Source: Candidatus Methanomethylicus mesodigestus
GTDB taxonomy: Archaea > Thermoproteota > Methanomethylicia > Methanomethylicales > Methanomethylicaceae
Direction: 5' to 3'
Length of the DNA: 57,410 nt
Assembly (NCBI GenBank): GCA_001717005.1
Contig: MAGS01000087.1
Span: forward strand, 15,453 to 72,862
Shown here: positions 1 through 57,410 of the stretch, in pieces
Layout of the letters: each line of letters begins with the position of its first letter
Numbering within the stretch: position 1 is the first letter of the stretch
Translations under genes and position numbers: made by a program
The notes under the pieces: generated by a model
Seen by the model: only the letters and a program-made list of their open reading frames with translations
What the model was told of the DNA's origin: nothing
The model's database searches: none

Positions 1-2
1 AG

Positions 3-1385
3 GAGCTGGGCGGCGATATAGACTACAACAAGAAGATCGTAAAGGGGTTTCCGGAATACGCCATAAGGGAAGGCGTTGCCAAAGTCCCGAGGAACTTCGT
101 CTTCGGCGCCCGCGACCCCGAATGGGACATGGTCTTCCAAGGCGGCGGAACGAAGCAGTTCTGGGGCGCCTCATGCGGCGCAACTGAGCGCCTGCTTCTT
201 AATTCTGACGGGAAGACCTTCTCCAGAAGACGCGCCGACAAAGATGATCTGGCCTATACCACCAAAATCGTGGACGGAATTGACGACTTTGACATGAACA
301 ACTACGTCTTCGATCTTGGCAAGGAAGGCCAGCTCGGCCTCCCGACGGAGCTAATACGGATGGATACTATGCTCCAAAATACAACCAAATGGGCAGGCAA
401 TCTGACTACCGTCGTATCGGACATTAAGGAGCACGACTATGTTGCAAAACTGGGAGCGACAGTATCGGGCGGCGAGGAGGAGTTCAGGAAGCGCCCGCTG
501 TGGTTTGGCGTACTTAACCCGCTTGGCGCCCTGCAGATGAATCTGTACAATAGCTGGCTCATGCGCGCAAGCTTCAAGCACCACTTCCCAGTGACGCCCG
601 GCATAGTTGCCGCCTCGCCGCTCGTCGGCGTAGCCACCGCCGCAGGAAATACTGCCAACTCCCTCGCCGGTCTGCTCTGGGTATCTGCCATGAAGGGGCA
701 CTTTGACCCGGGCACTGCGGTCATGGGTAACAACATCGTCTTTTCACTGGACCCCTATACCGGCAGAGGCGCGCTTGGCAACGCCCATACCACGCTGGGC
801 AATAACGCCTTGACCAGTCTGTGGCATGACCTGTATGGCCTGCCTATAGCTTCATACCAGGGCACGTTTGCCGCGCAACTGGACCAGATGGCGTTTGCCC
901 TCATGAAGAGCATGACGATACAGATGGTGATTGGCTGCGACCTGATCTGGGAGCAGTTCTCAGACGCGGCGTTGGATCCTGCCATGCTGGTAGTGGCAGC
1001 CGAGATTGCAAGCTCGGGACGCGATCTCATGAAGAACTTCAACCAGATAATGCCGACCAAGGAGAACCTCGCGCTCGAACTAGCAAAGGAGTTCGGCGCT
1101 ACCGGCGAGGGCTGGATGACCTCTGACTTCAACATGAGCCGCATCGACACATTCTACAAGACCCCCACCCTCGACACTAGGGGGTTCGACATATGGATGA
1201 GAGAGGGCTGCCAGTCATGGACTCATGACCTGTGTCGTGAGAAGCTCAAGGAGTACGAGCAGCACGAGCCGGTGCCTATGCCGAAGGACATTGCCGAGAG
1301 GATGAACGCCATCGTCAAGGAAGGCACTGATTTGCTGAAGAGGCAGGAGAGCGGCGCGCCGTCTCACACTGCCAAACCGATATGA
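3..1385 (+). CDS. MttB-superfamily (trimethylamine methyltransferase family) corrinoid-dependent methyltransferase, non-pyrrolysine type; 5' end cut by window edge
   Basis: Frame is open from nt 3 (ELGGDIDYNKKIVKGFPEY... precedes the first Met at 129). Colinear with, and roughly 60% identical by eye to, the full-length paralog at 8109-9602. No in-frame TAG. A corrinoid protein gene follows 12 nt downstream. Confidence 0.85.
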   Translation, partial: ELGGDIDYNKKIVKGFPEYAIREGVAKVPRNFVFGARDPEWDMVFQGGGTKQFWGASCGATERLLLNSDGKTFSRRRADKDDLAYTTKIVDGIDDFDMNNYVFDLGKEGQLGLPTELIRMDTMLQNTTKWAGNLTTVVSDIKEHDYVAKLGATVSGGEEEFRKRPLWFGVLNPLGALQMNLYNSWLMRASFKHHFPVTPGIVAASPLVGVATAAGNTANSLAGLLWVSAMKGHFDPGTAVMGNNIVFSLDPYTGRGALGNAHTTLGNNALTSLWHDLYGLPIASYQGTFAAQLDQMAFALMKSMTIQMVIGCDLIWEQFSDAALDPAMLVVAAEIASSGRDLMKNFNQIMPTKENLALELAKEFGATGEGWMTSDFNMSRIDTFYKTPTLDTRGFDIWMREGCQSWTHDLCREKLKEYEQHEPVPMPKDIAERMNAIVKEGTDLLKRQESGAPSHTAKPI

Positions 1386-1397
1386 GAGGGAGAAAAA

Positions 1398-2069
1398 ATG
1401 GCAACAAAAGATGAGATCTTAGCTAAATTGGCAAATGCCGTGGTAACGTACAAGGAGGCAGATGCGATGGCCGGCGTCAAGGAGGCTCTTGAGATGGGCA
1501 TACCGCCGGTCGACATCGTGACAAGGGGCCTGTCCGTAGGGATCAGGACCGTCGGCGAGCGATATGGTCAGGGCAAGGTCGCCATCCCATTCGTCATGCT
1601 CGCGGCCAAGATAATGGACAAGGCGACGAAGGAGGCATTATCGAAGGTTCCGGCCGACCAGATGCCAAAGCCGCTGGCGACGATGGTCATCGGCACCGTG
1701 GAGGGCGACATCCATGACCTTGGCTCGAACATCGTCTCCGCTGTATTTTCAGCATCCGGCTTCAAGGTCTACAACCTGGGGCACGACGTCTCCCCTGACA
1801 CCTTCATCAAGAAGGCGGAGGAGGTGGGCGCGGACATGATCGGGGCGTCGGCGCTGATGACCAACACGCTGCAGCAGCAGAAGATCCTCGGGGACAAGCT
1901 GGCGAAGCAGGGCCTCCGCGAGAAGTACATCTACTTGGTCGGGGGCGGCGCATTCCCCGGCGCGGAGTGGTGCGAGGAGATCGGCGCGGACGGCTTCGCC
2001 ACCGACGTAACAATCGGGCTCGAGGTCGCGAAGAAGTGCGTGGCGGAGCGTAAGAAGCAGACCAATTGA
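1398..2069 (+). CDS. Methyltransferase cognate corrinoid protein (MttC/MtgC-like, B12-binding)
   Basis: 223 aa. Has a cap-helix domain plus a Rossmann B12-binding domain with the DxHxxG motif (EGDIHDLG). GGAG-type RBS upstream. Sits directly after the MttB homolog. Confidence 0.9.
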   Translation: MATKDEILAKLANAVVTYKEADAMAGVKEALEMGIPPVDIVTRGLSVGIRTVGERYGQGKVAIPFVMLAAKIMDKATKEALSKVPADQMPKPLATMVIGTVEGDIHDLGSNIVSAVFSASGFKVYNLGHDVSPDTFIKKAEEVGADMIGASALMTNTLQQQKILGDKLAKQGLREKYIYLVGGGAFPGAEWCEEIGADGFATDVTIGLEVAKKCVAERKKQTN

Positions 2070-2081
2070 GGTGATCGACAA

Positions 2082-2474
2082 ATGGTGAAGTATGGAACAT
2101 TGGAGTATTTCCAGGCACTAGCAGCTGCACTGAACAAGGACGAGGAGTTTGCCAAATCCGGCATCTCGACGACCTACATCTACCGATTCACCGACCGCAA
2201 GAACGCGGCCGGCGGCATGCTGAGCTTCCTCCTGAAGTTCGACAAGGGCAAGGTCGCCGAGGCGAAGGAGGTGGACGAGAAGGCAGATGCCGAGTTCATA
2301 GGCACCGGTCCATACGACGTCCAGGTGAAGATCGCAAAGGGCGAGCTGGACGGGCAGAAGGCAATGAAGGAGGGGAGCTTCAAGATGAAATACTTCCTCT
2401 TCAAGGCCGCCCGGTATGGCAAGACCTTGGCACACATGGGCGAAGTCGCAAGGACCCTCAACCCCGAATACTGA
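2082..2474 (+). CDS. SCP2 (sterol carrier protein 2)-like small protein
   Basis: 130 aa. N-terminus YFQALAAALNKDEEFAKS and C-terminus KMKYFLFKAARYG resemble the SCP2 fold family. Lies 12 nt after the corrinoid protein gene. Confidence 0.55.
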   Translation: MVKYGTLEYFQALAAALNKDEEFAKSGISTTYIYRFTDRKNAAGGMLSFLLKFDKGKVAEAKEVDEKADAEFIGTGPYDVQVKIAKGELDGQKAMKEGSFKMKYFLFKAARYGKTLAHMGEVARTLNPEY

Positions 2475-2639
2475 ACAGCCAATAACCTTCACTCCCCAAT
2501 TTTTCTATTATCATATAACACAAACACACTTTCTTTAACAAACTTCTTTAAAGGCACAAAGATAGCTTCAATATGAATTACGGCCACAATCAAAGAAGAG
2601 CAGGCATGGCGCCGCGCCTATGCAAAGGAGAGGGTGATT

Positions 2640-3653
2640 ATGATCAACATGACGCAGAAAGAACGCCTCGTATCCGCTTTAATGAATAAGCCGGTTGACA
2701 AGACCCCGGTTGTGAGCGTTACCCAGACCGGGACGCTCGAACTCATGAATGCCGCAAACGCATACTGGCCAGCTGCGCACAGGGATGCGAAGCTTATGGC
2801 CGACCTCGCTCTAGCGGCGCACACGATTGCCGGGCTAGAGGCGGTCAGGCTGCCGTTCGGGCTGACTGGCGAGGCTGCATCAATGGGGTGCCGCGTCAAC
2901 TACCATGAGGACAAGAACGACTTCACGCCTACGGTTGAATGCGGATTCCAGTCATACGACAACCTCCCCATGCCCTCCCCCAACGAGGGCCTCATGGGCA
3001 CAATTATGGCCGCAGTAGGGATCTGCAGAGAGCGTCTCGGCTGCGACGTCCCCATAATAGTCGGCGTTACTGGCCCATTCACTCTGGCCGGGCACATACG
3101 CGGCGTCAACGACATCCTTACCGACGTCATCCTCGATCCGGACCTGGTAAACAAAATCCTCGAAACGACGTGGCGGATCTCAGCAAACTTCGCCGGCGCG
3201 CTAGTGAAGAAGGGCGTGGACGTGGTCGCGTTCATAGAGCCGACCGCATCCATAATCGGTCCGGACTTCTTCAAGGCATATGCCCTCCCTTACCTGAAGA
3301 AGGCGGCGGCATCCGTCAGCGCGCCGACCGTGCTCCACATATGCGGCGACTCGCTGCCGATTATGGAGATGATGGTGGAGACCGGGGTCAGCGGCATCAG
3401 CATCGACCAGAAGGTCAGCGCGATAGCCGCAAAGTCTGCAATCCGCGGCAGATGTAGCCTTGTCGGCAACATAGACCCCGTGGCAGTCCTTCAGATGAAG
3501 GGCGATCAGGGCGTTGAGGAAGCGAGCATCCGCCTCCTCTCCGAGGGCGTCAGCGTCCTGGCGCCGGGCTGCGGCATTTCGCCGTACACCCGGACCAGCC
3601 AGATCGCCGCGATGGTCAAAGCAAGGAACAAATACTTTGAGCATAGAATTTAG
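2640..3653 (+). CDS. Methylcobamide:coenzyme M methyltransferase (MT2; MtbA/MtaA, uroporphyrinogen decarboxylase family)
   Basis: URO-D fold family. Putative Zn ligands are present: LHICGD (H-x-C) and APGCG (C). GGAGAGGG RBS precedes the ATG at 2640 (the ORF track starts at GTG 2634). Ends in TAG. Confidence 0.85.
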   Translation: MINMTQKERLVSALMNKPVDKTPVVSVTQTGTLELMNAANAYWPAAHRDAKLMADLALAAHTIAGLEAVRLPFGLTGEAASMGCRVNYHEDKNDFTPTVECGFQSYDNLPMPSPNEGLMGTIMAAVGICRERLGCDVPIIVGVTGPFTLAGHIRGVNDILTDVILDPDLVNKILETTWRISANFAGALVKKGVDVVAFIEPTASIIGPDFFKAYALPYLKKAAASVSAPTVLHICGDSLPIMEMMVETGVSGISIDQKVSAIAAKSAIRGRCSLVGNIDPVAVLQMKGDQGVEEASIRLLSEGVSVLAPGCGISPYTRTSQIAAMVKARNKYFEHRI

Positions 3654-3677
3654 TTTGGTGGGAATGGGGATCAAATA

Positions 3678-4601
3678 ATGCCTTCACAAGCAATTGCAGC
3701 CATCCAAAATAAGTACTGCATAATAGGCAGGACAAACGAGCTTCATCAGGCGCTCAACGCCATCAATGCGAAGAAGCACACGCTCATCGAAGGGCCCGTC
3801 GGAGTGGGGAAGACCGTCATCGCCGTGGCTCTGGCAAACCACTTCGGAAGGAGCATCTATCGCGTCGACGGGGACGAGCGGTACACCGAGCAGAAGATGG
3901 TGGGCTGGTTCGACCCTCCGCAGGTTATGGCGAAGGGCTACTCCACTGAGGCGTTCATAGAGGGCCCGCTGACCAAGGCCATGAAGGACGGCGCCTTCCT
4001 ATTCATAAACGAGCTCAACAGGATGCCCGAAGGGACGCAGAACGTCCTGCTGCCCGCGATGGACGAGCGCAGGATCGTCGTCCCCAGGATAGGCCTCGTC
4101 GAGGCAAAGGAGGGCTTCACGATAATCGCTACGCAAAACCCGGAGGAGTACATCGGCACGAGCCGGCTCAGCGAGGCACTCAAGGACCGCTTCGTTTGGA
4201 TACGCCTCGACTACCAGTCCGAGTCTGAGGAGGAGGCGATCGTGAAGAAGGAGACCCGCTCTGACGACGAGCTCTTGGTCAGGATCGCGGTGAATGTTGG
4301 GCGGTCGACGCGGCAGAATGCAGAGATGAGGAGGGGCGCGTCCGTCCGGGGCGCTATAGACATCGTCTCAATAATGCAGCAGGCCTCCCCATGCAGGTTC
4401 GCCGACATGGCGCCTGAAGATGCCGTGCGCCTCCTCAAGGAGGCTGCCGTGATGGCCCTGTCCTCGAAGGTGGAGCTGCGGGAAGGTTCGCACGAGAAGC
4501 TCATCGAGGTCCTCTCAAAGGTGGTCGACGCCGCCCTCAATGAGCTTGGCCGGAAAGCGCCCGCACCGCAGGACACGAAGGAGCACTCTGAAAATTTTTG
4601 A
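3678..4601 (+). CDS. MoxR-class AAA+ ATPase (AAA_5; CbbQ/NorQ/GvpN-like)
   Basis: Walker A is GPVGVGKT. The Walker B-like stretch is FLFINELNR, where Asn appears to replace the usual Asp (alignment by eye). Has ATQNPEE and a sensor region. About 300 aa, typical of stand-alone MoxR ATPases. Confidence 0.85.
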   Translation: MPSQAIAAIQNKYCIIGRTNELHQALNAINAKKHTLIEGPVGVGKTVIAVALANHFGRSIYRVDGDERYTEQKMVGWFDPPQVMAKGYSTEAFIEGPLTKAMKDGAFLFINELNRMPEGTQNVLLPAMDERRIVVPRIGLVEAKEGFTIIATQNPEEYIGTSRLSEALKDRFVWIRLDYQSESEEEAIVKKETRSDDELLVRIAVNVGRSTRQNAEMRRGASVRGAIDIVSIMQQASPCRFADMAPEDAVRLLKEAAVMALSSKVELREGSHEKLIEVLSKVVDAALNELGRKAPAPQDTKEHSENF

Positions 4602-5524
4602 AGAGCCTCCCTCTGGCGAGGGAGGGCCTGAACAGGGGCGACTTTCAGTTCTTGCGGGTGATGGCAAAGGAGAACCCGAAGACCCTAGCTGAGCTTCTGC
4701 AGGACCCCTCGCTCTTCGAGGAGGTGATCAAGGCAACGGAAGCCACGAACATGAAGTGGTCCGCCGCCCTCTTCCTCTACGGCGTCCAGAATGACCTGAC
4801 AGAGTCGCAGAGGCGCATCGCCCGTGAAGTCCTGATACGCCTCCTGATGCAGCTCGCCAGCCACATATCGGCCCGCGGCATAAGGTCGACGGAGCGCGTG
4901 CTCACGCCCTTCAGGCCGGGGCTCGACGAGATGGAGATCGAGTGCACGATGGACAACGTCATGGGTAAGAGGTGCGCCGACTACGAGGACATCATAATGG
5001 TCGACAAACGCCCCAAGCAGCGCGGGATAGTCCTCATGCTCGACGTCAGCAACTCCATGCAGAGGGAGAAGATCCTCATCGCCACCCTGGCCATCGGGGT
5101 CCTCGCCTACCGTCTGAGGGGCGAGAACTATTCGATCCTCACATTCAACAACGAGGTCGATGTCATCAAGCCGATCGAGAAGGAGATGTCCATAGAAGAG
5201 CTCCTCGACAGGATGCTTGAGATCCAATCGAAGGGGATTACCAACATCAAGCTCGCCCTCGAGAAGGGGCTGGAGCAGCTATCTAAGAAGGTCGCACACG
5301 AGAAGATGGGAATCATCGCTACCGACGGCTGGGCGACGACCGGGGGGGATCCGATCGAGGTTGCCAAGAACTACTCGCGGCTCCACGTGATCCAAGTCCC
5401 TATGGGCATAGGCGGAGGGGACGACAAGACCTGCATAGCGATGGCGAGAATATCCAAGGGGAAGCGCGTGTACGTCAAGAACTTCATCGAGCTCCCCCGG
5501 GCCGTCCTCGAGATCCTGAGGTGA
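4598..5524 (+). CDS. von Willebrand factor A (VWA) domain protein, MoxR partner
   Basis: MIDAS motif DVSNS in VLMLDVSNSM, followed by IIATDG. Its start overlaps the MoxR stop (TTGA). The pairing is typical of MoxR-VWA two-gene modules. Confidence 0.8.
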   Translation: MKSLPLAREGLNRGDFQFLRVMAKENPKTLAELLQDPSLFEEVIKATEATNMKWSAALFLYGVQNDLTESQRRIAREVLIRLLMQLASHISARGIRSTERVLTPFRPGLDEMEIECTMDNVMGKRCADYEDIIMVDKRPKQRGIVLMLDVSNSMQREKILIATLAIGVLAYRLRGENYSILTFNNEVDVIKPIEKEMSIEELLDRMLEIQSKGITNIKLALEKGLEQLSKKVAHEKMGIIATDGWATTGGDPIEVAKNYSRLHVIQVPMGIGGGDDKTCIAMARISKGKRVYVKNFIELPRAVLEILR

Positions 5525-5525
5525 A

Positions 5526-6209
5526 ATGGCCATGGCGACGGAACCGGCACCGATCAAAAAGCTACGGGATGCGGTCATCGGCTGCAGCAAAGCGTCCATC
5601 CTGAGCGCCGCCAACGAGGCGATCGCCGCAAAGGTCGACAAGATCAAGGCAATAGAGCTCGGGCTCATGGCCGGGATAGCCGAGGTCGAGCGCCTCTATG
5701 CCGAGAGGAGGCTCGCTGCGCCCAGCCTCGCATCGGCGGAGTACGCCGCATGGGAAGCCCGTGACCTGCTCGTATCATCCATGCCAGAGGGCAGCCGCCC
5801 CCCTCCACCCGGAAGGGTCGTCATCGGCATCGCCTACCGGGACATACATAGCATAGGCAAGATGATCTCGAAGGCGATGCTCACCTCCCGCGGATTCGAG
5901 GTCTGCGACCTCGGGGAGGACGTCAAACCGGAGGAGTTCGTCAGGAAGGCCGAGGAGCTGAATGCCGACATCATCGCCGTCGGGACCCTGATGCTCCAGT
6001 CGATGGCATACCAGAAGCAGGTCGTCGACATCTTGAACAAGAAGGGGAGAAGGGACGCGTACAGGGTCATAATAGGCGGCAGGCCGGACATAATAACGCA
6101 GGAGTTCGCCGAGGAGATCGGGGCAGACGCCTGCGGGCACAACATAGTCGACTTCGTTGAAAAGATAGCGAAGTGCGCCGCATCAGCAAAGAGCGAAACA
6201 ATGGATTGA
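5526..6209 (+). CDS. Second corrinoid (B12-binding) protein with divergent N-terminal cap region
   Basis: DxHxxG motif (RDIHSIG) followed by a Rossmann B12-binding domain (GFEVCDLGEDV...IIAVGTLM...IIGG). The ATG lies 1 nt after the VWA stop. Confidence 0.8.
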   Translation: MAMATEPAPIKKLRDAVIGCSKASILSAANEAIAAKVDKIKAIELGLMAGIAEVERLYAERRLAAPSLASAEYAAWEARDLLVSSMPEGSRPPPPGRVVIGIAYRDIHSIGKMISKAMLTSRGFEVCDLGEDVKPEEFVRKAEELNADIIAVGTLMLQSMAYQKQVVDILNKKGRRDAYRVIIGGRPDIITQEFAEEIGADACGHNIVDFVEKIAKCAASAKSETMD

Positions 6210-6212
6210 GGC

Positions 6213-7946
6213 ATGAACCAGATGTCGAGACAGCAAGCAAGCCCATTTCAGATACTGAAGAGCGGGCACAGCAGGATCAGGGACGTCCGGAGGGCAAACA
6301 TCATCACGATAGGCAAGGTCTCCGACTCCATAAAAACGACGTTCGGACCCGGGGGCATGCAGAAGATGCTGGTGTTGCCGAAGGGGGACGCCACAATTGC
6401 CAGCGACGGGCTGGCTATAATCAACAACATGGCCACCTCCAGCCCCATAACCCAGCTCCTCATCGAGGCCGTGCGAACGCAGCACGAGCTGGCGGGGGAC
6501 GGCACAAAGACAGTCGTAATCCTTGCCGGGGAGCTGCTGAAGAAGGCCGACCTCCTCCTCAAGATGAAGATACATCCGACGACCATCATGGGCGGCTACA
6601 ACAAGGCGAGGAAGCGCGCGCTCGAGACACTCGAATCGACGGGAATGCGCGTCTCCCTGAAGGACCGTGAGCTCCTCCAAAGCATCGCCAGTACTGCAAT
6701 AGGCGGACGGCTATCGGGCAAGGAGCGGGAACTGATCGCCAGCCTTGCCGTCGAATCCGTCAGCAAAATTGCGGAGGAGAGCCGCGGCAAGGCGAAGGTC
6801 GACCAGGACTGGCTGACCATCCGAAAAAAGGCAGGCGGCAGCGTGGCTGAGTCACGGCTCCTGAGCGCCCTCGTCGTCTACAAAGAGCGGCCCAGCCCCA
6901 AGATGCCCTCACGCCTGACCGGCGCAAAGGTGGCGCTGATCGGCTCCTCGCTGGACCCACTCACATACAACAACGACCAGACCCTGCGCGAGTACGAGGT
7001 CAATACCCCGTCCCAGCTCCGGGAGATCATCAAGGGCGAGCTGGAATTCAACAGAGGCGTCGTGAAACACACCCTCCGCGCCGGGGCAGCGGTCCTCTTC
7101 TGCCAAAAGCGCGTTAGCAAGGCCATCATGAAGCAGTTCGCAGACGCAGGCATACTTGCACTGGAGATGGTCTCTCAGGAGGAGATGCTAAGGCTTGAGA
7201 AGGTAACTGGCGCCACGATAGTGACCAATGTCGACTCGCTGGCTCCGGACGACCTCGGGGCGGCCGCGCTTGCGGAGTTCAGGAAGATATCCGGGGACGA
7301 GATGCTCTTCATAGAAGGGGCAAGGCGGTCAAAGGTGGCCACCGCCATCCTGAGGGGAGGGACGCCGCAGATAGTCGAGTCCCTTGAGACGATCTACAGG
7401 TCCGCGGCGAACGCGGTTGCAAAGGCCGTCGAGGATGGCCGGGCACTCCACGGAGGAGGCGCATGCGAGATGAACCTGTCGACCGACCTGCGCGCATACT
7501 CGAAGAGCTTCCCCGGGAAAGAGCAGCTCGCGATAGAGGCGTTTGCGGACGCCCTCGAAGAGATCCCGAAGGCGCTCGCCTCAAACTCAGGGAAGAACCC
7601 AATCGACGCGCTGACATGGCTCAGGGCAGGGCACTCTGCCGGCTCCAAGGACCTGTGCATCGATGCCGGAACGAATGCCGCAAAGGCCGTCGACGCCTTC
7701 CTTGTAAAGCACCACGCGATAAACGCCGCCTCGGACGTCGCAACGATGGTGTTGGGGATCAGCGACGTCATAGCGGTGACGAACCCGGCAGCGGTGCAGG
7801 CCGCCCAGCGGGAGACTGAGGCGGAGCAGAACCGCATTCAAGGGGAGCGGCTGCGGACGGCATTCAAGGAGAACGAGGCGCTCAAGGAGGTCCAAACAAT
7901 TGACCGGCAGGTAGCCGAGCGCCTGAGCCGGCCTGAAAGCTATTAG
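6213..7946 (+). CDS. Divergent group II chaperonin (thermosome/CCT family) paralog
   Basis: Family signatures are present but altered: TFGPGGMQKMLV, IASDGLAII, AGDGTKTVVILAGELL (canonical GDGTTT) and HGGGACE. The C-terminus is a charged helical tail rather than a GGM repeat. The ATG lies 3 nt after the previous stop. Ends in TAG. Confidence 0.85.
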   Translation: MNQMSRQQASPFQILKSGHSRIRDVRRANIITIGKVSDSIKTTFGPGGMQKMLVLPKGDATIASDGLAIINNMATSSPITQLLIEAVRTQHELAGDGTKTVVILAGELLKKADLLLKMKIHPTTIMGGYNKARKRALETLESTGMRVSLKDRELLQSIASTAIGGRLSGKERELIASLAVESVSKIAEESRGKAKVDQDWLTIRKKAGGSVAESRLLSALVVYKERPSPKMPSRLTGAKVALIGSSLDPLTYNNDQTLREYEVNTPSQLREIIKGELEFNRGVVKHTLRAGAAVLFCQKRVSKAIMKQFADAGILALEMVSQEEMLRLEKVTGATIVTNVDSLAPDDLGAAALAEFRKISGDEMLFIEGARRSKVATAILRGGTPQIVESLETIYRSAANAVAKAVEDGRALHGGGACEMNLSTDLRAYSKSFPGKEQLAIEAFADALEEIPKALASNSGKNPIDALTWLRAGHSAGSKDLCIDAGTNAAKAVDAFLVKHHAINAASDVATMVLGISDVIAVTNPAAVQAAQRETEAEQNRIQGERLRTAFKENEALKEVQTIDRQVAERLSRPESY

Positions 7947-7966
7947 CGACGTCCGCCGATCCAATC

Positions 7967-7983
7967 GCTTCTTTCTTTTTTTA
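7967..7983 (+). terminator. Oligo-T tract after the chaperonin gene (archaeal-type terminator)
   Basis: cttctttcttttttttat lies ~20 nt after the stop and is followed by a 150-nt AT-rich spacer. Confidence 0.5.
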
Positions 7984-8099
7984 TATTGCCGCCGATTTTA
8001 TTTTTAGCTTATTCTAACATATTTATAACATATATTGATTGATTATAACACACCGTCTTATTAGTTAAAAAAAATACAATTTTTAATATCTATTAAGAG
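7984..8099 (+). promoter_or_regulatory. AT-rich promoter region for the second MttB homolog
   Basis: Strongly AT-rich spacer with TATA-like boxes (catatttataacatatat; tttttaatatc). AAGAGGTGGA RBS precedes the ATG at 8109. Confidence 0.5.
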
Positions 8100-8108
8100 G
8101 TGGAGTTA

Positions 8109-9602
8109 ATGAACAAAACAGGAGTAAGTCAAAGGGGAACGCCTTGGAAAGCTTTGAGCGATGACCAAGTGAAGATTCTCGACAATGCCGCATATGAGAT
8201 CCTCCGCGAAGTTGGCGTCTTTATCGCCGACGACGAGCTCCTCAGGATGGCCGCGAAACTGGGCGGAACAGTCGACCCCGACAAGAAGATCGTGAAGGGG
8301 ATGCCTGAATACATCATAAGGGAGAATGTTGCAAAGGCGCCTAGGAACTTCGTCTGTGCCGGCCGCGACCCCGAATGGGACATGGTCTTCCAGGGCGGCG
8401 GAACGAAGCAGTTCTGGGCTCCCGAGAGCGGCGCTACAGATCGCCTCCAATGGGACCCTGCCAAGAAGAACTATGCAAGAAGAAGGGCAAACGTGAAGGA
8501 CGTCGCCTATGCCGCCAAAGTCGTTGACGGCGTCGATGACTTCGACTGCAACTGTTATCTCTATGACCTTGGAGAAGAGGGCCAACTTGGGCTGCCGTCC
8601 GAGCTGATCAAGACCGACGCGATGCTCAGGAATACCACGAAATTTGCCGGGAACGTCTGCACGACCGTCTCTGACATAAAGGAGTTCGATTACATCGCCA
8701 AGCTCCATGCCACGATACAGGGCGACGCCGAGGAGTTCAGGAAGCGCCCGCTCTTCTGGACGGTCTACAACCCTCTGGGCACCCTGCAGATGAACAAGTT
8801 CAACAGCTGGTCGCTGCGCAAATCGTTTGAGCACCACTGGCCGATCATGACCGGGGTAGCCGGTGCCGCGCCGCTTACCGGTCCCGCCACCGCCGCTGCA
8901 AACGCCGCCATCACTCATGCGGGCCTACTCTGGATCACCGCCATGAAGGGTCTCTACGATCCGGGGACTGCAGTCATGAACAACAACATGGTCTTCTGCC
9001 TCGACCCGTTCACCGGGAAGGGGACGCTCACGTCTTCTCACTTCATGCTCGGCTGCTGCGCCATGAACCAGGTCTGGCACGACATCTACGGGCTGCCGAT
9101 GTGCCAATACACCGGAATCGGCACCTTCAGCCTCGATCAGGAGGCATTCGGTCTGGGCATTGAAATGATGATGCAATCCCTTTACGGGACAGACATGATC
9201 ATGATACAGCACTCGCAGGAGGCGCTCGATCCGGCCACGATCCCGATATGCGCCGAGATCGCCCACTACGGCAAACACATGATGTCCACCTTCGACCAGA
9301 TAATCCCCACAAAGGAGAACCTTGCCCTCGAGCTAGCCAAGCAGGTTGGAGCCACAGGCGAGGGATGGATGACCACCGACTTCAACATGGCCCGCCTCGA
9401 CCTCTTCTACAAGACCCTGACCCTCGAACAAAGGTCGCCCGACGTTTGGGTCAACGAGGGCTCGCCCTCATGGACGCAGGTCCTCTGCAGGGAGAAGCTC
9501 AAGGAGTACGAGCAGCACGAGCCGACCCCGTTGCCGAAGGACATCAACGAGAAGCTGGACGCGATCGTCAAGGAAGGCACAGACCTCCTGAAGAGGAAGT
9601 AA
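8109..9602 (+). CDS. MttB-superfamily corrinoid-dependent methyltransferase, non-pyrrolysine type (full length)
   Basis: About 497 aa, uninterrupted, no in-frame TAG. Paralog of the 3-1385 gene with shared blocks DPEWDMVFQGGGTKQFW, IPTKENLALELAK, GATGEGWMT and LCREKLKEYEQHEP. Confidence 0.9.
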   Translation: MNKTGVSQRGTPWKALSDDQVKILDNAAYEILREVGVFIADDELLRMAAKLGGTVDPDKKIVKGMPEYIIRENVAKAPRNFVCAGRDPEWDMVFQGGGTKQFWAPESGATDRLQWDPAKKNYARRRANVKDVAYAAKVVDGVDDFDCNCYLYDLGEEGQLGLPSELIKTDAMLRNTTKFAGNVCTTVSDIKEFDYIAKLHATIQGDAEEFRKRPLFWTVYNPLGTLQMNKFNSWSLRKSFEHHWPIMTGVAGAAPLTGPATAAANAAITHAGLLWITAMKGLYDPGTAVMNNNMVFCLDPFTGKGTLTSSHFMLGCCAMNQVWHDIYGLPMCQYTGIGTFSLDQEAFGLGIEMMMQSLYGTDMIMIQHSQEALDPATIPICAEIAHYGKHMMSTFDQIIPTKENLALELAKQVGATGEGWMTTDFNMARLDLFYKTLTLEQRSPDVWVNEGSPSWTQVLCREKLKEYEQHEPTPLPKDINEKLDAIVKEGTDLLKRK

Positions 9603-9606
9603 CCCC

Positions 9607-9626
9607 TTCCCTTCCTTCCTTTTTTT
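9607..9626 (+). terminator. Polypyrimidine/T7 terminator for the MttB homolog
   Basis: ttcccttccttccttttttt begins immediately after the TAA stop. Confidence 0.5.
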
Positions 9627-9651
9627 CCAGCTGCGAATTCTGGCGCGAACT

Positions 9652-9688
9652 AAAACCAAAAAAAAAAACAAAAACAAAAACAAAAAAA
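9652..9688 (-). terminator. Reiterated oligo-T terminator for ramA (reads T7 G T5 G T5 G T11 on the minus strand)
   Basis: The plus strand reads aaaaccaaaaaaaaaaacaaaaacaaaaacaaaaaaa, directly 3' of the ramA stop at 9696. Confidence 0.55.
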
Positions 9689-9695
9689 GGGCGGC

Positions 9696-11342
9696 TTAAG
9701 ACCCCTTCACGACGAACTTGGAGTAGTCGTACACCTTATCTGGGCACGCCGCAGCGCACTTCTTGCACGCAACGCCGTCGCAGTACTCCGTCCTTATCGT
9801 CGCCGTGAAGCCGCCGTCCTTATCCCCCTCCACCTTCAGCGCCTTCTCTATGCAGGCCTTCTCGCACGAGAGGCAGCCTGTGCACTTGTCGAAGGCCGCC
9901 GTCATGGTCGTGCCAATGTCCCTCACTATGTGGAGGCCCTTGCTTCCGAGGTTGGGTATGTCCCTCACGACCACCTTGTGTATATTCGGCGTTACCGTGC
10001 ACTCGGGGTATTCTGGCAGCTGGTACATGCTGAGGAACATCTTGTAGTCGTCCATCGATATGCCCTCCCAGAAGCCGAGCTCGCAGATGTAGGCATTCTT
10101 GAACGCCTCCTCGACAGGGAAGAGCACGTGCGTCCCCTTGAGCCGGTCCGCGATATCCTGGGCGTCGTCGATGACACTGAGGTCCTTGGCGATGTCGCAT
10201 GCGAAGGCGAGCGAGGTGTTCCCGACCTGGTATATGTCCTTGACATTGGGCGGGACCAATCCTACCCCCTGCGCCTTTATCGGGTCGACATACGTGCCGC
10301 CGGCCCCCGCCATGTATGCCGTCTGGATGTCGCTCATCTTCAGCCCAACGTGGTTCAGAAGGGTGAGGTGCCCCGCCCTGAACGCGCCGAATGCCTTGCC
10401 CACCTCGCAGAGGTCCTTCTCGTTGAAGTCTATCTCACCATTGAAGAGGTGTATCTTGCTGTCGGCGGTCGCGATTTTGGGCAGCTTTATGAAGCCCGCC
10501 TTCATGCCCGTGTAGGCCAGCGCTATCGTTCCCGTCCCGGTCAGCCCTTTGGGCTCGACATAATCCGCCCCCCTCCTTGTGATGCGCCAAGTCTTCGGGT
10601 TCAGCGCGTATGCGCGCTGCCCCATCATGGCGTTGTCAAGAACCGTGATGCTGAGCTCCCCGTCGATCGCGTTGATGTCCGATATCGCCCCTGGCGAGGC
10701 GAGCATGCCCTTCCCGATCTCCTGCCCCTCGATAGCGGGGCCTGCGGCCGCCGAGCCGGTGTATATCTCATCCCCGACCTTCAGGCCTATCTCGGCGTTC
10801 GTCCCGTAATCGGTGACCAGCGCCGTCTCCCTCCTGTCGAGCATGCCTGACTTGAATATCATGGCTATCGCGTCCGCGCCGATCATGTGCGCCACAGCCG
10901 GCGGGATGCATACCTGGGTCGACGGTTTGACCGACTCCAATCCGATCTTGCCGGCATCGAGGATTGCCGTCTTCCTCTCCGGTCTCGTCAGGCCCAGGCG
11001 CTTGAGGGTGTTCTCCCCCCCGAACGCGAGGTCGCGGATCTCGATGTTCTGGAATATGGACATCTGGATGGGGTTGCCGCAGGCGGCGATCCTCTCGACC
11101 TGGCCGGGCTCCACGTCTAGGCTCCTTATGACCGAATCAACGGCACGCACGACGATGTCGTGGCCGACATCCCTCCCGTTGTTGAGGCAGAAGTCAAGGT
11201 GGTCGATCACGTTGCTGCCGGGGAGTGGGTGGCGCAGAGTGATTGCCGTGGACAGCACCTTCTTCGTCTCAAGCTCTATCGCCTGGGTGCGTATGCCGCT
11301 CGTGCCTATGTCAAGACCAATTACAATCGCCATGCTATTCAA
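9696..11342 (-). CDS. ramA: RamA-type corrinoid protein reductive activase (ASKHA ATPase fold plus two 4Fe-4S ferredoxin motifs)
   Basis: N-terminus IGLDIGTSGIRTQ is an ASKHA phosphate-1 motif. The C-terminus carries CTGCLSCEKAC and CDGVACKKCAAACP clusters. Sits next to the methyltransferase genes. Confidence 0.85.
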   Translation of the reverse strand: MNSMAIVIGLDIGTSGIRTQAIELETKKVLSTAITLRHPLPGSNVIDHLDFCLNNGRDVGHDIVVRAVDSVIRSLDVEPGQVERIAACGNPIQMSIFQNIEIRDLAFGGENTLKRLGLTRPERKTAILDAGKIGLESVKPSTQVCIPPAVAHMIGADAIAMIFKSGMLDRRETALVTDYGTNAEIGLKVGDEIYTGSAAAGPAIEGQEIGKGMLASPGAISDINAIDGELSITVLDNAMMGQRAYALNPKTWRITRRGADYVEPKGLTGTGTIALAYTGMKAGFIKLPKIATADSKIHLFNGEIDFNEKDLCEVGKAFGAFRAGHLTLLNHVGLKMSDIQTAYMAGAGGTYVDPIKAQGVGLVPPNVKDIYQVGNTSLAFACDIAKDLSVIDDAQDIADRLKGTHVLFPVEEAFKNAYICELGFWEGISMDDYKMFLSMYQLPEYPECTVTPNIHKVVVRDIPNLGSKGLHIVRDIGTTMTAAFDKCTGCLSCEKACIEKALKVEGDKDGGFTATIRTEYCDGVACKKCAAACPDKVYDYSKFVVKGS

Positions 11343-11601
11343 TCCTGAGATTAGTTTGGTCAGAATTTACTTGATAAGCGTATTGAATATCTTTTAACAT
11401 AATTACACATGCTTTAACACATGTTGGACGCACTTCCCGCCGCGCCGGTGCGCCGCCGAGTATGGTCCATGTGCCGCACTCCCAGCACTCCTCATTTTGC
11501 CGGGTCGCCTGCCGCGCCCCCCGTCGCTTTGCCTGCACATGCCAACGCTAAAATAAACAGAGCAAGCATACCTATACCACGAATCCACGGACGTGTTGCC
11601 A

Positions 11602-13218
11602 ATGAACGCCTCAGAGTATCTCTTGGATCGCCTTGCCGACTACAAGGTTGACCACATATTCGGAATCCCTGGCGATTATATTCTCCCCTTCTTTGCCCAC
11701 GCCGAAGCTAGCGGCATCAGGATGGTGACCACCACCCACGAGCCGAGCGCGGGGTACGCCGCCGACGCGTATGCGAGGACAAAGGGCCTTGGCGCGGCAG
11801 TGGCGACCTACGGGGTCGGCGCCCTCAACATGCTGAACGCGACTGCCCAGGCATACGCCGAGCGCTCGCCGACCCTCTTCATCTCCGGCGCCCCCGAGAT
11901 CAGCGGGAGGAGCCCAGACAAGCTCCTGCACCACGAGGTGAAGCACTGGGACACCCAGATACGCGCCTTCAGCGAGATGACCTGCGCCGCCGTCAACCTC
12001 GTGGACGGCGCCAAGGCATGCGAGCAGATAGACACCGTGATCGACGATGTCATGCGGCTCAAGCGGCCGGGCTACATCGAGCTGCCCCGGGACATGCAGA
12101 AGACTGAGGTCGAGCGCCGGAGGGTCGTGAGGACCTACCTCAAGAGGGGGGACGACTTCGAGAAGAACCTCGCAGACGCCACCTCAAAGGTCATCGGGAT
12201 ACTCAACGGCAGCAAGAGGCCCGTCATCTATGCGGGCGTAGAGATCGACAGGTTCGGGCTGAGGAGCGAACTCATCCGGTTTGCCAAGAAGGCGAACCTG
12301 CCTGTTGCCACCTCCCTCCTCGGCAAGAGCGTCTTCCCCGAGACCCACCCCAACTTCGTCGGCATATACATGGGCGCCATCGGGTCGCAGCGCGCGAGGG
12401 AGATGGTCGAGAACTCCGACTGTGTTCTGCTCCTCGGCGGATTCATGACCGACTTCGACAGCGGCCTCTTCACGATGAGGATCCCTGACGACAACCTCAT
12501 ACTCGCCGACGCCAGCCAGCTGCTGGTGAGGGGCGAATCCTTCCCCGGAATAACGCTGCCGGACCTCATGCGGTCGTTGCTCCTGAGCCCGGGCATAAAC
12601 CCGCGCGAGCCGCCCGCAAGGCAGCCGGCCGACAGCAAGGCCGCCCAGCCCCAGCAGGGCTCAGGCCTGAGCGCGGGCTCGATAATCGAGGCGCTCAACG
12701 GCTTCGTTGGGGACGAGATGGCGGTGGTAACTGACGTGGGCGACTGCCTCTTCTCGTGCGTGGACCTCAAGGTCAACCGGTTCCTCGCCCCAGCCTTCTA
12801 CGCCAGCGTCGGCTTCGGCGTCCCTGCCGGGCTTGGCATGGGGCTGGCGGACCTCACGCGCCGCACCGTGGTCCTCGTCGGCGACGGGGGATTCCAGATG
12901 ACCGGCGTGGAGCTGAGCACGGCGAAGAGGCTCGGCATAAACCCCATAGTGATCGTTTACAACGACGCCAAGTACGGCACGCTAGAGGCCATGCGCGCAG
13001 GAATGAAGAGCTTCGACCTCCCGGTCTGGGACTACTCCGGACTGGCAAAGGCGATCGGATGCGACGGCTGCGCGGCGTCGACACCGCAGGAGCTGAAGGG
13101 CGCGCTCCAGTCTGCCCTGAGTTCCCGGGTGCCGTACGTCATCGACGCGAAGCTCTCGGGCGCCCGCTCCAACACGCTGCAGCGCCTAGGGGGCCTTGTA
13201 GGCAAGAAGACCGCGTGA
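11602..13218 (+). CDS. Thiamine-diphosphate-dependent 2-ketoacid decarboxylase (pyruvate/indolepyruvate/phenylpyruvate decarboxylase family)
   Basis: N-terminal Pyr domain GIPGDYILPFF...HEPSAGYAADAYAR...GVGALN. TPP motif GDGGFQM...VYND. About 540 aa. Confidence 0.8.
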   Translation: MNASEYLLDRLADYKVDHIFGIPGDYILPFFAHAEASGIRMVTTTHEPSAGYAADAYARTKGLGAAVATYGVGALNMLNATAQAYAERSPTLFISGAPEISGRSPDKLLHHEVKHWDTQIRAFSEMTCAAVNLVDGAKACEQIDTVIDDVMRLKRPGYIELPRDMQKTEVERRRVVRTYLKRGDDFEKNLADATSKVIGILNGSKRPVIYAGVEIDRFGLRSELIRFAKKANLPVATSLLGKSVFPETHPNFVGIYMGAIGSQRAREMVENSDCVLLLGGFMTDFDSGLFTMRIPDDNLILADASQLLVRGESFPGITLPDLMRSLLLSPGINPREPPARQPADSKAAQPQQGSGLSAGSIIEALNGFVGDEMAVVTDVGDCLFSCVDLKVNRFLAPAFYASVGFGVPAGLGMGLADLTRRTVVLVGDGGFQMTGVELSTAKRLGINPIVIVYNDAKYGTLEAMRAGMKSFDLPVWDYSGLAKAIGCDGCAASTPQELKGALQSALSSRVPYVIDAKLSGARSNTLQRLGGLVGKKTA

Positions 13219-13248
13219 GCCCGGCGATGTAAGCCACTCTTAAATAGC

Positions 13249-14898
13249 ATGAGCATAGACGCAATCTGTCCGGGCGGTCATCATATGGGCGAGCACGAGG
13301 CGTTCGAGAAAGAGATCGTTGACTACGCGAAGACCATCTTCAGGGGATATCCGCAATACGAGGGATATCACGACTCGCTGATACGCGAGATGACGGCGCG
13401 GGCGCAGGCATCCCCCATCTACGCGGGCAGGGTCTCCAAGATATCCGGAATCAGCGAGCTCAACGAACTCCCCCTGCTCTTCTACGACCGCATCTTCGGC
13501 GCCATAAAGCAGCAGGGCCTCGACGCGGTCCTGCTCGCAAAGCCTGCCCAGTACTGGCAGACCTCCGGCTACACCGGCGAGCCGAAGCGCTTCTACTACA
13601 GCGCCGCCGATGTGGACCACCTCACGAGCACATTCGCTGTATTGGGATACGCGATGGGGGTCCGCCCGTGGACGCCCTACTGGAACTTCGGCGCCCGCGA
13701 CCCGCTCCTCTCCAACAAGCTCTTCGAGGTGGGCGCCAAGAAGCTGAAGATCGAGAAGTACCTTTCCACCCCCCTGGGGAGCCAGGCCGACTTCTTCGAA
13801 GCCATGCGGAGAGCCTCCAAGGGAGGCCACTTTGACGTCGCGACCGGCACCCCCCTCCTGTATATGCTGATGGCGAGGGTGGCGAACGACCCGTCTTATG
13901 CCGAGAGCGTCGTGCTGCGCGCCGTGAAGGCACAGATCGGCCTCCCGGAGTTCCTCGCGAAGCTCATCGTCAAGTACCTGCTTAGGGGCGTTGACTACCC
14001 TGCCCTCAAGAAGCTCGTCGAGAGCATGACGATAGGCCTGTCCTACACCGAGCCCATCGCGCCCAACATCGAGACTCTCTCAAGATACTACCCGAAGATG
14101 AGGTTCTTCGACTGCTTCGGGAGCACGGAGGCCCCTGTCCAGGGCGTCCAGATATTCAGCGGGAGGCCGGGATTCGCCTACCTCCTGACGAACGTGATCC
14201 CCGAGATGGCGAAGCCGGAGGACATCCTGAATGCGCGTAAGGACCTGTCGGCAAAGGTGACTGCTACCCCATGGACGGACTGGCATGCCGGCATGCGCGG
14301 CGAGCTGGTCATAACGCGCCCCGGCGAGTGCCTCCCGCTCATCAGGTACCCCACCGGCGACATCATCGAGGTCATCGACCCCGCCTGCGAGCACAAGGTC
14401 AAGCTCGATTACGGCGACCTGTCCTTCACGCTCCCCGTCGTAAAGTTCCTGGGCCGATCCGTGGACCTGGTCGACTTCGAGGTCTCCGACGAGAAGGGGG
14501 ACTTCCTAGGCGGCAGGATCTACTCAAGCGTCGTCAACGAGCACCTCCTCAGGCTGCCCAACATCAGGTGGTGGGAGTTCTACAAGGTGGGCACCGTCCC
14601 GGCGAAGCTCGTCTTCGTGATAATCCCTGAGAAGCCGGTCGACGACGAGGAGGCATTCCGGTCAAGAATCATCAAGAGCCTGAACCAGATCGACTCCTTC
14701 CTCAGCATAGGGCTTACGCTGGACCTCGTGAAGGTTGTGATAACGAAGCCATCCGCCTACAGGCTGGTAGAGGATGAGATCGACCGGAGAGTGCGGAGCG
14801 GCCGCTCCCTTGGCCAGCTCAAGCCCCGGCGCGTCATGTCGGTGGCCAACGACGACGAGCTCAATGCTGCCATCAGGGAGAAGGTCGCGTCCCCCTGA
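13249..14898 (+). CDS. ANL-superfamily adenylate-forming enzyme (PaaK / coenzyme F390 synthetase / GH3-like)
   Basis: Motifs TSGYTGEPK (A3-like), FGSTE (A5-like) and YPTGD (A8-like). 549 aa. Confidence 0.65.
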   Translation: MSIDAICPGGHHMGEHEAFEKEIVDYAKTIFRGYPQYEGYHDSLIREMTARAQASPIYAGRVSKISGISELNELPLLFYDRIFGAIKQQGLDAVLLAKPAQYWQTSGYTGEPKRFYYSAADVDHLTSTFAVLGYAMGVRPWTPYWNFGARDPLLSNKLFEVGAKKLKIEKYLSTPLGSQADFFEAMRRASKGGHFDVATGTPLLYMLMARVANDPSYAESVVLRAVKAQIGLPEFLAKLIVKYLLRGVDYPALKKLVESMTIGLSYTEPIAPNIETLSRYYPKMRFFDCFGSTEAPVQGVQIFSGRPGFAYLLTNVIPEMAKPEDILNARKDLSAKVTATPWTDWHAGMRGELVITRPGECLPLIRYPTGDIIEVIDPACEHKVKLDYGDLSFTLPVVKFLGRSVDLVDFEVSDEKGDFLGGRIYSSVVNEHLLRLPNIRWWEFYKVGTVPAKLVFVIIPEKPVDDEEAFRSRIIKSLNQIDSFLSIGLTLDLVKVVITKPSAYRLVEDEIDRRVRSGRSLGQLKPRRVMSVANDDELNAAIREKVASP

Positions 14899-14907
14899 GC
14901 CGCCTAA

Positions 14908-15216
14908 TCAGAGCTTGCTGCCACACTTGGGGCAGTAATCCGCATCGGCGATGCCCTTCTCGCCGCACTTCGCGCAGTCGATGCGCACCTTGCCCTCCCT
15001 CACCTTGGTGACCGCCTGATCGAACTCCTTGGCGATCTGCGAGAACGCCTTCTCCATCTCCTTGCCGGCCGCGGCGAACGCGTCCCTGATCTCCTCAGTC
15101 GGGACCCTGACGCCTGCCGCCTTGCCTGCCTCGGTCCTTATGCCGCAGCGGGGGCAGTAGTAGTCGTCTGCCGCGAGCTGTTTTCCGCACTTTGTACAGA
15201 AGACCAAAAACCTCAC
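14908..15216 (-). CDS. Double zinc-ribbon protein
   Basis: CTKCG...CPRCG at the N-terminus and CAKCG...CPKCG at the C-terminus, flanking a helical linker. Confidence 0.6.
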   Translation of the reverse strand: MRFLVFCTKCGKQLAADDYYCPRCGIRTEAGKAAGVRVPTEEIRDAFAAAGKEMEKAFSQIAKEFDQAVTKVREGKVRIDCAKCGEKGIADADYCPKCGSKL

Positions 15217-15315
15217 CCTGTAAGACTCGCAGGCGATCCATTTATCGCTGACCCCTGCGGGCGCACCAGATTACGTTATTAGGCATATGCAACAAATGTA
15301 TGCTGGTGGATTATC

Positions 15316-16368
15316 ATGCCAGCCGGATCTGGCGACGTCTATCCTAAGTTCCGGGCGGCCGCGGTGCAGGCGGCGCCCGTTTTCCTTGACCGTGATGCTA
15401 CCATCAAGAAGATGGACGACCTTGTCATGAAGGCGAAGGAGAAGGGCGCCGACATCGTCGTGTTCGGGGAGGCTTTCGTCTCCGCCTTCCCCATATGGAA
15501 CATGGTCTACGCTCCGGTCGACCAGCACGAGTTCTTCAAGAAGCTCTTCGAGAACTCCGTCGAGATACCCGGGCCGCACCTGAAGATGATCGGAGAGGTC
15601 GCCCGCAGGCACAACGTCTTCCTCTCCGTTGGCATCAACGAGAAGGGGCCCATAAGCATGGGCGCAATGTGGAACACGAACCTCCTCTTCGACCGGGAGG
15701 GTCGCCTGCTAAGCAAGCACCAGAAGCTCGTCCCGACGTGGGCCGAGAAGCTGACGTGGGCAAGGGGTGACGGATCATCCCTCCGCATCGTCCCGACGGA
15801 GATCGGCCGAATAGGCGTGTTAAACTGCGGCGAGAACACAAACCCGCTTGCTCGATTCACGTTACTGGCTCAGGGCGAGCAGGTGCACATAGCGACCTAT
15901 CCTCCGGCATGGCCCTTCAAGCGGATGGGCCTCGCTGGGAACTACAACCTTACGGAGGCAATACGGATCAGATCCGCCGCGCACTCGTTCGAGGGCAAGG
16001 TGTTCAACATAGTATCATCCTGCATCCTCGATGGGGATGCAATCGACCAGGTCTCGAAGGGGAACCCTGATACAAAGGGGTTCTTGGAGCGCGCACCGCC
16101 GCCGATCTCGCTCATACTCGGTCCCACCGGCGAGATGATCGCCGAGCCGGTAATCGGCAAGGAGGGCATGGTCGTCGCCGACATCGACGTGGCGCAGTGC
16201 ATCGAGCAGAAGCAGGCACATGATATCGTCGGCTATTACAACCGTTTCGACATCTTCCGCCTTGAGGTGGATTTTACGCCAAACTTGCCCATCTGGCCCA
16301 AGGGGCTACATGAGGAGGCGCCACCTGAAGAGGAGGAAGAAAGCAACAGCGAGAAGCTCAACGACTAA
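15316..16368 (+). CDS. Nitrilase / carbon-nitrogen hydrolase family enzyme
   Basis: The Glu-Lys-Cys triad context is present: VVFGEAF, HQKLVP, LNCGEN. About 350 aa with an acidic C-terminal tail. Confidence 0.85.
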   Translation: MPAGSGDVYPKFRAAAVQAAPVFLDRDATIKKMDDLVMKAKEKGADIVVFGEAFVSAFPIWNMVYAPVDQHEFFKKLFENSVEIPGPHLKMIGEVARRHNVFLSVGINEKGPISMGAMWNTNLLFDREGRLLSKHQKLVPTWAEKLTWARGDGSSLRIVPTEIGRIGVLNCGENTNPLARFTLLAQGEQVHIATYPPAWPFKRMGLAGNYNLTEAIRIRSAAHSFEGKVFNIVSSCILDGDAIDQVSKGNPDTKGFLERAPPPISLILGPTGEMIAEPVIGKEGMVVADIDVAQCIEQKQAHDIVGYYNRFDIFRLEVDFTPNLPIWPKGLHEEAPPEEEEESNSEKLND

Positions 16369-16505
16369 ACTCCGGTCGCACCGGAGCGAAAATACTACAA
16401 CACGCAGCAGAAGGCACGAACCGCCATTTTCAATGGTGCCGTATTAACTGATACATGTCGCCATAAGTTGAATTATTCGCCCTTCCTTTTTTCTATTATG
16501 ACAAT

Positions 16506-16538
16506 AAGCTTATTAGCTGTTGGATGGATAATCCAACC
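16506..16538 (+). promoter_or_regulatory. Conserved promoter/operator block A (CTTATTA box plus palindrome GGATGGAT-A-ATCCAACC) upstream of the cobamide transport/salvage operon
   Basis: 28 of 33 positions are identical, ungapped, to 27276-27308, including a 16-nt perfect run ttggatggataatcca. The block ends 21 nt before the ATG at 16559. Confidence 0.6.
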
Positions 16539-16558
16539 ATAAGATTTGTGGTGATCCA

Positions 16559-17710
16559 ATGACATCGACCACTAATAAAATTATAATTGCGTCAGTCATC
16601 GTCATCTTAGCCATAGGCGCAGTCAGCGCCGCTGCGTTCTATACCGTAAACAACCAGCTCTCAACCGTGCTTGGGCAGCTGTCCGCACTGAACAGCCAGA
16701 TCTCTAGCATGAGCGGCCAAATCAACTCCCTAAATAATACCCTCACCGGTCTGACAAACGCGCAGACCGAGATAATGAACATCATCCAGACACTTATCGA
16801 CTCAACATACCCGATGACAATAACCGACGCTGCTGGCAGGGCTATCACGCTCTATTCTGCACCTGAACGGATAGTCTCCGGAGCGCCCTCCGTAACTGAA
16901 ATACTCTTTGCCCTCAACCTGTCGCAGCAGGTGGTTGGGGTCGACTCGTACTCCGACTACCCGCCGGAGCTGCTTAGCCTTGAGGCGACAGGCGCTATCC
17001 AGGTCGTTGGCGGGGTCTCAACACTGGACGTGGAGAAGGTAGCCGCCTTGGCTCCCGATCTGGTCATCATCGATTACGGCATGCAGGGGCAGTTCATCGA
17101 CACGCTAAGTGACTTGGGTCTCACCGTCATTGCCCTAAAATCTGACTCGATCCTTGTAGTTGAGCAGAATATCCTCCTGCTCGGAAAAATAAACGACCGG
17201 TCCAGCGAAGCCGTTGCGATCGTGGGCGAGATCGAGAGCACTGTCCAGTCGATCACTGCAAGCCTTGAGGGCGTGAATGATACCCGCGTCTTGGAGCTGA
17301 TGTGGCTCGACCCAATGTATACAACCGGCTCCGGGACCTACCTCAACGAGATAATCGAGATAGCCGGCGGCACAAACATCATGGCCGACAAGTCTGGATG
17401 GGGCGTAACCAACCCCGAGGAGATCCTCCTGAAGAACCCCGACGTCGTCATCTTTGACACCATGTACCTCTCCATGACCTACTCCGAGGTCTTTGGAACC
17501 TTCACAGCATTGGAGGGTTTCGAGAACGTAAACGCCATCATAAACGGGGATGTTTACGTCCTGACGAACCAATCGGCAAACCTCGTTGAGAGGGCCGGAC
17601 CAAGGATCGTTGACGCCATCAAGCTAATGGCATGCATCCTTCACCCCGACATCTTCAACGTGACCATCCCGACACTGCTCGGCGATGACTACCCCAACTA
17701 CATAAGGTGA
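16559..17710 (+). CDS. ABC transporter substrate-binding protein, BtuF/FepB (cobalamin/siderophore) type, membrane-anchored
   Basis: N-terminal TM helix, then a Q/N/S/L-rich heptad-like linker (~50 aa), then a periplasmic-binding-protein type 2 domain (RIVSGAPSVTEILFAL...PDLVI). Confidence 0.8.
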   Translation: MTSTTNKIIIASVIVILAIGAVSAAAFYTVNNQLSTVLGQLSALNSQISSMSGQINSLNNTLTGLTNAQTEIMNIIQTLIDSTYPMTITDAAGRAITLYSAPERIVSGAPSVTEILFALNLSQQVVGVDSYSDYPPELLSLEATGAIQVVGGVSTLDVEKVAALAPDLVIIDYGMQGQFIDTLSDLGLTVIALKSDSILVVEQNILLLGKINDRSSEAVAIVGEIESTVQSITASLEGVNDTRVLELMWLDPMYTTGSGTYLNEIIEIAGGTNIMADKSGWGVTNPEEILLKNPDVVIFDTMYLSMTYSEVFGTFTALEGFENVNAIINGDVYVLTNQSANLVERAGPRIVDAIKLMACILHPDIFNVTIPTLLGDDYPNYIR

Positions 17711-17714
17711 CGGC

Positions 17715-18734
17715 TTGGTGGAGACGACCATAAGGCAGAAGAGGTACAGATTCGTCGTTTACGCTGCTGTCCTCTCTCTTGCCTTGCTCTCCCTTTTTTT
17801 TATCTCCGTCATGATCGGCAGTGTCTGGTTCTCTCCTGAAACCGTAGTGGGCGTATTCTTTGGGACTGAAGGTAGCTCCACGATAACGAGCATCATCATG
17901 GGGTACCGCGTCCCACGCGTCCTGTTCGCACTCTTCACCGGCTTGGTCTTGGGCATATCTGGGGGAGTCATGCAGACGCTCACTAGGAACCCTCTGGCTG
18001 ACCCATACATCACCGGGCTTGCTTCCGGCGCCGCCCTCGGTGCGGCGGTTGCCTTCGTGATGCCTGGCATTCCGCTCTATGCCATTCCGATCTTCGCATT
18101 TGCGGGTGGCATCTTAATGCTCATGCTCGTTATGTTCATATCAAGGAAGGCTGGCAGCGGACCGCTCAACTTCATACTGGCAGGATTGGCGGTAGGAACC
18201 GTCGCCAGCGCCTTCCTCATGATCATCATAACGTCCGCGAGCAATGCGTCGCACGGCATCCTCTACTGGCTCTATGGATCGTTCTCGACGTCGAGCTGGT
18301 CTGATCTCTGGACTGCCGCCTTCATTGCGACGCCCTTCTTGATATTCATGCTGCTCAAGTCAAGAGACCTTAACATACTCATCTTCGGGGAGGACCATGC
18401 TAAGCAGTTGGGGATAAACTCACACCGATTGTGGGTCGCCCTGCTGTTATCGCTCAGCATCGCCGTCTCTGCATGCGTGGCATTCTGCGGCGTGATCGGC
18501 TTTATCGGTCTTGTGGCGCCGCACATAATGCGGTTGCTGGTCGGGTCCGACAACCGCTTCGTCTTGCCCCTGTCAGGCATGATGGGTGCGATCCTCCTGA
18601 TAGTGTCTGACGACATCGTCAGGAGCCCATTAAACCCGCTCTTCGAGATGCCCGTGGGTAGCATGACCGCCCTTATCGGCGTCCCGTTCTTCATTTACCT
18701 GTTGATCAAAAGAGGGAAGAACTTTGACCTCTGA
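17715..18734 (+). CDS. ABC transporter permease, FecCD/BtuC family
   Basis: About 10 predicted TM segments. Family blocks are present: NPLADPYITGLASGAALG and GVIGFIGLVAPHIMR. Confidence 0.9.
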   Translation: MVETTIRQKRYRFVVYAAVLSLALLSLFFISVMIGSVWFSPETVVGVFFGTEGSSTITSIIMGYRVPRVLFALFTGLVLGISGGVMQTLTRNPLADPYITGLASGAALGAAVAFVMPGIPLYAIPIFAFAGGILMLMLVMFISRKAGSGPLNFILAGLAVGTVASAFLMIIITSASNASHGILYWLYGSFSTSSWSDLWTAAFIATPFLIFMLLKSRDLNILIFGEDHAKQLGINSHRLWVALLLSLSIAVSACVAFCGVIGFIGLVAPHIMRLLVGSDNRFVLPLSGMMGAILLIVSDDIVRSPLNPLFEMPVGSMTALIGVPFFIYLLIKRGKNFDL

Positions 18735-19530
18735 AGAGCCTGCTCTCTCTCTGGAATGCGTGACCGTCGAATTAGGCGGAAAGAGGATCTTGGATAATAT
18801 CAACGCCAAAGTGATGGCTGGGGAGGTATTCGGCATAATCGGTCCGAACGGCTCTGGAAAAACGACTCTCCTCAAGTGCGTATCCCGGACGATCTCTCCC
18901 ATTAGCGGCCGCATATCCATACGGGGGAAGCCGATAGATGCCTATTCCGACAGGGACTTCTCAATAGAGGTTTCGGCAATGCTCCCCCACTGGCCGAGCG
19001 GCTTCAGCATAGACGCATATGAGATCGTGCTTATGGGCTGCAGGAACCGGACCAAAGGCATCTGGTGGGAGGGCGGCGAAGAGTTATCTGTCGTAGACGG
19101 CGTCCTCAGGCAGCTGAACGCCACGAACCTCATTCACAGGGACTTCGACACCCTTAGCAGTGGTGAGCAGCGCAAGATACTCATTGCGAAGTCGCTCGCG
19201 CAGCGGACAGGCATCGTCCTGCTTGATGAGCCCGTGGCATATTTGGACCTCAAGCACAAGCTGGAGGTCATGGAGGTCATGAGGGACTTGGCCAGCAGCG
19301 GACATACCGTGGTCATGTCCCTCCACGAGCTGGAGCTTGCATCGAAGTACTGCGATCACCTGCTGGCTTTGGACTCGGGAAACGTGAAGTTCTTCGGCAC
19401 GCCTAGGGAGGTCGTGACGGTCGACCTCCTCCGGGAGGTCTATGGAGTCCAGGCATACGTAAGGTGGGATGAGGCGTGCAACTTTGCCACGATAATACCG
19501 CGCAGCTCCAAAGATAGACGAGGTGGATAG
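18724..19530 (+). CDS. ABC transporter ATP-binding protein (BtuD/FepC type)
   Basis: Walker A GPNGSGKTT, signature LSSGEQ, Walker B VLLDEP. Overlaps the permease gene by 11 nt. Ends in TAG. Confidence 0.9.
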   Translation: MTSEEPALSLECVTVELGGKRILDNINAKVMAGEVFGIIGPNGSGKTTLLKCVSRTISPISGRISIRGKPIDAYSDRDFSIEVSAMLPHWPSGFSIDAYEIVLMGCRNRTKGIWWEGGEELSVVDGVLRQLNATNLIHRDFDTLSSGEQRKILIAKSLAQRTGIVLLDEPVAYLDLKHKLEVMEVMRDLASSGHTVVMSLHELELASKYCDHLLALDSGNVKFFGTPREVVTVDLLREVYGVQAYVRWDEACNFATIIPRSSKDRRGG

Positions 19531-19532
19531 AA

Positions 19533-20504
19533 ATGGCTACAAACGATCTTATCGATGAGCTTAATGAGCTAATCATTGGTACCCTCCGTAGGGGCGTATT
19601 TGACGGCATCCTCCTATCCGGGGGGATCGACAGCAGCCTTGTGGCTTGCCACGCATACACGATGGCGCCTCTTACTGGAGTGACGATGGCGCTGGACCGC
19701 GCTAATGCCCCTGATCTGTACTACTCCGAACTGGTCGCCAAGAGGACCCGCATAAACCATGTTCCCGCCTCTTATGACATGGAAACGGCAGAGGCTGCCG
19801 CGCGTGAAGTAGTCCAAGTTATGAAAACATTCGATCATGTGGAGATACGAAACGATATCACAATCCTGCTGGCGCTCAAGAGGCTGAAGGAAGCCGGCAT
19901 AAGCAAGGTTCTGACCGGCGACGGAGGAGACGAGCTCTTCGCCGGCTACAGCCACATGCTGGCGATGTCCCCAGAAGCGCTTCGTAAATACATCGGGTCA
20001 TTGACCAAGCGGTGGCGATTCTCATCCATAGCGCTCGGCAGGGCAATCGGCGTGACCGTTGTACCGCCGTTGATCGATGAAAAAATCGTCGAGTTCGCAT
20101 TGAAGTTGCCCTATGAATACTTGGTGCGTGAACGATACGGCATGCTCTGGGGAAAATGGGTCCTAAGGTCTGCCTTGGAGCGGTTCGGTCTTGGCGAGGT
20201 TGCCTGGAGGGAAAAGGCTCCAATAGAGAAGGGGAGCGGGAGCGAGCGGCTCAGCATCGCCTTCCAGAAGAAGCTGGGCGAGGGAATCCATGACATCAAG
20301 CGCGAAGCCGAGGTCGAGGGCGTTAGATTCTGGAGCGATGAGCAGATCTACTTCTATCAGCTATACCGGGAGCTGGTTGGCAATATCCCCCGGCCCTGTA
20401 GCGACGATGAGGCACGCTGCCCTCGTTGCGGAGCGGCAAAGCCAGAACGCCTTGCATTCTGCCGGGTCTGCGGCTACTGCGAATCTAAAGGCGAGGTCCT
20501 ATGA
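19533..20504 (+). CDS. Asparagine synthetase-like PP-loop ATPase (synthetase domain only, no glutaminase domain) with C-terminal zinc ribbon
   Basis: SGGIDSS PP-loop, LTGDGGDELFAGY, and C-terminal CPRCG...CRVCGYC. The ATG lies 2 nt after the btuD-like stop. Confidence 0.75.
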   Translation: MATNDLIDELNELIIGTLRRGVFDGILLSGGIDSSLVACHAYTMAPLTGVTMALDRANAPDLYYSELVAKRTRINHVPASYDMETAEAAAREVVQVMKTFDHVEIRNDITILLALKRLKEAGISKVLTGDGGDELFAGYSHMLAMSPEALRKYIGSLTKRWRFSSIALGRAIGVTVVPPLIDEKIVEFALKLPYEYLVRERYGMLWGKWVLRSALERFGLGEVAWREKAPIEKGSGSERLSIAFQKKLGEGIHDIKREAEVEGVRFWSDEQIYFYQLYRELVGNIPRPCSDDEARCPRCGAAKPERLAFCRVCGYCESKGEVL

Positions 20505-21148
20505 AAGGGGCGGCATTCTTCTCCGGGGGAAAGGACTCGGTCTATGCCATAATGAAGGCAAAAGAATGTGGGATCCCCGTAGATGTGCTTATCTTCAGCG
20601 TATATGATTTTCCGAGACCCAGTCCGCATTTCGTTAACTTCAAAATAGTGGAATCCATCGCGCAGGAGATGGGCTTACCGCTCGTTGTAAACAGGATGAA
20701 AAAGGGCGAAGAGGTCAAGAGAACAAGCGATCTGCTCGAAGAGCTAGGCGTGAGCCACATAGTTACCGGCGACATCTTCGCAGCCCACCTCCAATGGTTC
20801 TCTGAGATCTGCGCCCCCCTGCAAATATCCTACCATACGCCGCTTCTGCTCGATGGCACCAAGGACAGTCGTGCAGTCATCCTTGACGAGCTCGCCTTGG
20901 GGATACGCCCGCTGCTCGTGCATGTGGACGGTAGCCGCCTGCCAAAGGAATACCTTGGAAAGGTAATCGACAGGCGCCTTATCGAACGCATAAGCAAGAC
21001 ATCTGACCCTTGCGGCGAAAACGGCGAGTACCACACCTTGGCAATAGGCTTCCCTATGATGGGGAGATCTGTCAGCGTTGAAGACTCCGAGCAATTCAGT
21101 ATAGGGTTTCACCATTACCTCAAGATAAATCGTTTCAGTATGAAGTAA
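20501..21148 (+). CDS. PP-loop ATPase of the MJ0570 / Dph6 (diphthine-ammonia ligase-like) family
   Basis: SGGKDS at the N-terminus. ~215 aa alpha/beta ATP-pyrophosphatase fold family. ATGA start/stop overlap with the preceding gene. Confidence 0.7.
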   Translation: MKGAAFFSGGKDSVYAIMKAKECGIPVDVLIFSVYDFPRPSPHFVNFKIVESIAQEMGLPLVVNRMKKGEEVKRTSDLLEELGVSHIVTGDIFAAHLQWFSEICAPLQISYHTPLLLDGTKDSRAVILDELALGIRPLLVHVDGSRLPKEYLGKVIDRRLIERISKTSDPCGENGEYHTLAIGFPMMGRSVSVEDSEQFSIGFHHYLKINRFSMK

Positions 21149-21160
21149 GAGGCGCATGTC

Positions 21161-22549
21161 ATGTCTGCTATGGCTCAACACGGTGGAGAGGTGCTCCTGA
21201 TCTCAAAGGAGATGGCAATCCCGCTTACTGCATTGAAGGACTTCAGCCTGAACGCCAATCCATACGGTCCTCCGAAAGCAGTCATCAGTGCCATAAATGC
21301 GCACCTCAATCTGATCAGGTTCTACCCTGACCGCTCTTACGCGGGTCTAAAGGAAGCCATCGCATCCTCCATCCATGCCCCTCCAGCCAATGTGATTGTG
21401 GGCAATGGCTGCACCGAGATCATACACGCATTCATGTCAAGGTTCATCCGGAAGGGGTCGTTGCTCCTCTGCCTCCCCACTTTCAGCGAGTATGCGGCAG
21501 CCGCTGAGGCGCTTGGCATCAGTGTCTGCCTAGTTGAACCAAAAGGGGTCAGAGTGGATATAGACGCTCTAAAGGACGAGGCAACGACCAAGCGGGCATC
21601 GTGCATCATACTGTGCAACCCAAACAACCCTACAGGCGAGTTGATCCCTCGGCAAAAGGTGAAGGAAATCATCGAACTTGCCCTGCGCGAGGGTCTCTAT
21701 TTGATGGTTGACGAGGCATACATGGACTTCGCAGACGCCGGGTCGGACGCCTCTGTGGTTGACTTGGCGACATCCAGCGATTGCTTGGCTGTATTGAGGT
21801 CGCTGACCAAGCCGTATGGATTCCCCGGGCTGAGAGTGGGCTATGCCGTGTGCGGCAGCAACATCGCTTCGAGGTTCGACAAGACTGCCGTGAGCTGGCG
21901 CGTCGGAACTCTTGAGGACTGCGCAGGAATCGCGGCGCTGAACGACCAAGAGTTTCTCGCATCCTCAAAGATGAAGATGGCGCAGGAGAAGCGTTTCCTA
22001 ATGGACGGCATCTCTGAAATCGGATGCCTAAAGGTGTTGGAGTCGAAGAGCAACTTCTTGTTCATAGACCTCACCGAGAGCGGCTTCAGCCCAAAGAACC
22101 TCAAGTGGCGCCTCCTCTCGCACGGTGTTCTAATCAGGGAGCTCAGTGATGTAAAAGGCATATCGCATAACTTCATCAGGATATGCGTGAGAGACCGGAC
22201 GGATAACCGCCTGATACTCGACTCGCTCCGTAACATAATAACGCCGAATATATCGAGCATGGGGAAGCGAGGCTGCCCTTACTACCCCTGCCACTTCCCA
22301 GATCAGGCTTGCAGCTTCTGCAAGTGCCCGTTCTACCCGTGCCTCGACAACCTGACGGGCGGATTCTTCGCCCGGCGCACCACGAGCGGAATAATCTGGA
22401 GTTGCAAGGGGTGCGAATGGATACACCGAAAGGAAGTCGCCGGATTCGTCGAGGGCGCATTATCGGAGGCTGAGCTGGACATCCGGCGCGCAACCTCCGA
22501 TGAGCTCTTAGGCGTGAGAAAAAGAGCCATGAAGGCCTGCCCCCCATGA
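21161..22549 (+). CDS. cobD: L-threonine-O-3-phosphate decarboxylase CobD (PLP aminotransferase fold) with Cys-rich C-terminal extension
   Basis: Class I/II aminotransferase fold with PLP-Lys context SLTKPYGFPGLRVGY. Carries a ~100-aa tail: CPYYPCHFPDQACSFCKCPFYPC...WSCKGCEW. Confidence 0.85.
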   Translation: MSAMAQHGGEVLLISKEMAIPLTALKDFSLNANPYGPPKAVISAINAHLNLIRFYPDRSYAGLKEAIASSIHAPPANVIVGNGCTEIIHAFMSRFIRKGSLLLCLPTFSEYAAAAEALGISVCLVEPKGVRVDIDALKDEATTKRASCIILCNPNNPTGELIPRQKVKEIIELALREGLYLMVDEAYMDFADAGSDASVVDLATSSDCLAVLRSLTKPYGFPGLRVGYAVCGSNIASRFDKTAVSWRVGTLEDCAGIAALNDQEFLASSKMKMAQEKRFLMDGISEIGCLKVLESKSNFLFIDLTESGFSPKNLKWRLLSHGVLIRELSDVKGISHNFIRICVRDRTDNRLILDSLRNIITPNISSMGKRGCPYYPCHFPDQACSFCKCPFYPCLDNLTGGFFARRTTSGIIWSCKGCEWIHRKEVAGFVEGALSEAELDIRRATSDELLGVRKRAMKACPP

Positions 22550-23493
22550 TTGTCGATGGCGCACTAATACTGCTCTTGGCACTCGCGATAGACTTGGTGA
22601 TGGGAGAGCCGCCGCAGAAGGTCCATCTTACGGTCTGGATGGGGTGGCTCATAGAGCGGCTTGAGCATCCTATGAGGAGGCTGTTCAAGAACGAGAAGGT
22701 AGGCGGTGCCGCTCTGGCATCGGTCTCCATGGTCGCCTTTGTCGCGCCCTTGATCTTGGGCCTGTACATTCTGCACTCCTATAGCTGGGCGCTCTACATA
22801 GTGGCATCGGCATTCCTGCTAAAGACAACCTTCGCATTCAGGAGCATGTTTGGGCATGTAATGCCCATCCTTAACAACCTTGAGACCAACTTGGATGAGG
22901 CCAGGCGTCATGCCTCCCGGGTCGTGCGGAGGGACACCTCCAAGCTGGGGGCGCCCCTGATCGCATCGGTTGCCGTTGAGACTGTTGCGGAGGGGTTTGT
23001 GGACGGCACCCTCTCCCCGCTCTTCTATTATTGCCTGTTTGGGGTCCCTGGGGCGGTGGTATACAGAGTCATCAATACGCTTGACTCCACTGTTGGCTAC
23101 CTTGATGCCCGCTACGCCCGCTTCGGGTGGCTCTCGGCAAAGCTTGACACGATCGCGAATTACCTTCCTGCTCGTATCTCTGTGGCATTATTCGCGTGTG
23201 CCGCCCTCTTACTGAGGCTCGACTGGCGTGGGGCGATCAGGATCGCAAAGAGGGACCATGCCATCACCAAGAGCCGGAATGCAGGGTGGCCCATGTCTGC
23301 CATGGCCGGGGCGCTGAACGGGAGGCTTGAGAAGGTCGGGTCATACGCGCTGGGGGACCCCGTATCGCCACTCTGTTCCCGAAAGATAATGGAATCCCTG
23401 CGAATCTTTGCCTTAGCAACTTCATTGCTCTGCATCACGATCCTGGCATTCACATATTTATGGGGTGTTATGTTTGGAACAGGAACTACTTGA
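22546..23493 (+). CDS. cbiB: Adenosylcobinamide-phosphate synthase CbiB (CobD/CbiB family membrane protein)
   Basis: N-terminus LLLALAIDLVMGEPP..HLTVWMG. Polytopic membrane protein. ATGA overlap with cobD. Confidence 0.9.
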   Translation: MIVDGALILLLALAIDLVMGEPPQKVHLTVWMGWLIERLEHPMRRLFKNEKVGGAALASVSMVAFVAPLILGLYILHSYSWALYIVASAFLLKTTFAFRSMFGHVMPILNNLETNLDEARRHASRVVRRDTSKLGAPLIASVAVETVAEGFVDGTLSPLFYYCLFGVPGAVVYRVINTLDSTVGYLDARYARFGWLSAKLDTIANYLPARISVALFACAALLLRLDWRGAIRIAKRDHAITKSRNAGWPMSAMAGALNGRLEKVGSYALGDPVSPLCSRKIMESLRIFALATSLLCITILAFTYLWGVMFGTGTT

Positions 23494-24601
23494 CGGCGTA
23501 ACTCTATCTATAAGCAGAGACGCGCTGGCGATCACTGCCAAGAGAGAGATGAAGACGTTCAGCTCGGCAGCGGTCAACGGGGGGGCACAGCGGTCTAGGA
23601 CAATCTTAAACCTGAAGGTCGACAAGAACTTCAACGAGGATGTCGGCGTCCACTTCAAGAGCCGGATCGCCTCGATGGGGGCTGCCGAAGACTCCGTCTG
23701 CCTTATGACTGCCGCAGACGTTACAAAGGCGGCGGTAGCGATCGATGCCGCAGACAGCCTCAGGATGGCGGTCGTGGTCACCGCGGGCACTTCGAACGCA
23801 ACAAACATAGCCGAGAGTGATGCCATCCATGCCGCCGGCACCATCAACATCATAATCCTAGTGAATATGGGCATGACCGACGCGTGCATGGCAAACGCGA
23901 TAATTGCCGCCACCGAAGCCAAATGCAGTGCCCTGGCATCGCTCGACGTGAGGAGTATGTTCTCAAAAGGCGCCGCAACTGGCACCACATCAGACGCGAT
24001 GGTGGTCGCCTCTCTGCAGGAGGGCTCCCGGCTCTGCCTCTATTCCGGGGCAGCCACTGCTCTGGGCCAGCTGATCGGCAAAAATGTCAAGAGGGCTGTC
24101 AGGGCGGCAATAATGTCGCATGACAGCCTCCTCCCCCACCGGCCTCTCGAAGCAAGGCTCGCGGAAAGGGGCATCAGCGTTGAAGACCTCGTGTCCGCTG
24201 CAATGGTGATGTATGTCCCGCACCCGGCCGTCCCACAGGAGGATGCAAGGACCATCGTCCGCCAGCTCCTTGATGAGGCAATGGACGACGTGAACATAGC
24301 GTCCCTCATAATGGCTGCGATAAGGCTCAACGAAGACGGCGCCTCCGGCCTCATACCCAACATGCCCGAGGCGACCTACAACTCCGACCCCGTGCACCTC
24401 GTGGCCGACGAGATGATCGGAACTCTGATCAGCATGCAGATCGCCGGCTACTACGGCCTCTTCGAGTTCTACCGATTCGACAGGAAAAAGCCGGGCATCT
24501 TGGGCGTCCTGCCACCCTTCCTCGACGATGCCTTGGGGGCGCTGATCGCTGGGGTTTCCAGCAAGATGTACAGTGAGGTTATCAAGAGGCACCGCGAATG
24601 A
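23465..24601 (+). CDS. cbiZ: Adenosylcobinamide amidohydrolase CbiZ fused to a PgpA-like (CobZ-type alpha-ribazole-phosphate phosphatase) domain
   Basis: The N-terminal half matches the CbiZ family (FSSAAVNGG...TAGTSNA...TINIIILV). The C-terminal half has PgpA-family blocks ADEMIG, FYRFDRKKPG and LDDALGALIAGV. Confidence 0.7.
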   Translation: MLCLEQELLDGVTLSISRDALAITAKREMKTFSSAAVNGGAQRSRTILNLKVDKNFNEDVGVHFKSRIASMGAAEDSVCLMTAADVTKAAVAIDAADSLRMAVVVTAGTSNATNIAESDAIHAAGTINIIILVNMGMTDACMANAIIAATEAKCSALASLDVRSMFSKGAATGTTSDAMVVASLQEGSRLCLYSGAATALGQLIGKNVKRAVRAAIMSHDSLLPHRPLEARLAERGISVEDLVSAAMVMYVPHPAVPQEDARTIVRQLLDEAMDDVNIASLIMAAIRLNEDGASGLIPNMPEATYNSDPVHLVADEMIGTLISMQIAGYYGLFEFYRFDRKKPGILGVLPPFLDDALGALIAGVSSKMYSEVIKRHRE

Positions 24602-25341
24602 GCGTCATCAACGGTCTCAGGGCAGTCCTCTCCTTCCTCACGATAATCCCCGTGAGATCGTCCTCCATAGATGAGATGGCTAGGCACGCATACCTCTTTC
24701 CAGTGGTAGGGGGGCTCGTGGGCCTCGTTTGCGGAACCGTGGGCCTCTTCGCATTCAACCTCTTGCCCGATCAGCTCGCCGGGTGGGCTGTCATAGGGTG
24801 CCTGGGGCTGATCACCGGCCTCACCCACTTCGACAGCCTGCTTGACCTCGGGGATGGCCTCATGCTGAGGGGGACGCAAGAGAGGCGCCTGCAGGCTCTG
24901 CATGATAAATACCATGGAATCGGCGGCACATTCCTGCTATTGTTCTCCATCGTCGTTACTCAGTCGCTGGTGGTCTCTGCAGGGGGGGCTATCCTGACCA
25001 CTCTCATCGCAGCCGAGGCGCTGTCCAAGTTTTCAATGGTCTTACTGGGGTGCCTCGGGAAGCCCGGGCCTGAAGGGATCGGCGCAACCTTCATCAAGGC
25101 GCTAAGCAAACGGAAGTCGCTATACGCCGCTGCCTGCGCCTCCATATCGCTCCTGTTGAGCGTCCCCCTCTACCCACTCGGCAGCGCCATAGCATTCGTG
25201 TCCGTTGCGACCTTCACGGTGCTGATCAAGCGTTTCCTCATCCGGATATTCGGCTGCATAAACGGCGACATGATGGGCGCATGTGGCGAGTTCGCGCGGA
25301 TGATATCCTTGTTCGCCCTCATCTATGTGGTCGTGGCATGA
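24598..25341 (+). CDS. cobS: Adenosylcobinamide-GDP ribazoletransferase (cobalamin-5'-phosphate synthase) CobS
   Basis: LSFLTIIPV N-terminus. Polytopic membrane protein of ~247 aa. ATGA overlap with the preceding gene. Confidence 0.9.
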   Translation: MSVINGLRAVLSFLTIIPVRSSSIDEMARHAYLFPVVGGLVGLVCGTVGLFAFNLLPDQLAGWAVIGCLGLITGLTHFDSLLDLGDGLMLRGTQERRLQALHDKYHGIGGTFLLLFSIVVTQSLVVSAGGAILTTLIAAEALSKFSMVLLGCLGKPGPEGIGATFIKALSKRKSLYAAACASISLLLSVPLYPLGSAIAFVSVATFTVLIKRFLIRIFGCINGDMMGACGEFARMISLFALIYVVVA

Positions 25342-25342
25342 T

Positions 25343-25981
25343 ATGATTCTGAAGTCGCTGGTCATGGCCGGTGGCAGAGGAAGCCGGCTGAATCTGGGCC
25401 TCGAAAAGCCGATGCTCAGGCTGAACGGGGTTCCAATGATCGACTTCGTCATCTCTGCGTTGGAAGGGGCGTCCTCAATCGACGAGATCTATGTGGCGGT
25501 CTCTGAGCGCACGCCGGCGACCGCGCGCCACCTCATGACGAGCGCACGCACGTGGGTGATAAAGACCGCAGGCACAGGTTACCATGAGGATCTGGCTCAG
25601 GCCATCCGAACAATAGGGTCATTCAATTGCCTGACGGTCTCTGCGGATCTGCCTGCCCTCAAACCCGGCGACATAGACTTCGTGGTCATGGAGTATGCCG
25701 CCCGCAGGAAGCCATCGCTCTCCGTAGTTGCCCCCGCGGAGGAGCTGCGCGCGAGAGGGATCGAACCTTTCTCTACCATCCGACTGAATGGGGAGGATGT
25801 AGTGCCATGCGGAATTAACGTCATCGATGGCTCAATGATCGGCGAGCGCTATATCGAAGAATCGATGCTCGTCGTTCATTCTCCTCGGTTCTTCGTGAAT
25901 ATAAACACCGTCCGTGATCTTGATCTACTGCGCGCCATCGAGGGGTTCGATTTCAGAGCCGCAGGCGGGGGTCACGGATAA
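25343..25981 (+). CDS. cobY: Adenosylcobinamide-phosphate guanylyltransferase, archaeal CobY type (NTP-transferase fold)
   Basis: LVMAGGRGSRL nucleotidyltransferase motif. About 210 aa. The ATG lies 2 nt after the cobS stop (the ORF track starts at 25325). Confidence 0.8.
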   Translation: MILKSLVMAGGRGSRLNLGLEKPMLRLNGVPMIDFVISALEGASSIDEIYVAVSERTPATARHLMTSARTWVIKTAGTGYHEDLAQAIRTIGSFNCLTVSADLPALKPGDIDFVVMEYAARRKPSLSVVAPAEELRARGIEPFSTIRLNGEDVVPCGINVIDGSMIGERYIEESMLVVHSPRFFVNINTVRDLDLLRAIEGFDFRAAGGGHG

Positions 25982-27242
25982 GTCGGGTTTCGCCATTCAC
26001 GATTCGTTGGTAAAGCTCCCCGCCGCCCAAGCAGCCCCCCTTGGCCAATTCCGTGAATATGGGCATCACAAGCCTTCCTGATACCCTGCCAAGTGCTCCC
26101 TTCATTGCCTCCCTCTCGCTGTACCTGTCGACGCCATCGCGGATGAGGTTCGGGGCCTCTATGCTCAACGGCACCGGGTCCGCGGTATGCTCACGGCACT
26201 CTGTGGATGTCGTGTGGTCGGCGATGATCATCAGGCAAGAATCCCCTCCGTCCAAGCCACCCCTGATTGCACCCACCATGCCGTTCATCCTCTTGATGAT
26301 TGATACCTTTCCGTCCATGTTTCCATCATGGCTAGCCTCATCTGCCCCCTGCACATGCACCAGTACGAAATCATGACCTCCTATCGCTCGAAGTGCCGCC
26401 TCTGCCTTCGCCTGCACGTCCGTGTTCAGATCGCCAGTTGCCCCCTCCACATTGCAAACTTTAAAACCGGAGAGCCTGCAGATCCCTTTGATGAGCGCGG
26501 TGCCCGAGACACACGCCCCCCTCAGACCAAATATGCTGCTGAACTGCTTAAGCGCGGCTGCAGACCCGCCGCCCCATGGTATGATCGCGTTGCACCTGCA
26601 TTCCCCTCCGTCACGGTCTACCCCCTTCAAACCTAGACCGGACAGGGTATCCTTGGCGCCCCGCACGAACTCATCGAGCACACCCGCCGCCTCCCTCTCC
26701 CTCTCGACCCGGCTGAGGCTGCACAAGACGGCGCCCGCCCTTGGCATCTGGCCCCAACTCTTGCATGACTGGTCGACCCCCCTCAATATCAGGATACCCT
26801 TGAAGCCCCCTGTGTGCCAGAAGCATAATTTCACACCCCTCGCACCGCGGAGCCGCATACCATCTATGGCACACTCGACCGCCTCCCCGTCCGTCTCTGA
26901 TATTGATACCCTAGGATCTATGACGGTACCAGTGCCGTCCACCCTCGCCAGGTTGCACCTGAACGCCAACTCTCCATGCCTTAAATCAATTCCCGCCCCG
27001 GCCGCCTCCAACGGCCCCCTGCCGGTGTATGATGCGGCTGGATCCTGCCCAAGTATCGTCAGGTGGGCGATGTCGCTTCCAGCGGCGATCCCCGGCGCTA
27101 CCGGGTCGAGAAGCCCGGATACGCCCCCGGAGGCAATTCCGTGGAAGTGAGCGGGGTCGGCAGCCTCCAGCGGCGTTCTATATCCTAGGCGTTCGATCGG
27201 AAGGTCCGCCATGCCATCACCCACTATCAGCACGCAACGCAA
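25953..27242 (-). CDS. Cofactor-independent phosphoglycerate mutase-like metalloenzyme (archaeal ApgM / alkaline-phosphatase superfamily)
   Basis: N-terminus [11 protein letters not shown]-terminal region [18 protein letters not shown]. About 429 aa. Its 3' end overlaps the cobY 3' end by 29 nt (convergent). Confidence 0.75.
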
Positions 27243-27275
27243 GGGCCCCCCTCCATCTTGGTTAATCGCCGCGCA

Positions 27276-27308
27276 AAACTTATTAAGTTTTGGATGGATA
27301 ATCCATCC
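27276..27308 (+). promoter_or_regulatory. Conserved promoter/operator block B (CTTATTA box plus perfect palindrome GGATGGAT-A-ATCCATCC) in the divergent apgM-like/cobT intergenic region
   Basis: 28 of 33 positions are identical to 16506-16538. The 8+1+8 perfect dyad lies at 27292-27308, 37 nt before the TTG start of the cobT-like gene. Confidence 0.6.
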
Positions 27309-27344
27309 GACGAGATTATGCCGCTTTAACTGAAGGAATCTTCG

Positions 27345-28460
27345 TTGGAGAAAGTCTATGACGTAATCCTTGCCAGAAACCCCCCGCGGGGACGGGCTTT
27401 CATAAACCGGATAGCTGGCGCCCTTCCCCTCTTCCTGTTGGCGCTAGGCACAACAGACACCGCCAAGATCCCGTCGATATCCGCGGCAGGCGCCACCCCT
27501 GAGATTACAGACTTCACGCCGCCGGCTGACGCGGAGCTTCTCTATTATGGCAGGTGCAGGTGCATATCCGGCGTCCCCATCACGCCCGAAGGCATCCCGA
27601 CCCCCGCGCTCATAACAAGGTCTGCGCTCAGGTTGGCCGGAATGCCCTCGATTGTGGCAGTCGGGGGCCTCCGGGTGGCCCCTTCCATCCCATTCATCAA
27701 CCTAGGGGGGTTGCCTGGCATGGACATCAAGACCGGCTGCGCCGTCAAGGATGCGGCGGAGGTCCTAGAGAAGGCAACTATCGCCGGAGACCACCTCACC
27801 AGAAACTCCGATTACGTAGTCGTCGGGGAGAGCGCACCCGGCGGGACGACCACTGCCCTCGGCGTCCTCGTTTCAATGGGTTACGACGCGTGGGGCAAGG
27901 TGAGCAGCAGCATGCCCCGTAACCCCCACAAACTCAAGAGGAGCGTCGTTGAGACCGCCCTGACAAGCGCCTGTCTCCGTGAGGGCTCTCTGCGCAATGA
28001 CCCTCTGAAAGCCATCTCATGCGTGGGGGATTCGATGATGCCCGCCGCTGCCGGGCTCATACTCGGGGCGGCAAGGAATGTGCCGGTAATCATGGCTGGA
28101 GGCACGCAGATGGCGGCGCTCCTCGCCATCGTCAACTCCATGAATCCAGCCTTGGCAGGCAACCTCGCCATAGGAACGACCCGGTGGCTCATTGAAGACG
28201 GCACCTCCGACCTGATTGGGCTCGTTTCCCAGATTGCCGATATCCCCGTTCTGGCAGCGGATATGAACTTCAGCAAATCCCGCTTTGCTGGACTCCAGGC
28301 GTATGAGAGGGGCGTGGTGAAAGAAGGCGCAGGGGCTGGAGGGTCCGCAATTGCTGCAATGGCTTGGTCGCATGGGCGGATCACGGGAGATGCCCTCCTG
28401 CATGAAATGGAGGCGGGCTATGAATCGCTTGTCGGCCTAGGCAAGCAAGGGGAGCGATGA
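27345..28460 (+). CDS. cobT: Archaeal-type nicotinate-nucleotide:dimethylbenzimidazole phosphoribosyltransferase (CobT homolog, UPF0284/MJ1598 family)
   Basis: Family blocks are present: TAKIPSISAAGATPE, IPTPALITRS and VGESAPGGTTTALGVL. The only in-frame start after the upstream stop is TTG at 27345. Confidence 0.8.
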   Translation: MEKVYDVILARNPPRGRAFINRIAGALPLFLLALGTTDTAKIPSISAAGATPEITDFTPPADAELLYYGRCRCISGVPITPEGIPTPALITRSALRLAGMPSIVAVGGLRVAPSIPFINLGGLPGMDIKTGCAVKDAAEVLEKATIAGDHLTRNSDYVVVGESAPGGTTTALGVLVSMGYDAWGKVSSSMPRNPHKLKRSVVETALTSACLREGSLRNDPLKAISCVGDSMMPAAAGLILGAARNVPVIMAGGTQMAALLAIVNSMNPALAGNLAIGTTRWLIEDGTSDLIGLVSQIADIPVLAADMNFSKSRFAGLQAYERGVVKEGAGAGGSAIAAMAWSHGRITGDALLHEMEAGYESLVGLGKQGER

Positions 28461-29254
28461 CGATGACGGCGATGCGCCGCCGATGCAAACCCCGCTCCAC
28501 AGCGGGCAAGACCGAGGATCTGCTGGCCGCCTCGTTTGAAGACATAGCCATAATTGGGGGAGGCAAATACGGCTCGAAGGCAATCAAGGCGCTCAGGGAT
28601 CGTGCTCGAAGTATTGTTGTTATAGACAACGACCCGTTCTGTCCAGCCAGCTCGCAATCTGATCGCGTCTGCGGCTTGGACGACCGCGCCATATTCGCCG
28701 GCGGCACCTCATTCATTTTGGCGGATGGCGCATCTGCCCTCTTGCACATGCTCTCCTCAGGCGCAGTGCCCGACTACGTGATTCCATGCGCGCCGCAGAA
28801 CGTGATGGCCCAGCTCTTCAAGGCATGGGCGGCAAGCAAGGGCCTCCTGGCTATCTCCGACGAGGAGGAGACCCGGCGTGCACGCCATTCCGTGCCGAAG
28901 GAGGTGCTTGTGCGAGAGGATGCAGAGCGGGGACTCATCGTAACGAGCTTCTCTAACGGAAAGCCCTGCTCTCCCCTGTGTTTGGAAGGCGATTACTGCC
29001 CCATAAGCGGTGAGTCGAGGCCGACGTCGATGTTCGCCCTGCTTTCAAGCAAAATCAAGGGGGATGCCTGCATGATCTTCCAGAGCCGCCTTCTGGCGCC
29101 TGAGGTGGGCGGTATCGGCGGGCGCGATATCGCCGACGCATTCAGCTCCCTCTCGCCCAAACTCTGCGACGGGACCAGACTGGCAATAGGGACTGCCTGC
29201 GCATGCCACGGCATAATCGACTTCATGTCGCTCAGGCGCTCGCTGCGCGCGTAG
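28457..29254 (+). CDS. Hypothetical protein: KTN/TrkA-N-like NAD-binding domain plus Cys-rich C-terminal region
   Basis: IAIIGGGKYGSKAIKAL...IVVIDNDP resembles a Rossmann/KTN domain. Later Cys motifs are CSPLCLEGDYCP and CACHG. ATGA overlap with the cobT stop. Ends in TAG. Confidence 0.55.
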   Translation: MTMTAMRRRCKPRSTAGKTEDLLAASFEDIAIIGGGKYGSKAIKALRDRARSIVVIDNDPFCPASSQSDRVCGLDDRAIFAGGTSFILADGASALLHMLSSGAVPDYVIPCAPQNVMAQLFKAWAASKGLLAISDEEETRRARHSVPKEVLVREDAERGLIVTSFSNGKPCSPLCLEGDYCPISGESRPTSMFALLSSKIKGDACMIFQSRLLAPEVGGIGGRDIADAFSSLSPKLCDGTRLAIGTACACHGIIDFMSLRRSLRA

Positions 29255-29358
29255 CCGGCTCTAACGCACCGAGTGTTTCGTGTCGGCAACCCTGTGGCAA
29301 TAAATCGTTTTACCATTAACAAAGAGGTTATAAGCCATTCAGGGGATATGTTATATGG

Positions 29359-29601
29359 GTGTTAGAGGTGCCGCTGGCATTCGTTTTAGTGAATGTTGAG
29401 GCCGGGACCGACAAGGAGGTCCTTGCAAACCTGAAGAAGGTCCCTGAAGTCAAGTCTGCCTACATGGTCTATGGCGTGTACGACATCGTTGTAATGATAG
29501 AGTCCGACACACTCGAGCGTCTCCGCGAGATGGTGACCAAGAAGGTCCGCCAGCTAGACAAAGTACGCTCAACTATGACCATGATCGTGATGGAGAGCTG
29601 A
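29359..29601 (+). CDS. Stand-alone Lrp/AsnC-type ligand-binding (RAM) domain protein
   Basis: 80 aa. AFVLVNVEAG...VKSAYMVYGVYDIVVMIE follows the pattern of the AsnC C-terminal domain. GTG start. Confidence 0.65.
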   Translation: MLEVPLAFVLVNVEAGTDKEVLANLKKVPEVKSAYMVYGVYDIVVMIESDTLERLREMVTKKVRQLDKVRSTMTMIVMES

Positions 29602-29660
29602 GCTTAGCTGATAAGGGCGAAGCACAAAATATAAAAACCCCCGCTTTTTCTTATATTTCG

Positions 29661-29785
29661 GTGCGCCGGCCATAGTTGGTGGGAACCACCCGTTCCCATT
29701 CCGAACACGGCAGTTAAACCACCATACGTCTGTGGCGGTACTGGACGCCGAGAGGGTCCGGGAACCCACGGAAGCTGGCGGCCAC
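29661..29785 (+). rRNA. rrf: 5S ribosomal RNA (unlinked to 16S/23S in this window)
   Basis: ccatag...cccgttcccattccgaacacggcagttaaac...gtactgg...gggaac core. Helix I pairs 29664-29670 with 29774-29780. A TATA-like aaaatataaaaa lies ~29 nt upstream. Confidence 0.9.
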
Positions 29786-29844
29786 TTATTTATCCCCAAA
29801 ATAAATATATCTGAGCCGATGATTCTCTAACAAGTTAATCCGTT

Positions 29845-30984
29845 TTGATGTGGTGCTACGAAGTGGTTACAATAACTCAGCTGTTCGATCTTGGCGGCGA
29901 TGCCACCTCTATGCTCTTCAACGTCATATGGATGGTCGTATTCTTCGTATTCATACTCTTCTTCAACCAGCGTATGCAGATCATCACCTACCAGCGGAAC
30001 GTGGAGAAGGCCGTCGACCGGCTGCAGGCGATGTCTGACAAGAGCCGCGAGGACATATTCAAGGTCGTCAAGCCGTTCAACGCCGAGAACGCCGACATAA
30101 GGGCGAGCGTGAACAACTATCTGGAGTTCTTCACTATTGAGCCGGTCTCGCTGGACCCGTTCGGGGTCCTCGGGAGGCTGGAGCACATCCTGGACGTAAG
30201 AAGGGAGCGCTCCATGCTCTTCGTCTCGCAGGTCGCGCCGAAGGCCGACAAGCACCAGAAGGCCAACATAGAGGACGTCATAGAGGCCGCGACCGCGGTC
30301 AACTACATCTACAAAGTGATAAGGCACTACCTCCTGCTCGGCAAGAAGACCAAGAGCCTCATGATATTCGTCCAGCTCGACATGCAGCTGCCCATGATCA
30401 TGAAGCAGGCGGAGGCATACTACACCGCACAGCGGACGTTCGCAGCGGCGAAGCCCATAGGCGACGGGCTCGGGCCGCTCGTGGCCGCCAAGTTCATGGT
30501 CGGCTCCCCGAAGGAGGCGATAGCCGAGGAGGTCGTCTACTCCCAGGTTGATGTCCTGGGCCGCAAGGCGTACGTCCTCAAGGCAGAGGGCCCAGGAGGA
30601 GTTGTGGGCAAGCCGGGCGAAGCAGTGAAGCAGCTGATCGAGAAGCTCGGCGGCAAGGTCAACCGCGTCATAATGATCGATGCAGGTCTGAAGCTCGAAG
30701 GCGAGAACACCGGAGAGGTCGTCGACGGCGTAGGCGCCGCGATAGGCGACCCGGGCCCCGAGAAGTTCAAGATAGAGGATGCCTGCGTCAAGTACAAGAT
30801 ACCCCTCGACGCAATAATCTGCAAGATGAGCCTCGAGGACGCGCTGACGACTATGAAGAAGGAGGTCGTCGAGTCTTCGGAGACCGTCTACGAGAGGGTG
30901 AAGCAGGCGATAAAAGAACGCACCAAGGAGGGCGACACCGTCATAGTTGCCGGCATAGGCAACACCATGGCGGTAGGCCAGTGA
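29845..30984 (+). CDS. Conserved archaeal membrane-anchored protein (DUF1512-like)
   Basis: N-terminal TM helix (VIWMVVFFVFILFF) followed by a ~330-aa soluble domain. The family assignment is from memory only. Confidence 0.5.
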   Translation: MMWCYEVVTITQLFDLGGDATSMLFNVIWMVVFFVFILFFNQRMQIITYQRNVEKAVDRLQAMSDKSREDIFKVVKPFNAENADIRASVNNYLEFFTIEPVSLDPFGVLGRLEHILDVRRERSMLFVSQVAPKADKHQKANIEDVIEAATAVNYIYKVIRHYLLLGKKTKSLMIFVQLDMQLPMIMKQAEAYYTAQRTFAAAKPIGDGLGPLVAAKFMVGSPKEAIAEEVVYSQVDVLGRKAYVLKAEGPGGVVGKPGEAVKQLIEKLGGKVNRVIMIDAGLKLEGENTGEVVDGVGAAIGDPGPEKFKIEDACVKYKIPLDAIICKMSLEDALTTMKKEVVESSETVYERVKQAIKERTKEGDTVIVAGIGNTMAVGQ

Positions 30985-30985
30985 G

Positions 30986-31420
30986 GTGTCTGAGATGACA
31001 ATCCGTTTCCCAACCCGCGCTTCAACTTCCGATCAACCAAAGTCCAATGGCAAGCCGAGACCGCCGAAGTACGCCATGCTCTCTGTAGCGTTTGCGATCG
31101 GGGCGATCGTGCTCTTCCTCCTCGCCTCACTCATCGACTCGGTCCAAGATTACTCGATGTACATCCTCATAATAGGCGCAGCGCTGCTGGTGGCGTCTTG
31201 GGGGATCTACTTCTTTGTCGGAAAGCCGTCGTCCAAGAAGGCCCTTCCGGATGAGAGGGAGAACGTCATAACCGTCATCGGCTGCAAGGGCTGCGACAAG
31301 CGCGAGGAGCGCGCCTTCGAGACCGGCGACTTCATGTTCAAGGAGCTCGGACCATGCGCGAAGTGCTCCGGCGTGTCGTTCATCAAGGCGATATACCTTA
31401 TCCCGACAAAGAAGGAATGA
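30986..31420 (+). CDS. Small membrane protein with C-terminal zinc ribbon
   Basis: Two TM helices, then CKGCDK...CAKCSG. Starts 1 nt after the preceding stop. Confidence 0.5.
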   Translation: MSEMTIRFPTRASTSDQPKSNGKPRPPKYAMLSVAFAIGAIVLFLLASLIDSVQDYSMYILIIGAALLVASWGIYFFVGKPSSKKALPDERENVITVIGCKGCDKREERAFETGDFMFKELGPCAKCSGVSFIKAIYLIPTKKE

Positions 31421-31446
31421 AATGCTGAATAAGGCTCTGAACAAAG

Positions 31447-31923
31447 ATGAAGAGGCTCTCACTAGCTGCCCTCGGCGGCACCTTCGACCATCTCCACAGA
31501 GGCCATAAGAGGCTCCTGCAGACCGCCTTCCGCGTCGGCGACAGCGTCCTCATAGGCATAACCTCCGACGACTTCGTGGTGAAGTCCGGGAAGACCGGGA
31601 TCCAGCCGTTGCAGCACAGGATGGACGTTATGAGGTCGTTCTTGGGCTCCAAGCGTCTCCTCGGCCGGGCCTCGTTCCATGTCCTCGAGGACCAGTACGG
31701 TCCCGTCGTGACGGACCCCTCGTTCGACATCCTTGTCGTGAGCGAAGGCACGGCCAAGGGCGGATACGCCGCGAACGCCGTCCGCGCGGAGAGGGGGATG
31801 CCGCCTATGAAGATCAAGGTAGTCAAGTTCGTGCTGGCCGAGGACGGCGCGCCCATCTCGTCTACGCGAATCAGAAATAGAGAAATAGACGAGAACGGCA
31901 AACTCTTAATTCACAGCCGGTGA
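31447..31923 (+). CDS. coaD: Phosphopantetheine adenylyltransferase, archaeal type (cytidylyltransferase fold)
   Basis: GGTFDHLHRGHKRLL (the HxGH motif of the nucleotidyltransferase superfamily). About 158 aa. Confidence 0.8.
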   Translation: MKRLSLAALGGTFDHLHRGHKRLLQTAFRVGDSVLIGITSDDFVVKSGKTGIQPLQHRMDVMRSFLGSKRLLGRASFHVLEDQYGPVVTDPSFDILVVSEGTAKGGYAANAVRAERGMPPMKIKVVKFVLAEDGAPISSTRIRNREIDENGKLLIHSR

Positions 31924-31969
31924 ATGATGTTACCGTGCACGATCACAAACTCGTAAAGGAGGGCCTGCC

Positions 31970-33439
31970 ATGTCCTTGAGCCAGTCCGAAGCATCACTGT
32001 TGGAATGCCTCGAGCGGATGGGCGGCAAGGCGGACGCCGCCGCGCTCGCCAGCAAGCTCGGGCTCCCCGAGAGCTCAATCTTCCCGCTGTCGAGCCTTCT
32101 GTCGACAAAGGGGTACGTAACCCTCACCGAGGAGGTTAACGAGCGCTTCCGCCTCACCGAGGAGGGCGAGCGCTGCGCCAAGGAGGGGATGCCTGAGACC
32201 CGCGTCATGGGAATGCTAGAGTCACGTGGCGGCTCCGCGCCGCTGACCGACGTGAGCGCCGCGCTCAGGCCCAACGAGGTCTCTGCGGCGCTGGGGTGGG
32301 GCAGGAAGACCGGCGCATTCGCGATCGAGAGGAGGGACGCCACGTCTGTCCTCGTCCTCAAGGCAGCCAAACAGTCCGAACTCGACGCCGCAATCAGGCG
32401 CATGAAGGAGGGGGGCGACACCTCCCGGCTCAGCAAAGAAGACCAGGCCCTCGCGGTCCAGCTCAAGTCGAGGGGGCTCCTTGAGATGAAGGAGGTCAAG
32501 AGGCTCACGCTCGCGGCCGTGCCGGGGAAGCACGCCGCCGAGGTCTCGCTCAACCTCCTCTCGTCCGAGATCATCAGGAGCGGCAGATGGAAGGAGGTAA
32601 CGCTCCGCCCGTACGATGTCCGCGCCTCCCCGCCATCGCTGAAGATAGGCAAGAGGCACCCGTACATCGCCTTCCTCGAGGAGACCAAGGAGATCTTCAT
32701 ATCGATGGGGTTCGAGGAGACCTCCGGGCCGTTCGTCGAGACCGAGTTCTGGAACTTTGACGTGCTCTTTCAGGCGCAGGACCACCCCGCCCGGGCCATC
32801 CACGACAGCTTTCAGGTCCGCGGCGTCGAGCAGGGCATAGATGCGCCCGAAGACCTCGTCCAGAGGGTGAAGGCCACCCATGAATCCGGGGGCGGCACGG
32901 GCTCGCGCGGCTGGGGCTACTCCTGGGACCTCAAGATAGCGGCACAGCCGCTGCTCAGGACCCAGATGACCGTCGAATCGGTGAGGTACCTCGCATCGCA
33001 CAAGGAGCCGCCCGTGAAGGCGTTCTCCCTCTCGAAGGTATTCCGGCCCGACGTCATCGACGCGCGCCACATGATCGAGTTCAGCCAGCTCGACGGGATC
33101 GTGGGAGGGGAAGGGATCAACGTCAGGCACCTCCTGGGCGTGCTGAAGGAGTTCGGGCACCGTCTGGGATTCGACGACATCAAGTTCAAGCCGAGCTACT
33201 TCCCGTTCACTGAGCCGAGCATAGAGGCCTACATCAAGCACCCGACGCTGGGGTGGATCGAGTGCCTGGGGTCCGGGCTGTTCCGGCCGGAGGTCCTTGC
33301 CCCCCTCGGGATCAAGTTCCCCGTCATAGCGTGGGGCATAGGCATAGACCGCTTCGCAATGATAAGGCTCGGCCTCAACGACATAAGGGACCTCAACACT
33401 ACCAGCCTCGAGAAGCTGAGGCAGTGGGGGTGGTGGTGA
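31970..33439 (+). CDS. pheS: Phenylalanine--tRNA ligase alpha subunit
   Basis: Archaeal N-terminal wHTH repeats plus a class II core: FRPDVIDARHMIEFSQLDG and GIGIDRFAMI. Confidence 0.95.
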   Translation: MSLSQSEASLLECLERMGGKADAAALASKLGLPESSIFPLSSLLSTKGYVTLTEEVNERFRLTEEGERCAKEGMPETRVMGMLESRGGSAPLTDVSAALRPNEVSAALGWGRKTGAFAIERRDATSVLVLKAAKQSELDAAIRRMKEGGDTSRLSKEDQALAVQLKSRGLLEMKEVKRLTLAAVPGKHAAEVSLNLLSSEIIRSGRWKEVTLRPYDVRASPPSLKIGKRHPYIAFLEETKEIFISMGFEETSGPFVETEFWNFDVLFQAQDHPARAIHDSFQVRGVEQGIDAPEDLVQRVKATHESGGGTGSRGWGYSWDLKIAAQPLLRTQMTVESVRYLASHKEPPVKAFSLSKVFRPDVIDARHMIEFSQLDGIVGGEGINVRHLLGVLKEFGHRLGFDDIKFKPSYFPFTEPSIEAYIKHPTLGWIECLGSGLFRPEVLAPLGIKFPVIAWGIGIDRFAMIRLGLNDIRDLNTTSLEKLRQWGWW

Positions 33440-33442
33440 CCC

Positions 33443-35104
33443 ATGCCAACGATCACCGTTAACGCAAAGGACCTTGCCGCGCAGGCCGGGATCGACGCCG
33501 AACCCGAGCAGCTCAAGGAACTGCTCTCCTCCATAAAGTGCGAGACCGAGGAGATCAACGGGGACGAGATCTCGGTGGAGGTCACCTCCGACAGGCCGGA
33601 CCTCTTCAGCGCCGAGGGGATAGCGAGGGCGATAAGGTTCTACCGCGGGACGATGCCCCACTACGCGATCAACCGGTTCGAAGGCCCGCCGCTCCGGCTG
33701 AGGGTCGACCCGTCCACCGAGGGCGTCCGCCCAATCATAGTTGCAGCGGCGGTGCGCGGCGTCGTGATCTCCTCAGAGGCGACGCGCCAGCTCATGCAGC
33801 TGCAGGAGAAGCTGCACAACACGTACGGCTCCGGGCGCAAGAAGGCGTCGATCGGCATCTACGACATGGACGCCGTCGCCGGCGAGTTCGTCTATGCCGC
33901 AAGGGCCCCTTCTAAGATCTCGTTCGTTCCGCTCGAGTGCTCCTCTGCCATGGACGGCGCGGAGATCCTGGGCTCGACCCCCAAGGGGAAGGAGTACGCA
34001 CACCTGCTCTCCGACAAGAGCGCCTACCCGCTGCTCACCGACCGGGGCGGCAAGGTGCTCTCCATGCCGCCCATCATCAACAGCGACACGACGAAGGTCA
34101 CGGAGCGGACAAGGAACATCTTCATCGACGTCACCGGTCTTGACGAGAAGGCGGTCGGCATATGCCTCGTCATAATGGTGACCTCCATACTCGAGCGGGG
34201 CGGTCGCCTCCAGCAGGTCGAGGTGGCCTACCGCGACCGGAAGGTCATCACGCCCCGCCTCGACGCACGCACGCAGCAACTCACGACCTCCGCCGTCCGG
34301 ACCTACTCCGGGCTTGACATGCCCGCAGGCGCGGTGGCGTCGCTCCTGGAGCGCATGGGCTATGCCGCCTCGAAGCCAAAGGACGAGGCGCTCGAGGTGA
34401 CGGTCCCGCCATACCGCGTTGACGTGCTGCACGAGGTAGACCTCGTCGAGGACGTCGTCATCGCATACGGGCTCAACAGGATCGAACCGGAGTTCCCGCG
34501 CCTCTTGACCGTGGGCACGCCCCTCCCGGGGACCAGGCTCGCCTCCCGCGTGAGGGACCTGATGATCGGGATGGGGTTCCAGGAGGTCTCCACATACCAC
34601 CTTGCAAGCAGGGAGGTGATGGAGGAGAAGCCGATGCTGCCCAAGAGGAACCTGATCGAGATCATAAAGCCGATCTCCCTCGAGTACACCGTGCTCAGGG
34701 ACACGCTGCTGCCGAAGCTGCTCCAGCTCCTCGGGATGAACACCCATATCGACTACCCGCAGAGGATATTCGAGTACGGTGCCGTGGTGAAGGAACGCGG
34801 CGGCAGGCCGGAGAACATTACCCATCTCGGCGCCGCCATAAGCGACGACAAGCTCAGCTTCGAGGAGATGCAGGCTGTGGTGTCTGCGCTCTTCAGGGGC
34901 CTCTCGAAGGAAGCCCGCTTCTCCGCCCTCTCATCCCCCCCATTCATAGACGGGCGCGCCGCAAAGGTCTACGTGGACGGCGTGGAGGTCGGGGTGGTAG
35001 GCGAGACCTCGCCCCAGGTCCTCGTCAACTTCGGCATGACTTGCCCCGTGCTGCTTCTGGAGATAGACATGTCCCCGCTCCTGAACTTGGAAAGCTTATC
35101 TTAA
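33443..35104 (+). CDS. pheT: Phenylalanine--tRNA ligase beta subunit
   Basis: 553 aa, starting 3 nt after pheS. Archaeal B3/4 and B5 domain pattern: TSDRPDLFSAEGIARA. Confidence 0.95.
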   Translation: MPTITVNAKDLAAQAGIDAEPEQLKELLSSIKCETEEINGDEISVEVTSDRPDLFSAEGIARAIRFYRGTMPHYAINRFEGPPLRLRVDPSTEGVRPIIVAAAVRGVVISSEATRQLMQLQEKLHNTYGSGRKKASIGIYDMDAVAGEFVYAARAPSKISFVPLECSSAMDGAEILGSTPKGKEYAHLLSDKSAYPLLTDRGGKVLSMPPIINSDTTKVTERTRNIFIDVTGLDEKAVGICLVIMVTSILERGGRLQQVEVAYRDRKVITPRLDARTQQLTTSAVRTYSGLDMPAGAVASLLERMGYAASKPKDEALEVTVPPYRVDVLHEVDLVEDVVIAYGLNRIEPEFPRLLTVGTPLPGTRLASRVRDLMIGMGFQEVSTYHLASREVMEEKPMLPKRNLIEIIKPISLEYTVLRDTLLPKLLQLLGMNTHIDYPQRIFEYGAVVKERGGRPENITHLGAAISDDKLSFEEMQAVVSALFRGLSKEARFSALSSPPFIDGRAAKVYVDGVEVGVVGETSPQVLVNFGMTCPVLLLEIDMSPLLNLESLS

Positions 35105-35515
35105 GGTCTGGCGCATGGATTACTGTGCGATGAAGTCGGGAGCGGAGCACTGCGGGGCGACACAGCAGGTCACAGGAGTCAAGCGAGCAAGGGCGAGAGC
35201 TCGGCGATGAACGAGACCTAACCCACACCTGCAACAGCCCCGCTATTCCATTCTGAGGGCATCGGAGCCTCCCGGTGCCGTCGCCGACCTCGAAAGCCAA
35301 AAAGGTCACCTGTTACCCATCTCATATTGCAGGCGGCCGGACATCACCCGTTGTAGAGAGCCCTGCCTAGCGGGATGCAACGTCCCTCTGTGAAGCTGGG
35401 TGTTAGCACCGGGCAACACGGCAGCCTGCATCCGTCCGCAGACCAAAAAGAGTAAAACACAGTTCAGCATAGCGTAAGACCGTAAACTAATCCCGCAGCT
35501 CAGAGGGTTCATCTA

Positions 35516-36595
35516 ATGGACGCATCAAAGAAGGTCGACCTGGTCGCAAGGAATGCGCTTGAGGTTATCACTAAGGGGGACGCAGCGGAGATCTTTCAGA
35601 CAAACGCCTCGCCCCGCGGCTACTTGGGCTTCGAGCCCTCGGGGATGTTCCACCTCGGGTGGATGATCTGGGTGAACAAGTTCAAGGACATGATGGACGC
35701 AGGCATCAAGATGACCCTGCTGGAGGCCACATGGCACGCCTGGATCAACGACAAGTTCGGGGGCGACATGGCGAGGATCCAGTCCTGCGCCGCCTACATC
35801 GAGCACTGCCTAAGGGCGCTGGGCGTCGACCTCGACCGGGTGGACCTGATCAAGGCAGACGCGATGGTCGGCAGCAAGGATTACTGGGAGGGGATCATAA
35901 AGGTCGGCAAGACGCTCTCCCTCTCGAGGGTGAAGCGGGCTGTCACGATCATGGGGAGGAAGGAGGACGAGACGCAGGTCGACTTCTCGAAGCTGATCTA
36001 CCCGTGCATGCAGGTCGAGGACATCTTCTACCTGAAGCTCGACTTCGTCCTCGGGGGGATGGACCAGAGGCGGGCGCACGTCCTGGCGAGGGAGGTCGCG
36101 GAGCACTACGGCCTCCGGAAGCCTGTGGCCGTCCACACGCCGCTCCTCTCCGGTCTGCAGGGCGCGGGCAGGATGGACATGAAGGGCGATGCAGACGCAG
36201 CGATGATCGACGGCAAGATGAGCAAGTCGAGACCGGAGACGTGCATATTCATCCACGACTCGCCGGAGCAGATCAAGGCGAAGCTGAATAACGCCTACTG
36301 CCCCCCGAAGGAGGTCGAGGGGAACCCCATCATCGAGATCGCAAGGCACATACTCATGAGGGACGCCCCGCTGACGGTTGCGAGGCCCGCCAAGTACGGC
36401 GGCGACGTATCATACGCAACCTCCGAGGATCTGATCTGCGCCTACCGGGAGGGGAGGCTGCACCCGATGGACCTCAAGAACGCCGTCACCAACGGCCTCG
36501 TCTCAACCCTGGCGCCCGTCCGTGATTACTTCAAGCGGGTCCCGGAGGCGGCAAAGGCGATGGAGAAGACCGGCTTCGCCGGGGCGTGCCGATAG
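35516..36595 (+). CDS. tyrS: Tyrosine--tRNA ligase (archaeal TyrRS type)
   Basis: Colinear by eye with M. jannaschii TyrRS: GFEPSG.FHLG, IYPCMQVEDI, GGMDQRRAHVLAREV, KMSKS, DSPEQIKAKL..AYCP, EGNPI.EIA, LHPMDLKNAV. The HIGH box reads HLGW. Ends in TAG. Confidence 0.8.
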   Translation: MDASKKVDLVARNALEVITKGDAAEIFQTNASPRGYLGFEPSGMFHLGWMIWVNKFKDMMDAGIKMTLLEATWHAWINDKFGGDMARIQSCAAYIEHCLRALGVDLDRVDLIKADAMVGSKDYWEGIIKVGKTLSLSRVKRAVTIMGRKEDETQVDFSKLIYPCMQVEDIFYLKLDFVLGGMDQRRAHVLAREVAEHYGLRKPVAVHTPLLSGLQGAGRMDMKGDADAAMIDGKMSKSRPETCIFIHDSPEQIKAKLNNAYCPPKEVEGNPIIEIARHILMRDAPLTVARPAKYGGDVSYATSEDLICAYREGRLHPMDLKNAVTNGLVSTLAPVRDYFKRVPEAAKAMEKTGFAGACR

Positions 36596-36596
36596 G

Positions 36597-36640
36597 AAGG
36601 TTTTTAAGTTTTTTTTAGTTCCTAATGTTATAGGAACTAA
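36597..36640 (+). terminator. T8 tract plus 9-bp hairpin after tyrS
   Basis: gtttttttt at 36608-36616 overlaps the hairpin ttagttcct-aatgttat-aggaactaa at 36615-36640. Confidence 0.5.
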
Positions 36641-36772
36641 AACGCATAATATGAATCAGGTGTTATTGATTTAGGAGTCATGATTAATATGTTATCAACT
36701 TATATCAGAGAAAAAATTCTCTGTGCCGCTGGCCATGTGGAGGCCTAACCCGCTTTTTTTCAGGTGGTTCAT

Positions 36773-38179
36773 ATGGGCGGCACGCCAACAACAGCAAAGT
36801 ACACTATCTATGCCGGAATAAACATAGATGGTGTTGTAGACAAGCCTGACGTCATTGGGGCAATCTTCGGACAGACCGAGGGGCTGCTCGGCGAGGAGCT
36901 CGATCTCAGGGAGCTCCAGAAGAGCGGCAGGATAGGGCGCATACAGGTGGACATGGAGTCCAAGTCCGGCAAGTCCTACGGCGTAATCATCCTGCCTTCC
37001 AGCCTCGACAGGGTCGAGACCGCGATAGTCGCGGCCGCAGTGGAGACGATCGACAAGGTCGGCCCATGCTCCGCGCAGGTCGAGATCAAGAAGATCGAGG
37101 ACGTGCGGGAGGAGAAGCGCCGCAAGATAGTCGACAGGGCGAGGGACATACTCGTCCACTGGGAGACCGAAGGGGCATTCGAGATCAAGGAGCTGTCCGA
37201 GGAGATCATGAAGTCCGTACGCGTCCACGAGATAGGCAAGTACGGAGCAGACAACCTGCCATGCGGCCCGGACGTCGACAAGTCGGACACGGTCATAATA
37301 ACCGAGGGCAGGGCGGACGTCGTCAACATGCTGAGGCACGGCTACAAGAACATCGTAGGCATGGACGGCGCGTCGGTCCCTGACTCGATCAAGGACCTGA
37401 GCAAGAAGAAGACGCTCATAGCCTTCGTGGACGGAGACAGGGGCGGCGAGCTCATCCTCAGGGAGCTCCTCCAGGTGGCCGATATCGACTACATCGCGAG
37501 GGCCCCGCACGGCAAGGAGGTCGAGGACCTGACCGGTAAGGAGCTAGCCAAGTGCCTCCGCTCAAAGGTTCCGACCGAGCAGTACCAGCTCATGATCGGC
37601 GAGAAGAGGGGCGAGCCATCACAGGATGACCGCGGCGACAGGCGCGACCGGGACAGAGAACGCGACCGCGGAAGAAAGTATCCGCAGGAGAGGCACGATC
37701 GTGCCAGGGAGCAGCAGATTCCGGAGCCTCAGGCAGATGAGAGGTATGCGGGCGAGGCGCAGCAGCAGGAAGCGGTTGCGCAGCCCCCAGAGCAGCCTCA
37801 GGAGCAGGCACCGCAAGCCGAGGTCCAGGCGCCTGCGCCCAGTGAGGAGAGGGCCCCCGAGCCTGTAGCGATACCCGGAGTCGACATGGCAAAGGTCAAG
37901 GCCATGATAGACCCGCTTCAGGGCAGCCTCGAGGCGATACTCGCCGACGATGCGTGGGAGCAGAAGCAGAAGGTTGCGGTACGCGAACTCGCAGAGGTCC
38001 TCCAGTCGTCTGAGGAGAAGTTCCACGCCGTAATCTTCGACGGCGTGATCACGCAGCGCCTGCTCGACATCTCGAACAACAAGGGTGTGGCGTTCCTTAT
38101 CGGCGCTAGGATCGGCAACATAGCCAAGCGCCCGCAGAACATAACCATACTCACGTTCGAGAACCTGAGCTCCCGTTGA
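36773..38179 (+). CDS. dnaG: Archaeal DnaG-type primase (TOPRIM) with internal low-complexity insert
   Basis: N-terminus KYTIYAGINIDGVVDKPDVIGAIFGQTEGLLG. TOPRIM motifs IITEGRADV and FVDGDRGG. A charged and Q/P-rich insert lies at about 37600-37870. Confidence 0.9.
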   Translation: MGGTPTTAKYTIYAGINIDGVVDKPDVIGAIFGQTEGLLGEELDLRELQKSGRIGRIQVDMESKSGKSYGVIILPSSLDRVETAIVAAAVETIDKVGPCSAQVEIKKIEDVREEKRRKIVDRARDILVHWETEGAFEIKELSEEIMKSVRVHEIGKYGADNLPCGPDVDKSDTVIITEGRADVVNMLRHGYKNIVGMDGASVPDSIKDLSKKKTLIAFVDGDRGGELILRELLQVADIDYIARAPHGKEVEDLTGKELAKCLRSKVPTEQYQLMIGEKRGEPSQDDRGDRRDRDRERDRGRKYPQERHDRAREQQIPEPQADERYAGEAQQQEAVAQPPEQPQEQAPQAEVQAPAPSEERAPEPVAIPGVDMAKVKAMIDPLQGSLEAILADDAWEQKQKVAVRELAEVLQSSEEKFHAVIFDGVITQRLLDISNNKGVAFLIGARIGNIAKRPQNITILTFENLSSR

Positions 38180-38627
38180 GCTCCATCACTATCGCCGACT
38201 CGCCGTCGGCATAGTATTTCTCTATTTTTCCTGCCTCTGAGAACCCCATCCTCTTGTACAGCCCTATCGCAGGGGCGTTCGACTCCCTGGCCTCGAGCAT
38301 GAACCTCTTGGCACCGGCGTCCGCCAGCCTGGCCAGCGCCTCCCCGATGAGCGCCCTGCCGACCCCCTCCCTCCTGCTGCCGGGAGCCACTGCCACCGAT
38401 ACGAGGTGGCCCAGCGTCCGGTGCCTGATTATCCCGATGGTGTATCCTACGATCGTTCCGCAGTCCGTCGCAACCATGTAAGCGCCGGGCATGTAGAGGA
38501 ACGCCTTCAGGAGCCCCCGTGGGTAAGGGTCGGGGAACGAGGCATCCTCTATCTCGACTATCCTGTCGATGTCCGCCAGGTTCGCCTCCCTGACCGCTAT
38601 GCCATGGTCCACCGCTCGCCTCGCCAT
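38151..38627 (-). CDS. rimI: GNAT N-acetyltransferase (RimI / archaeal Ard1-like)
   Basis: Acetyl-CoA motif RREGVGRALI. Start taken at MARRAV (ATG 38627). The 3' end overlaps the dnaG 3' end by 29 nt. Confidence 0.8.
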   Translation of the reverse strand: MARRAVDHGIAVREANLADIDRIVEIEDASFPDPYPRGLLKAFLYMPGAYMVATDCGTIVGYTIGIIRHRTLGHLVSVAVAPGSRREGVGRALIGEALARLADAGAKRFMLEARESNAPAIGLYKRMGFSEAGKIEKYYADGESAIVMELNGSSGSRT

Positions 38628-38689
38628 CTCAATGCACAATGGATATCTTATTGAAGCCGAATATAACATACTTCCTGTTGGTGCACCCG

Positions 38690-39772
38690 ATGCGTATAAT
38701 CGAGACCGATCGCAAGCATGGGACGGTCGAGGTGGAGGTCGAGGACTCGGACGACCTCTGGCACCTATACAACATAATCGACCGCGGCGACTCGGTATGC
38801 GGGTACACGATGCGCGAGGTGAAGGTCTCCCGCGGCGCAGAGGAGGAGCGCGGCGGCAGGCGGCGGGTCTTCCTGTGCATCTCCGTCGAGGACATGGGCT
38901 TCCAGACGTTCACCGAGAAGCTCCGGATCAAGGGGCGCGTCACGGTCGGACCCGACGAGATGAACATACAAGGCTCCTTCCACGCCTTCGCGGTTGGGAT
39001 AAGGGACCGCATCAGGATCACCAAGGGCGAGTGGCTCTCCTTCCACGAGGAGCGCCTCCAGAGGGCCGCATCGATGTCGCGCCCGAAGGTCATCGCGATC
39101 ACGCTCGACGACCAGGACGCCACCCTGTTCCTCATACGGGACTACCAGATGGACGAGATACTCACGATAAGCTCGCACATACCCGGCAAGTACGTCGAGA
39201 CATCCGACCGGCCGGCGCTCAAGTCCAAGTACTTTGGCGCGATAGCGGAGGAGGTCTCTAGGCTCCTCCAGCGGGAACCGGCCGCCATAGTTGCGGCAGG
39301 CCCGGGGTTCACCAAGAACGACCTCGCAAAGGTTCTCAGGGAGAGGCTGAAGGGCGCGAAGGTCCTCGAGGAGAACACCTCGAGCACCGGCGGGCCCGGG
39401 GTCAGGGAGGTCATTGCGCGGGGCGCCCTCTCGAAGCTCATGGAGGACTCGACGATGCTGAGGGACACGAGGCTCGTCGACGAGTTCCTCTCCAGGCTCT
39501 CCAAGTCGCCGAACATGGTCAGCTACGGTGCCGCCGACGTGGAGAGGACCGTCGACCGGGGGGCAGTCGAGTCGCTGCTGGTCTCCGAGAAGCTCCTCAA
39601 GTCGATAACCCCCGATGAGCGCAGGGGCATAGAGGCCCTCTCCAAGAAGGTCGAGCACTACGGCGGCAGGGTCTTCTTCATAGGCGGGGAGCATGAGAAG
39701 GGCAGGCAGCTCGCCAACATGGGCGGGATCGCCGCGATCCTGCGGTTCGCCGTGTCGCAGGGCGGCTCATGA
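38690..39772 (+). CDS. pelA: Pelota (aPelota/Dom34) mRNA surveillance factor
   Basis: MRIIETDRKHGTVEVEVEDSDDLWHLYNII N-terminus with eRF1-like domains. Start taken at the ATG at 38690 (the ORF track starts at 38639). Confidence 0.9.
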   Translation: MRIIETDRKHGTVEVEVEDSDDLWHLYNIIDRGDSVCGYTMREVKVSRGAEEERGGRRRVFLCISVEDMGFQTFTEKLRIKGRVTVGPDEMNIQGSFHAFAVGIRDRIRITKGEWLSFHEERLQRAASMSRPKVIAITLDDQDATLFLIRDYQMDEILTISSHIPGKYVETSDRPALKSKYFGAIAEEVSRLLQREPAAIVAAGPGFTKNDLAKVLRERLKGAKVLEENTSSTGGPGVREVIARGALSKLMEDSTMLRDTRLVDEFLSRLSKSPNMVSYGAADVERTVDRGAVESLLVSEKLLKSITPDERRGIEALSKKVEHYGGRVFFIGGEHEKGRQLANMGGIAAILRFAVSQGGS

Positions 39773-39790
39773 GGCGCCGGACAGGCTCCG

Positions 39791-40825
39791 TCAGCAGGGG
39801 AACTCTGCGAACTTGTCCCTCGCCGCGGTCGGGTATGCCTGGACGTACGACACCGTCGCATCAGGGAACGCGATCCGGACCGCATCGACAAGGCGCCTGG
39901 GGACCTCCACGCCCCTCCCGTCGTCCGCCACCCCGACCTGGGACGCGTCGGCGCCCACTGCCTTGGCAAGGATGCACTTTGCCGGCCTGCCGGTAGCTCC
40001 CGGGAGCCCGACGACGAACTTCCCCACGGTGCCGTCTTCGAGCCGCTCCTCCCATGGCCTCGCCGCGTTGGCCGCCCTCCTGGCGAGCCTCCCCCTCGTC
40101 TGCACCGCATCCTTGACGGAGCTTGGGCAGTAATGCACCGGGAATCCGATCCCCTCCGCCTCAGCCCATCTGACCACCTCCATCGCCGCCTCCTCGCTCC
40201 CCTCCGCGGCGGCCATCGACCCGCCCATTACCCTGAACCCCCTCTGCCGCAGCTGGAAAGCGTTCTGGGGGCAGAACTCGAGCTGGTTGATGTTTATGAA
40301 GTCTGCCTTCACCGAGGCAAGGTACCTTATGAACCCCTCCACCTCGACCGCACCGCCCGGAATGGCCGGCACCTCCGCCCCCGCGTACATCCCGAGCGCC
40401 TTCGCCTCCGCCAACCTCCCCCAGTCCCGCCTCGCCGGGTGGAACCTTATCTCGTCGAGACCGGCGGCCTTCAGCTTGGAAAGCGCTTGCCTGCTCGCCC
40501 GCCTGCCGTTGGTGTACAGGTGTATGTGGTGGTCTGGCCCGAAGAACCCCTTGAGGAGCTTTATGAACTTCAGCGTCCTTGGCAGCCTTATTAGCGGGTC
40601 GCCCCCGGTTATGCCGGTCCCCTCCGCGTCTATCGCCCTGCCCTCGAGTATTATGTCAAGGTCGGTCTCGACCGGCACCTCGTTGGCATAGACCACGTTG
40701 AGGCCCTTCCTCCTCTCGCTGAGGGGGCAGTAGTAGCACGCGCTCTCGCACTCGCCGGTGACGAAGAGGACCAGCTTCGCGCCTCTGAGGCATGACTCGC
40801 ATCCCCTCGGCATCCCGCCTGCCAT
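39791..40825 (-). CDS. Radical SAM protein (activase-like, unknown substrate)
   Basis: CX3CX2C motif in TGECESACYYCP, then GGDPL and a TIM-barrel pattern. Start taken at MAGGMPRG, because the longer ORF overlaps the upstream gene. Confidence 0.75.
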   Translation of the reverse strand: MAGGMPRGCESCLRGAKLVLFVTGECESACYYCPLSERRKGLNVVYANEVPVETDLDIILEGRAIDAEGTGITGGDPLIRLPRTLKFIKLLKGFFGPDHHIHLYTNGRRASRQALSKLKAAGLDEIRFHPARRDWGRLAEAKALGMYAGAEVPAIPGGAVEVEGFIRYLASVKADFININQLEFCPQNAFQLRQRGFRVMGGSMAAAEGSEEAAMEVVRWAEAEGIGFPVHYCPSSVKDAVQTRGRLARRAANAARPWEERLEDGTVGKFVVGLPGATGRPAKCILAKAVGADASQVGVADDGRGVEVPRRLVDAVRIAFPDATVSYVQAYPTAARDKFAEFPC

Positions 40826-40866
40826 GGGGAAGAATATCCCGCGGTCTGCTAATAAACCCCGCCGCC

Positions 40867-41202
40867 TCAGAGGAGGACCTCGGATACGAAGGCCATAGCC
40901 ACCGCGCCAAGCACTAGGCGCTTGCCCGAGTACTTGGAGACGCCGGAGGACCACATAAGGAAGCCGGCCAAGCCGACGATGAAATAGACTGCCTTGATCA
41001 CGCCCCTCACGAGCCCCGTCATCGCCTCGGAGATCCACAAGACGTTGGACTGGATGAGCGACACCCACCCCTCTATAGTGGACCGAAACTTGTCTTCAAT
41101 ATCTCCGCCGCCGTCCGGGTCTGCGCCCACCGGAGCCACAAGCCACGAGAAGACGCACAGCGAGGTTACGAGCAGCCCAATCAACACGATAGCCTTTGCC
41201 AA
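40867..41202 (-). CDS. Small membrane protein (signal/TM plus two TM helices), unknown function
   Basis: 111 aa. Hydrophobic segments are AIVLIGLLVTSLCVFSWLVA, AVYFIVGLAGFLMW and LVLGAVAMAFVSEVL. Confidence 0.5.
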   Translation of the reverse strand: MAKAIVLIGLLVTSLCVFSWLVAPVGADPDGGGDIEDKFRSTIEGWVSLIQSNVLWISEAMTGLVRGVIKAVYFIVGLAGFLMWSSGVSKYSGKRLVLGAVAMAFVSEVLL

Positions 41203-41407
41203 AACCGACTTCGCCCCGTGCCTAGACTCGATATTTAAGCCCCACCTGCAATCGTTTAGAAACCGGGTCTACCGCCGCACCCATTCGCACTCAGGCTTTC
41301 ACTTGCACTTTTTGCCAGCACGTCGCTCCTCTGTCGATTATTATTTCATAAGAAACGATTGTCTAATATAATAATATTAATGTTGGTAAAAGTATTACCA
41401 ATCGATA

Positions 41408-41794
41408 TTGGGGCAAAAAGAAATGGCTTGTTTCATAGTCCCGATGGTTGTGGCGATCATAACAACGGGCGTACAGGTTATGTCGCCAAGTCTATCCAAA
41501 AAGCTGAAGCTCAGCTGGCTGAACTCGATGCTCTGGGGCGGCGTATTTTTGTTAGCCGCAGAACACGTCTGGCATGGCGAAATCACTCCCTTCTTTCCGT
41601 ACCTGACTGCCATGGCTAATCCTGCCGACACTGCCGTAATGTTCGCCGAGATGGCTTCCATAGGCACGTCGATGGCCGCAGCGATATCTCTCACTTGGAT
41701 TTCAGCGCTCTCGATTAGCAGGTATATGACAAACAAAATCTCGGTTACCGACCGCGTGAGCACGCTTCCTAAGCCGGTTGCGGCGAAGAGCTGA
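41408..41794 (+). CDS. Small membrane protein, paralog of 41835-42134
   Basis: Shares the block L-x-x-MLWG-x7-(E/D)H with the next ORF. Lower-GC region. The start may be the ATG at 41423. Confidence 0.45.
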   Translation: MGQKEMACFIVPMVVAIITTGVQVMSPSLSKKLKLSWLNSMLWGGVFLLAAEHVWHGEITPFFPYLTAMANPADTAVMFAEMASIGTSMAAAISLTWISALSISRYMTNKISVTDRVSTLPKPVAAKS

Positions 41795-41834
41795 GCGCAC
41801 CGTCAGAAGCCGGTCAAGACAGAGGTAGACCATC

Positions 41835-42134
41835 ATGTGGCTGATAATCCTTGCCTTAGCCGCCGCAGTCGCCACTGCGCTGTGGTATGTTCACGCTGAG
41901 AACGATAAGTACATGCTGAAGCTGCTCAGCTTCATGCTCTGGGGCACGACGATAATGGTGCTTGTCGATCATACCATCCCGTTCATAACCGAAGGCGGCG
42001 GGGAATTCTTCGAAATAACGCCCGAAGCAACGGCCCTCAGCTTCGTCATGCTGGCCGTGGCGCTTGGCGTGTGGGAGTGCGCCCTGCTGCTCAAAGATCC
42101 CAAAGGCGTAATCCGCAAGAAGATATCTCCGTAG
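41835..42134 (+). CDS. Small membrane protein, paralog of 41408-41794
   Basis: 99 aa with three hydrophobic helices. Contains LSFMLWGTTIMVLVDH. Confidence 0.45.
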   Translation: MWLIILALAAAVATALWYVHAENDKYMLKLLSFMLWGTTIMVLVDHTIPFITEGGGEFFEITPEATALSFVMLAVALGVWECALLLKDPKGVIRKKISP

Positions 42135-42227
42135 ACGCGGCCGGGATCGCTTCAACTCTTTTTTTTACTTCTTTTAATGGCCACCGCGGGCGCAAGATCG
42201 CAGACGGGCCGCACCCAGCGCTCCGTC

Positions 42228-42947
42228 TCATCGCCCAGCGCCCCTGCGCTGCAGGAGCCTCCGGAGGCTCGGGTCCTCCCCCGCCCTCGCCGCAAGCTTG
42301 CCCTCAAAGGTTTCGTCGTCGAGGACCTCCTCCTTGAAGTAGACTCCCGTCCTGCCGACCGCATCCCTCCTCGTCAGGACCCTGATCCTCTCCTCCACCG
42401 TCTCGAGGCTGACCCCGACCGCCCTCGCCACCTCTGTGGCGTTGCCGACTGCCGAGACCTCGTAGTGCCCCGCCTCGGTCGGGACTATCATCATGAGCCT
42501 CTTGTCGACGCCGGGAACCCGCATCCTGCACCTCATCGCCGAGATGCCCGCCTCCCCGCCGAACCTGTAAAAGTCCCTCTCCCTCCCCCTGAGCGGCACG
42601 AGAGGGAACGTCAGCTTGACCTTCTCGTCAACATGGATTATCGCCTTGACCGCGTGGGCGGGCGTCGCCTGGGCGATCTCCCTCTTTGCGAAGCGTATCC
42701 CTGCCGCCGCCAGCGCCCCCTCGACCATCATCGACGGCGTGGCCTCCGGGACCAGCACATCCACGTCGCTCGCCGGACCGACGTCCCCCCGGGCTGCGCT
42801 GCCGTGGACTATCGGATCCATGCCCCTCAACACCAGCGCCTCCATCACGCGCACGCCTGCCGCGCGCAGCTCCCAGAGTAGCTGCCACCTGCTCGGCGGG
42901 TACCTGACCTCCCTCATCTCGTATGCCGGGGCGACCTTCTTGGCCAT
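42228..42947 (-). CDS. Pol-beta-type nucleotidyltransferase domain protein with C-terminal HTH-like region
   Basis: HGSAARGDVGPASDVDVLV (GS-x9-DxD). Start taken at MAKKV, where the ATG shares 1 nt with the cutA stop (TGATG). Confidence 0.7.
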   Translation of the reverse strand: MAKKVAPAYEMREVRYPPSRWQLLWELRAAGVRVMEALVLRGMDPIVHGSAARGDVGPASDVDVLVPEATPSMMVEGALAAAGIRFAKREIAQATPAHAVKAIIHVDEKVKLTFPLVPLRGRERDFYRFGGEAGISAMRCRMRVPGVDKRLMMIVPTEAGHYEVSAVGNATEVARAVGVSLETVEERIRVLTRRDAVGRTGVYFKEEVLDDETFEGKLAARAGEDPSLRRLLQRRGAGR

Positions 42948-43273
42948 CACTTGTTCGCCCCCGTCGCGACGCTCTCGCCGACCCAATCGAGGTACCCCTG
43001 GTAGCCGCCCTCGACCCTGAGCGCAATGATCTCGGGCACCTCGTAGCTGTGGAGTTCCCTCACTCTGGCGGTCACCCTGCCGAGGAGCCGGTCCTCGGTC
43101 TTCGCGATCAGGAGCCACTCCCTCCCCTCCTCGACCTTGCCCTCCCACCTGTATACCGAGTCGATGCCGCCTGCGATATTCACGCACGCCGCCAGCCCCT
43201 CCTCGACGAGCGCCCTCGCTATCTTGAGCCCCTCATGCCTCGTTCCGACAGTTATAAGAATGACTATGTACAT
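42947..43273 (-). CDS. cutA: Divalent-cation tolerance protein CutA
   Basis: MYIVILITVGTRHEGLKIARALVEEGLAACVNI...YRWEGKVEE...HSYEVPEIIAL is the typical CutA1 pattern. Confidence 0.85.
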   Translation of the reverse strand: MYIVILITVGTRHEGLKIARALVEEGLAACVNIAGGIDSVYRWEGKVEEGREWLLIAKTEDRLLGRVTARVRELHSYEVPEIIALRVEGGYQGYLDWVGESVATGANK

Positions 43274-43345
43274 CGGACTTACACTGATCAACAATAGTCT
43301 TGATCTCGATATAAATCATAAATCATAAACAACCTGTCGCCTCTG

Positions 43346-44521
43346 GTGGAATTCGTGGACCAATGGGTATACCTCGCTGCCGGACTCCTGGCATTCTGGT
43401 CGGCCGTCATGCTCGCGAAGCAGTTCCTGCCGAAGAGCTTTGAAGTCCATCCCTTCCTCGTGATGTGGAAGACCACCAAGTTCAACGACTTCATCGACAG
43501 GCTGGGCCGGAAGCTGGGCCGGTTCTGGAAGATACTCTGGACCTTCGGGATTGCGCTGGGCTTCGGCGCAATGGCCTACATCACCTTCATACTGGGGAGA
43601 AACCTCTACTACATCTTCTTCAGCACCGAGTCCGCGTCACCGGTCTCCCTTATAATCCCGGGGATCACGCTCTCGCTCAACTTCAATACGCTCTTCTTCT
43701 TCGGCGTCTCGATCGCAATCATCCTTGTGACCCACGAGCTGGCACACGGCGTCGCAGCCAGGGCTGAGGGGGTCAAGGTCAAGAGCACCGGGCTCCTGCT
43801 CATGGTCCTTATACCCGGGGCATTTGTGGAGCCGGACGAGGAGGACCTCAACAAGGCGCGGAAGTCGACCCAGGCGAGGGTCTACGCCGCCGGATCGGCG
43901 ACGAACATACTCGTCGGCCTCCTTGCGCTGCTTCTTCTTACCAACGCCGGGGCGCTGATCTCGCCCATGTACTCTGCGACCCCCTCCGGCGTGCTCATCA
44001 CCGAGGTCGCCGCAGGCACTCCCGCCTACGGGATCCTCAACAACTGGGACGCGATCACCAGCATAAACGGCACTGCCCTGACGGACATAAACTCGCTGGC
44101 CACGGTCCTTAACGCCACGCTGCCGAACAGCACCGTCCCCATGGCTATCATAAGGGGCGGGGAGGAGATGACCATCAACTTCACGTTGGGCTCGACCTCG
44201 AAGAACATCTCCTACATTGGCATCAATACCTACAACTACTACGCCCCCCACTACGGCTGGGCCCCGGTAAGCATGCCATACTACGGCCTCGGCACCCTCT
44301 CGTGGCTCTACCTCTTCTCGCTGAACATAGGTCTGATCAACATGATGCCGGTAGCATTCTTCGACGGCGACAAGCTCGTCACCATCATGCTGCGGTTCCT
44401 CTTCAAGGATGAGAAGAAGGCACAGCCGTACGCCAACCTCATCCGGTGGGGCTGCGTGGCGCTGCTGGTCCTCAACATCACGATCAGCTTCGTGCTCTTC
44501 CCCGGCTACAAGCTCGGGTGA
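43346..44521 (+). CDS. Site-2 protease family (M50) membrane metalloprotease with PDZ domain
   Basis: HELAHG zinc motif in a TM helix, an internal PDZ-like segment, and the C-terminal motif NMMPVAFFDG. Confidence 0.85.
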   Translation: MEFVDQWVYLAAGLLAFWSAVMLAKQFLPKSFEVHPFLVMWKTTKFNDFIDRLGRKLGRFWKILWTFGIALGFGAMAYITFILGRNLYYIFFSTESASPVSLIIPGITLSLNFNTLFFFGVSIAIILVTHELAHGVAARAEGVKVKSTGLLLMVLIPGAFVEPDEEDLNKARKSTQARVYAAGSATNILVGLLALLLLTNAGALISPMYSATPSGVLITEVAAGTPAYGILNNWDAITSINGTALTDINSLATVLNATLPNSTVPMAIIRGGEEMTINFTLGSTSKNISYIGINTYNYYAPHYGWAPVSMPYYGLGTLSWLYLFSLNIGLINMMPVAFFDGDKLVTIMLRFLFKDEKKAQPYANLIRWGCVALLVLNITISFVLFPGYKLG

Positions 44522-44554
44522 GCCGTTAGGACAGATGCAAAAAGGGCGGTCCGC

Positions 44555-45517
44555 TTGCCATCTACCCTGTGCAAATGCGGCAAGGAGGCGTTCTACTTCC
44601 GGAGGCAGTCCGGCGAGGCGCTCTGCAGGAGATGCTTCGCCAGGAGCATCGAGCGGACCGTCCACAGGACCGTAAAGCGCGAGAAGCTCTTCACCCCAGA
44701 CGACCGGGTCATGATCGCCCTCTCCGGCGGCAAGGACAGCGTCGCCCTCGCCCACATCCTATCAAAGATCGAGAAGCCGTACCGCACCAAGCTCTTCGCG
44801 CTCACAATAGACGAGGGCGTGAGCGGCTACCGCGAGGAGGGGATCTCGATAACCCGGGGCGTGGCCGAGGCACTCGGGATGGAGCACCACATCGTCACGT
44901 TCAAGGAGGAGTACGGCCACAGCCTCGAGGAGGTCTATGCGCTGTCGAGGGAGCACGGCACCGGGCTCCTCGGCTGCACCTTCTGCGGCATAATGCGCAG
45001 GCGCCTGCTCAACGACATGGCGATAAGGCTGGGCGCAACCAAGGTCGCTACCGGGCACAACCTCGACGACGAGGCGCAGACCTTCCTCATCAACATCCTG
45101 CGGGGCGACGTCGCCCGGTTGGGCAGGGCGGGCGTCCAGCCCGTCAAGGTGAGGGAGGGCTTCGTGCCGCGCGTCAAGCCGCTGCGCTACATCCCCGAGA
45201 AGGAGATCGCCGCCTACGTCTACATGAAGGGCTATCCGCTCTACGAGCGGGAGTGCCCGTACGTCAGGGACTCTGTCCGGGACGAGGTAAGGGACATCCT
45301 CAACGGCATTGAGGAGCGCCACCCCGGGACGAAGCACGCGATCGTGAACGGCTCGGACAAGCTCATGGAAGCCCTCAAGCCCTCGACCGAGGCCGCCACA
45401 GTTGGCACCTGCAGCCGCTGCGGCTCCCCCTCCAGCAGGGGCGTCTGCCGCATGTGCGAGGTTCTCGACATGCTCGGGCTAGGCTCTAATACTTTTATAA
45501 ACCACCTCGCCGAATGA
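44555..45517 (+). CDS. tRNA 2-thiolation PP-loop ATPase (TtuA/NcsA/Ncs6 family)
   Basis: N-terminal CKCG...CRRC zinc finger, SGGKDS PP-loop, GHNLDDEAQT, and C-terminal CSRCG...CRMC. Confidence 0.85.
   Translation: MPSTLCKCGKEAFYFRRQSGEALCRRCFARSIERTVHRTVKREKLFTPDDRVMIALSGGKDSVALAHILSKIEKPYRTKLFALTIDEGVSGYREEGISITRGVAEALGMEHHIVTFKEEYGHSLEEVYALSREHGTGLLGCTFCGIMRRRLLNDMAIRLGATKVATGHNLDDEAQTFLINILRGDVARLGRAGVQPVKVREGFVPRVKPLRYIPEKEIAAYVYMKGYPLYERECPYVRDSVRDEVRDILNGIEERHPGTKHAIVNGSDKLMEALKPSTEAATVGTCSRCGSPSSRGVCRMCEVLDMLGLGSNTFINHLAE
45491..45502 (+). promoter_or_regulatory. TATA box for the SRP RNA gene, embedded in the 3' end of the TtuA-like CDS
   Basis: acttttataaac lies ~25-30 nt upstream of the predicted SRP RNA 5' end. 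Confidence 0.5.
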
Positions 45518-45524
45518 TTTTAAC

Positions 45525-45844
45525 GGTGCGGCAGGTAGGGCCGGAGGGTTCGGCCTCCTCTCCACTACAAACGGTCGTTAAGGTAGGGCCAGCAACTCTG
45601 GGAGGCGGCGGAACCAGCCACGGTTCCTAGGGCTGCAGGCGTGGAAGTCTCGCCCTGTGGGGGCGTTGGAACGGGTTCAGCCCATCCGGAGGGATGGTCT
45701 TCCCGCGAGCCAGGCGAATCGGGTCAGATCCGGAAGGGAGCAGCCCTAAGTCTGGACAGTGCCGTTCGCAGGATAACGGGATGGATGCCTGCTCTCCCAA
45801 AGGGCCGCGGCATGGGCCGCTCACTTCTGGGGAGCTGTCGCACC
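45525..45844 (+). ncRNA. ffs: Signal recognition particle RNA (archaeal 7S RNA)
   Basis: Helix-8 signature gtcagatccggaagggagcagccc at 45724-45747. The 5' ggtgcggcag pairs with the 3' ctgtcgcacc. About 320 nt, followed by a T6 tract at 45863-45868. Confidence 0.85.
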
Positions 45845-45936
45845 ATTCAACAAGTTCACGGCTTTTTTGGCAGACGGGGCAGCGCCGCCCTGAGCCAAAA
45901 TATATAATAAACTAGCTCCAATCACTCTTTGCTGGA

Positions 45937-46025
45937 GCCCGGGTTGCCTAGCCTGGTAGGGCGATGGCTTGCTAAGCCATTGTCTGGCAACAGACTCGTG
46001 GGTTCAAATCCCACCCCGGGCGCCA
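45937..46025 (+). tRNA. tRNA-Ser (anticodon GCU), class II with long variable arm, CCA encoded
   Basis: Acceptor gcccggg/cccgggc. Anticodon stem atggc/gccat with loop ttGCTaa. Variable arm gtctg-gcaa-cagac. T arm gtggg-ttcaaat-cccac. TATA aaatatataataaa lies ~30 nt upstream. Confidence 0.95.
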
Positions 46026-46054
46026 CTCTTCTCTATCCGGTGCCGCTTGGGCCA

Positions 46055-46435
46055 TCATTTTATGATCTCTTTCGAGCCGGAGCCGCAATAGGGGCACTTT
46101 TCATAATCCTTCGCGAAGGTCTTCCCGCACTGGAGGCACTTCATGAGCCCTTTGTCTAGAGGTACTGTATACGTTATTGTCATACCATTCGGCTGCTCGC
46201 TCTCGACGCGCTTCTTCGTAATGATCGAATATCCCTTCACTCCGGTGAATCCCATATCCAAAAGAACCGTTGCCTTTACCAAGCCGCTGTTAGGCACTAT
46301 CGCAATTACTTCCTCTCGCGTCGTGTCGATGCTGTCAAGGAACCTCGCGAAGTCCTGCAACTCCCCCACAAAGTCACTGATGCTGAAGTAATACACCTTC
46401 CATGCCTTCCCTTCATAACAAACATCGAGTGGCAT
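46055..46435 (-). CDS. Hypothetical protein with C-terminal zinc ribbon (tandem paralog 1)
   Basis: 126 aa. C-terminus CLQCGKTFAKDYEKCPYCGSGSK. Paralog of 46547-46927. Confidence 0.6.
   Translation of the reverse strand: MPLDVCYEGKAWKVYYFSISDFVGELQDFARFLDSIDTTREEVIAIVPNSGLVKATVLLDMGFTGVKGYSIITKKRVESEQPNGMTITYTVPLDKGLMKCLQCGKTFAKDYEKCPYCGSGSKEIIK
46074..46150. repeat. 77-nt block identical to 46566-46642 (direct repeat, period 492 nt) inside the tandem paralogs
   Basis: gagccggagccgcaataggggcacttttcataatccttcgcgaaggtcttcccgcactggaggcacttcatgagccc is read at both positions. A second identical 42-nt block lies at 46188-46229 and 46680-46721. Confidence 0.9.
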
Positions 46436-46546
46436 AACTATCCCCCGCTTCTACTCTGGAAAAAAGCATTATTAAATCGTTACCCGATCGCTATGGCTGC
46501 CCAAACCGCGTTTTTGATCACTAACAGAGATTGCCGCCTTCCAGCG

Positions 46547-46927
46547 TTACTCCAATAGCTTCTTTGAGCCGGAGCCGCAATAGGGGCACTTTTCATAATC
46601 CTTCGCGAAGGTCTTCCCGCACTGGAGGCACTTCATGAGCCCCCTGTCATACAGGTCCCCATATGTTGCCGTCACAATGTTCGGCTGCTCGCTCTCGACG
46701 CGCTTCTTCGTAATGATCGAACAACCCTTCACTCCGGTGAAGTCGGACTCCATAAGGATCTGTGCTTTGACAAGGCCGATGTCTGGTATGATTGAGACCA
46801 CCTCCTCCTTCGCCTTATCCATGCTGTCGAGAAATCTTACCAGCTCCTTCAGGTCCCTCTCAAGGTTGAGAATGTTAAAATAATACGCCTTCCACGCCTT
46901 GCCCTCATAGCAAACATTCAATGGCAT
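46547..46927 (-). CDS. Hypothetical protein with C-terminal zinc ribbon (tandem paralog 2)
   Basis: 126 aa. The C-terminal half is nearly identical at nucleotide level to paralog 1; the N-terminal half has diverged. Confidence 0.6.
   Translation of the reverse strand: MPLNVCYEGKAWKAYYFNILNLERDLKELVRFLDSMDKAKEEVVSIIPDIGLVKAQILMESDFTGVKGCSIITKKRVESEQPNIVTATYGDLYDRGLMKCLQCGKTFAKDYEKCPYCGSGSKKLLE
46566..46642. repeat. Second copy of the 77-nt identical block
   Basis: See 46074-46150. Confidence 0.9.
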
Positions 46928-47078
46928 GCCATAACATCTCTTAATTTAAGATAAGGTAAAATGAATGCTTAAAACTATCTCACAGGAAACGTGCGCATGC
47001 CTTCATATCATGCCGTCTATGGGGCCAATAAACTGATAAAAAGGAGGTCGGGGCGCATCGTCGTCCGGGCCGGGCCGC

Positions 47079-47459
47079 TTACTGCCTCTGCCTGAACGCC
47101 AGCCCGTCCGCCACTGCCACAAGCTTCCCCTCGCCGTTCGTGACCTTGATCCTGCATAACGCCGTCGTCTTCCCTGCGCTCTCCTCGCTGCCCTCAGCGG
47201 TCAGCACCTCCCCCTTCTGTGCCGGCCTCCTGTAGTTTATGTTCATGGCCAGAGCGACCGATTTTACCCCTCCCGAGTTGCACGTGACTGCGAACGCCAC
47301 ATCGGTCAGCGCGTAGATCACCGCGCCGTGGGTGGCGCCGTAGGCGTTGAGCATGTCCCTCCTTACCTTCATGCTCACCCTGCACGACCCGGGCCTGGAC
47401 TCGACCAGCTCCATGCCGTACTTCTGCGCCATCATGTCGTTCTTCACCAATTCCTTCAT
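47079..47459 (-). CDS. PaaI-family hotdog-fold thioesterase
   Basis: NAYGATHGGAV-like block (NAYGATHGAVIYALTDVAF) and a ~125-aa hotdog pattern. Start taken at MKELV. Confidence 0.8.
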   Translation of the reverse strand: MKELVKNDMMAQKYGMELVESRPGSCRVSMKVRRDMLNAYGATHGAVIYALTDVAFAVTCNSGGVKSVALAMNINYRRPAQKGEVLTAEGSEESAGKTTALCRIKVTNGEGKLVAVADGLAFRQRQ

Positions 47460-47616
47460 GTCGGTATATGGCTCTTCACGGTACAAAAAAATCCCCACCC
47501 ATCAATAGCACCTCTTAATATTTAGGGATGCGCCTGCCGAGAACCCCCACAGGCTTCAGCCGTGGGACGAAAGGAGGTTTGGTCAAGGCCGATTGCCCAT
47601 TGCCCGCCGCCGGCCG

Positions 47617-48195
47617 TCACTTGAGCGCCCTGACCTCGCCGTGCCTGAAGCAGCGCACAAGGTGGTCGTTGATCATGCCCACCGCCTGCATGTACGCGTA
47701 GCAGCTCGTCGGCCCTATGAATGTGAACCCGCGCCCCTTCATGTCCGCGCTCATCGCCTTCGACTCCTTGGACTCGGTCTGCATCTCCGAGAACTCCTTC
47801 AGGTCGTGCTGTATCGTCTTGCCGCCGACGAATCCCCATGCGTACCTGTCAAACGAGCCGAACTCCTTCTGCACCTCGAGGAACCTCTTCGCGTTGTTTA
47901 TGGCGGACTCTACCTTCCTGCGGTTCCTGATTATCCCCTCGGCGCCCATTATGCGCTCGATGTCCTTCTCGTTGTACCTCGCCACCCTCTTGGGGTCGAA
48001 GCCCTCGAATGCCCTCCTGAACGCCTCCCGCTTCTTCAGTATCGTCCCCCAGCTCAATCCGGCCTGGAAGCCCTCGAGCACTATGTGCTCGAACAGCAGC
48101 CCGTCGTCGTGAGACGGGGTGCCCCATTCCGTGTCGTGATACTCGCGGCCCAGCGGGTCCTTGTTCCCCCAGCACCTTACCTTGTCGGACGACAT
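47617..48195 (-). CDS. tag: DNA-3-methyladenine glycosylase I
   Basis: YHDTEWGTP, LEGFQAGLSW, RNRRK and the C-terminal zinc-site context CYAYMQAVGMINDH. Start taken at MSSDKVRCWG. Confidence 0.9.
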   Translation of the reverse strand: MSSDKVRCWGNKDPLGREYHDTEWGTPSHDDGLLFEHIVLEGFQAGLSWGTILKKREAFRRAFEGFDPKRVARYNEKDIERIMGAEGIIRNRRKVESAINNAKRFLEVQKEFGSFDRYAWGFVGGKTIQHDLKEFSEMQTESKESKAMSADMKGRGFTFIGPTSCYAYMQAVGMINDHLVRCFRHGEVRALK

Positions 48196-48306
48196 GCTTT
48201 CACATATCCCCAATAAGCGATTTAGACTTTTTCTTAGCGCCGACAGCAGGTGTGCCGGCCCAGAGCGATACTTATAATAAACGGCTTGATGATTCATCTT
48301 TCACGC

Positions 48307-48384
48307 GGGGCTGTAGGCTAGCTTGGTCCAGACTGCGAGGCTTGGGCCCTCGTGACCCCGGTCCGAATCCGGGCAGCCCCACCA
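48307..48384 (+). tRNA. tRNA-Pro (anticodon UGG), CCA encoded; atypical T loop and weak D stem
   Basis: Acceptor ggggctg/cagcccc. Anticodon stem cgagg/cctcg with loop ctTGGgc. T arm cccgg-tccgaat-ccggg. TATA cttataataaa lies ~30 nt upstream. Confidence 0.8.
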
Positions 48385-48510
48385 CTTCTTGCCGGTTTTG
48401 CTCAACTCCCCCAATAACTGGCGCTAGAATGCCTCCGGCGCTCAACGCAAACTGCGCGTGCAGACTGGTTGACTTGATGCCTGGCAAACGGAAAAAAGGC
48501 GCGCGGGCAT

Positions 48511-48942
48511 TCAGAGGAAGGCCTGGAGCTTCTTGCTCCTCTCCTCCCTCTCCTTGCCCATCTTGATCAGGACGTTCTTCGTGTTCCCAAGGAAGCCGAG
48601 CTTCACAGCCGCATCGGCATAGAACTTCGCGGCAGCATTCTCTATCGCCACGGCGTTCTTCACCCCCTCCTTGAGGTCGCCGCCAGCTTCATACTCGCAC
48701 TCGTAGTTCACCGTGTCGAGCCCGGTTATCGCCTCGAGGATCATTTCCTGCATCTCCATCCTCCTGATCCTCTCCAGCGTCTGCTTGCTCTTCTTCGATG
48801 CGCCGGACATCCCGCTGAGCAGTGCCTTCGACTCGCCGTCGGCCTTCTCGGAGAGCTTGGCATAAAAATTGGTGGCGGCGTCCTCAGCATCTATGGCATA
48901 CTTGAGGATCGCGCCGAAGGTACCGAGCTCCACTACAGCCAC
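48511..48942 (-). CDS. Hypothetical ferritin-like/rubrerythrin-like four-helix protein lacking obvious metal ligands
   Basis: Contains two internal repeats, A-I-D-A-E-D-A-A-T-N-F-Y and A-I-E-N-A-A-A-K-F-Y. Overlaps the ALDH 3' end by 10 nt. Confidence 0.45.
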   Translation of the reverse strand: MAVVELGTFGAILKYAIDAEDAATNFYAKLSEKADGESKALLSGMSGASKKSKQTLERIRRMEMQEMILEAITGLDTVNYECEYEAGGDLKEGVKNAVAIENAAAKFYADAAVKLGFLGNTKNVLIKMGKEREERSKKLQAFL

Positions 48943-50402
48943 CTTGTGATTATTGTCTTGCTCTGCGTGTAGAAGTTGATTATGTCCGACGCCTGGGCGT
49001 GGAGGTCGCCATACATCGAGTCCTTCCAGCCAGAGAACGGGAAGAAGAAGACCGGCGCCGGGACACCGATGTTGATGCCGACGTTGCCCGCCTCTATCTT
49101 GTATGTAAACTCCCTTGCGCTCTTGCCGCTGCCCGTGAATATCGCGCCGGCGTTGCCGAACTGCGAGGTGTTAGCCAGGGCTATCGCCTCGTCGAGCGTC
49201 TTCGCCTTCATCAGGCACACGACTGGGCCGAAGATCTCCTCCTTGAAGATCCTCATGCTCGGCTTGACGTTCTCGAAGACGGTCGGGCCGACGAAGTATC
49301 CGTTGGGGTACTTCTCGGGCTTCTTGTTCCTGCCGTCGAGCGCCAGCGTCGCGCCCTCCTTGAGGCCGATCTCGATGTAATTCATGACCTGGTCATACAT
49401 GCCCTTGTTCGAGAGCGGGCCCATCTGCGCATCCGCGTCCAGCCCGTAGCCCATCTTGAGGTTCTTCACCCCCTCGATGTACCTCTTCTTCAGCTCGTCG
49501 TAGACGTCGCCGACCGCCACGAAGATCTCGCCCGCAAGGCACCTCTGCCCTGCGCAGCCGCACGCCGACGTAATCAGCGCCGAGACCGTCGCGTTGAGGT
49601 TCGCGTCCGGCATTATGACTATGAAGTTCTTGGCCTGCCCCTGGCACGATGCCCTCTTGTTGTTCTGGGCCGCCTTCGTGTATACCGACGATGCAACCTC
49701 GGATGACCCGACGAACGAGACCGCCTTCACGTCCTTGCTGAACAGGAGCGCGTCCGTCGCCTCCCTGCCGCCGTAGATCAGGTTGACGACGCCCTGCGGG
49801 ATGCCGGCCTCCTCGCACGCCTCGACTATCGCCTTGGCGGTCAGCGGGACCGAGCTCGCCGGCTTGAGTATGAACGTGTTGCCGCATGCTATCGCGTTGG
49901 GCAGGAACCAGAGCGGTATCATCGCGGGGAAGTTGTACGGTGACAGCCCCGCGCAGACGCCCAGCGGCTCCCTCACGAAGGCCTCGTCGATGCCCTTTGC
50001 GACGTCCTCCTCCATCTCGCCCATCATGTGGGTGGTCACGTTGGTTGAGAACTCGATGGCCTCGATGCCCCTCTTGACATCGCCCCTCGCCTCATCCAGG
50101 GTCTTGCCATGCTCCTTCACTACAGTCTGCGATATCTCCTCGAAATGCTCGACCATGATGTTCCTGAACTCGAACATGTAGCTTGCCCGCACCGCCGGTG
50201 GGGTGCAGCGCCACTCCCAGAATGCATCCTTGGCAGCCTTGATAGCCACCTCGACCTCGGCCTTCGTCGTCCTTGGAACCTTGGCCAGTAGCTCAAGGGT
50301 TGCTGGGTTGATGACCTCCTGCAGCTGGGTGCTGCTGGACTCAACCCACTCGCCATTGATGTAGTTTTTCAGAACGTCAACCATGTTTTTGATTTCCTCC
50401 AT
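48933..50402 (-). CDS. Aldehyde dehydrogenase, methylmalonate-semialdehyde dehydrogenase (MmsA/IolA) type
   Basis: YNFPAMIPLW, ILKPAS, catalytic Cys context GCAGQRCLAG, and EEIFGPV. 489 aa. Ends in TAG. Confidence 0.85.
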   Translation of the reverse strand: MEEIKNMVDVLKNYINGEWVESSSTQLQEVINPATLELLAKVPRTTKAEVEVAIKAAKDAFWEWRCTPPAVRASYMFEFRNIMVEHFEEISQTVVKEHGKTLDEARGDVKRGIEAIEFSTNVTTHMMGEMEEDVAKGIDEAFVREPLGVCAGLSPYNFPAMIPLWFLPNAIACGNTFILKPASSVPLTAKAIVEACEEAGIPQGVVNLIYGGREATDALLFSKDVKAVSFVGSSEVASSVYTKAAQNNKRASCQGQAKNFIVIMPDANLNATVSALITSACGCAGQRCLAGEIFVAVGDVYDELKKRYIEGVKNLKMGYGLDADAQMGPLSNKGMYDQVMNYIEIGLKEGATLALDGRNKKPEKYPNGYFVGPTVFENVKPSMRIFKEEIFGPVVCLMKAKTLDEAIALANTSQFGNAGAIFTGSGKSAREFTYKIEAGNVGINIGVPAPVFFFPFSGWKDSMYGDLHAQASDIINFYTQSKTIITRWL

Positions 50403-50588
50403 GATTATAAGATGCAGTGTCTGCCTGACGTAGTAGGTTTATGTGACATTTTTCCCATCTTATTTAAACTTTCGTCATATTGTCATCAATTTATAATTCT
50501 AAAGGGCACCAATCGCCAATCCGTATTACAGATCGAGCATTTTTTTAAGGGCTCTTGAATAGTGTACCTGTGATTACCCGTGAAGGCA

Positions 50589-51002
50589 ATGCGCGCAGAC
50601 AATTACCTCATCGTGCGCCTCGACCAGGGCGACGAGGTCATCTCCTCGCTCACGGAGGCGGTCAAAGCCGAGGGCATCCGCTCGGCCGCCGTCCTCTCCT
50701 TTGTGGGCGCCCTTAAGGGCTGCCGGCTCATACTCCGGAAGGGGCTCGAGAAGGATATCGACCCCCACGTCGAGGCGGTAGGGAACGGCAACATCTCCTA
50801 CTTCAGGGGGTCCCCGATGGTCCACCTCCACGTCTCGGTCGGCAGCGACGCCGGCACATGGGTCGGGCACCTGCTGAGGGGGGTCACCGACGTCTTCTGC
50901 GAGGCCGTGATTGCCGCCCTGCCTGCGGCGCTGGTCCGCAGCTACAGCGAGGAGCTTGCGGCGTCCGGCGTGACGGTGCCGTACGTTCTGGACCTGGAGT
51001 GA
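50589..51002 (+). CDS. PPC/DUF296 domain protein
   Basis: About 137 aa. YLIVRLDQGDEVISSLTEAVKAEGIRSA...GNGNIS...HLHVSV is the DUF296 pattern. Confidence 0.65.
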   Translation: MRADNYLIVRLDQGDEVISSLTEAVKAEGIRSAAVLSFVGALKGCRLILRKGLEKDIDPHVEAVGNGNISYFRGSPMVHLHVSVGSDAGTWVGHLLRGVTDVFCEAVIAALPAALVRSYSEELAASGVTVPYVLDLE

Positions 51003-51012
51003 GGTGGCCGCA

Positions 51013-51465
51013 ATGCCCGCATACTCCGACAGCGACATCATGGCCGCCATGGCGTCCGGCGAGATCTCGATCTCCCCCTTCGCCGAGTCCTCCCTCTCCG
51101 CATCCGGCTACGACCTGAGGTCCGCCGCCGTGGCGACGATCCAGCCTGGCGGGAGCGCCCTCATCCACACCCTCGAGCGGGTCGAGCTGCCCCCGTCGGT
51201 CTGCGCCCAGATGTTCATAAGGTCCTCCTTCGCCCGGGAGGGCCTCGTCGGCAGCTTCGCGCTCGTCGACCCCGGATTCAGGGGCCAGCTGACCCTGCGC
51301 ATCGCCAACCTGGGCGCCGCCCCCGTCAGGATAGGTGAGGGAGAGCGGGTCGCCCAGCTGGTCTTCCACCGGCTCGTGAGCCCATCGAGGCGGCCTTATG
51401 CAGGCAGGTACCAGGACAGCTCGGGGACCGTCGGCAGCCGCCGCGATTTTGCATCAGGCGTGTAA
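51013..51465 (+). CDS. dCTP deaminase/dUTPase-family protein (size suggests archaeal dUTP diphosphatase)
   Basis: SASGYDLR, VDPGFRGQLTLRIAN, AQLVFHRL. About 150 aa. Confidence 0.7.
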   Translation: MPAYSDSDIMAAMASGEISISPFAESSLSASGYDLRSAAVATIQPGGSALIHTLERVELPPSVCAQMFIRSSFAREGLVGSFALVDPGFRGQLTLRIANLGAAPVRIGEGERVAQLVFHRLVSPSRRPYAGRYQDSSGTVGSRRDFASGV

Positions 51466-51508
51466 AAAAATAAATACGCCGTTCTACTAAACTGATATAG
51501 ATATTGGA

Positions 51509-52258
51509 GTGCTGGTACTTTTGAGTGAGGCCACTAGATACGAATATCTCAAGACGCAGATCCGGGCAGTCGAGTTCCTGCGCCTCACCAAGGGCGACTG
51601 CAGCTACCAGGAGCTGATGCAGCTGACCGGCATCCCGATCACCGTCCTCAACAGGTACGTCAAGGGGCACATACTCCCCAACCCGGAGCGCGCGCAGGTG
51701 ATCCTGGAGAGGCTCGAGAAGGGCTACGACGTCACGCGGCACATAATGGACAAGCTGGCCTTCGACAGGGGCGGGTTCCTCGACAACACGAAGATCGTGG
51801 GGGACACCCTCATGCTGAGGTTCATAGCGAACCACGTCGTCCAGAAGCTCGCCGGCAGGCGGGTGAGCAAGGTCCTCACCGTCGCCGTCGACGGCATCCC
51901 CCTAGCGGTCCACATAGCCGACTCGTTCGGCGTCCCGTTCCTGTACGCCAAGAAGGAGAAGGAGATCGGCGTCTCCAACTTCCTAGAGGAGACCTACACC
52001 GTCTCGAGGGCCGGGATTCAGGTCTCGCTGTACATCCCGCGGGGCTCGCTCGACAAGAGGGACAGCGTCCTCATAACCGACGACGTCGTCCGGTCCGGGG
52101 AGCAGCTCAAGGCGCTGGTCAACCTGGTGAGGAAGAGCGGCGCCGAGATCTCGGCGGTCTTCGTCCTCATAGCCGTGGGAGACCGGTGGAAGAAGGAGAT
52201 AGACGAGTCGTCCGACTTCCCGATCTACTCGATCGTGACGCTACCTGAAAGGGACTGA
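51509..52258 (+). CDS. Phosphoribosyltransferase-domain protein with N-terminal wHTH (PurR/GfcR-like putative regulator)
   Basis: PRPP-binding loop VLITDDVVRSGEQL, preceded by an N-terminal ~70-aa HTH-like region. Confidence 0.65.
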   Translation: MLVLLSEATRYEYLKTQIRAVEFLRLTKGDCSYQELMQLTGIPITVLNRYVKGHILPNPERAQVILERLEKGYDVTRHIMDKLAFDRGGFLDNTKIVGDTLMLRFIANHVVQKLAGRRVSKVLTVAVDGIPLAVHIADSFGVPFLYAKKEKEIGVSNFLEETYTVSRAGIQVSLYIPRGSLDKRDSVLITDDVVRSGEQLKALVNLVRKSGAEISAVFVLIAVGDRWKKEIDESSDFPIYSIVTLPERD

Positions 52259-53263
52259 GAGGTCATACGGGGGCCTGAAGACCCCCTTCTCCGTTATTAT
52301 CGCGGATACCAGCTCGCTCGGCGTAAGGTCGAAGGCAGGGTTCAGCGCCCTGGTCCCCTCCGGGGCCAGCCTCGCCCCTCCTATGTGCGTCACCTCCTCC
52401 GGGTCGCGCTCCTCGATCCTGATCTCCGGCGCCTCCACGTCGAGGTCGATCGTCGAGAGCGGCGCGGCAACGTAGAACGGGATCCCGTACCGCCTCGCTA
52501 TGATGGCATGCCCGCACGTCCCAACCTTGTTGACCACGTCGCCCCTCCTCGTTATCCTGTCGGCGCCGACCACCACCTTCCTCACGAGCCCCCTCTGCAT
52601 CACGGACGCGGACATCCCGTCCGTTATCAGCCTGAACGGTATTCCCTCGCTCTTCAGCTCGAACGCCGTGAGCCGGGCCCCCTGCAGCAGCGGCCTGGTC
52701 TCGCAGGCGTATACCATGATCCTCTTGCCTGCCTGCACCGCGCTCCTTACCACGCCGAGCGCCGTGCCGTGCTCGACGCATGCAAGGGCCCCTGCGTTGC
52801 AGTGCGTCATCACCCCGTCCCCGTCGTCGATGAGCTCAGCCCCGTATCCGCCGATGGCCCTGCACCTCATGACATCGTCCTCAGCTATCCTGTTAGCCTC
52901 CCTGACGAGCGCCTCCCTCATGGCCGCCGCCCCTCCGCCCCTCCCTCGCTCCCAGGCCGCCCGCATCATCTCCAGCCCCCAGAAGAGGTTCCTGGCGGTG
53001 GGTCTCGTCCTCCCTATCCGCTCCGCCGCGCGCTCCAGGTCGTCCACGAGCCCGTCCGCCGTCTCCGCCCGGCTGTTCCTGCCCGCCAGCGCAATCCCCA
53101 TTGCCGCAGCAACCCCGAGCGCCGGGGCGCCCCTTATCTCCATGGTCTCTATCGCCCTCGCGAGCCTCTCGTGGTCGCCGCAGCTTACTATCCTGAGCTC
53201 GGCCGGAAGCCGAGTCTGGTCTATTATCTCGACGCGCCCGTCCTTCCACTCAATCGTCCTCAT
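52241..53263 (-). CDS. mtnA: S-methyl-5-thioribose-1-phosphate isomerase (MtnA / aIF-2B subunit-like)
   Basis: MRTIEWKDGRVEIIDQTRLP N-terminus, EIRGAPALGV, TGADRI. Ends in TAG. Confidence 0.85.
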   Translation of the reverse strand: MRTIEWKDGRVEIIDQTRLPAELRIVSCGDHERLARAIETMEIRGAPALGVAAAMGIALAGRNSRAETADGLVDDLERAAERIGRTRPTARNLFWGLEMMRAAWERGRGGGAAAMREALVREANRIAEDDVMRCRAIGGYGAELIDDGDGVMTHCNAGALACVEHGTALGVVRSAVQAGKRIMVYACETRPLLQGARLTAFELKSEGIPFRLITDGMSASVMQRGLVRKVVVGADRITRRGDVVNKVGTCGHAIIARRYGIPFYVAAPLSTIDLDVEAPEIRIEERDPEEVTHIGGARLAPEGTRALNPAFDLTPSELVSAIITEKGVFRPPYDLSVPFR

Positions 53264-53750
53264 TGCATGAGCACCTGATCGCATTGGCAACCTCTTCGGA
53301 CATCGCATTAATACCCCTTGCTACGGGCCTGCTGATCCCCCTGCCGAAGTCCGTCGTCTTGGGCTGGATGCCCGCCAGCACTATCCTCACGCCCGGGATG
53401 CCCTCCCTCAGCACCATGAAAAGGACCTTCACGGACTGCTTGTGGGTCGAGAAGGATTGCGCGATGAGGTCCTCCTCCTCGATCAAGGCGCGGCTCCCCG
53501 GCCCCTTCTCCATCTCCACCGCGTCGAAGAAGACCATATGCGTCGGCTGGAACCTCTTCATGTCGAGCGAGTAGTTCTCCGGCACCGTGCCGCAGTCGAG
53601 CAGGCACACAGACGCCGGGACCCTCCCCCTCAGCTTGGCCAGCACGGCGAGGCCGGCTGCATCGTCGCGCCTTATCCTGCTGCCTACCCCTACGAGCATG
53701 AGGCGGCGGCATCCTCTGAGGAATCCTGTCAGCTCCTCTTCGAAGGGCAT
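53250..53750 (-). CDS. Hydrogenase maturation endopeptidase (HycI/FrhD/HybD family)
   Basis: LVGVGSRIRRDDAAG matches the GxGNxxxxDDGxG-type motif. About 166 aa. Overlaps the mtnA start by 14 nt. Confidence 0.8.
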   Translation of the reverse strand: MPFEEELTGFLRGCRRLMLVGVGSRIRRDDAAGLAVLAKLRGRVPASVCLLDCGTVPENYSLDMKRFQPTHMVFFDAVEMEKGPGSRALIEEEDLIAQSFSTHKQSVKVLFMVLREGIPGVRIVLAGIQPKTTDFGRGISRPVARGINAMSEEVANAIRCSCNEDD

Positions 53751-53792
53751 ATTATTAACCAGCCCCAAACTAGGAGATAAAGGTTGGTCGCA

Positions 53793-54320
53793 ATGTCCGA
53801 GGCTATCCCGAAGGCTCTCCTCTCAGGCAGGTCCGCAACAATGAAAGGCCCTGAGGCGGACAGGACGCATCAGCAGGGCACCTTCGGGGAGATGGAGAAG
53901 GGGGTCCTAACGCTCTCGGACGTCGAGATAATGTACCTCCTCGAAAAGGACAAGATATCGCTCGTCGAATGCAGCGGGAGGGCCCTCTCCATGGAGGACT
54001 TCCTGAGGCTTGCGACGGGGGAGGACCCGGACCTCTGGATGCGCTACCTGCTCTACTCCGACCTCCGGAAGCGGGGCTACATCGTCAAGCCGGGGTTCGG
54101 GCCGAAGCTTGAGTACCGGGTCTACAGGCGCGGCGCCGAGATAGGCAAGGAGCCCGCCAAGTACCTCGTATACGGGCTCGTCGAGGGGAAGCCGGTCTCC
54201 CTCCACGAGATAGCGGCGGTCTCCTCCTCCGCGAAGCTCTCGAAGAAGGACCTCATATTCGCCGTGACGGACCGACAGGGTGAGATTACCTACTATGACG
54301 CCTCAGAGATCGACTTCTAG
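53793..54320 (+). CDS. endA: tRNA-splicing endonuclease EndA (short, homotetramer-size form)
   Basis: YSDLRKRGYIVKPG, YRVYRRG. About 175 aa. Ends in TAG. Confidence 0.85.
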   Translation: MSEAIPKALLSGRSATMKGPEADRTHQQGTFGEMEKGVLTLSDVEIMYLLEKDKISLVECSGRALSMEDFLRLATGEDPDLWMRYLLYSDLRKRGYIVKPGFGPKLEYRVYRRGAEIGKEPAKYLVYGLVEGKPVSLHEIAAVSSSAKLSKKDLIFAVTDRQGEITYYDASEIDF

Positions 54321-54339
54321 ACCCGGTGCAGCCCTGAGG

Positions 54340-55161
54340 ATGATGCGCCCTGTCAACTGCGCCATGATGGGCGCGGCCGTCATCGTCAGCGAGATCGCCA
54401 TACTCGGCGCCATCCCCTCGCCGGTCCAGATGGCGCTTGGCTTCGCCGTCGGCTTCCTGCTCACGGCATCGGCCATGATAATAAACGATGTCGTGGACCT
54501 CGAGATCGACCGGATCAACGCCCCCGAGAGGCCGCTCCCCTCGGGCATGGTCTCGCGGCGGGCAGCAGTATGGATGGCCGGCGCCACCGGGGCGCTCGGC
54601 ATGGCCGCCTCGGCCCCCCTGTCGTACTATGCCCTCGCGGTAGCGGCGCTGACCTTCGCCTCATCGTACCTATACAACACACGCGGGAAGCAGACCGGGC
54701 TCTTGGGCAACTCCATGGTTGCGTTCTGCGTCGCGATGCCGTTCCTCTTCGGGGGCATCGTCGTCGTGGGGTACATCAACCTGCTGGTCGCTGTCTTCTT
54801 CCTTCTGGCCTTCCTCGCCACCATCGGGCGGGAGGTGACCAAGGGCATCGCGGACATGGAGGGCGACCGGACGAAGAACATCCGGACCGTTGCGCTCTCC
54901 AAGGGCGCGCACTTCGCCGGTGGGGTTGCCGCTCTCTTCTACCTCCTGCCGGTCCTGCTGACGCCGTTCCCGTACCTCTATGGCGCCATAGGGCTAGCCT
55001 ACGTGATAGTGGTGATCGCTGTGGACGCCGGCTTCTGCTACTCTGCATTTAGCATACTGCGGTCCCACGACAGGCAGAACGCCCTCAAGGTGAAGACGCA
55101 GGCACGCTACTGGATGCTCCTCGCGCTGGTAGCATTCCTGCTAGGCGGGCTCTTCCGATGA
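54340..55161 (+). CDS. UbiA-family prenyltransferase, digeranylgeranylglyceryl phosphate synthase type
   Basis: NDVVDLEIDRINAPERPLPSG and a second Asp-rich region (KGIADMEGD). About 8 TM helices. Confidence 0.8.
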   Translation: MMRPVNCAMMGAAVIVSEIAILGAIPSPVQMALGFAVGFLLTASAMIINDVVDLEIDRINAPERPLPSGMVSRRAAVWMAGATGALGMAASAPLSYYALAVAALTFASSYLYNTRGKQTGLLGNSMVAFCVAMPFLFGGIVVVGYINLLVAVFFLLAFLATIGREVTKGIADMEGDRTKNIRTVALSKGAHFAGGVAALFYLLPVLLTPFPYLYGAIGLAYVIVVIAVDAGFCYSAFSILRSHDRQNALKVKTQARYWMLLALVAFLLGGLFR

Positions 55162-55190
55162 GCCGTAAAAATGGGCGCGGCGAGCGCGGA

Positions 55191-56474
55191 TTACCTCACG
55201 ATTGCCGGGACACCCTGCAGGCCCGTGACGGTCTCCTGCTTCTCGGCCATCTTCCTCAGCTTGAACTTGCCCGTCCTGACCTCTTCGGGACCGACTATTA
55301 GCACGTACGGTATGCCCTTCTTCTCAGCATACTCGAGCTGCCTGCCGAGCTTCCTCCCCATGATGTCCGGCTCCGCCGGGACTCCCATCCCGACGAGCTC
55401 CCTGCTGATCTTGACCGCCTCCTCCGCCACCGCGTCGTTGACGCTGGCGACGAAGACCGCCGTGCCGGATCTCCTCCCCTCAGCCCTTATCTTCTCCATC
55501 AGGACCTCGTAAAGCCTCTCGACACCGAGCGATATGCCGGTCGCAGGCGTCGGCGGCCCGCCGAACCTCTCGATGAGCCTGTCGTACCTCCCGCCCCCGC
55601 CTATGCTCCCTATCTGTGCTGTCTTGGTCCTTATCTCGAAGACCGGCCCTGTGTAGTAGTCTAGGCCGCGGACGAGGCTGAAGTCGATGCGCATCGCCCC
55701 GCCCAGCCCGAACGCCCCGGCGAGCGCCTCTATCCTCTTGAGCTCCTCGACGCCCTCCATCGCCGCCTTAGATGAGGCCAGCTCCCTGGCGACGTAGTCG
55801 ATCGCCTCCTGCCCCCTGAAGTGCGTGAACTCGAGGACCGCCGCCGCCTTATCCTCCGGCAGGCCCATGGCTGCCAGCTCCCGGGCGACCCCCTCCTCGC
55901 CGACCTTGTCCAGCCGGTCCAGCGAGCGGAAGACCTTCGCCTTGCCCTCAGCGCCCATCCCCAGCCCCTCGACCATGCCGTCGAGTATCTTCCTGTCGTT
56001 GATCCTTACCTCGAAGTCGCCCAGCCCGAGCGCCCTCAGCGCGTCCACAGCCGTCGAGACGCACTCTAGGTCCGCCTCTATCCTCGCGGCGCCGACGATG
56101 TCGATGTCGGCCTGGACAAACTCCCTGAACCTCCCGCTCTGGGGCTCCTCGTAGCGCCAGACCTTGGAGATGTTGAACCTCTTGAACGGCTTGGTGAGGT
56201 CCGGCGTGTTGGCGACGACCCTTGCCAACGGCACCGTCAGGTCGAACCTTAGGCCGAGCCACCTCTCCCCCTTGTCTTGGAACCTGTAGATCTGCCTCTC
56301 CACCTCGTCCCCGCCCTTGGCTGCCAGGACCTCCCACAGCTCGATCGCCGGGGTGTCCATCTCCTCGAAACCGTGCATCTCGAACGCGTTCCTGACCTTG
56401 TCGAGGATGACCCTCCTTACCCCCATCTCATCCGGGAGGAAATCCCTGGTGCCTCTTGGCCTGCCGAACTTCAT
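55191..56474 (-). CDS. hisS: Histidine--tRNA ligase
   Basis: MKFGRPRGTRDFLP, RYEEPQSGRFREF, GGGRYD. Start taken at the ATG at 56474. Confidence 0.95.
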   Translation of the reverse strand: MKFGRPRGTRDFLPDEMGVRRVILDKVRNAFEMHGFEEMDTPAIELWEVLAAKGGDEVERQIYRFQDKGERWLGLRFDLTVPLARVVANTPDLTKPFKRFNISKVWRYEEPQSGRFREFVQADIDIVGAARIEADLECVSTAVDALRALGLGDFEVRINDRKILDGMVEGLGMGAEGKAKVFRSLDRLDKVGEEGVARELAAMGLPEDKAAAVLEFTHFRGQEAIDYVARELASSKAAMEGVEELKRIEALAGAFGLGGAMRIDFSLVRGLDYYTGPVFEIRTKTAQIGSIGGGGRYDRLIERFGGPPTPATGISLGVERLYEVLMEKIRAEGRRSGTAVFVASVNDAVAEEAVKISRELVGMGVPAEPDIMGRKLGRQLEYAEKKGIPYVLIVGPEEVRTGKFKLRKMAEKQETVTGLQGVPAIVR

Positions 56475-56597
56475 TGTGGTTCCTTCCTTCTTGGAGTAAG
56501 GTTGACCCGCCGCCTCTATAAAAGCATCTGCGGGGGACCATGCCTGAAACATCCGTTAGGATTAAAAGGAAGTTTTGGTTCGATGTTATTCGGTCGT

Positions 56598-56689
56598 GGG
56601 CCCATAGCTCAGTACGGTAGAGCAGCGGGCTTTTAAGAGAAATCGGAGATACCCGTTGGCCGCGGGTTCAAATCCCGTTGGGCCCGCCA
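56598..56689 (+). tRNA. tRNA-Lys (anticodon UUU) with a 15-nt intron (56636-56650) at the canonical 37/38 position, CCA encoded
   Basis: Acceptor gggccca/tgggccc. D arm gctc-agtacggta-gagc. Anticodon stem gcggg/cccgt. T arm gcggg-ttcaaat-cccgt. The intron can be drawn as a bulge-helix-bulge (details in findings). Confidence 0.9.
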
Positions 56690-56835
56690 CCTACTATTCT
56701 CCGGATCTGATCGGCGCCTCTGATCGAAGGTCTCGCCAAATCCGCCGGGAAAGCCGGCTGATCAACTGCATGCCTGTGCGTCCATCGTGTGGCGGTGCGT
56801 GGCTCCACACTCCCTTTCAGCACATTCCGTGCGAG

Positions 56836-57381
56836 CTAATATTCCGGCATCTTCCTGAAGCCGATATTGTTGCGAACGACATACCAGAAAAACCTCTGCG
56901 GAAGCACCTGTTTTATTGTTTTTAATACACAGTTGCCCTTTTCGCTCAGATGGTAATTCTTGGTATAGTTCGTTTCCACCGATAGTATTATGTTCAGCTC
57001 TTCGAGCTTACCGAGGTATTTCACAATCGCCGGCTGAGTCATTACAATCCCGCCTTCCTTCAGGGCTCTCGTGATTTCGCTCTGCGACAAACTCTGACTC
57101 CTGCCGAGAATGGTTATGACTGCCCAATTCACATATTCACCGCGGAAGTTGGTCTCAGTGATGGCATCTACTACATCTGAAGGCACGCCCTCAAAATCGA
57201 CCTTCCCCATAACCGCGCCGTTGTAATCGACCTTGCTTAAAATCGCGGCTGCATATAGTGACACTAGGAACGCAAAGAAGACCGCCTCTATGCTAGTCCT
57301 GAAATTGATTAAAAATGAAAGGTTAGTGAAAAGGATTAACGGTGCAATGAGAATAATGGCTCCAAAAACGCGCCTTTTCAT
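56836..57381 (-). CDS. Membrane-anchored winged-helix (MarR/ArsR-like) protein
   Basis: Two N-terminal TM helices, then LSQSEITRALKEGGIVMTQPAIVKYLGKLEE (HTH-like). Lower-GC region. Ends in TAG. Confidence 0.45.
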   Translation of the reverse strand: MKRRVFGAIILIAPLILFTNLSFLINFRTSIEAVFFAFLVSLYAAAILSKVDYNGAVMGKVDFEGVPSDVVDAITETNFRGEYVNWAVITILGRSQSLSQSEITRALKEGGIVMTQPAIVKYLGKLEELNIILSVETNYTKNYHLSEKGNCVLKTIKQVLPQRFFWYVVRNNIGFRKMPEY

Positions 57382-57410
57382 ATTTGTTCACGTCTTTTGG
57401 CATATAAAGT

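Follow-up and report, generated by a model that had tools for sequence, protein, structure and literature searches.

A methylcobamide:coenzyme M methyltransferase (MT2) and a second corrinoid protein (Cor2) of Candidatus Methanomethylicus mesodigestus are encoded in one compact gene cluster with a MoxR-class AAA+ ATPase, its VWA/MIDAS partner and a divergent group II chaperonin (thermosome). The MoxR-VWA pair and the thermosome paralog are each linked non-randomly to corrinoid methyltransferase gene clusters. They may be factors dedicated to maturing or maintaining the corrinoid methyltransferase system; this is the best reading, to which we assign a probability of nearly 0.6 on the strength of gene association and of analogy with NorQD and CbbQO. 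The unit would thus couple the catalytic MT2 and Cor2 to two accessory machines dedicated to the enzyme system. That two ATP-binding helpers stand beside corrinoid methyltransferases in many other archaea as well suggests a step of maturation or repair that has not been described: no paper describing a link of either MoxR-VWA or a thermosome paralog to corrinoid methyltransferases was found in the literature, in keeping with the novelty that the original prediction had claimed for such a module.

The methyltransferase island

The 57,410-nucleotide stretch of DNA analysed here (the window) opens with an island in the order MttB, Cor1, orf130; MT2, MoxR, VWA, Cor2, thermosome; MttB; RamA (Table 1), best read as a corrinoid methyltransferase island of the non-pyrrolysine MttB-family type, from a Ca. 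Methanomethylicus-like methanogen. The first MttB gene, with scores under the cutoffs of both Pfam MTTB and TIGR02369, is open in frame from base 3, and its product aligns from residue 51 of the full-length ortholog in locus L005; it is 53-55% identical to the MttB genes that adjoin thermosome paralogs in Freyarchaeia and Jordarchaeia. The second, 56-59% identical to Asgard MttB genes, is present in L007 and L090 and missing from L005 and L089. Cor1 is 85-98% identical in syntenic loci and 58-64% identical to the corrinoid proteins of Asgard clusters, and orf130 keeps its place 3' of Cor1 in seven loci (L005, L007, L009, L010, L011, L089 and L090), with a 45% identical homolog in L171. The predicted RamA is borne out by a TIGR04270 score above the cutoff. 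Corrinoid salvage genes lie 5 kb from the island, encoding BtuF-like, FecCD and ABC ATPase proteins, a CobD-type aminotransferase, CbiB, CbiZ, CobS, and CobY-like and CobT-like proteins.

Table 1. Features of the window that bear on the methyltransferase island.
Feature	Position	Strand	Evidence or remark
MttB-superfamily MT1 gene (non-Pyl)	1..1385	+	5' end missing at window edge
Corrinoid protein Cor1 (DxHxxG)	1398..2069	+	B12-binding 74.5 bits, B12-binding_2 58.7 bits
orf130, small conserved protein	2082..2474	+	weak SCP2-like match (Pfam SCP2, E 1.3e-3, under cutoff)
AT-rich spacer, presumed promoter region	2475..2639	.	5' of MT2; GC ~0.40-0.43 vs ~0.6 in genes
MT2, MtaA/MtbA-family methylcobamide:CoM methyltransferase	2640..3653	+	URO-D 242.9 bits
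MoxR-class AAA+ ATPase (AAA_5, midasin/NorQ-related)	3678..4601	+	AAA_5 79 bits, AAA_3 63 bits
VWA/MIDAS partner (N-terminal helical domain, then VWA domain)	4598..5524	+	VWA 48.5 bits, VWA_CoxE 35 bits
Second corrinoid protein Cor2 (DxHxxG)	5526..6209	+	B12-binding 65.5 bits, plus B12-binding_2
Divergent long thermosome (group II chaperonin) paralog	6213..7946	+	Cpn60_TCP1 441 bits
AT-rich spacer	7947..8108	.	GC ~0.32-0.36 vs ~0.6 in genes; T7 tract 7976-7982
Second MttB-superfamily MT1 gene (non-Pyl)	8109..9602	+	MTTB 77 bits; no in-frame stop
RamA, corrinoid reductive activase	9696..11342	-	TIGR04270 668.3 bits vs cutoff 500
Corrinoid uptake/salvage island	16559..28460	+	Pfam matches

The five-gene core

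The five co-directional genes at 2640-7946 are separated by 24, -4, 1 and 3 nt in turn, the open reading frame calls reproducing exactly the predicted packing. The MT2 frame can start at 2634 or at the ATG at 2640, which is preceded by the ribosome-binding site GGAGAGGGTGA. The predicted AT-rich flanks were recovered as drops in GC content, and the predicted downstream T-tract as the sole run of seven or more T residues in 2400-8200, situated 30 nt past the thermosome stop; the spacer that contains it is likely an archaeal terminator followed by the next promoter. This layout fits a single transcription unit, as predicted, co-transcription being a deduction from gene order and spacing.

All five domain types assigned in the original prediction stand, except that the MT2 had been labelled MtbA-type. 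The protein exceeds the cutoffs of TIGR01463 (MtaA/CmuA; 287.9 vs 235.4) and PRK06252 (329.9 vs 244) and has the zinc-ligand motifs LHICGD and APGCG, but falls below the equivalog cutoffs of both MtaA and MtbA, and is therefore assigned to the MtaA/MtbA family rather than to MtbA specifically. Cor2, only ~33% identical to Cor1, evolves fast (52-71% identity between loci in which Cor1 is 85-95% identical), and the DxHxxG motif, here DIHSIG, is retained in every ortholog.

The linkage of the five genes is conserved: the core recurs in L005, L007, L009, L011, L089 and L090, and partly in L010, representing at least four related species-level loci with MoxR identities of 70-95%, among which the arrangement of the flanking MttB and RamA genes differs. 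The nearest relatives are Ca. Methanomethylicus and Methanomethylicaceae metagenome-assembled genomes (MAGs) of the class Methanomethylicia, and not the Methanomassiliicoccales that had been proposed for the neighbourhood survey.

The MoxR ATPase and its VWA partner

The ATPase has Walker A GPVGVGKT and conserved sensor-1 N154 and R171. Its Walker B does read FLFINE, as noted originally, but the asparagine is a trait of the whole ATPase family (92/92 and 116/120 sequences) and is nothing specific to this operon. The top PDB sequence matches are midasin AAA domains (160 bits), NorQ being the best of the others (64 bits). The VWA gene starts with TTG, in a 4-nt overlap with the MoxR gene (TTGA) that is kept in orthologs, and the MIDAS residues of its product (D149-x-S-x-S, T215, D243) are invariant among homologs. 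The best structural matches to its AlphaFold2 model (pLDDT 87) are NorD in NorQD complexes (E 6e-11), with the Rea1 MIDAS domain also matched.

Assignment of the pair to another established family (gas-vesicle GvpN; the class I chelatases CobST and BchID; conflict or defence systems of the MoxR-vWA type) is largely refuted and retains next to no probability. There are weak matches to GvpN (87.8 bits), cobaltochelatase (35 bits), BchD (34 bits) and PADLOC mad8 (25 bits), and fused relatives of the pair have the AAA-VWA order of ChlD. GvpN was nevertheless rejected against a cutoff of 266.8, and the chelatases, at ~35 bits, against cutoffs of 500-780 (cobaltochelatase 779, BchD 500); PADLOC gave no meaningful match, and none at all for the VWA protein. 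The scanned open reading frames of the window include no match to CobN/BchH or to a gas-vesicle family. Profile searches, named at the outset as a way to expose an unrelated role, thus leave these assignments below every cutoff.

Linkage of MoxR-VWA to methyltransferase genes

In one Thermoproteota clade of MoxR-VWA pairs, 20 of 34 leaves lie beside MttB, MtmB, corrinoid protein, MT2 or RamA genes and 12 are without linkage (four of these on contigs shorter than 10 kb), with 1 of 58 linked outside the clade; these counts are not independent, the lineages being rich in methyltransferases and the loci phylogenetically related. Within 1 kb of the pair there are 3.0-3.7 methyltransferase genes per 10 kb, and at 5-8 kb there are 0-0.5 (binomial P 8e-6 after dereplication). 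At least six arrangements occur: MT2 may precede the pair or a Cor gene follow it, MttB may lie on either side at 10-270 bp, RamA may be divergent, and pylS may follow; the cultured M. petrocarbonis has the order RamA, Cor(-), MoxR-VWA, pylSBCD. Two MAGs possess two paralogous pairs each (L009 and L031; L010 and L028), all of them methyltransferase-linked.

The linkage is frequent and not obligatory: among pairs on long contigs, the one most similar to that of the window (L001; 83% and 90% identity) is flanked by ArgRS and PolB and has no methyltransferase gene nearer than 10 kb, and L004, a pair from Bathyarchaeota with 71% identity, is unlinked as well. It is therefore conceivable, if rather unlikely, that MoxR-VWA, as a general-purpose couple, remodels some unrelated client (perhaps DUF2284, perhaps a protein encoded elsewhere), and that it is found here by chance or by hitch-hiking, in methyltransferase-rich genomes whose islands move together by lateral transfer. 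Besides the unlinked loci (L001-L003 and L004/L008), ~50% identical pairs in Asgard archaea, Hadarchaeota, Thermoplasmata and bacteria have no methyltransferase neighbours. The Cys-rich protein DUF2284 is the most widespread neighbour across the wider ATPase family (16 loci), and it is a partner shared with Thermoleophilia, to which seven of these loci belong and in which they have no methyltransferase genes; such a recurrent family-wide partner indicates that the ancestral client may not have been a corrinoid protein. Chance association is nonetheless difficult to reconcile with the steep fall in methyltransferase-gene density away from the pair, with several independent same-strand arrangements at gaps of 0-270 bp, with the linkage of both paralogous pairs of one MAG, or with the embedding of the pair between MT2 and Cor2 by a 4-nt overlap and 1-3 nt gaps.

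Because the immediate neighbour varies among MT2, Cor, MttB and RamA, gene order does not single out the client. It is unlikely that the pair serves a metal centre other than the corrinoid, either by inserting the catalytic zinc into MT2 or by helping Fe-S clusters to mature in RamA or DUF2284. MT2, with its HxC...C zinc motif, is directly 5' in the window clade, RamA/RACo adjoins the pair in L028 and L034, and DUF2284 is Cys-rich. On the other hand, in many loci (L012, L017, L025, L026, L041 and L084) the only methyltransferase gene adjoining the pair encodes MttB, in which we know of no metal site, or a corrinoid protein. DUF2284 is absent from the window and from the window clade. The nearest structural analog of the pair is itself a metal inserter, NorQD inserting Fe_B (PMC13036017), which speaks for metal insertion.

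An alternative route of ATP-driven activation, in which MoxR-VWA and a redox partner (DUF2284, for example) would alter the coordination state of the Co(II)-corrinoid protein to allow its reduction, as a non-homologous counterpart of RamA/RACo, is improbable. Activases of the RACE type, which work by ATP-dependent conformational control of corrinoid proteins, provide a precedent, and DUF2284, which looks like an Fe-S protein, adjoins MoxR-VWA fusions in methyltransferase clusters. Such a role would be redundant, however, with the RamA/RACo encoded in the same loci (the window, L021, L024, L028, L034 and L084), the window clade has no DUF2284, and the domain scan detected no redox domain in either the MoxR or the VWA protein.

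The thermosome paralog

The thermosome gene belongs to a clade encoding proteins of 572-595 amino acids with a conserved C-terminal extension. Its product passes the NCBIfam thermosome_beta cutoff (471.8 vs 400), as an ordinary housekeeping thermosome in an incidental location would, but that interpretation is very improbable: the score for TIGR02339 (452.8) is below the cutoff of 671, identity to canonical thermosomes is ~40%, the paralog evolves much faster than neighbouring genes, and it lacks residues invariant in 76/76 canonical sequences, with Ser397 in place of the catalytic Asp and Gln50 in place of the Asp of the GMDKM motif. Its clade, moreover, is methyltransferase-linked across phyla. 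In 10 of 12 dereplicated contexts, from Methanomethylicia, Bathyarchaeia, Freyarchaeia and Jordarchaeia, the paralog is within approximately 5 kb of MttB, corrinoid protein and RACo/RamA genes, and the MttB and Cor1 genes that accompany it in Asgard archaea are orthologous to those of the window (53-64% identity). Two paralogs of one subclade (L170 and L172) instead have acyl-CoA dehydrogenase, TPP-enzyme and FAD-oxidase genes as neighbours. Methyltransferase genes occur in none of the 78 canonical thermosome loci (775 kb); the canonical gene of the same archaeal group (P0172), 41% identical to the paralog and from a MAG labelled Verstraetearchaeota, has housekeeping neighbours. As with MoxR-VWA, the loci counted are phylogenetically related and the counts not independent. 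The paralog seems to travel with MttB/corrinoid/RACo clusters between phyla.

MoxR-VWA is absent from the thermosome-paralog loci of Freyarchaeia, Jordarchaeia and Bathyarchaeia. Since the thermosome paralog is linked without MoxR-VWA in three phyla, and MoxR-VWA is linked without the thermosome, these are two independent modules and not the one assembly module originally proposed; the five-gene core is a merger of the two, which are separate elsewhere.

Proposed function

If MoxR-VWA is a dedicated maturation or maintenance factor, the AAA_5 ATPase may form a hexameric ring that, by analogy with NorQD and midasin, works through the VWA/MIDAS adaptor, which would bind an acidic residue on the client and so permit its remodelling. 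The most likely client is a corrinoid protein, which might be opened for corrinoid loading or exchange, or freed from a dead-end complex. The chaperonin paralog may be client-specific; with its ATP-hydrolysis residues degenerate in this lineage, it most likely acts as a holdase or joins the housekeeping thermosome as a specialised subunit, and its clients could be the ~500-residue MttB barrel, the corrinoid protein or RamA/RACo.

Comparison with known systems

NorQ and NorD are a MoxR AAA+ ATPase and a VWA protein with cNOR as client, and their wider kin include CbbQ/CbbO and RavA/ViaA. As with NorQ/NorD, a single-module MoxR gene is here translationally coupled to a gene for an N-terminal domain plus a VWA/MIDAS domain, inside the operon of a cofactor-containing enzyme. 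The VWA protein, however, is just 17-19% identical to NorD, with an unrelated N-terminal domain; the ATPase has NE instead of DE in Walker B and scores under the cutoff of the CGN subfamily (GvpN); many relatives of the pair are single-chain AAA-VWA fusions; and the presumed target is a corrinoid methyltransferase system, where NorQ/NorD serves a haem-copper-type oxidoreductase and CbbQ/CbbO serves Rubisco. NorQD is essential for insertion of the Fe_B cofactor (PMC9976466, PMC13036017).

The pair shares with midasin/Rea1 an AAA_5 motor and a MIDAS adaptor, the ATPase match extending across several AAA modules. Midasin, though, is a eukaryotic protein of ~4,700-4,900 residues with several concatenated AAA modules, acting on pre-60S ribosome assembly factors, whereas the pair has one AAA module per chain, with the VWA protein separate or fused.

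To our knowledge, RamA/RACo-type (RACE) proteins are the only accessory ATPases of corrinoid methyltransferases. They occur in the same clusters, and MoxR-VWA would likewise perform ATP-dependent maintenance of corrinoid proteins, but their ASKHA fold and Fe-S domains are unrelated to AAA+/VWA.

Client-dedicated chaperonin paralogs include the extra GroEL copies of rhizobia and mycobacteria and the eukaryotic CCT-like BBS6/10/12. The paralog described here resembles these as a duplicated, fast-evolving chaperonin with a relaxed ATPase site, associated with a single pathway, and differs in being an archaeal group II chaperonin tied to MttB/corrinoid/RACo clusters. With canonical thermosomes it shares the full-length Cpn60_TCP1 fold and the GDGT(K/T)T and GGGAxE motifs; it differs in its charged C-terminal extension of ~30-50 residues, in the loss of the two Asp residues, which are variously replaced across the paralog clade, and in a methyltransferase instead of a housekeeping context.

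The five-gene unit and its surroundings

Two ATP-binding accessory modules, a MoxR-VWA pair and a divergent paralog of the thermosome, are each encoded repeatedly and non-randomly with corrinoid methyltransferase genes, and in Candidatus Methanomethylicus mesodigestus both are joined in one tightly packed unit. An open reading frame map reproduced exactly the coordinates and spacings of the original prediction for the five genes, which encode an MtaA/MtbA-family methyltransferase (MT2), a MoxR ATPase, a VWA protein, a corrinoid protein (Cor2) and the thermosome paralog. The spacers on either side (2475-2639 and 7947-8108) drop to 32-43% GC compared with ~60% in the genes, and the sole run of seven or more T residues within 2400-8200 lies 30 nt past the thermosome stop codon; the simplest reading of this sequence is a single operon.

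Coordinates of features in the window and in homologous loci from other genomes
Sequence	Feature	Position	Strand	Remarks
Window	MttB-family methyltransferase (MT1), non-Pyl	1-1385		Truncated by window edge (ORF analysis)
Window	Cor1, corrinoid protein	1398-2069		Upstream of unit, beside first MttB
Window	orf130, conserved 130-aa ORF	2082-2474		Upstream of unit, beside first MttB
Window	MT2	2640-3653	+	ATG 2640 preceded by GGAGAGGGTGA ribosome-binding site; upstream GTG 2634 also open
Window	MoxR ATPase	3678-4601	+	ORF map
Window	VWA protein	4598-5524	+	TTG start within TTGA; 4-nt overlap with MoxR gene
Window	Cor2, corrinoid protein	5526-6209	+	ORF map
Window	Thermosome paralog	6213-7946	+	ORF map
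Window	Second MttB, non-Pyl	8109-9602		Between thermosome and RamA genes
Window	RamA, bona fide	9696-11342	-	TIGR04270, 668 bits
Window	TPP-dependent enzyme and 549-aa protein	11593-14898		After RamA; weak AMP-ligase-like match of the 549-aa protein
Window	Corrinoid uptake/salvage island	16559-28460		5 kb from methyltransferase cluster
L005	197-aa ORF	371-964	-	Ribbon-helix-helix-like N-terminus
L007	197-aa ORF	5330-5932	-	Ribbon-helix-helix-like N-terminus
L059	MttB-family and corrinoid genes, MoxR-VWA	5924-11829		Actinomycetota MAG
L084/L085	MoxR-VWA between divergent corrinoid gene and pylS-like gene, then pylB, pylC, pylD	3290-16843		Ca. Methanosuratincola petrocarbonis; RamA and URO-D genes nearby
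L084/L085	~1.5 kb beside corrinoid gene	5328-6902		No gene call
L171	orf130 homolog	4527-4886		Between RACo and MtrH

The first MttB gene has no pyrrolysine codon: it lacks any stop and runs off the window edge. The second MttB gene is a presence/absence polymorphism among close relatives, being found in the window, L007 and L090 and missing from L005 and L089 (89-95% identical). The product of orf130 has a weak SCP2-like match alone (E 1.3e-3); the gene invariably follows that of Cor1 in related loci and has a homolog (45% identical) in the unrelated cluster of contig L171; it may be an unrecognised component of the MttB/Cor1 system.

The corrinoid uptake and salvage island encodes transport components (Peripla_BP_2 (BtuF-like), FecCD and an ABC ATPase), an Asn-synthase-like protein, a CobD-type aminotransferase, CbiB, CbiZ (fused to a PgpA-like domain), CobS, a CobY-like nucleotidyltransferase and a CobT-like DBI_PRT protein, suggesting that the organism salvages and remodels corrinoids. 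The remainder of the window consists of housekeeping genes. The closest relatives of every gene are found in MAGs labelled Ca. Methanomethylicus or Methanomethylicaceae, so the Methanomassiliicoccales, which had been suggested for comparison, were the wrong group.

MT2 belongs to the MtaA/CmuA family (TIGR01463 score 287.9, cutoff 235.4), falls below the equivalog cutoffs of both MtaA and MtbA, and contains the zinc-ligand motif HxC...C (LHICGD, PGCG). Cor1 and Cor2 each have B12-binding and cap Pfam domains and score below the cutoff of TIGR02370 (142.7 and 178, cutoff 215), and the DxHxxG lower-ligand motif is invariant across both proteins and their orthologs. Cor2 and the thermosome paralog (52-71% and 51-70% identity between loci) diverge far more quickly than Cor1 (85-95%), RamA (80-87%) and the VWA protein (78-89%). 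Cor2 does not simply partner a second MT1, because L005, L009 and L011 have two corrinoid genes and one MttB gene within the sequenced span.

Conservation of linkage

A scan for the ATPase in one genome per GTDB species yielded 79 loci, which were annotated by tblastn and with HMMs made from the window proteins. The complete core of MT2, MoxR, VWA, Cor2 and thermosome genes recurs in L005, L007, L009 and L011 (MoxR identity 95%, 77%, 73% and 70%, respectively), in agreement with the expectation that the linkage would be conserved in related genomes, and also on at least two metagenome contigs (L089 and L090); in L010 (73%), the contig end falls inside the VWA gene. The MttB/Cor1/orf130 block and RamA are rearranged among these loci, with the second MttB in or out, yet the five-gene core is intact throughout.

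Five loci (L005, L007, L009, L010 and L011) have a conserved 197-aa ORF without a Pfam match close to the MttB-Cor1 block but on the other strand; in L005, L007 and L011 it is directly upstream of and divergent from MttB. It is a candidate regulator, expected just beyond the window start in this genome.

Linkage of the pair is not obligatory: in L001-L003 (83%/90% identical) it lies between ArgRS and PolB genes, and the Bathyarchaeota pair of L004/L008 (71% identical) is likewise unlinked. A 560-aa unannotated protein encoded upstream of the unlinked L001 pair has no similarity to the window's 549-aa ORF.

The MoxR ATPase and its VWA partner

The ATPase matches the Pfam families AAA_5 (79 bits, cutoff 22) and AAA_3 (63 bits, cutoff 27), and the solved structures nearest to it in sequence are midasin AAA modules (160 bits), followed by NorQ (64 bits) and CbbQ (42 bits). 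The Walker A motif GPVGVGKT, sensor-1 N154 and the putative arginine finger R171 show no variation among all 92 family members. Whereas the canonical Walker B motif hhhhDE uses Asp for Mg2+ binding and Glu for catalysis (PMC9976466), here it reads FLFINE, with Asn in place of Asp and the Glu kept. The original prediction took this Asn as a possible sign of an altered ATPase in this operon; it is instead a hallmark of the whole family, present in 92/92 locus sequences and 116/120 database homologs.

The VWA protein scores 48.5 against the VWA profile (cutoff 23.8) and has a complete MIDAS site (D149, S151, S153, T215 and D243), unchanged across 31 homologs. Its AF2 model (pLDDT 87) includes a predicted N-terminal helical domain, and the best Foldseek matches of this model are NorD chains (TM 0.45-0.6, rmsd ~7 Å, 17-19% identity), the top one being NorD within NorQD cryo-EM complexes (E 6e-11); the MIDAS domain of Rea1 is matched as well. 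NorQD is a MoxR/VWA couple essential to cofactor insertion, in which the ATPase pore is plugged by the VWA finger of NorD, a linker of which is remodelled by the motor (PMC9976466, PMC13036017). The MoxR subfamily APE2220 is mentioned in PMC3893208. The ATPase and VWA genes are paired or fused in nearly all of the 79 loci. In the classification of Snider and Houry, APE2220 is an archaeal MoxR subfamily that pairs with VWA genes.

Profile searches for an unrelated established role, foreseen in the original prediction as a gas vesicle or chelatase family that might claim the pair, gave scores far under the cutoffs. The resemblance to GvpN of the CGN subfamily (TIGR02640, 87.8 against an equivalog cutoff of 266.8) and that to MadB, also far under its cutoff, are generic AAA similarity; class I chelatases of the CobS/CobT and BchI/BchD types score 35 against 779 (TIGR02442) and 34 against 500 (TIGR02031), and no CobN/BchH family match was found among the window ORFs scanned. 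For an anti-phage MoxR-vWA or other defence system, PADLOC gave weak generic AAA matches alone (mad8, 25 bits), and none for the VWA protein. A gas vesicle, chelatase or defence function, to which the AAA similarity might point, can be discounted almost entirely.

MoxR-VWA pairs with methyltransferase genes

A neighbour-joining tree of the family (92 members) places all but one of the methyltransferase-linked pairs in a single clade of Methanomethylicia, Bathyarchaeia and other Thermoproteota, in which 20 of 34 leaves are flanked by MttB, MtmB-like, corrinoid, MT2 or RamA genes. Outside this clade (Asgard archaea, Hadarchaeota, Thermoplasmata, Thermoleophilia and other bacteria), one of 58 is linked, and the neighbours of pairs outside Thermoproteota are heterogeneous, with no common client found. 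This one is L059, the sole bacterial locus with MttB-family and corrinoid genes directly upstream of the pair; its linkage may be due to chance, its closest relatives being without those genes. Within the clade the arrangements are diverse (see the following table), and two MAGs have two paralogous pairs each, both methyltransferase-linked (L009 with L031, and L010 with L028).

Arrangement of methyltransferase-linked MoxR-VWA pairs and of long thermosome paralogs (Ths)
Module	Locus	Source	Arrangement
MoxR-VWA	Window clade		MT2 upstream, Cor downstream of pair
MoxR-VWA	L012	Methanosuratincola	Cor and URO-D downstream of pair
MoxR-VWA	L084/L085	M. petrocarbonis (cultured species)	Divergent Cor upstream, pylS-pylBCD downstream, RamA nearby
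MoxR-VWA	L017, L026, L041		MttB 10-270 bp upstream of pair
MoxR-VWA	L025		MttB downstream of pair
MoxR-VWA	L034		Divergent RamA-like gene by pair
MoxR-VWA	L031		MT2 downstream of pair
Ths	L086	Freyarchaeum	Ths, then Cor(-) MttB(-), then RACo
Ths	L088	Jordarchaeales	MtrH, Ths, then Cor(-) MttB(-), then RACo
Ths	L087	Bathyarchaeota	MttB, Cor ... MtrH, Cor, RACo, Ths
Ths	L169	Metagenome contig	Ths, RamA; MT2(-), MttB, Cor nearby
Ths	L171	Metagenome contig	RACo, Ths, RACo, orf130-like, MtrH, Ths, then Cor(-) MttB(-)
Ths	L173	Metagenome contig	URO-D, Ths, RACo, MttB, Cor, co-directional throughout

Hitch-hiking in genomes rich in methyltransferase genes could bring such neighbours together, and the existence of unlinked pairs would agree with it; the density of methyltransferase genes drops from 3.0-3.7 per 10 kb in the nearest 1 kb to 0-0.5 per 10 kb at 5-8 kb from the pair (binomial P = 8e-6 with syntenic copies dropped, indicative only because the loci are related to one another), and we consider hitch-hiking unlikely. 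M. petrocarbonis is a methyl-reducing methanogen, and the stretch without a gene call beside its corrinoid gene may contain a methylamine methyltransferase gene with a UAG codon.

In many members of the clade, MoxR and VWA are fused in a single chain of ~600-630 aa, and many of the archaeal partners of DUF2284, a Cys-rich 'metal-binding' protein, are such fusions. DUF2284 adjoins the pair in 16 loci of Bathyarchaeia, Methanomethylicia and Thermoleophilia (L013, L019, L021, L023-L026, L041, L042, L058, L060, L069, L071, L075, L082 and L083), seven of them in Thermoleophilia and without methyltransferase genes, and it is therefore the more general partner of the ATPase family. An activation route independent of RamA, with DUF2284 as redox partner, seems very unlikely, as no DUF2284 is encoded in the window, where RamA is present. 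DUF2284 also occurs fused to the ArsM methyltransferase (NCBIfam).

The thermosome paralog

The window thermosome is a full-length Cpn60_TCP1 protein (441) that exceeds the cutoff of NF041083 (thermosome_beta, 471.8, cutoff 400) and is under that of TIGR02339 (thermosome_arch, 452.8, cutoff 671.1). Its database matches form a long group (572-595 aa, 40-95% identity, covering the whole query), to which a conserved, charged C-terminal extension is common, and a canonical group (~548 aa, ~40% identity, ~89% coverage) that includes P0172, a protein of a MAG labelled Verstraetearchaeota, whose gene has ribosomal-protein and histone genes for neighbours. The catalytic residue, at the position changed in the D386A variant of Mm-cpn, is Asp in 76 of 76 canonical proteins and in 23 of 44 long paralogs (Ser397 in the window), and the Asp of GPxGMDKM in 76 of 76 and 12 of 44, respectively (Gln50 in the window). 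By branch of the long clade (P0121-P0163 and the window protein), the replacements are S, F, E, Q, G, A, N and H, and because they differ between lineages, they suggest repeated, independent relaxation of selection on ATP hydrolysis; the Freyarchaeum copy is among the long paralogs that keep all hydrolysis residues. The motif GDGTKT was rejected as a signature of the paralog, since Lys is found there in 34 of 76 canonical thermosomes too. That the chaperonin is the housekeeping thermosome, as its full-length family match might suggest, is highly improbable alongside these replacements.

Long paralogs are methyltransferase-linked in 10 of 12 dereplicated contexts (including the window group, L007, L009 and L011), and none of the six loci L086, L087, L088, L169, L171 and L173 has MoxR-VWA; the thermosome paralog is thus a second module, independent of the pair. 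RACo/RamA is its direct neighbour in five loci, and in L028 a more distant thermosome paralog (31% identity) is found beside RamA and the second MoxR-VWA pair. The remaining two contexts (L170 and L172) come from a single subclade, and the genes around them are for acyl-CoA dehydrogenase, a TPP-enzyme, FAD-oxidase and 3HCDH. The methyltransferase clusters of L086 and L088 are flanked by FAD-oxidase and 3HCDH genes and by acyl-CoA dehydrogenase and 3HCDH genes, respectively, and these genes in L170, L172, L086 and L088, together with the TPP-dependent enzyme and the 549-aa protein encoded after RamA in the window, may constitute a wider conserved neighbourhood. Canonical thermosome loci (78 loci, 775 kb) contain zero methyltransferase, MoxR or VWA genes, a weak control because these archaea are diverse and many possibly lack such genes. 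The MttB and Cor1 beside the long paralog in Asgard archaea are orthologs of those in the window (53-64% identity), which is consistent with joint lateral transfer of the chaperonin and its client.

Proposed roles

The original prediction had proposed an operon for an ATP-driven assembly, cofactor-loading or repair module serving the corrinoid protein or the MttB-type MT1; the operon, as the simplest reading, and the dedicated association stand, and several of its details needed correction. We estimate at somewhat under 60% the probability that both modules are dedicated maturation or maintenance factors for the corrinoid methyltransferase system, and give about half of that to corrinoid loading or exchange in particular. 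By analogy with NorQD and CbbQO, a MoxR hexamer would act through the VWA adaptor to remodel a component of the methyltransferase system. The most economical client would be the corrinoid protein, because no other element is shared by all linked systems, because two separate lineages have a corrinoid gene directly 3' of that for the VWA protein, and because corrinoid salvage genes are nearby; it might be opened for loading or exchange of the corrinoid, or released from dead-end complexes. The same machinery could instead insert another metal centre, either the zinc for which MT2 has ligands or an Fe-S cluster; this is quite unlikely.

The chaperonin paralog, with its degenerate hydrolysis residues, would probably be a holdase or a specificity subunit within the housekeeping thermosome, and its client could be the ~500-aa MttB barrel, the corrinoid protein or RACo/RamA. 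A broader scheme, possible but doubtful, is that corrinoid methyltransferases of TACK and Asgard archaea depend both on a chaperonin that has lost ATP-hydrolysis residues several times and travels between phyla with its MttB, corrinoid or RACo client, and on a NorQD-like AAA+/MIDAS machine, often fused or paired with DUF2284, that loads, exchanges or unlocks the corrinoid.

Comparison with known systems

Methanomethylicia depend on MttB-family corrinoid systems for methyl-reducing methanogenesis, as do Bathyarchaeia and Asgard archaea for methylotrophy. Corrinoid methyltransferases are often hard to obtain in an active, cofactor-loaded form, and the only accessory factors we know of for them are the RACE activases. 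A full-text literature search of incomplete coverage did not find MoxR/VWA or thermosome proteins tied to corrinoid methyltransferases, and the Freyarchaeia genome paper describes MttB/MtbC/MtrH genes with the adjacent chaperonin unmentioned. If a chaperonin and a NorQD-like remodeller are needed for folding, loading or repair, the co-travel of their genes would be explained, and co-expression would be a practical recipe for heterologous reconstitution. The uncharacterised DUF2284 gains a testable functional neighbourhood.

Enzyme-specific MoxR/VWA maturation couples are of a known kind (NorQD, CbbQO, CoxDE and RavA-ViaA), and pathway-dedicated chaperonin paralogs are known from bacteria and eukaryotes. 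What appears to be new is corrinoid methyltransferases as a client class of a MoxR/VWA couple, a subfamily with an NE Walker B motif that is often fused and often paired with DUF2284, and an archaeal group II chaperonin paralog bound to one metabolic gene cluster across three phyla. If the proposed roles are correct, MoxR/VWA biology would gain a new client class, the paralog would be the first pathway-dedicated archaeal group II chaperonin, and the two modules would constitute a third class of B12-enzyme chaperone, in addition to the RACE activases and to the G-protein chaperones and reactivases that serve the mutases.

What the first reader, a model, noticed from the sequence alone, without database searches (positions are those of the whole stretch)
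16506..16538. 33-nt promoter/operator block with a GGATGGAT-A-ATCCATCC palindrome shared by the two cobamide operons
The stretch aagcttattagctgttggatggataatccaacc (16506-16538, upstream of the btuF-like gene) aligns without gaps to aaacttattaagttttggatggataatccatcc (27276-27308, upstream of the cobT-like gene). 28 of 33 positions are identical, including 16 consecutive identical bases, while the surrounding intergenic DNA is unrelated. The block has a TATA-like CTTATTA box followed at fixed spacing by an 8+1+8 dyad. The dyad is perfect at 27292-27308 and has one mismatch at 16522-16538. With archaeal TATA-to-start spacing of ~25 nt, the dyad would cover the transcription start, which is the usual arrangement for an archaeal repressor. 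Both downstream operons are devoted to corrinoid uptake, salvage or lower-ligand attachment. This looks like the operator of a cobamide-responsive regulon controlled by a protein rather than a B12 riboswitch. No regulator gene is obvious next to either site.
Basis: seen in the sequence. Interest (0 to 1): 0.65.

Follow-up and report, generated by a model that had tools for sequence, protein, structure and literature searches.

The report
Archaeal vitamin B12 promoter-operator box
The two matching 33-base blocks are real promoter-plus-operator sites of a vitamin B12 uptake and salvage regulon found in many archaeal phyla, and genome comparison points to an uncharacterised DNA-binding protein family (DUF4443/PH0730) as the regulator that has so far been missing.

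Summary
In detail: 16506-16538 and 27276-27308 match at 28 of 33 positions, while the flanks match at chance level. Each block is a TATA-like box, a 6-nt spacer and a 17-bp dyad (GGATGGATAATCCAWCC). One lies upstream of a btuFCD-cobinamide salvage operon, the other upstream of a cobT operon.

The window comes from a Bathyarchaeia archaeon. The same dyad is conserved upstream of B12 genes in relatives. In archaea the dyad sits just downstream of a TATA box, and the start codon usually follows within 12 nt. The flanking genes are mostly B12-related: BtuF, ECF-S-like/DUF4430 pairs, NrdD, MtaB and salvage genes. No riboswitch was found.

One DNA-binding family recurs next to the dyad, in 20 of 87 loci: a winged-helix protein with a DUF4443 domain (PH0730 family, function unknown). 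It is the best candidate regulator. It is not encoded in this window.

Protein-controlled archaeal B12 regulons have been predicted before (CBL-box; RegPrecise "CblrR", regulator unknown), so the operator is a new member of a known kind. The regulator assignment may be new.

The parts
16506..16538 (+). Block 1: promoter-operator upstream of the btuF operon (AAGCTTATTAGCTGTTGGATGGATAATCCAACC).
   Evidence: 28/33 identity to block 2, with flanks at chance level.
16509..16515 (+). TATA-like box CTTATTA of the btuF promoter, 6 nt upstream of the dyad.
   Evidence: One search gives the coordinates. By analogy, 55 oriented archaeal loci have an AT-rich box at -12 to -3 from the dyad. The function is inferred.
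16522..16538 (.). Operator dyad GGATGG-ATAAT-CCAACC, one mismatch from a perfect palindrome.
   Evidence: BtuF genes sit next to the same dyad in 14 other archaeal loci.
16550..16555 (+). GGTGAT Shine-Dalgarno-like sequence ahead of the btuF ATG at 16559. It implies a leader of about 20 nt if transcription starts near 16538.
   Evidence: The start position is inferred from the usual archaeal TATA-to-start spacing of about 26 nt (established knowledge, from memory).
16559..25981 (+). Operon 1: btuF (16559-17710), btuC, btuD, an Asn_synthase-like gene, a Dph6-like ATP pyrophosphatase gene, cobD with a zf-like domain, cbiB, a cbiZ-cobZ (CbiS-type) fusion, cobS and cobY.
   Evidence: Pfam and NCBIfam scans. 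The same gene order is found in the relative L001.
27276..27308 (+). Block 2: promoter-operator upstream of cobT (AAACTTATTAAGTTTTGGATGGATAATCCATCC).
   Evidence: It is conserved in L001, whose CobT is 80% identical, with one substitution in the spacer and a perfect dyad, while the sequence 3' of the dyad diverges. It is identical in L004.
27274..27292 (.). Near-palindromic CAAAAC-TTATTAAG-TTTTG, read as a symmetric BRE-TATA-BRE core serving both cobT (+) and the apgM-like gene (-).
   Evidence: One search gives the coordinates, and the sequence shows the symmetry directly. Bidirectional use is inferred.
27292..27308 (.). Perfect operator dyad GGATGGAT-A-ATCCATCC.
27345..29254 (+). Operon 2: archaeal-type cobT (27345-28460, TTG start) and an AF_1314_C-like Rossmann protein (28457-29254).
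   Evidence: TIGR00303, 4e-114; the AF_1314_C family in the homologous gene of L001. The TTG start aligns with the ATG start in L001.
25953..27242 (-). apgM-like (iPGM family) gene transcribed divergently from site 2. For this gene the dyad abuts the upstream edge of the presumed BRE.
   Evidence: The same divergent arrangement is seen in L001 and L004. An apgM-like gene also flanks the dyad in L060.

Best explanation
Each block is an archaeal core promoter (BRE/TATA) fused to the operator of a cobamide (vitamin B12) regulon. The 17-bp dyad has two GGATGG half-sites whose centres are 11 bp apart, which suits a homodimeric winged-helix protein. It lies between the TATA box and the transcription start. 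A bound regulator would therefore let TBP and TFB bind but block recruitment of RNA polymerase. The controlled genes are those a cell needs when B12 is scarce: uptake, cobinamide salvage, nucleotide-loop assembly and, in other archaea, the B12-independent reductase NrdD. The regulator is therefore inferred to bind DNA when loaded with a corrinoid and to shut these genes off. In this window that means joint repression of the btuFCD-salvage operon and the cobT operon, and probably an effect on the divergent apgM-like gene. The most likely regulator is a protein of about 205 aa with an N-terminal CggR-like winged helix and a C-terminal DUF4443 domain (PH0730 family). Its gene must lie outside this 57-kb window. 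What is shown: the sequence anatomy, the conservation, the gene context, and the co-location of the regulator gene with the dyad. What is inferred: the transcription start position, the binding, the repression and the identity of the ligand.
For: (1) The two sites are the only matches in the window, against 0.03 expected, and the flanks are unrelated. (2) In a relative with 80% CobT identity the block is kept while the sequence 3' of the dyad diverges. More distant Bathyarchaeia carry the same or a near-identical dyad after a TATA box, upstream of an ECF-S-like gene followed by cobT, cobS and cobY (L005) and upstream of btuF (L006). Ca. Bathyarchaeum tardum has the variant GGTTGG-TTACT-CCAACC upstream of cobT. 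By record title, 87 are archaeal: Bathyarchaeia 29, Nitrososphaeria 18, Methanomassiliicoccales/Thermoplasmata 10, Caldarchaeales 9, and also Hadarchaeota, Korarchaeia, Methanomethylicia and Culexarchaeia. (4) A TATA-like box lies within 16 nt of the dyad in 74 of 87 archaeal hits but 10 of 33 bacterial hits. The dyad falls inside a long ORF in 11 of 87 archaeal hits but 15 of 33 bacterial hits. (5) First flanking genes include an ECF-S-like membrane protein (25 loci), BtuF (14), DUF4430 (7), NrdD (5), DUF6580 (3), MtaB (2), and CbiZ, CbiM and a URO-D family gene (1 each). In all, 58 of 87 archaeal loci have a B12-related first flanking gene. (6) No Rfam family matches at E<=1 across 16300-27500. 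(7) The winged-helix/DUF4443 family is the only recurrent DNA-binding family near the dyad. It is in 20 of 87 archaeal loci and 0 of 33 bacterial loci. In 9 loci its gene diverges directly from the dyad, 26-77 nt away. It is the third most recurrent family overall. (8) Six regulator genes found by protein homology alone were also examined. Three have the dyad within 0.6-1.6 kb, in a divergent cobS/cobY-ECF promoter, and a fourth sits beside a B12-dependent mutase cluster. (9) The AlphaFold model (pLDDT 89) matches PH0730 (2p8t, E 2e-11) and the DNA-bound CggR DNA-binding domain.
Against: There is no experimental evidence. The transcription start is not mapped, because the public RNA-labelled runs that hold this organism are too thin. 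No DUF4443 gene is present in the window or in loci L001-L007, and I could not check the rest of the genome. Three of the six independently found regulator loci lack the dyad. In one of these (L128) the regulator gene sits in the S13-S4-S11-rpoD cluster. The C-terminal domain resembles the AspRS insertion domain and not any known B12-binding fold, so the ligand is inferred only from the content of the regulon. The same dyad precedes mcrB in Methanomassiliicoccales and a cbiM gene, so the signal could be broader than B12.
Confidence: 0.72

Rival explanations
1. The dyad is a genuine B12-regulon operator, but it is bound by some other, unidentified regulator. The DUF4443 protein would then be a co-regulated B12-related protein, or the regulator of something else.
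For: No DUF4443 gene is present in the window or in L001-L007. Three of six independently found DUF4443 loci lack the dyad, and one (L128) lies in a ribosomal protein and RNA polymerase cluster. No B12-binding fold is recognisable.
Against: It is the only DNA-binding family that recurs near the dyad: 20 of 87 loci, 9 of them directly divergent. It has a clear CggR-type winged helix. Regulator genes are often unlinked to their targets, so its absence from 57 kb is weak evidence.
Confidence: 0.15
2. The operator responds to a signal other than cobamide, such as cobalt or nickel, a general tetrapyrrole, or the state of methyl-group metabolism. B12 genes would be only part of its regulon.
For: The same dyad precedes mcrB in 7 Methanomassiliicoccales loci; MCR uses the nickel tetrapyrrole F430 (established knowledge, from memory). 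It also precedes a cbiM cobalt-uptake gene and mtaB. The ligand domain is of unknown type.
Against: Most targets are specific to B12 itself: BtuF, DUF4430, CobT, CbiZ and CobS/CobY. NrdD, a B12-independent isozyme, is a classic target of B12 control in bacteria (established knowledge, from memory). MtaB works with a corrinoid protein, and methyl-reducing methanogenesis depends on corrinoid proteins, so these targets also fit B12.
Confidence: 0.08
3. The palindrome acts at the RNA level, as a 5' hairpin that affects stability or translation, or as a very small riboswitch.
For: If transcribed, the dyad would fold into a 7-9 bp hairpin. The site 2 leader folds better than shuffled sequence, z = -3.2.
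Against: In 47 of 55 oriented loci the start codon lies within 12 nt of the dyad, with the TATA box immediately upstream of it. The dyad is therefore mostly untranscribed. No Rfam match was found. The site 1 fold is no better than chance, z = -0.7. A 17-nt hairpin is too small to bind a corrinoid.
Confidence: 0.03
4. It is a chance similarity, a fragment of a dispersed repeat, or a shared constitutive core promoter with no regulatory role.
For: Only two copies exist in the window, and both contain a generic TATA-like box.
Against: 0.03 matches are expected by chance. The dyad is conserved across archaeal phyla, specifically beside B12 genes, at a fixed position relative to the TATA box. There is one copy per locus and no features of a mobile element.
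Confidence: 0.02

Closest known systems
CBL-box, the binding signal of a hypothetical archaeal B12 regulator (Rodionov et al. [quoted passage not shown]
   Same: Both are palindromic DNA signals upstream of cobalamin transport and biosynthesis genes in archaea, which lack B12 riboswitches. Both are attributed to a protein regulator that had not been identified as of 2023.
   Different: I could not read the published consensus, so identity with GGATGGATWATCCATCC is untested. The lineages found here (Bathyarchaeia, Nitrososphaeria, Caldarchaeales, Methanomassiliicoccales, Hadarchaeota) were not sequenced in 2003. No candidate regulator is named in the literature I could search.
Cobalamin riboswitch (Rfam RF00174)
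   Same: It is the functional analogue in bacteria. It shuts off btuFCD, cob/cbi genes and B12-independent isozymes such as nrdDG and metE when B12 is available. The regulon content matches what sits behind the dyad here.
   Different: It is an RNA element of about 200 nt in the leader. Nothing of the kind is present. Here the element is a 17-bp DNA dyad that is largely untranscribed.
ThiR and RbkR, protein regulators of thiamine and riboflavin genes in archaea (Rodionov/Rodionova et al. 2017, recalled from memory; mentioned in PMC10746257 and PMC8305020)
   Same: Both are vitamin regulons that bacteria run with riboswitches and archaea run with a winged-helix protein fused to a ligand-binding domain. 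In both, the palindromic operators overlap the promoters.
   Different: The ligand domains differ: ThiN-like and riboflavin-kinase-like, against DUF4443. The operator sequences and the vitamin also differ.
Archaeal repressors that bind between the TATA box and the start site (MDR1, LrpA, Phr, TrmB, NrpR); established knowledge, from memory
   Same: The operator has the same position relative to TATA and start, so the same inferred mechanism applies: RNA polymerase recruitment is blocked after TBP and TFB have bound.
   Different: The protein families and signals are different. Binding and mechanism have not been tested here.
PH0730 of Pyrococcus horikoshii (PDB 2p8t) and the CggR DNA-binding domain (7oyk, 8r3g)
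   Same: The candidate regulator matches PH0730 over its whole length (phmmer E 3e-7, Foldseek E 2e-11, TM 0.69/0.76). Its N-terminal domain matches the operator-bound CggR winged helix.
   Different: PH0730 is a structural-genomics entry with no assigned function. CggR has a SorC sugar-phosphate-binding domain, not DUF4443, and controls glycolysis genes in Bacillus.
CarH/LitR and AerR, bacterial B12-binding transcription regulators
   Same: They are protein-based B12 sensors that control transcription.
   Different: They use the canonical B12-binding domain (PF02310), act as light sensors and control carotenoid or photosystem genes. The candidate here carries only the CggR_N/PH0730-like_N and DUF4443 domains.

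Membership tests
Archaeal promoter-proximal repressor operator | A palindromic site suited to a dimeric regulator. | tested here: met
   The 17-bp dyad is perfect at 27292-27308 and has one mismatch at 16522-16538.
Archaeal promoter-proximal repressor operator | The site lies downstream of the TATA box and reaches the transcription start. | tested here: inconclusive
   The geometry fits. The TATA-like box lies 6 nt upstream of the dyad here. In 55 oriented loci the box is at -12 to -3 and the start codon follows within 12 nt in 47. No transcription start could be mapped.
Archaeal promoter-proximal repressor operator | Bound by a specific regulator that lowers transcription. | not testable with these tools
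   This needs EMSA or footprinting and in vitro or in vivo transcription.
Predicted archaeal B12 regulon (CBL-box / RegPrecise CblrR) | A conserved DNA palindrome upstream of cobalamin transport, salvage or biosynthesis genes in archaea. | tested here: met
   58 of 87 archaeal loci carrying the dyad have a B12-related first flanking gene. Both window sites precede B12 operons.
Predicted archaeal B12 regulon (CBL-box / RegPrecise CblrR) | The regulon includes B12-independent isozymes as well as transporters. | tested here: met
   NrdD starts 1-8 nt after the dyad in 5 loci.
Predicted archaeal B12 regulon (CBL-box / RegPrecise CblrR) | The sequence agrees with the published CBL-box consensus. 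| not testable with these tools
   The 2003 paper is not held. No held paper contains the term.
Cobalamin riboswitch (RF00174) | A match to the covariance model, including the B12 box and conserved helices, in the leader. | tested here: not met
   There is no hit at gathering threshold in the window and none at E<=1 across 16300-27500.
Dispersed repeat or mobile-element fragment | Many copies at unrelated loci, with repeat termini or transposition genes. | tested here: not met
   The window has two copies, both in promoters. There is one copy per 8-kb locus elsewhere, and the gene context is coherent.
DUF4443/PH0730-type winged-helix regulator as the cognate factor | The regulator gene is genomically linked to the operator across lineages. 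| tested here: met
   It is in 20 of 87 archaeal dyad loci and 0 of 33 bacterial loci, and directly divergent in 9. Three of six regulator loci found by homology alone carry the dyad.
DUF4443/PH0730-type winged-helix regulator as the cognate factor | The regulator is present in the genome that carries this window. | tested here: inconclusive
   It is absent from the 57-kb window.
DUF4443/PH0730-type winged-helix regulator as the cognate factor | It binds a corrinoid. | not testable with these tools
   The fold search found no known B12-binding fold. The C-terminal domain resembles the AspRS insertion domain.

The most novel reading that the evidence does not exclude
The DUF4443/PH0730 family (about 900 representatives at 50% identity) is the long-missing cobamide-sensing transcription factor of archaea. 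When loaded with a corrinoid it would bind GGATGGATWATCCATCC. Placed between the TATA box and the start site, it would repress uptake, salvage and B12-independent isozyme genes. Placed upstream of the TATA box, as before mcrB in Methanomassiliicoccales, it would activate. It would then be the protein counterpart of the bacterial B12 riboswitch, with a new kind of corrinoid-binding domain.
Probability: 0.5. Interest if true: 0.8.

Novelty: new member of a known kind. Interest (0 to 1): 0.68.

Why it matters
Archaea make, salvage and depend heavily on cobamides, in methanogenesis and in ammonia oxidisers that supply B12 to the ocean among other settings. They lack B12 riboswitches, and how they sense B12 has been open since a binding signal for a "hypothetical B12 regulator" was predicted in 2003 (from memory). 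The regulator was still listed as unknown in 2023 (PMC10746257).

This window shows a clean two-operator example. Following it outward gives four things. The first is a precise 17-bp operator with fixed promoter geometry that is shared by Thermoproteota lineages, Methanomassiliicoccales and Hadarchaeota. The second is a coherent regulon that flags uncharacterised genes as B12-related: ECF-S-like/DUF4430 uptake pairs, two ATP-pyrophosphatase-like genes and an apgM-like gene. The third is a specific, structurally solved but unannotated protein family as the candidate sensor. The fourth is that the question becomes directly testable with a gel shift and a corrinoid-binding assay.

It would also let B12 auxotrophy and B12 dependence be read from regulatory signals in uncultured archaea.

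Tried and rejected
1. Riboswitch or other known RNA. cmscan found nothing at gathering threshold over the whole window or at E<=1 over 16300-27500.

2. Transcription start mapping from public data. RNA-labelled sludge runs hold the operon only as thin contigs of depth 2-5, with no coverage pattern at the promoter. These runs may also contain DNA. One contig from run X28, apparently a variant strain, keeps 47 of the 49 aligned bases over 16492-16540, while its flanks differ more and carry indels. This is weak support only.

3. Metagenome scans. A BtuF-based locus search and the pattern CTTATTANNNNNTGGATGGATAATCCAWCC both returned nothing. L001 and L002, which are JGI contigs, contain that pattern, so this collection evidently does not hold them.

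4. Conservation of site 1 in the 80% relative. L001-L003 start inside btuF, and the BtuF homologue search did not return that relative's protein, so its upstream region could not be fetched.

5. Regulator gene in the window. An HMM of the DUF4443 family found none in the window or in L001-L007. The neighbouring 80-aa ORF (29359-29601) is a stand-alone RAM domain with no HTH. The 265-aa gene after cobT is Rossmann-like and not a DNA binder.

6. Literature. The Rodionov 2003 paper is not held. No held paper has 'CBL-box'. No paper mentions DUF4443, and PH0730 appears only as a family label.

7. A B12-binding fold in the candidate regulator. Foldseek against the PDB gave PH0730, CggR-type winged helices and the AspRS insertion domain, and no corrinoid-binding protein.

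8. Looser half-site scans (GGATGG-N5-CCATCC, up to 2 mismatches) gave mostly noise in both archaeal and bacterial loci. The few extra convincing sites keep the ATWAT centre, so all 17 bp appear to matter.

9. The sigma-70 promoter scanner was not used, because the organism is an archaeon.

Full report
**Observation**

The two stretches read exactly as reported. Aligned without gaps, 16506-16538 and 27276-27308 share 28 of 33 positions. The 60 nt on either side of the same diagonal share 18/60 and 15/60, which is chance level. The ten best 33-mer matches of the whole btuF upstream region against the window all lie on this one diagonal. The best match on the opposite strand is 22/33. The 19-mer TTGGATGGATAATCCAWCC, with up to three mismatches allowed, occurs only at these two places in 57 kb, against 0.03 expected from shuffles. 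CTTATTA lies 6 nt upstream of the dyad in both copies. The dyad is perfect at 27292-27308 and has one mismatch at 16522-16538.

**Gene context**

The window is archaeal: it contains an archaeal SRP RNA and a lone 5S rRNA, and its GC content is about 60%. The CobT-like protein has its best hits in Bathyarchaeia.

- Site 1 precedes btuF, btuC, btuD, an Asn-synthase-like gene, a Dph6-like ATP pyrophosphatase gene, cobD (with a zf-like domain), cbiB, a cbiZ-cobZ fusion, cobS and cobY.
- Site 2 lies between a minus-strand apgM-like gene and archaeal-type cobT followed by an AF_1314_C-like gene.
- At site 2 the TATA box sits inside a near-palindrome, CAAAAC-TTATTAAG-TTTTG (27274-27292). This looks like a symmetric BRE-TATA-BRE core serving both directions. 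The dyad lies only on the cobT side.
- No Rfam family matches, neither at gathering threshold nor at E<=1 across 16300-27500.

**Conservation in relatives**

- A contig with 99% identical CobT has the identical block.
- In a relative with 80% CobT identity and the same gene order, the segment TTAATCGCCGCGCAAAACTTATTAA-N-TTTTGGATGGATAATCCATCC is kept. The 36 nt between the dyad and the cobT start codon diverge.
- In Bathyarchaeia with about 63% CobT identity, TTATATT-GGATGGATAATCCATCC precedes an ECF-S-like gene followed by cobT, cobS and cobY (L005). TTTATAAAAT-GGATAGATAATCCATCC precedes btuF (L006).
- Ca. Bathyarchaeum tardum has the variant GGTTGG-TTACT-CCAACC upstream of cobT.

**Wider distribution**

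By record title, 87 are archaeal:

- Bathyarchaeia 29
- Nitrososphaeria 18
- Methanomassiliicoccales/Thermoplasmata 10
- Caldarchaeales/Aigarchaeota 9
- Hadarchaeota 3
- Korarchaeia-like 3
- Conexivisphaerales 2
- Methanomethylicia 2
- Culexarchaeia 1
- the remainder unclassified

The other 33 loci are bacterial. Archaea are a small minority of that collection (about 5% of species, from memory), so the enrichment is very large.

The bacterial hits behave like chance matches. In 15 of 33 the dyad falls inside a long ORF, against 11 of 87 for archaea. Only 10 of 33 have an AT-rich box nearby, against 74 of 87 for archaea.

**Promoter geometry**

I oriented 55 archaeal loci only by the nearest downstream ORF. 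In these:

- positions -10 to -5 from the dyad are 82-93% A/T (a TTTATATA-like box);
- position -1 is usually T, and the dyad is usually followed by AA;
- the start codon follows within 12 nt in 47 of 55.

The usual archaeal spacing from TATA centre to start site is about 26 nt (established knowledge, from memory). That puts the transcription start 0-3 nt after the dyad. Most of these transcripts would then be leaderless, and the dyad would be mostly untranscribed.

In the window the TATA box lies slightly further upstream. The predicted starts are near 16538 and 27308, giving leaders of about 20 and 37 nt. A GGTGAT Shine-Dalgarno sequence precedes btuF.

**Regulon content**

The first genes flanking the dyad in archaea include:

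- an ECF-S-like membrane protein of about 190 aa (25 loci)
- BtuF (14)
- DUF4430 proteins (7)
- McrB (7, all in Methanomassiliicoccales-type loci)
- NrdD (5)
- DUF6580 (3)
- MtaB (2)
- CbiZ, CbiM and a URO-D family methyltransferase (1 each)

In all, 58 of 87 archaeal loci have a B12-related first neighbour. Uptake, salvage and a B12-independent isozyme are also what B12 riboswitches control in bacteria (established knowledge, from memory).

**Candidate regulator**

I clustered all ORFs of the 87 archaeal loci. The most recurrent families are a DUF4430-like protein (30 loci), the ECF-S-like protein (30), and then a protein of about 205 aa in 19-20 loci. BtuF, BtuD and BtuC follow.

- The 205-aa family has a CggR_N/PH0730-like_N winged helix and a DUF4443 domain.
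- By HMM it is present in 20 of 87 archaeal loci and 0 of 33 bacterial loci. It is absent from the window and from L001-L007.
- In nine loci its gene diverges directly from the dyad, 26-77 nt away.

As a test free of motif ascertainment, I fetched six homologues found by protein search alone. Three (L130-L132) have the dyad 0.6-1.6 kb from the regulator gene, flanked by TATA-like boxes on both sides, at the head of a divergent operon containing cobS and cobY-ECF genes. A fourth (L133) sits beside a B12-dependent mutase cluster. Two have no B12 context, and one of these lies inside the S13-S4-S11-rpoD cluster.

The family has about 900 representatives at 50% identity with E<=1e-10. Sources annotate it only as hypothetical or DUF4443. 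Its only solved relative is PH0730 (2p8t), a structural-genomics entry. The AlphaFold model (pLDDT 89) matches 2p8t (E 2e-11). Its N-terminal domain matches DNA-bound CggR, and its C-terminal domain resembles the AspRS insertion domain. No known corrinoid-binding fold appears.

**Mechanism**

The evidence fits a dimeric winged-helix regulator that binds two GGATGG half-sites one helical turn apart, between the TATA box and the start site, and so blocks polymerase recruitment. The targets are genes needed when B12 is scarce, and the operator position implies repression when it is occupied. The DNA-binding form should therefore be the corrinoid-loaded one.

A side observation fits this. In seven Methanomassiliicoccales-type loci the same dyad lies 9-10 nt upstream of a canonical TATA box in front of mcrB. 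Archaeal activators usually bind in that position (established knowledge, from memory). Switching on methyl-reducing methanogenesis when corrinoid is available would make physiological sense.

These steps are all inferences. Binding, ligand, transcription start and direction of regulation are untested.

**Comparison with what is known**

A binding signal (CBL-box) for a hypothetical B12 regulator in some archaea was predicted by Rodionov et al. in 2003. I recall this from memory; the paper is not held. [quoted passage not shown] A protein-controlled archaeal B12 regulon is therefore a known, predicted kind, and the element here is a new member of it in lineages unknown at that time. I could not check whether the consensus is the same. 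I found no paper that links DUF4443/PH0730 to B12 or to any function, so the regulator assignment may be new. ThiR and RbkR are the closest conceptual parallels.

**Limits**

- The scan needed an exact 17-mer and was truncated, so the counts are a sample.
- Taxonomy comes from record titles.
- RNA data were too thin to map starts.
- Both metagenome scans returned nothing.
- Conservation of site 1 in the closest relative could not be fetched.
- The genome outside the window could not be searched for the regulator.

**Verdict**

The element is a promoter-operator of an archaeal B12 regulon. Its most probable regulator is an uncharacterised DUF4443/PH0730-family protein encoded elsewhere in the genome.

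Noticed in passing
window 25953-27242 (-), and L001 8631-9899, L004 1895-3184, L060: An apgM-like (iPGM family) gene diverges from the dyad-bearing cobT or btuF promoter in several genomes. It also matches the 'proposed homoserine kinase' branch (TIGR02535, 6e-80). It could be the L-threonine kinase that makes threonine phosphate for the B12 aminopropanol linker.
   Followed up: partly
window 19533-20504 and 20501-21148: Two ATP-pyrophosphatase-like genes sit inside the salvage operon. One is an Asn-synthase C-domain without the glutaminase domain; the other is Dph6-like (TTX_0299 family). The Dph6-like gene recurs in B12 clusters elsewhere: 8 dyad loci, plus L006 and L130-L132. Both may amidate incomplete corrinoids.
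   Followed up: partly
L011 3884-4880, L005 9349-9957 and about 30 other loci: The commonest target of the dyad is a gene pair: an ECF-S-like membrane protein of about 190 aa and a DUF4430-like secreted protein of about 150 aa. This is a likely B12 uptake system in Nitrososphaeria, Bathyarchaeia and Caldarchaeales. The window has neither gene.
   Followed up: partly
L026, L032, L035, L040, L042, L053, L092: In Methanomassiliicoccales-type loci the identical dyad lies 9-10 nt upstream of a TATA box (GCTTATAT or GTTTATAT) before mcrB. A conserved leader of about 70-100 nt follows. This is activator-like geometry, which suggests the regulator has a dual role.
   Followed up: partly
L075, L080, L101, L109, L110: The class III ribonucleotide reductase gene nrdD starts 1-8 nt after the dyad. 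It is a B12-independent isozyme placed under the same operator, as happens with bacterial B12 riboswitches.
   Followed up: partly
L128 6001-6627: In one Bathyarchaeia genome the DUF4443 regulator gene sits inside the conserved S13-S4-S11-[gene]-rpoD-L18e-L13-S9 cluster, with no dyad nearby.
   Followed up: no
L023 3776-3792, L044 861-877, L095 3197-3213: Three Streptomyces genomes share the same 17-mer in a conserved divergent intergenic region beside an aminotransferase gene. A second palindrome (ATGAACTATCCAG...CTGGATAGTTCAT) is close by. This is probably the operator of an unrelated bacterial regulator.
   Followed up: no
window 29359-29601 and 29662-29783: An 80-aa stand-alone RAM (AsnC-type ligand-binding) domain protein with no HTH follows the cobT operon, and it is conserved in L001. 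Next to it is a lone 5S rRNA gene.
   Followed up: no
window 16492-16540, RNA-labelled run X28: A contig from a variant strain keeps 47 of the 49 aligned bases across the promoter-operator block. Its flanks carry more substitutions and small indels.
   Followed up: no
L130 5408-5424, L131 5409-5425, L132 4428-4444: Here the dyad has TATA-like boxes on both sides (GTTATATT-dyad-AATATAAT). One operator appears to serve two back-to-back, overlapping divergent promoters.
   Followed up: partly
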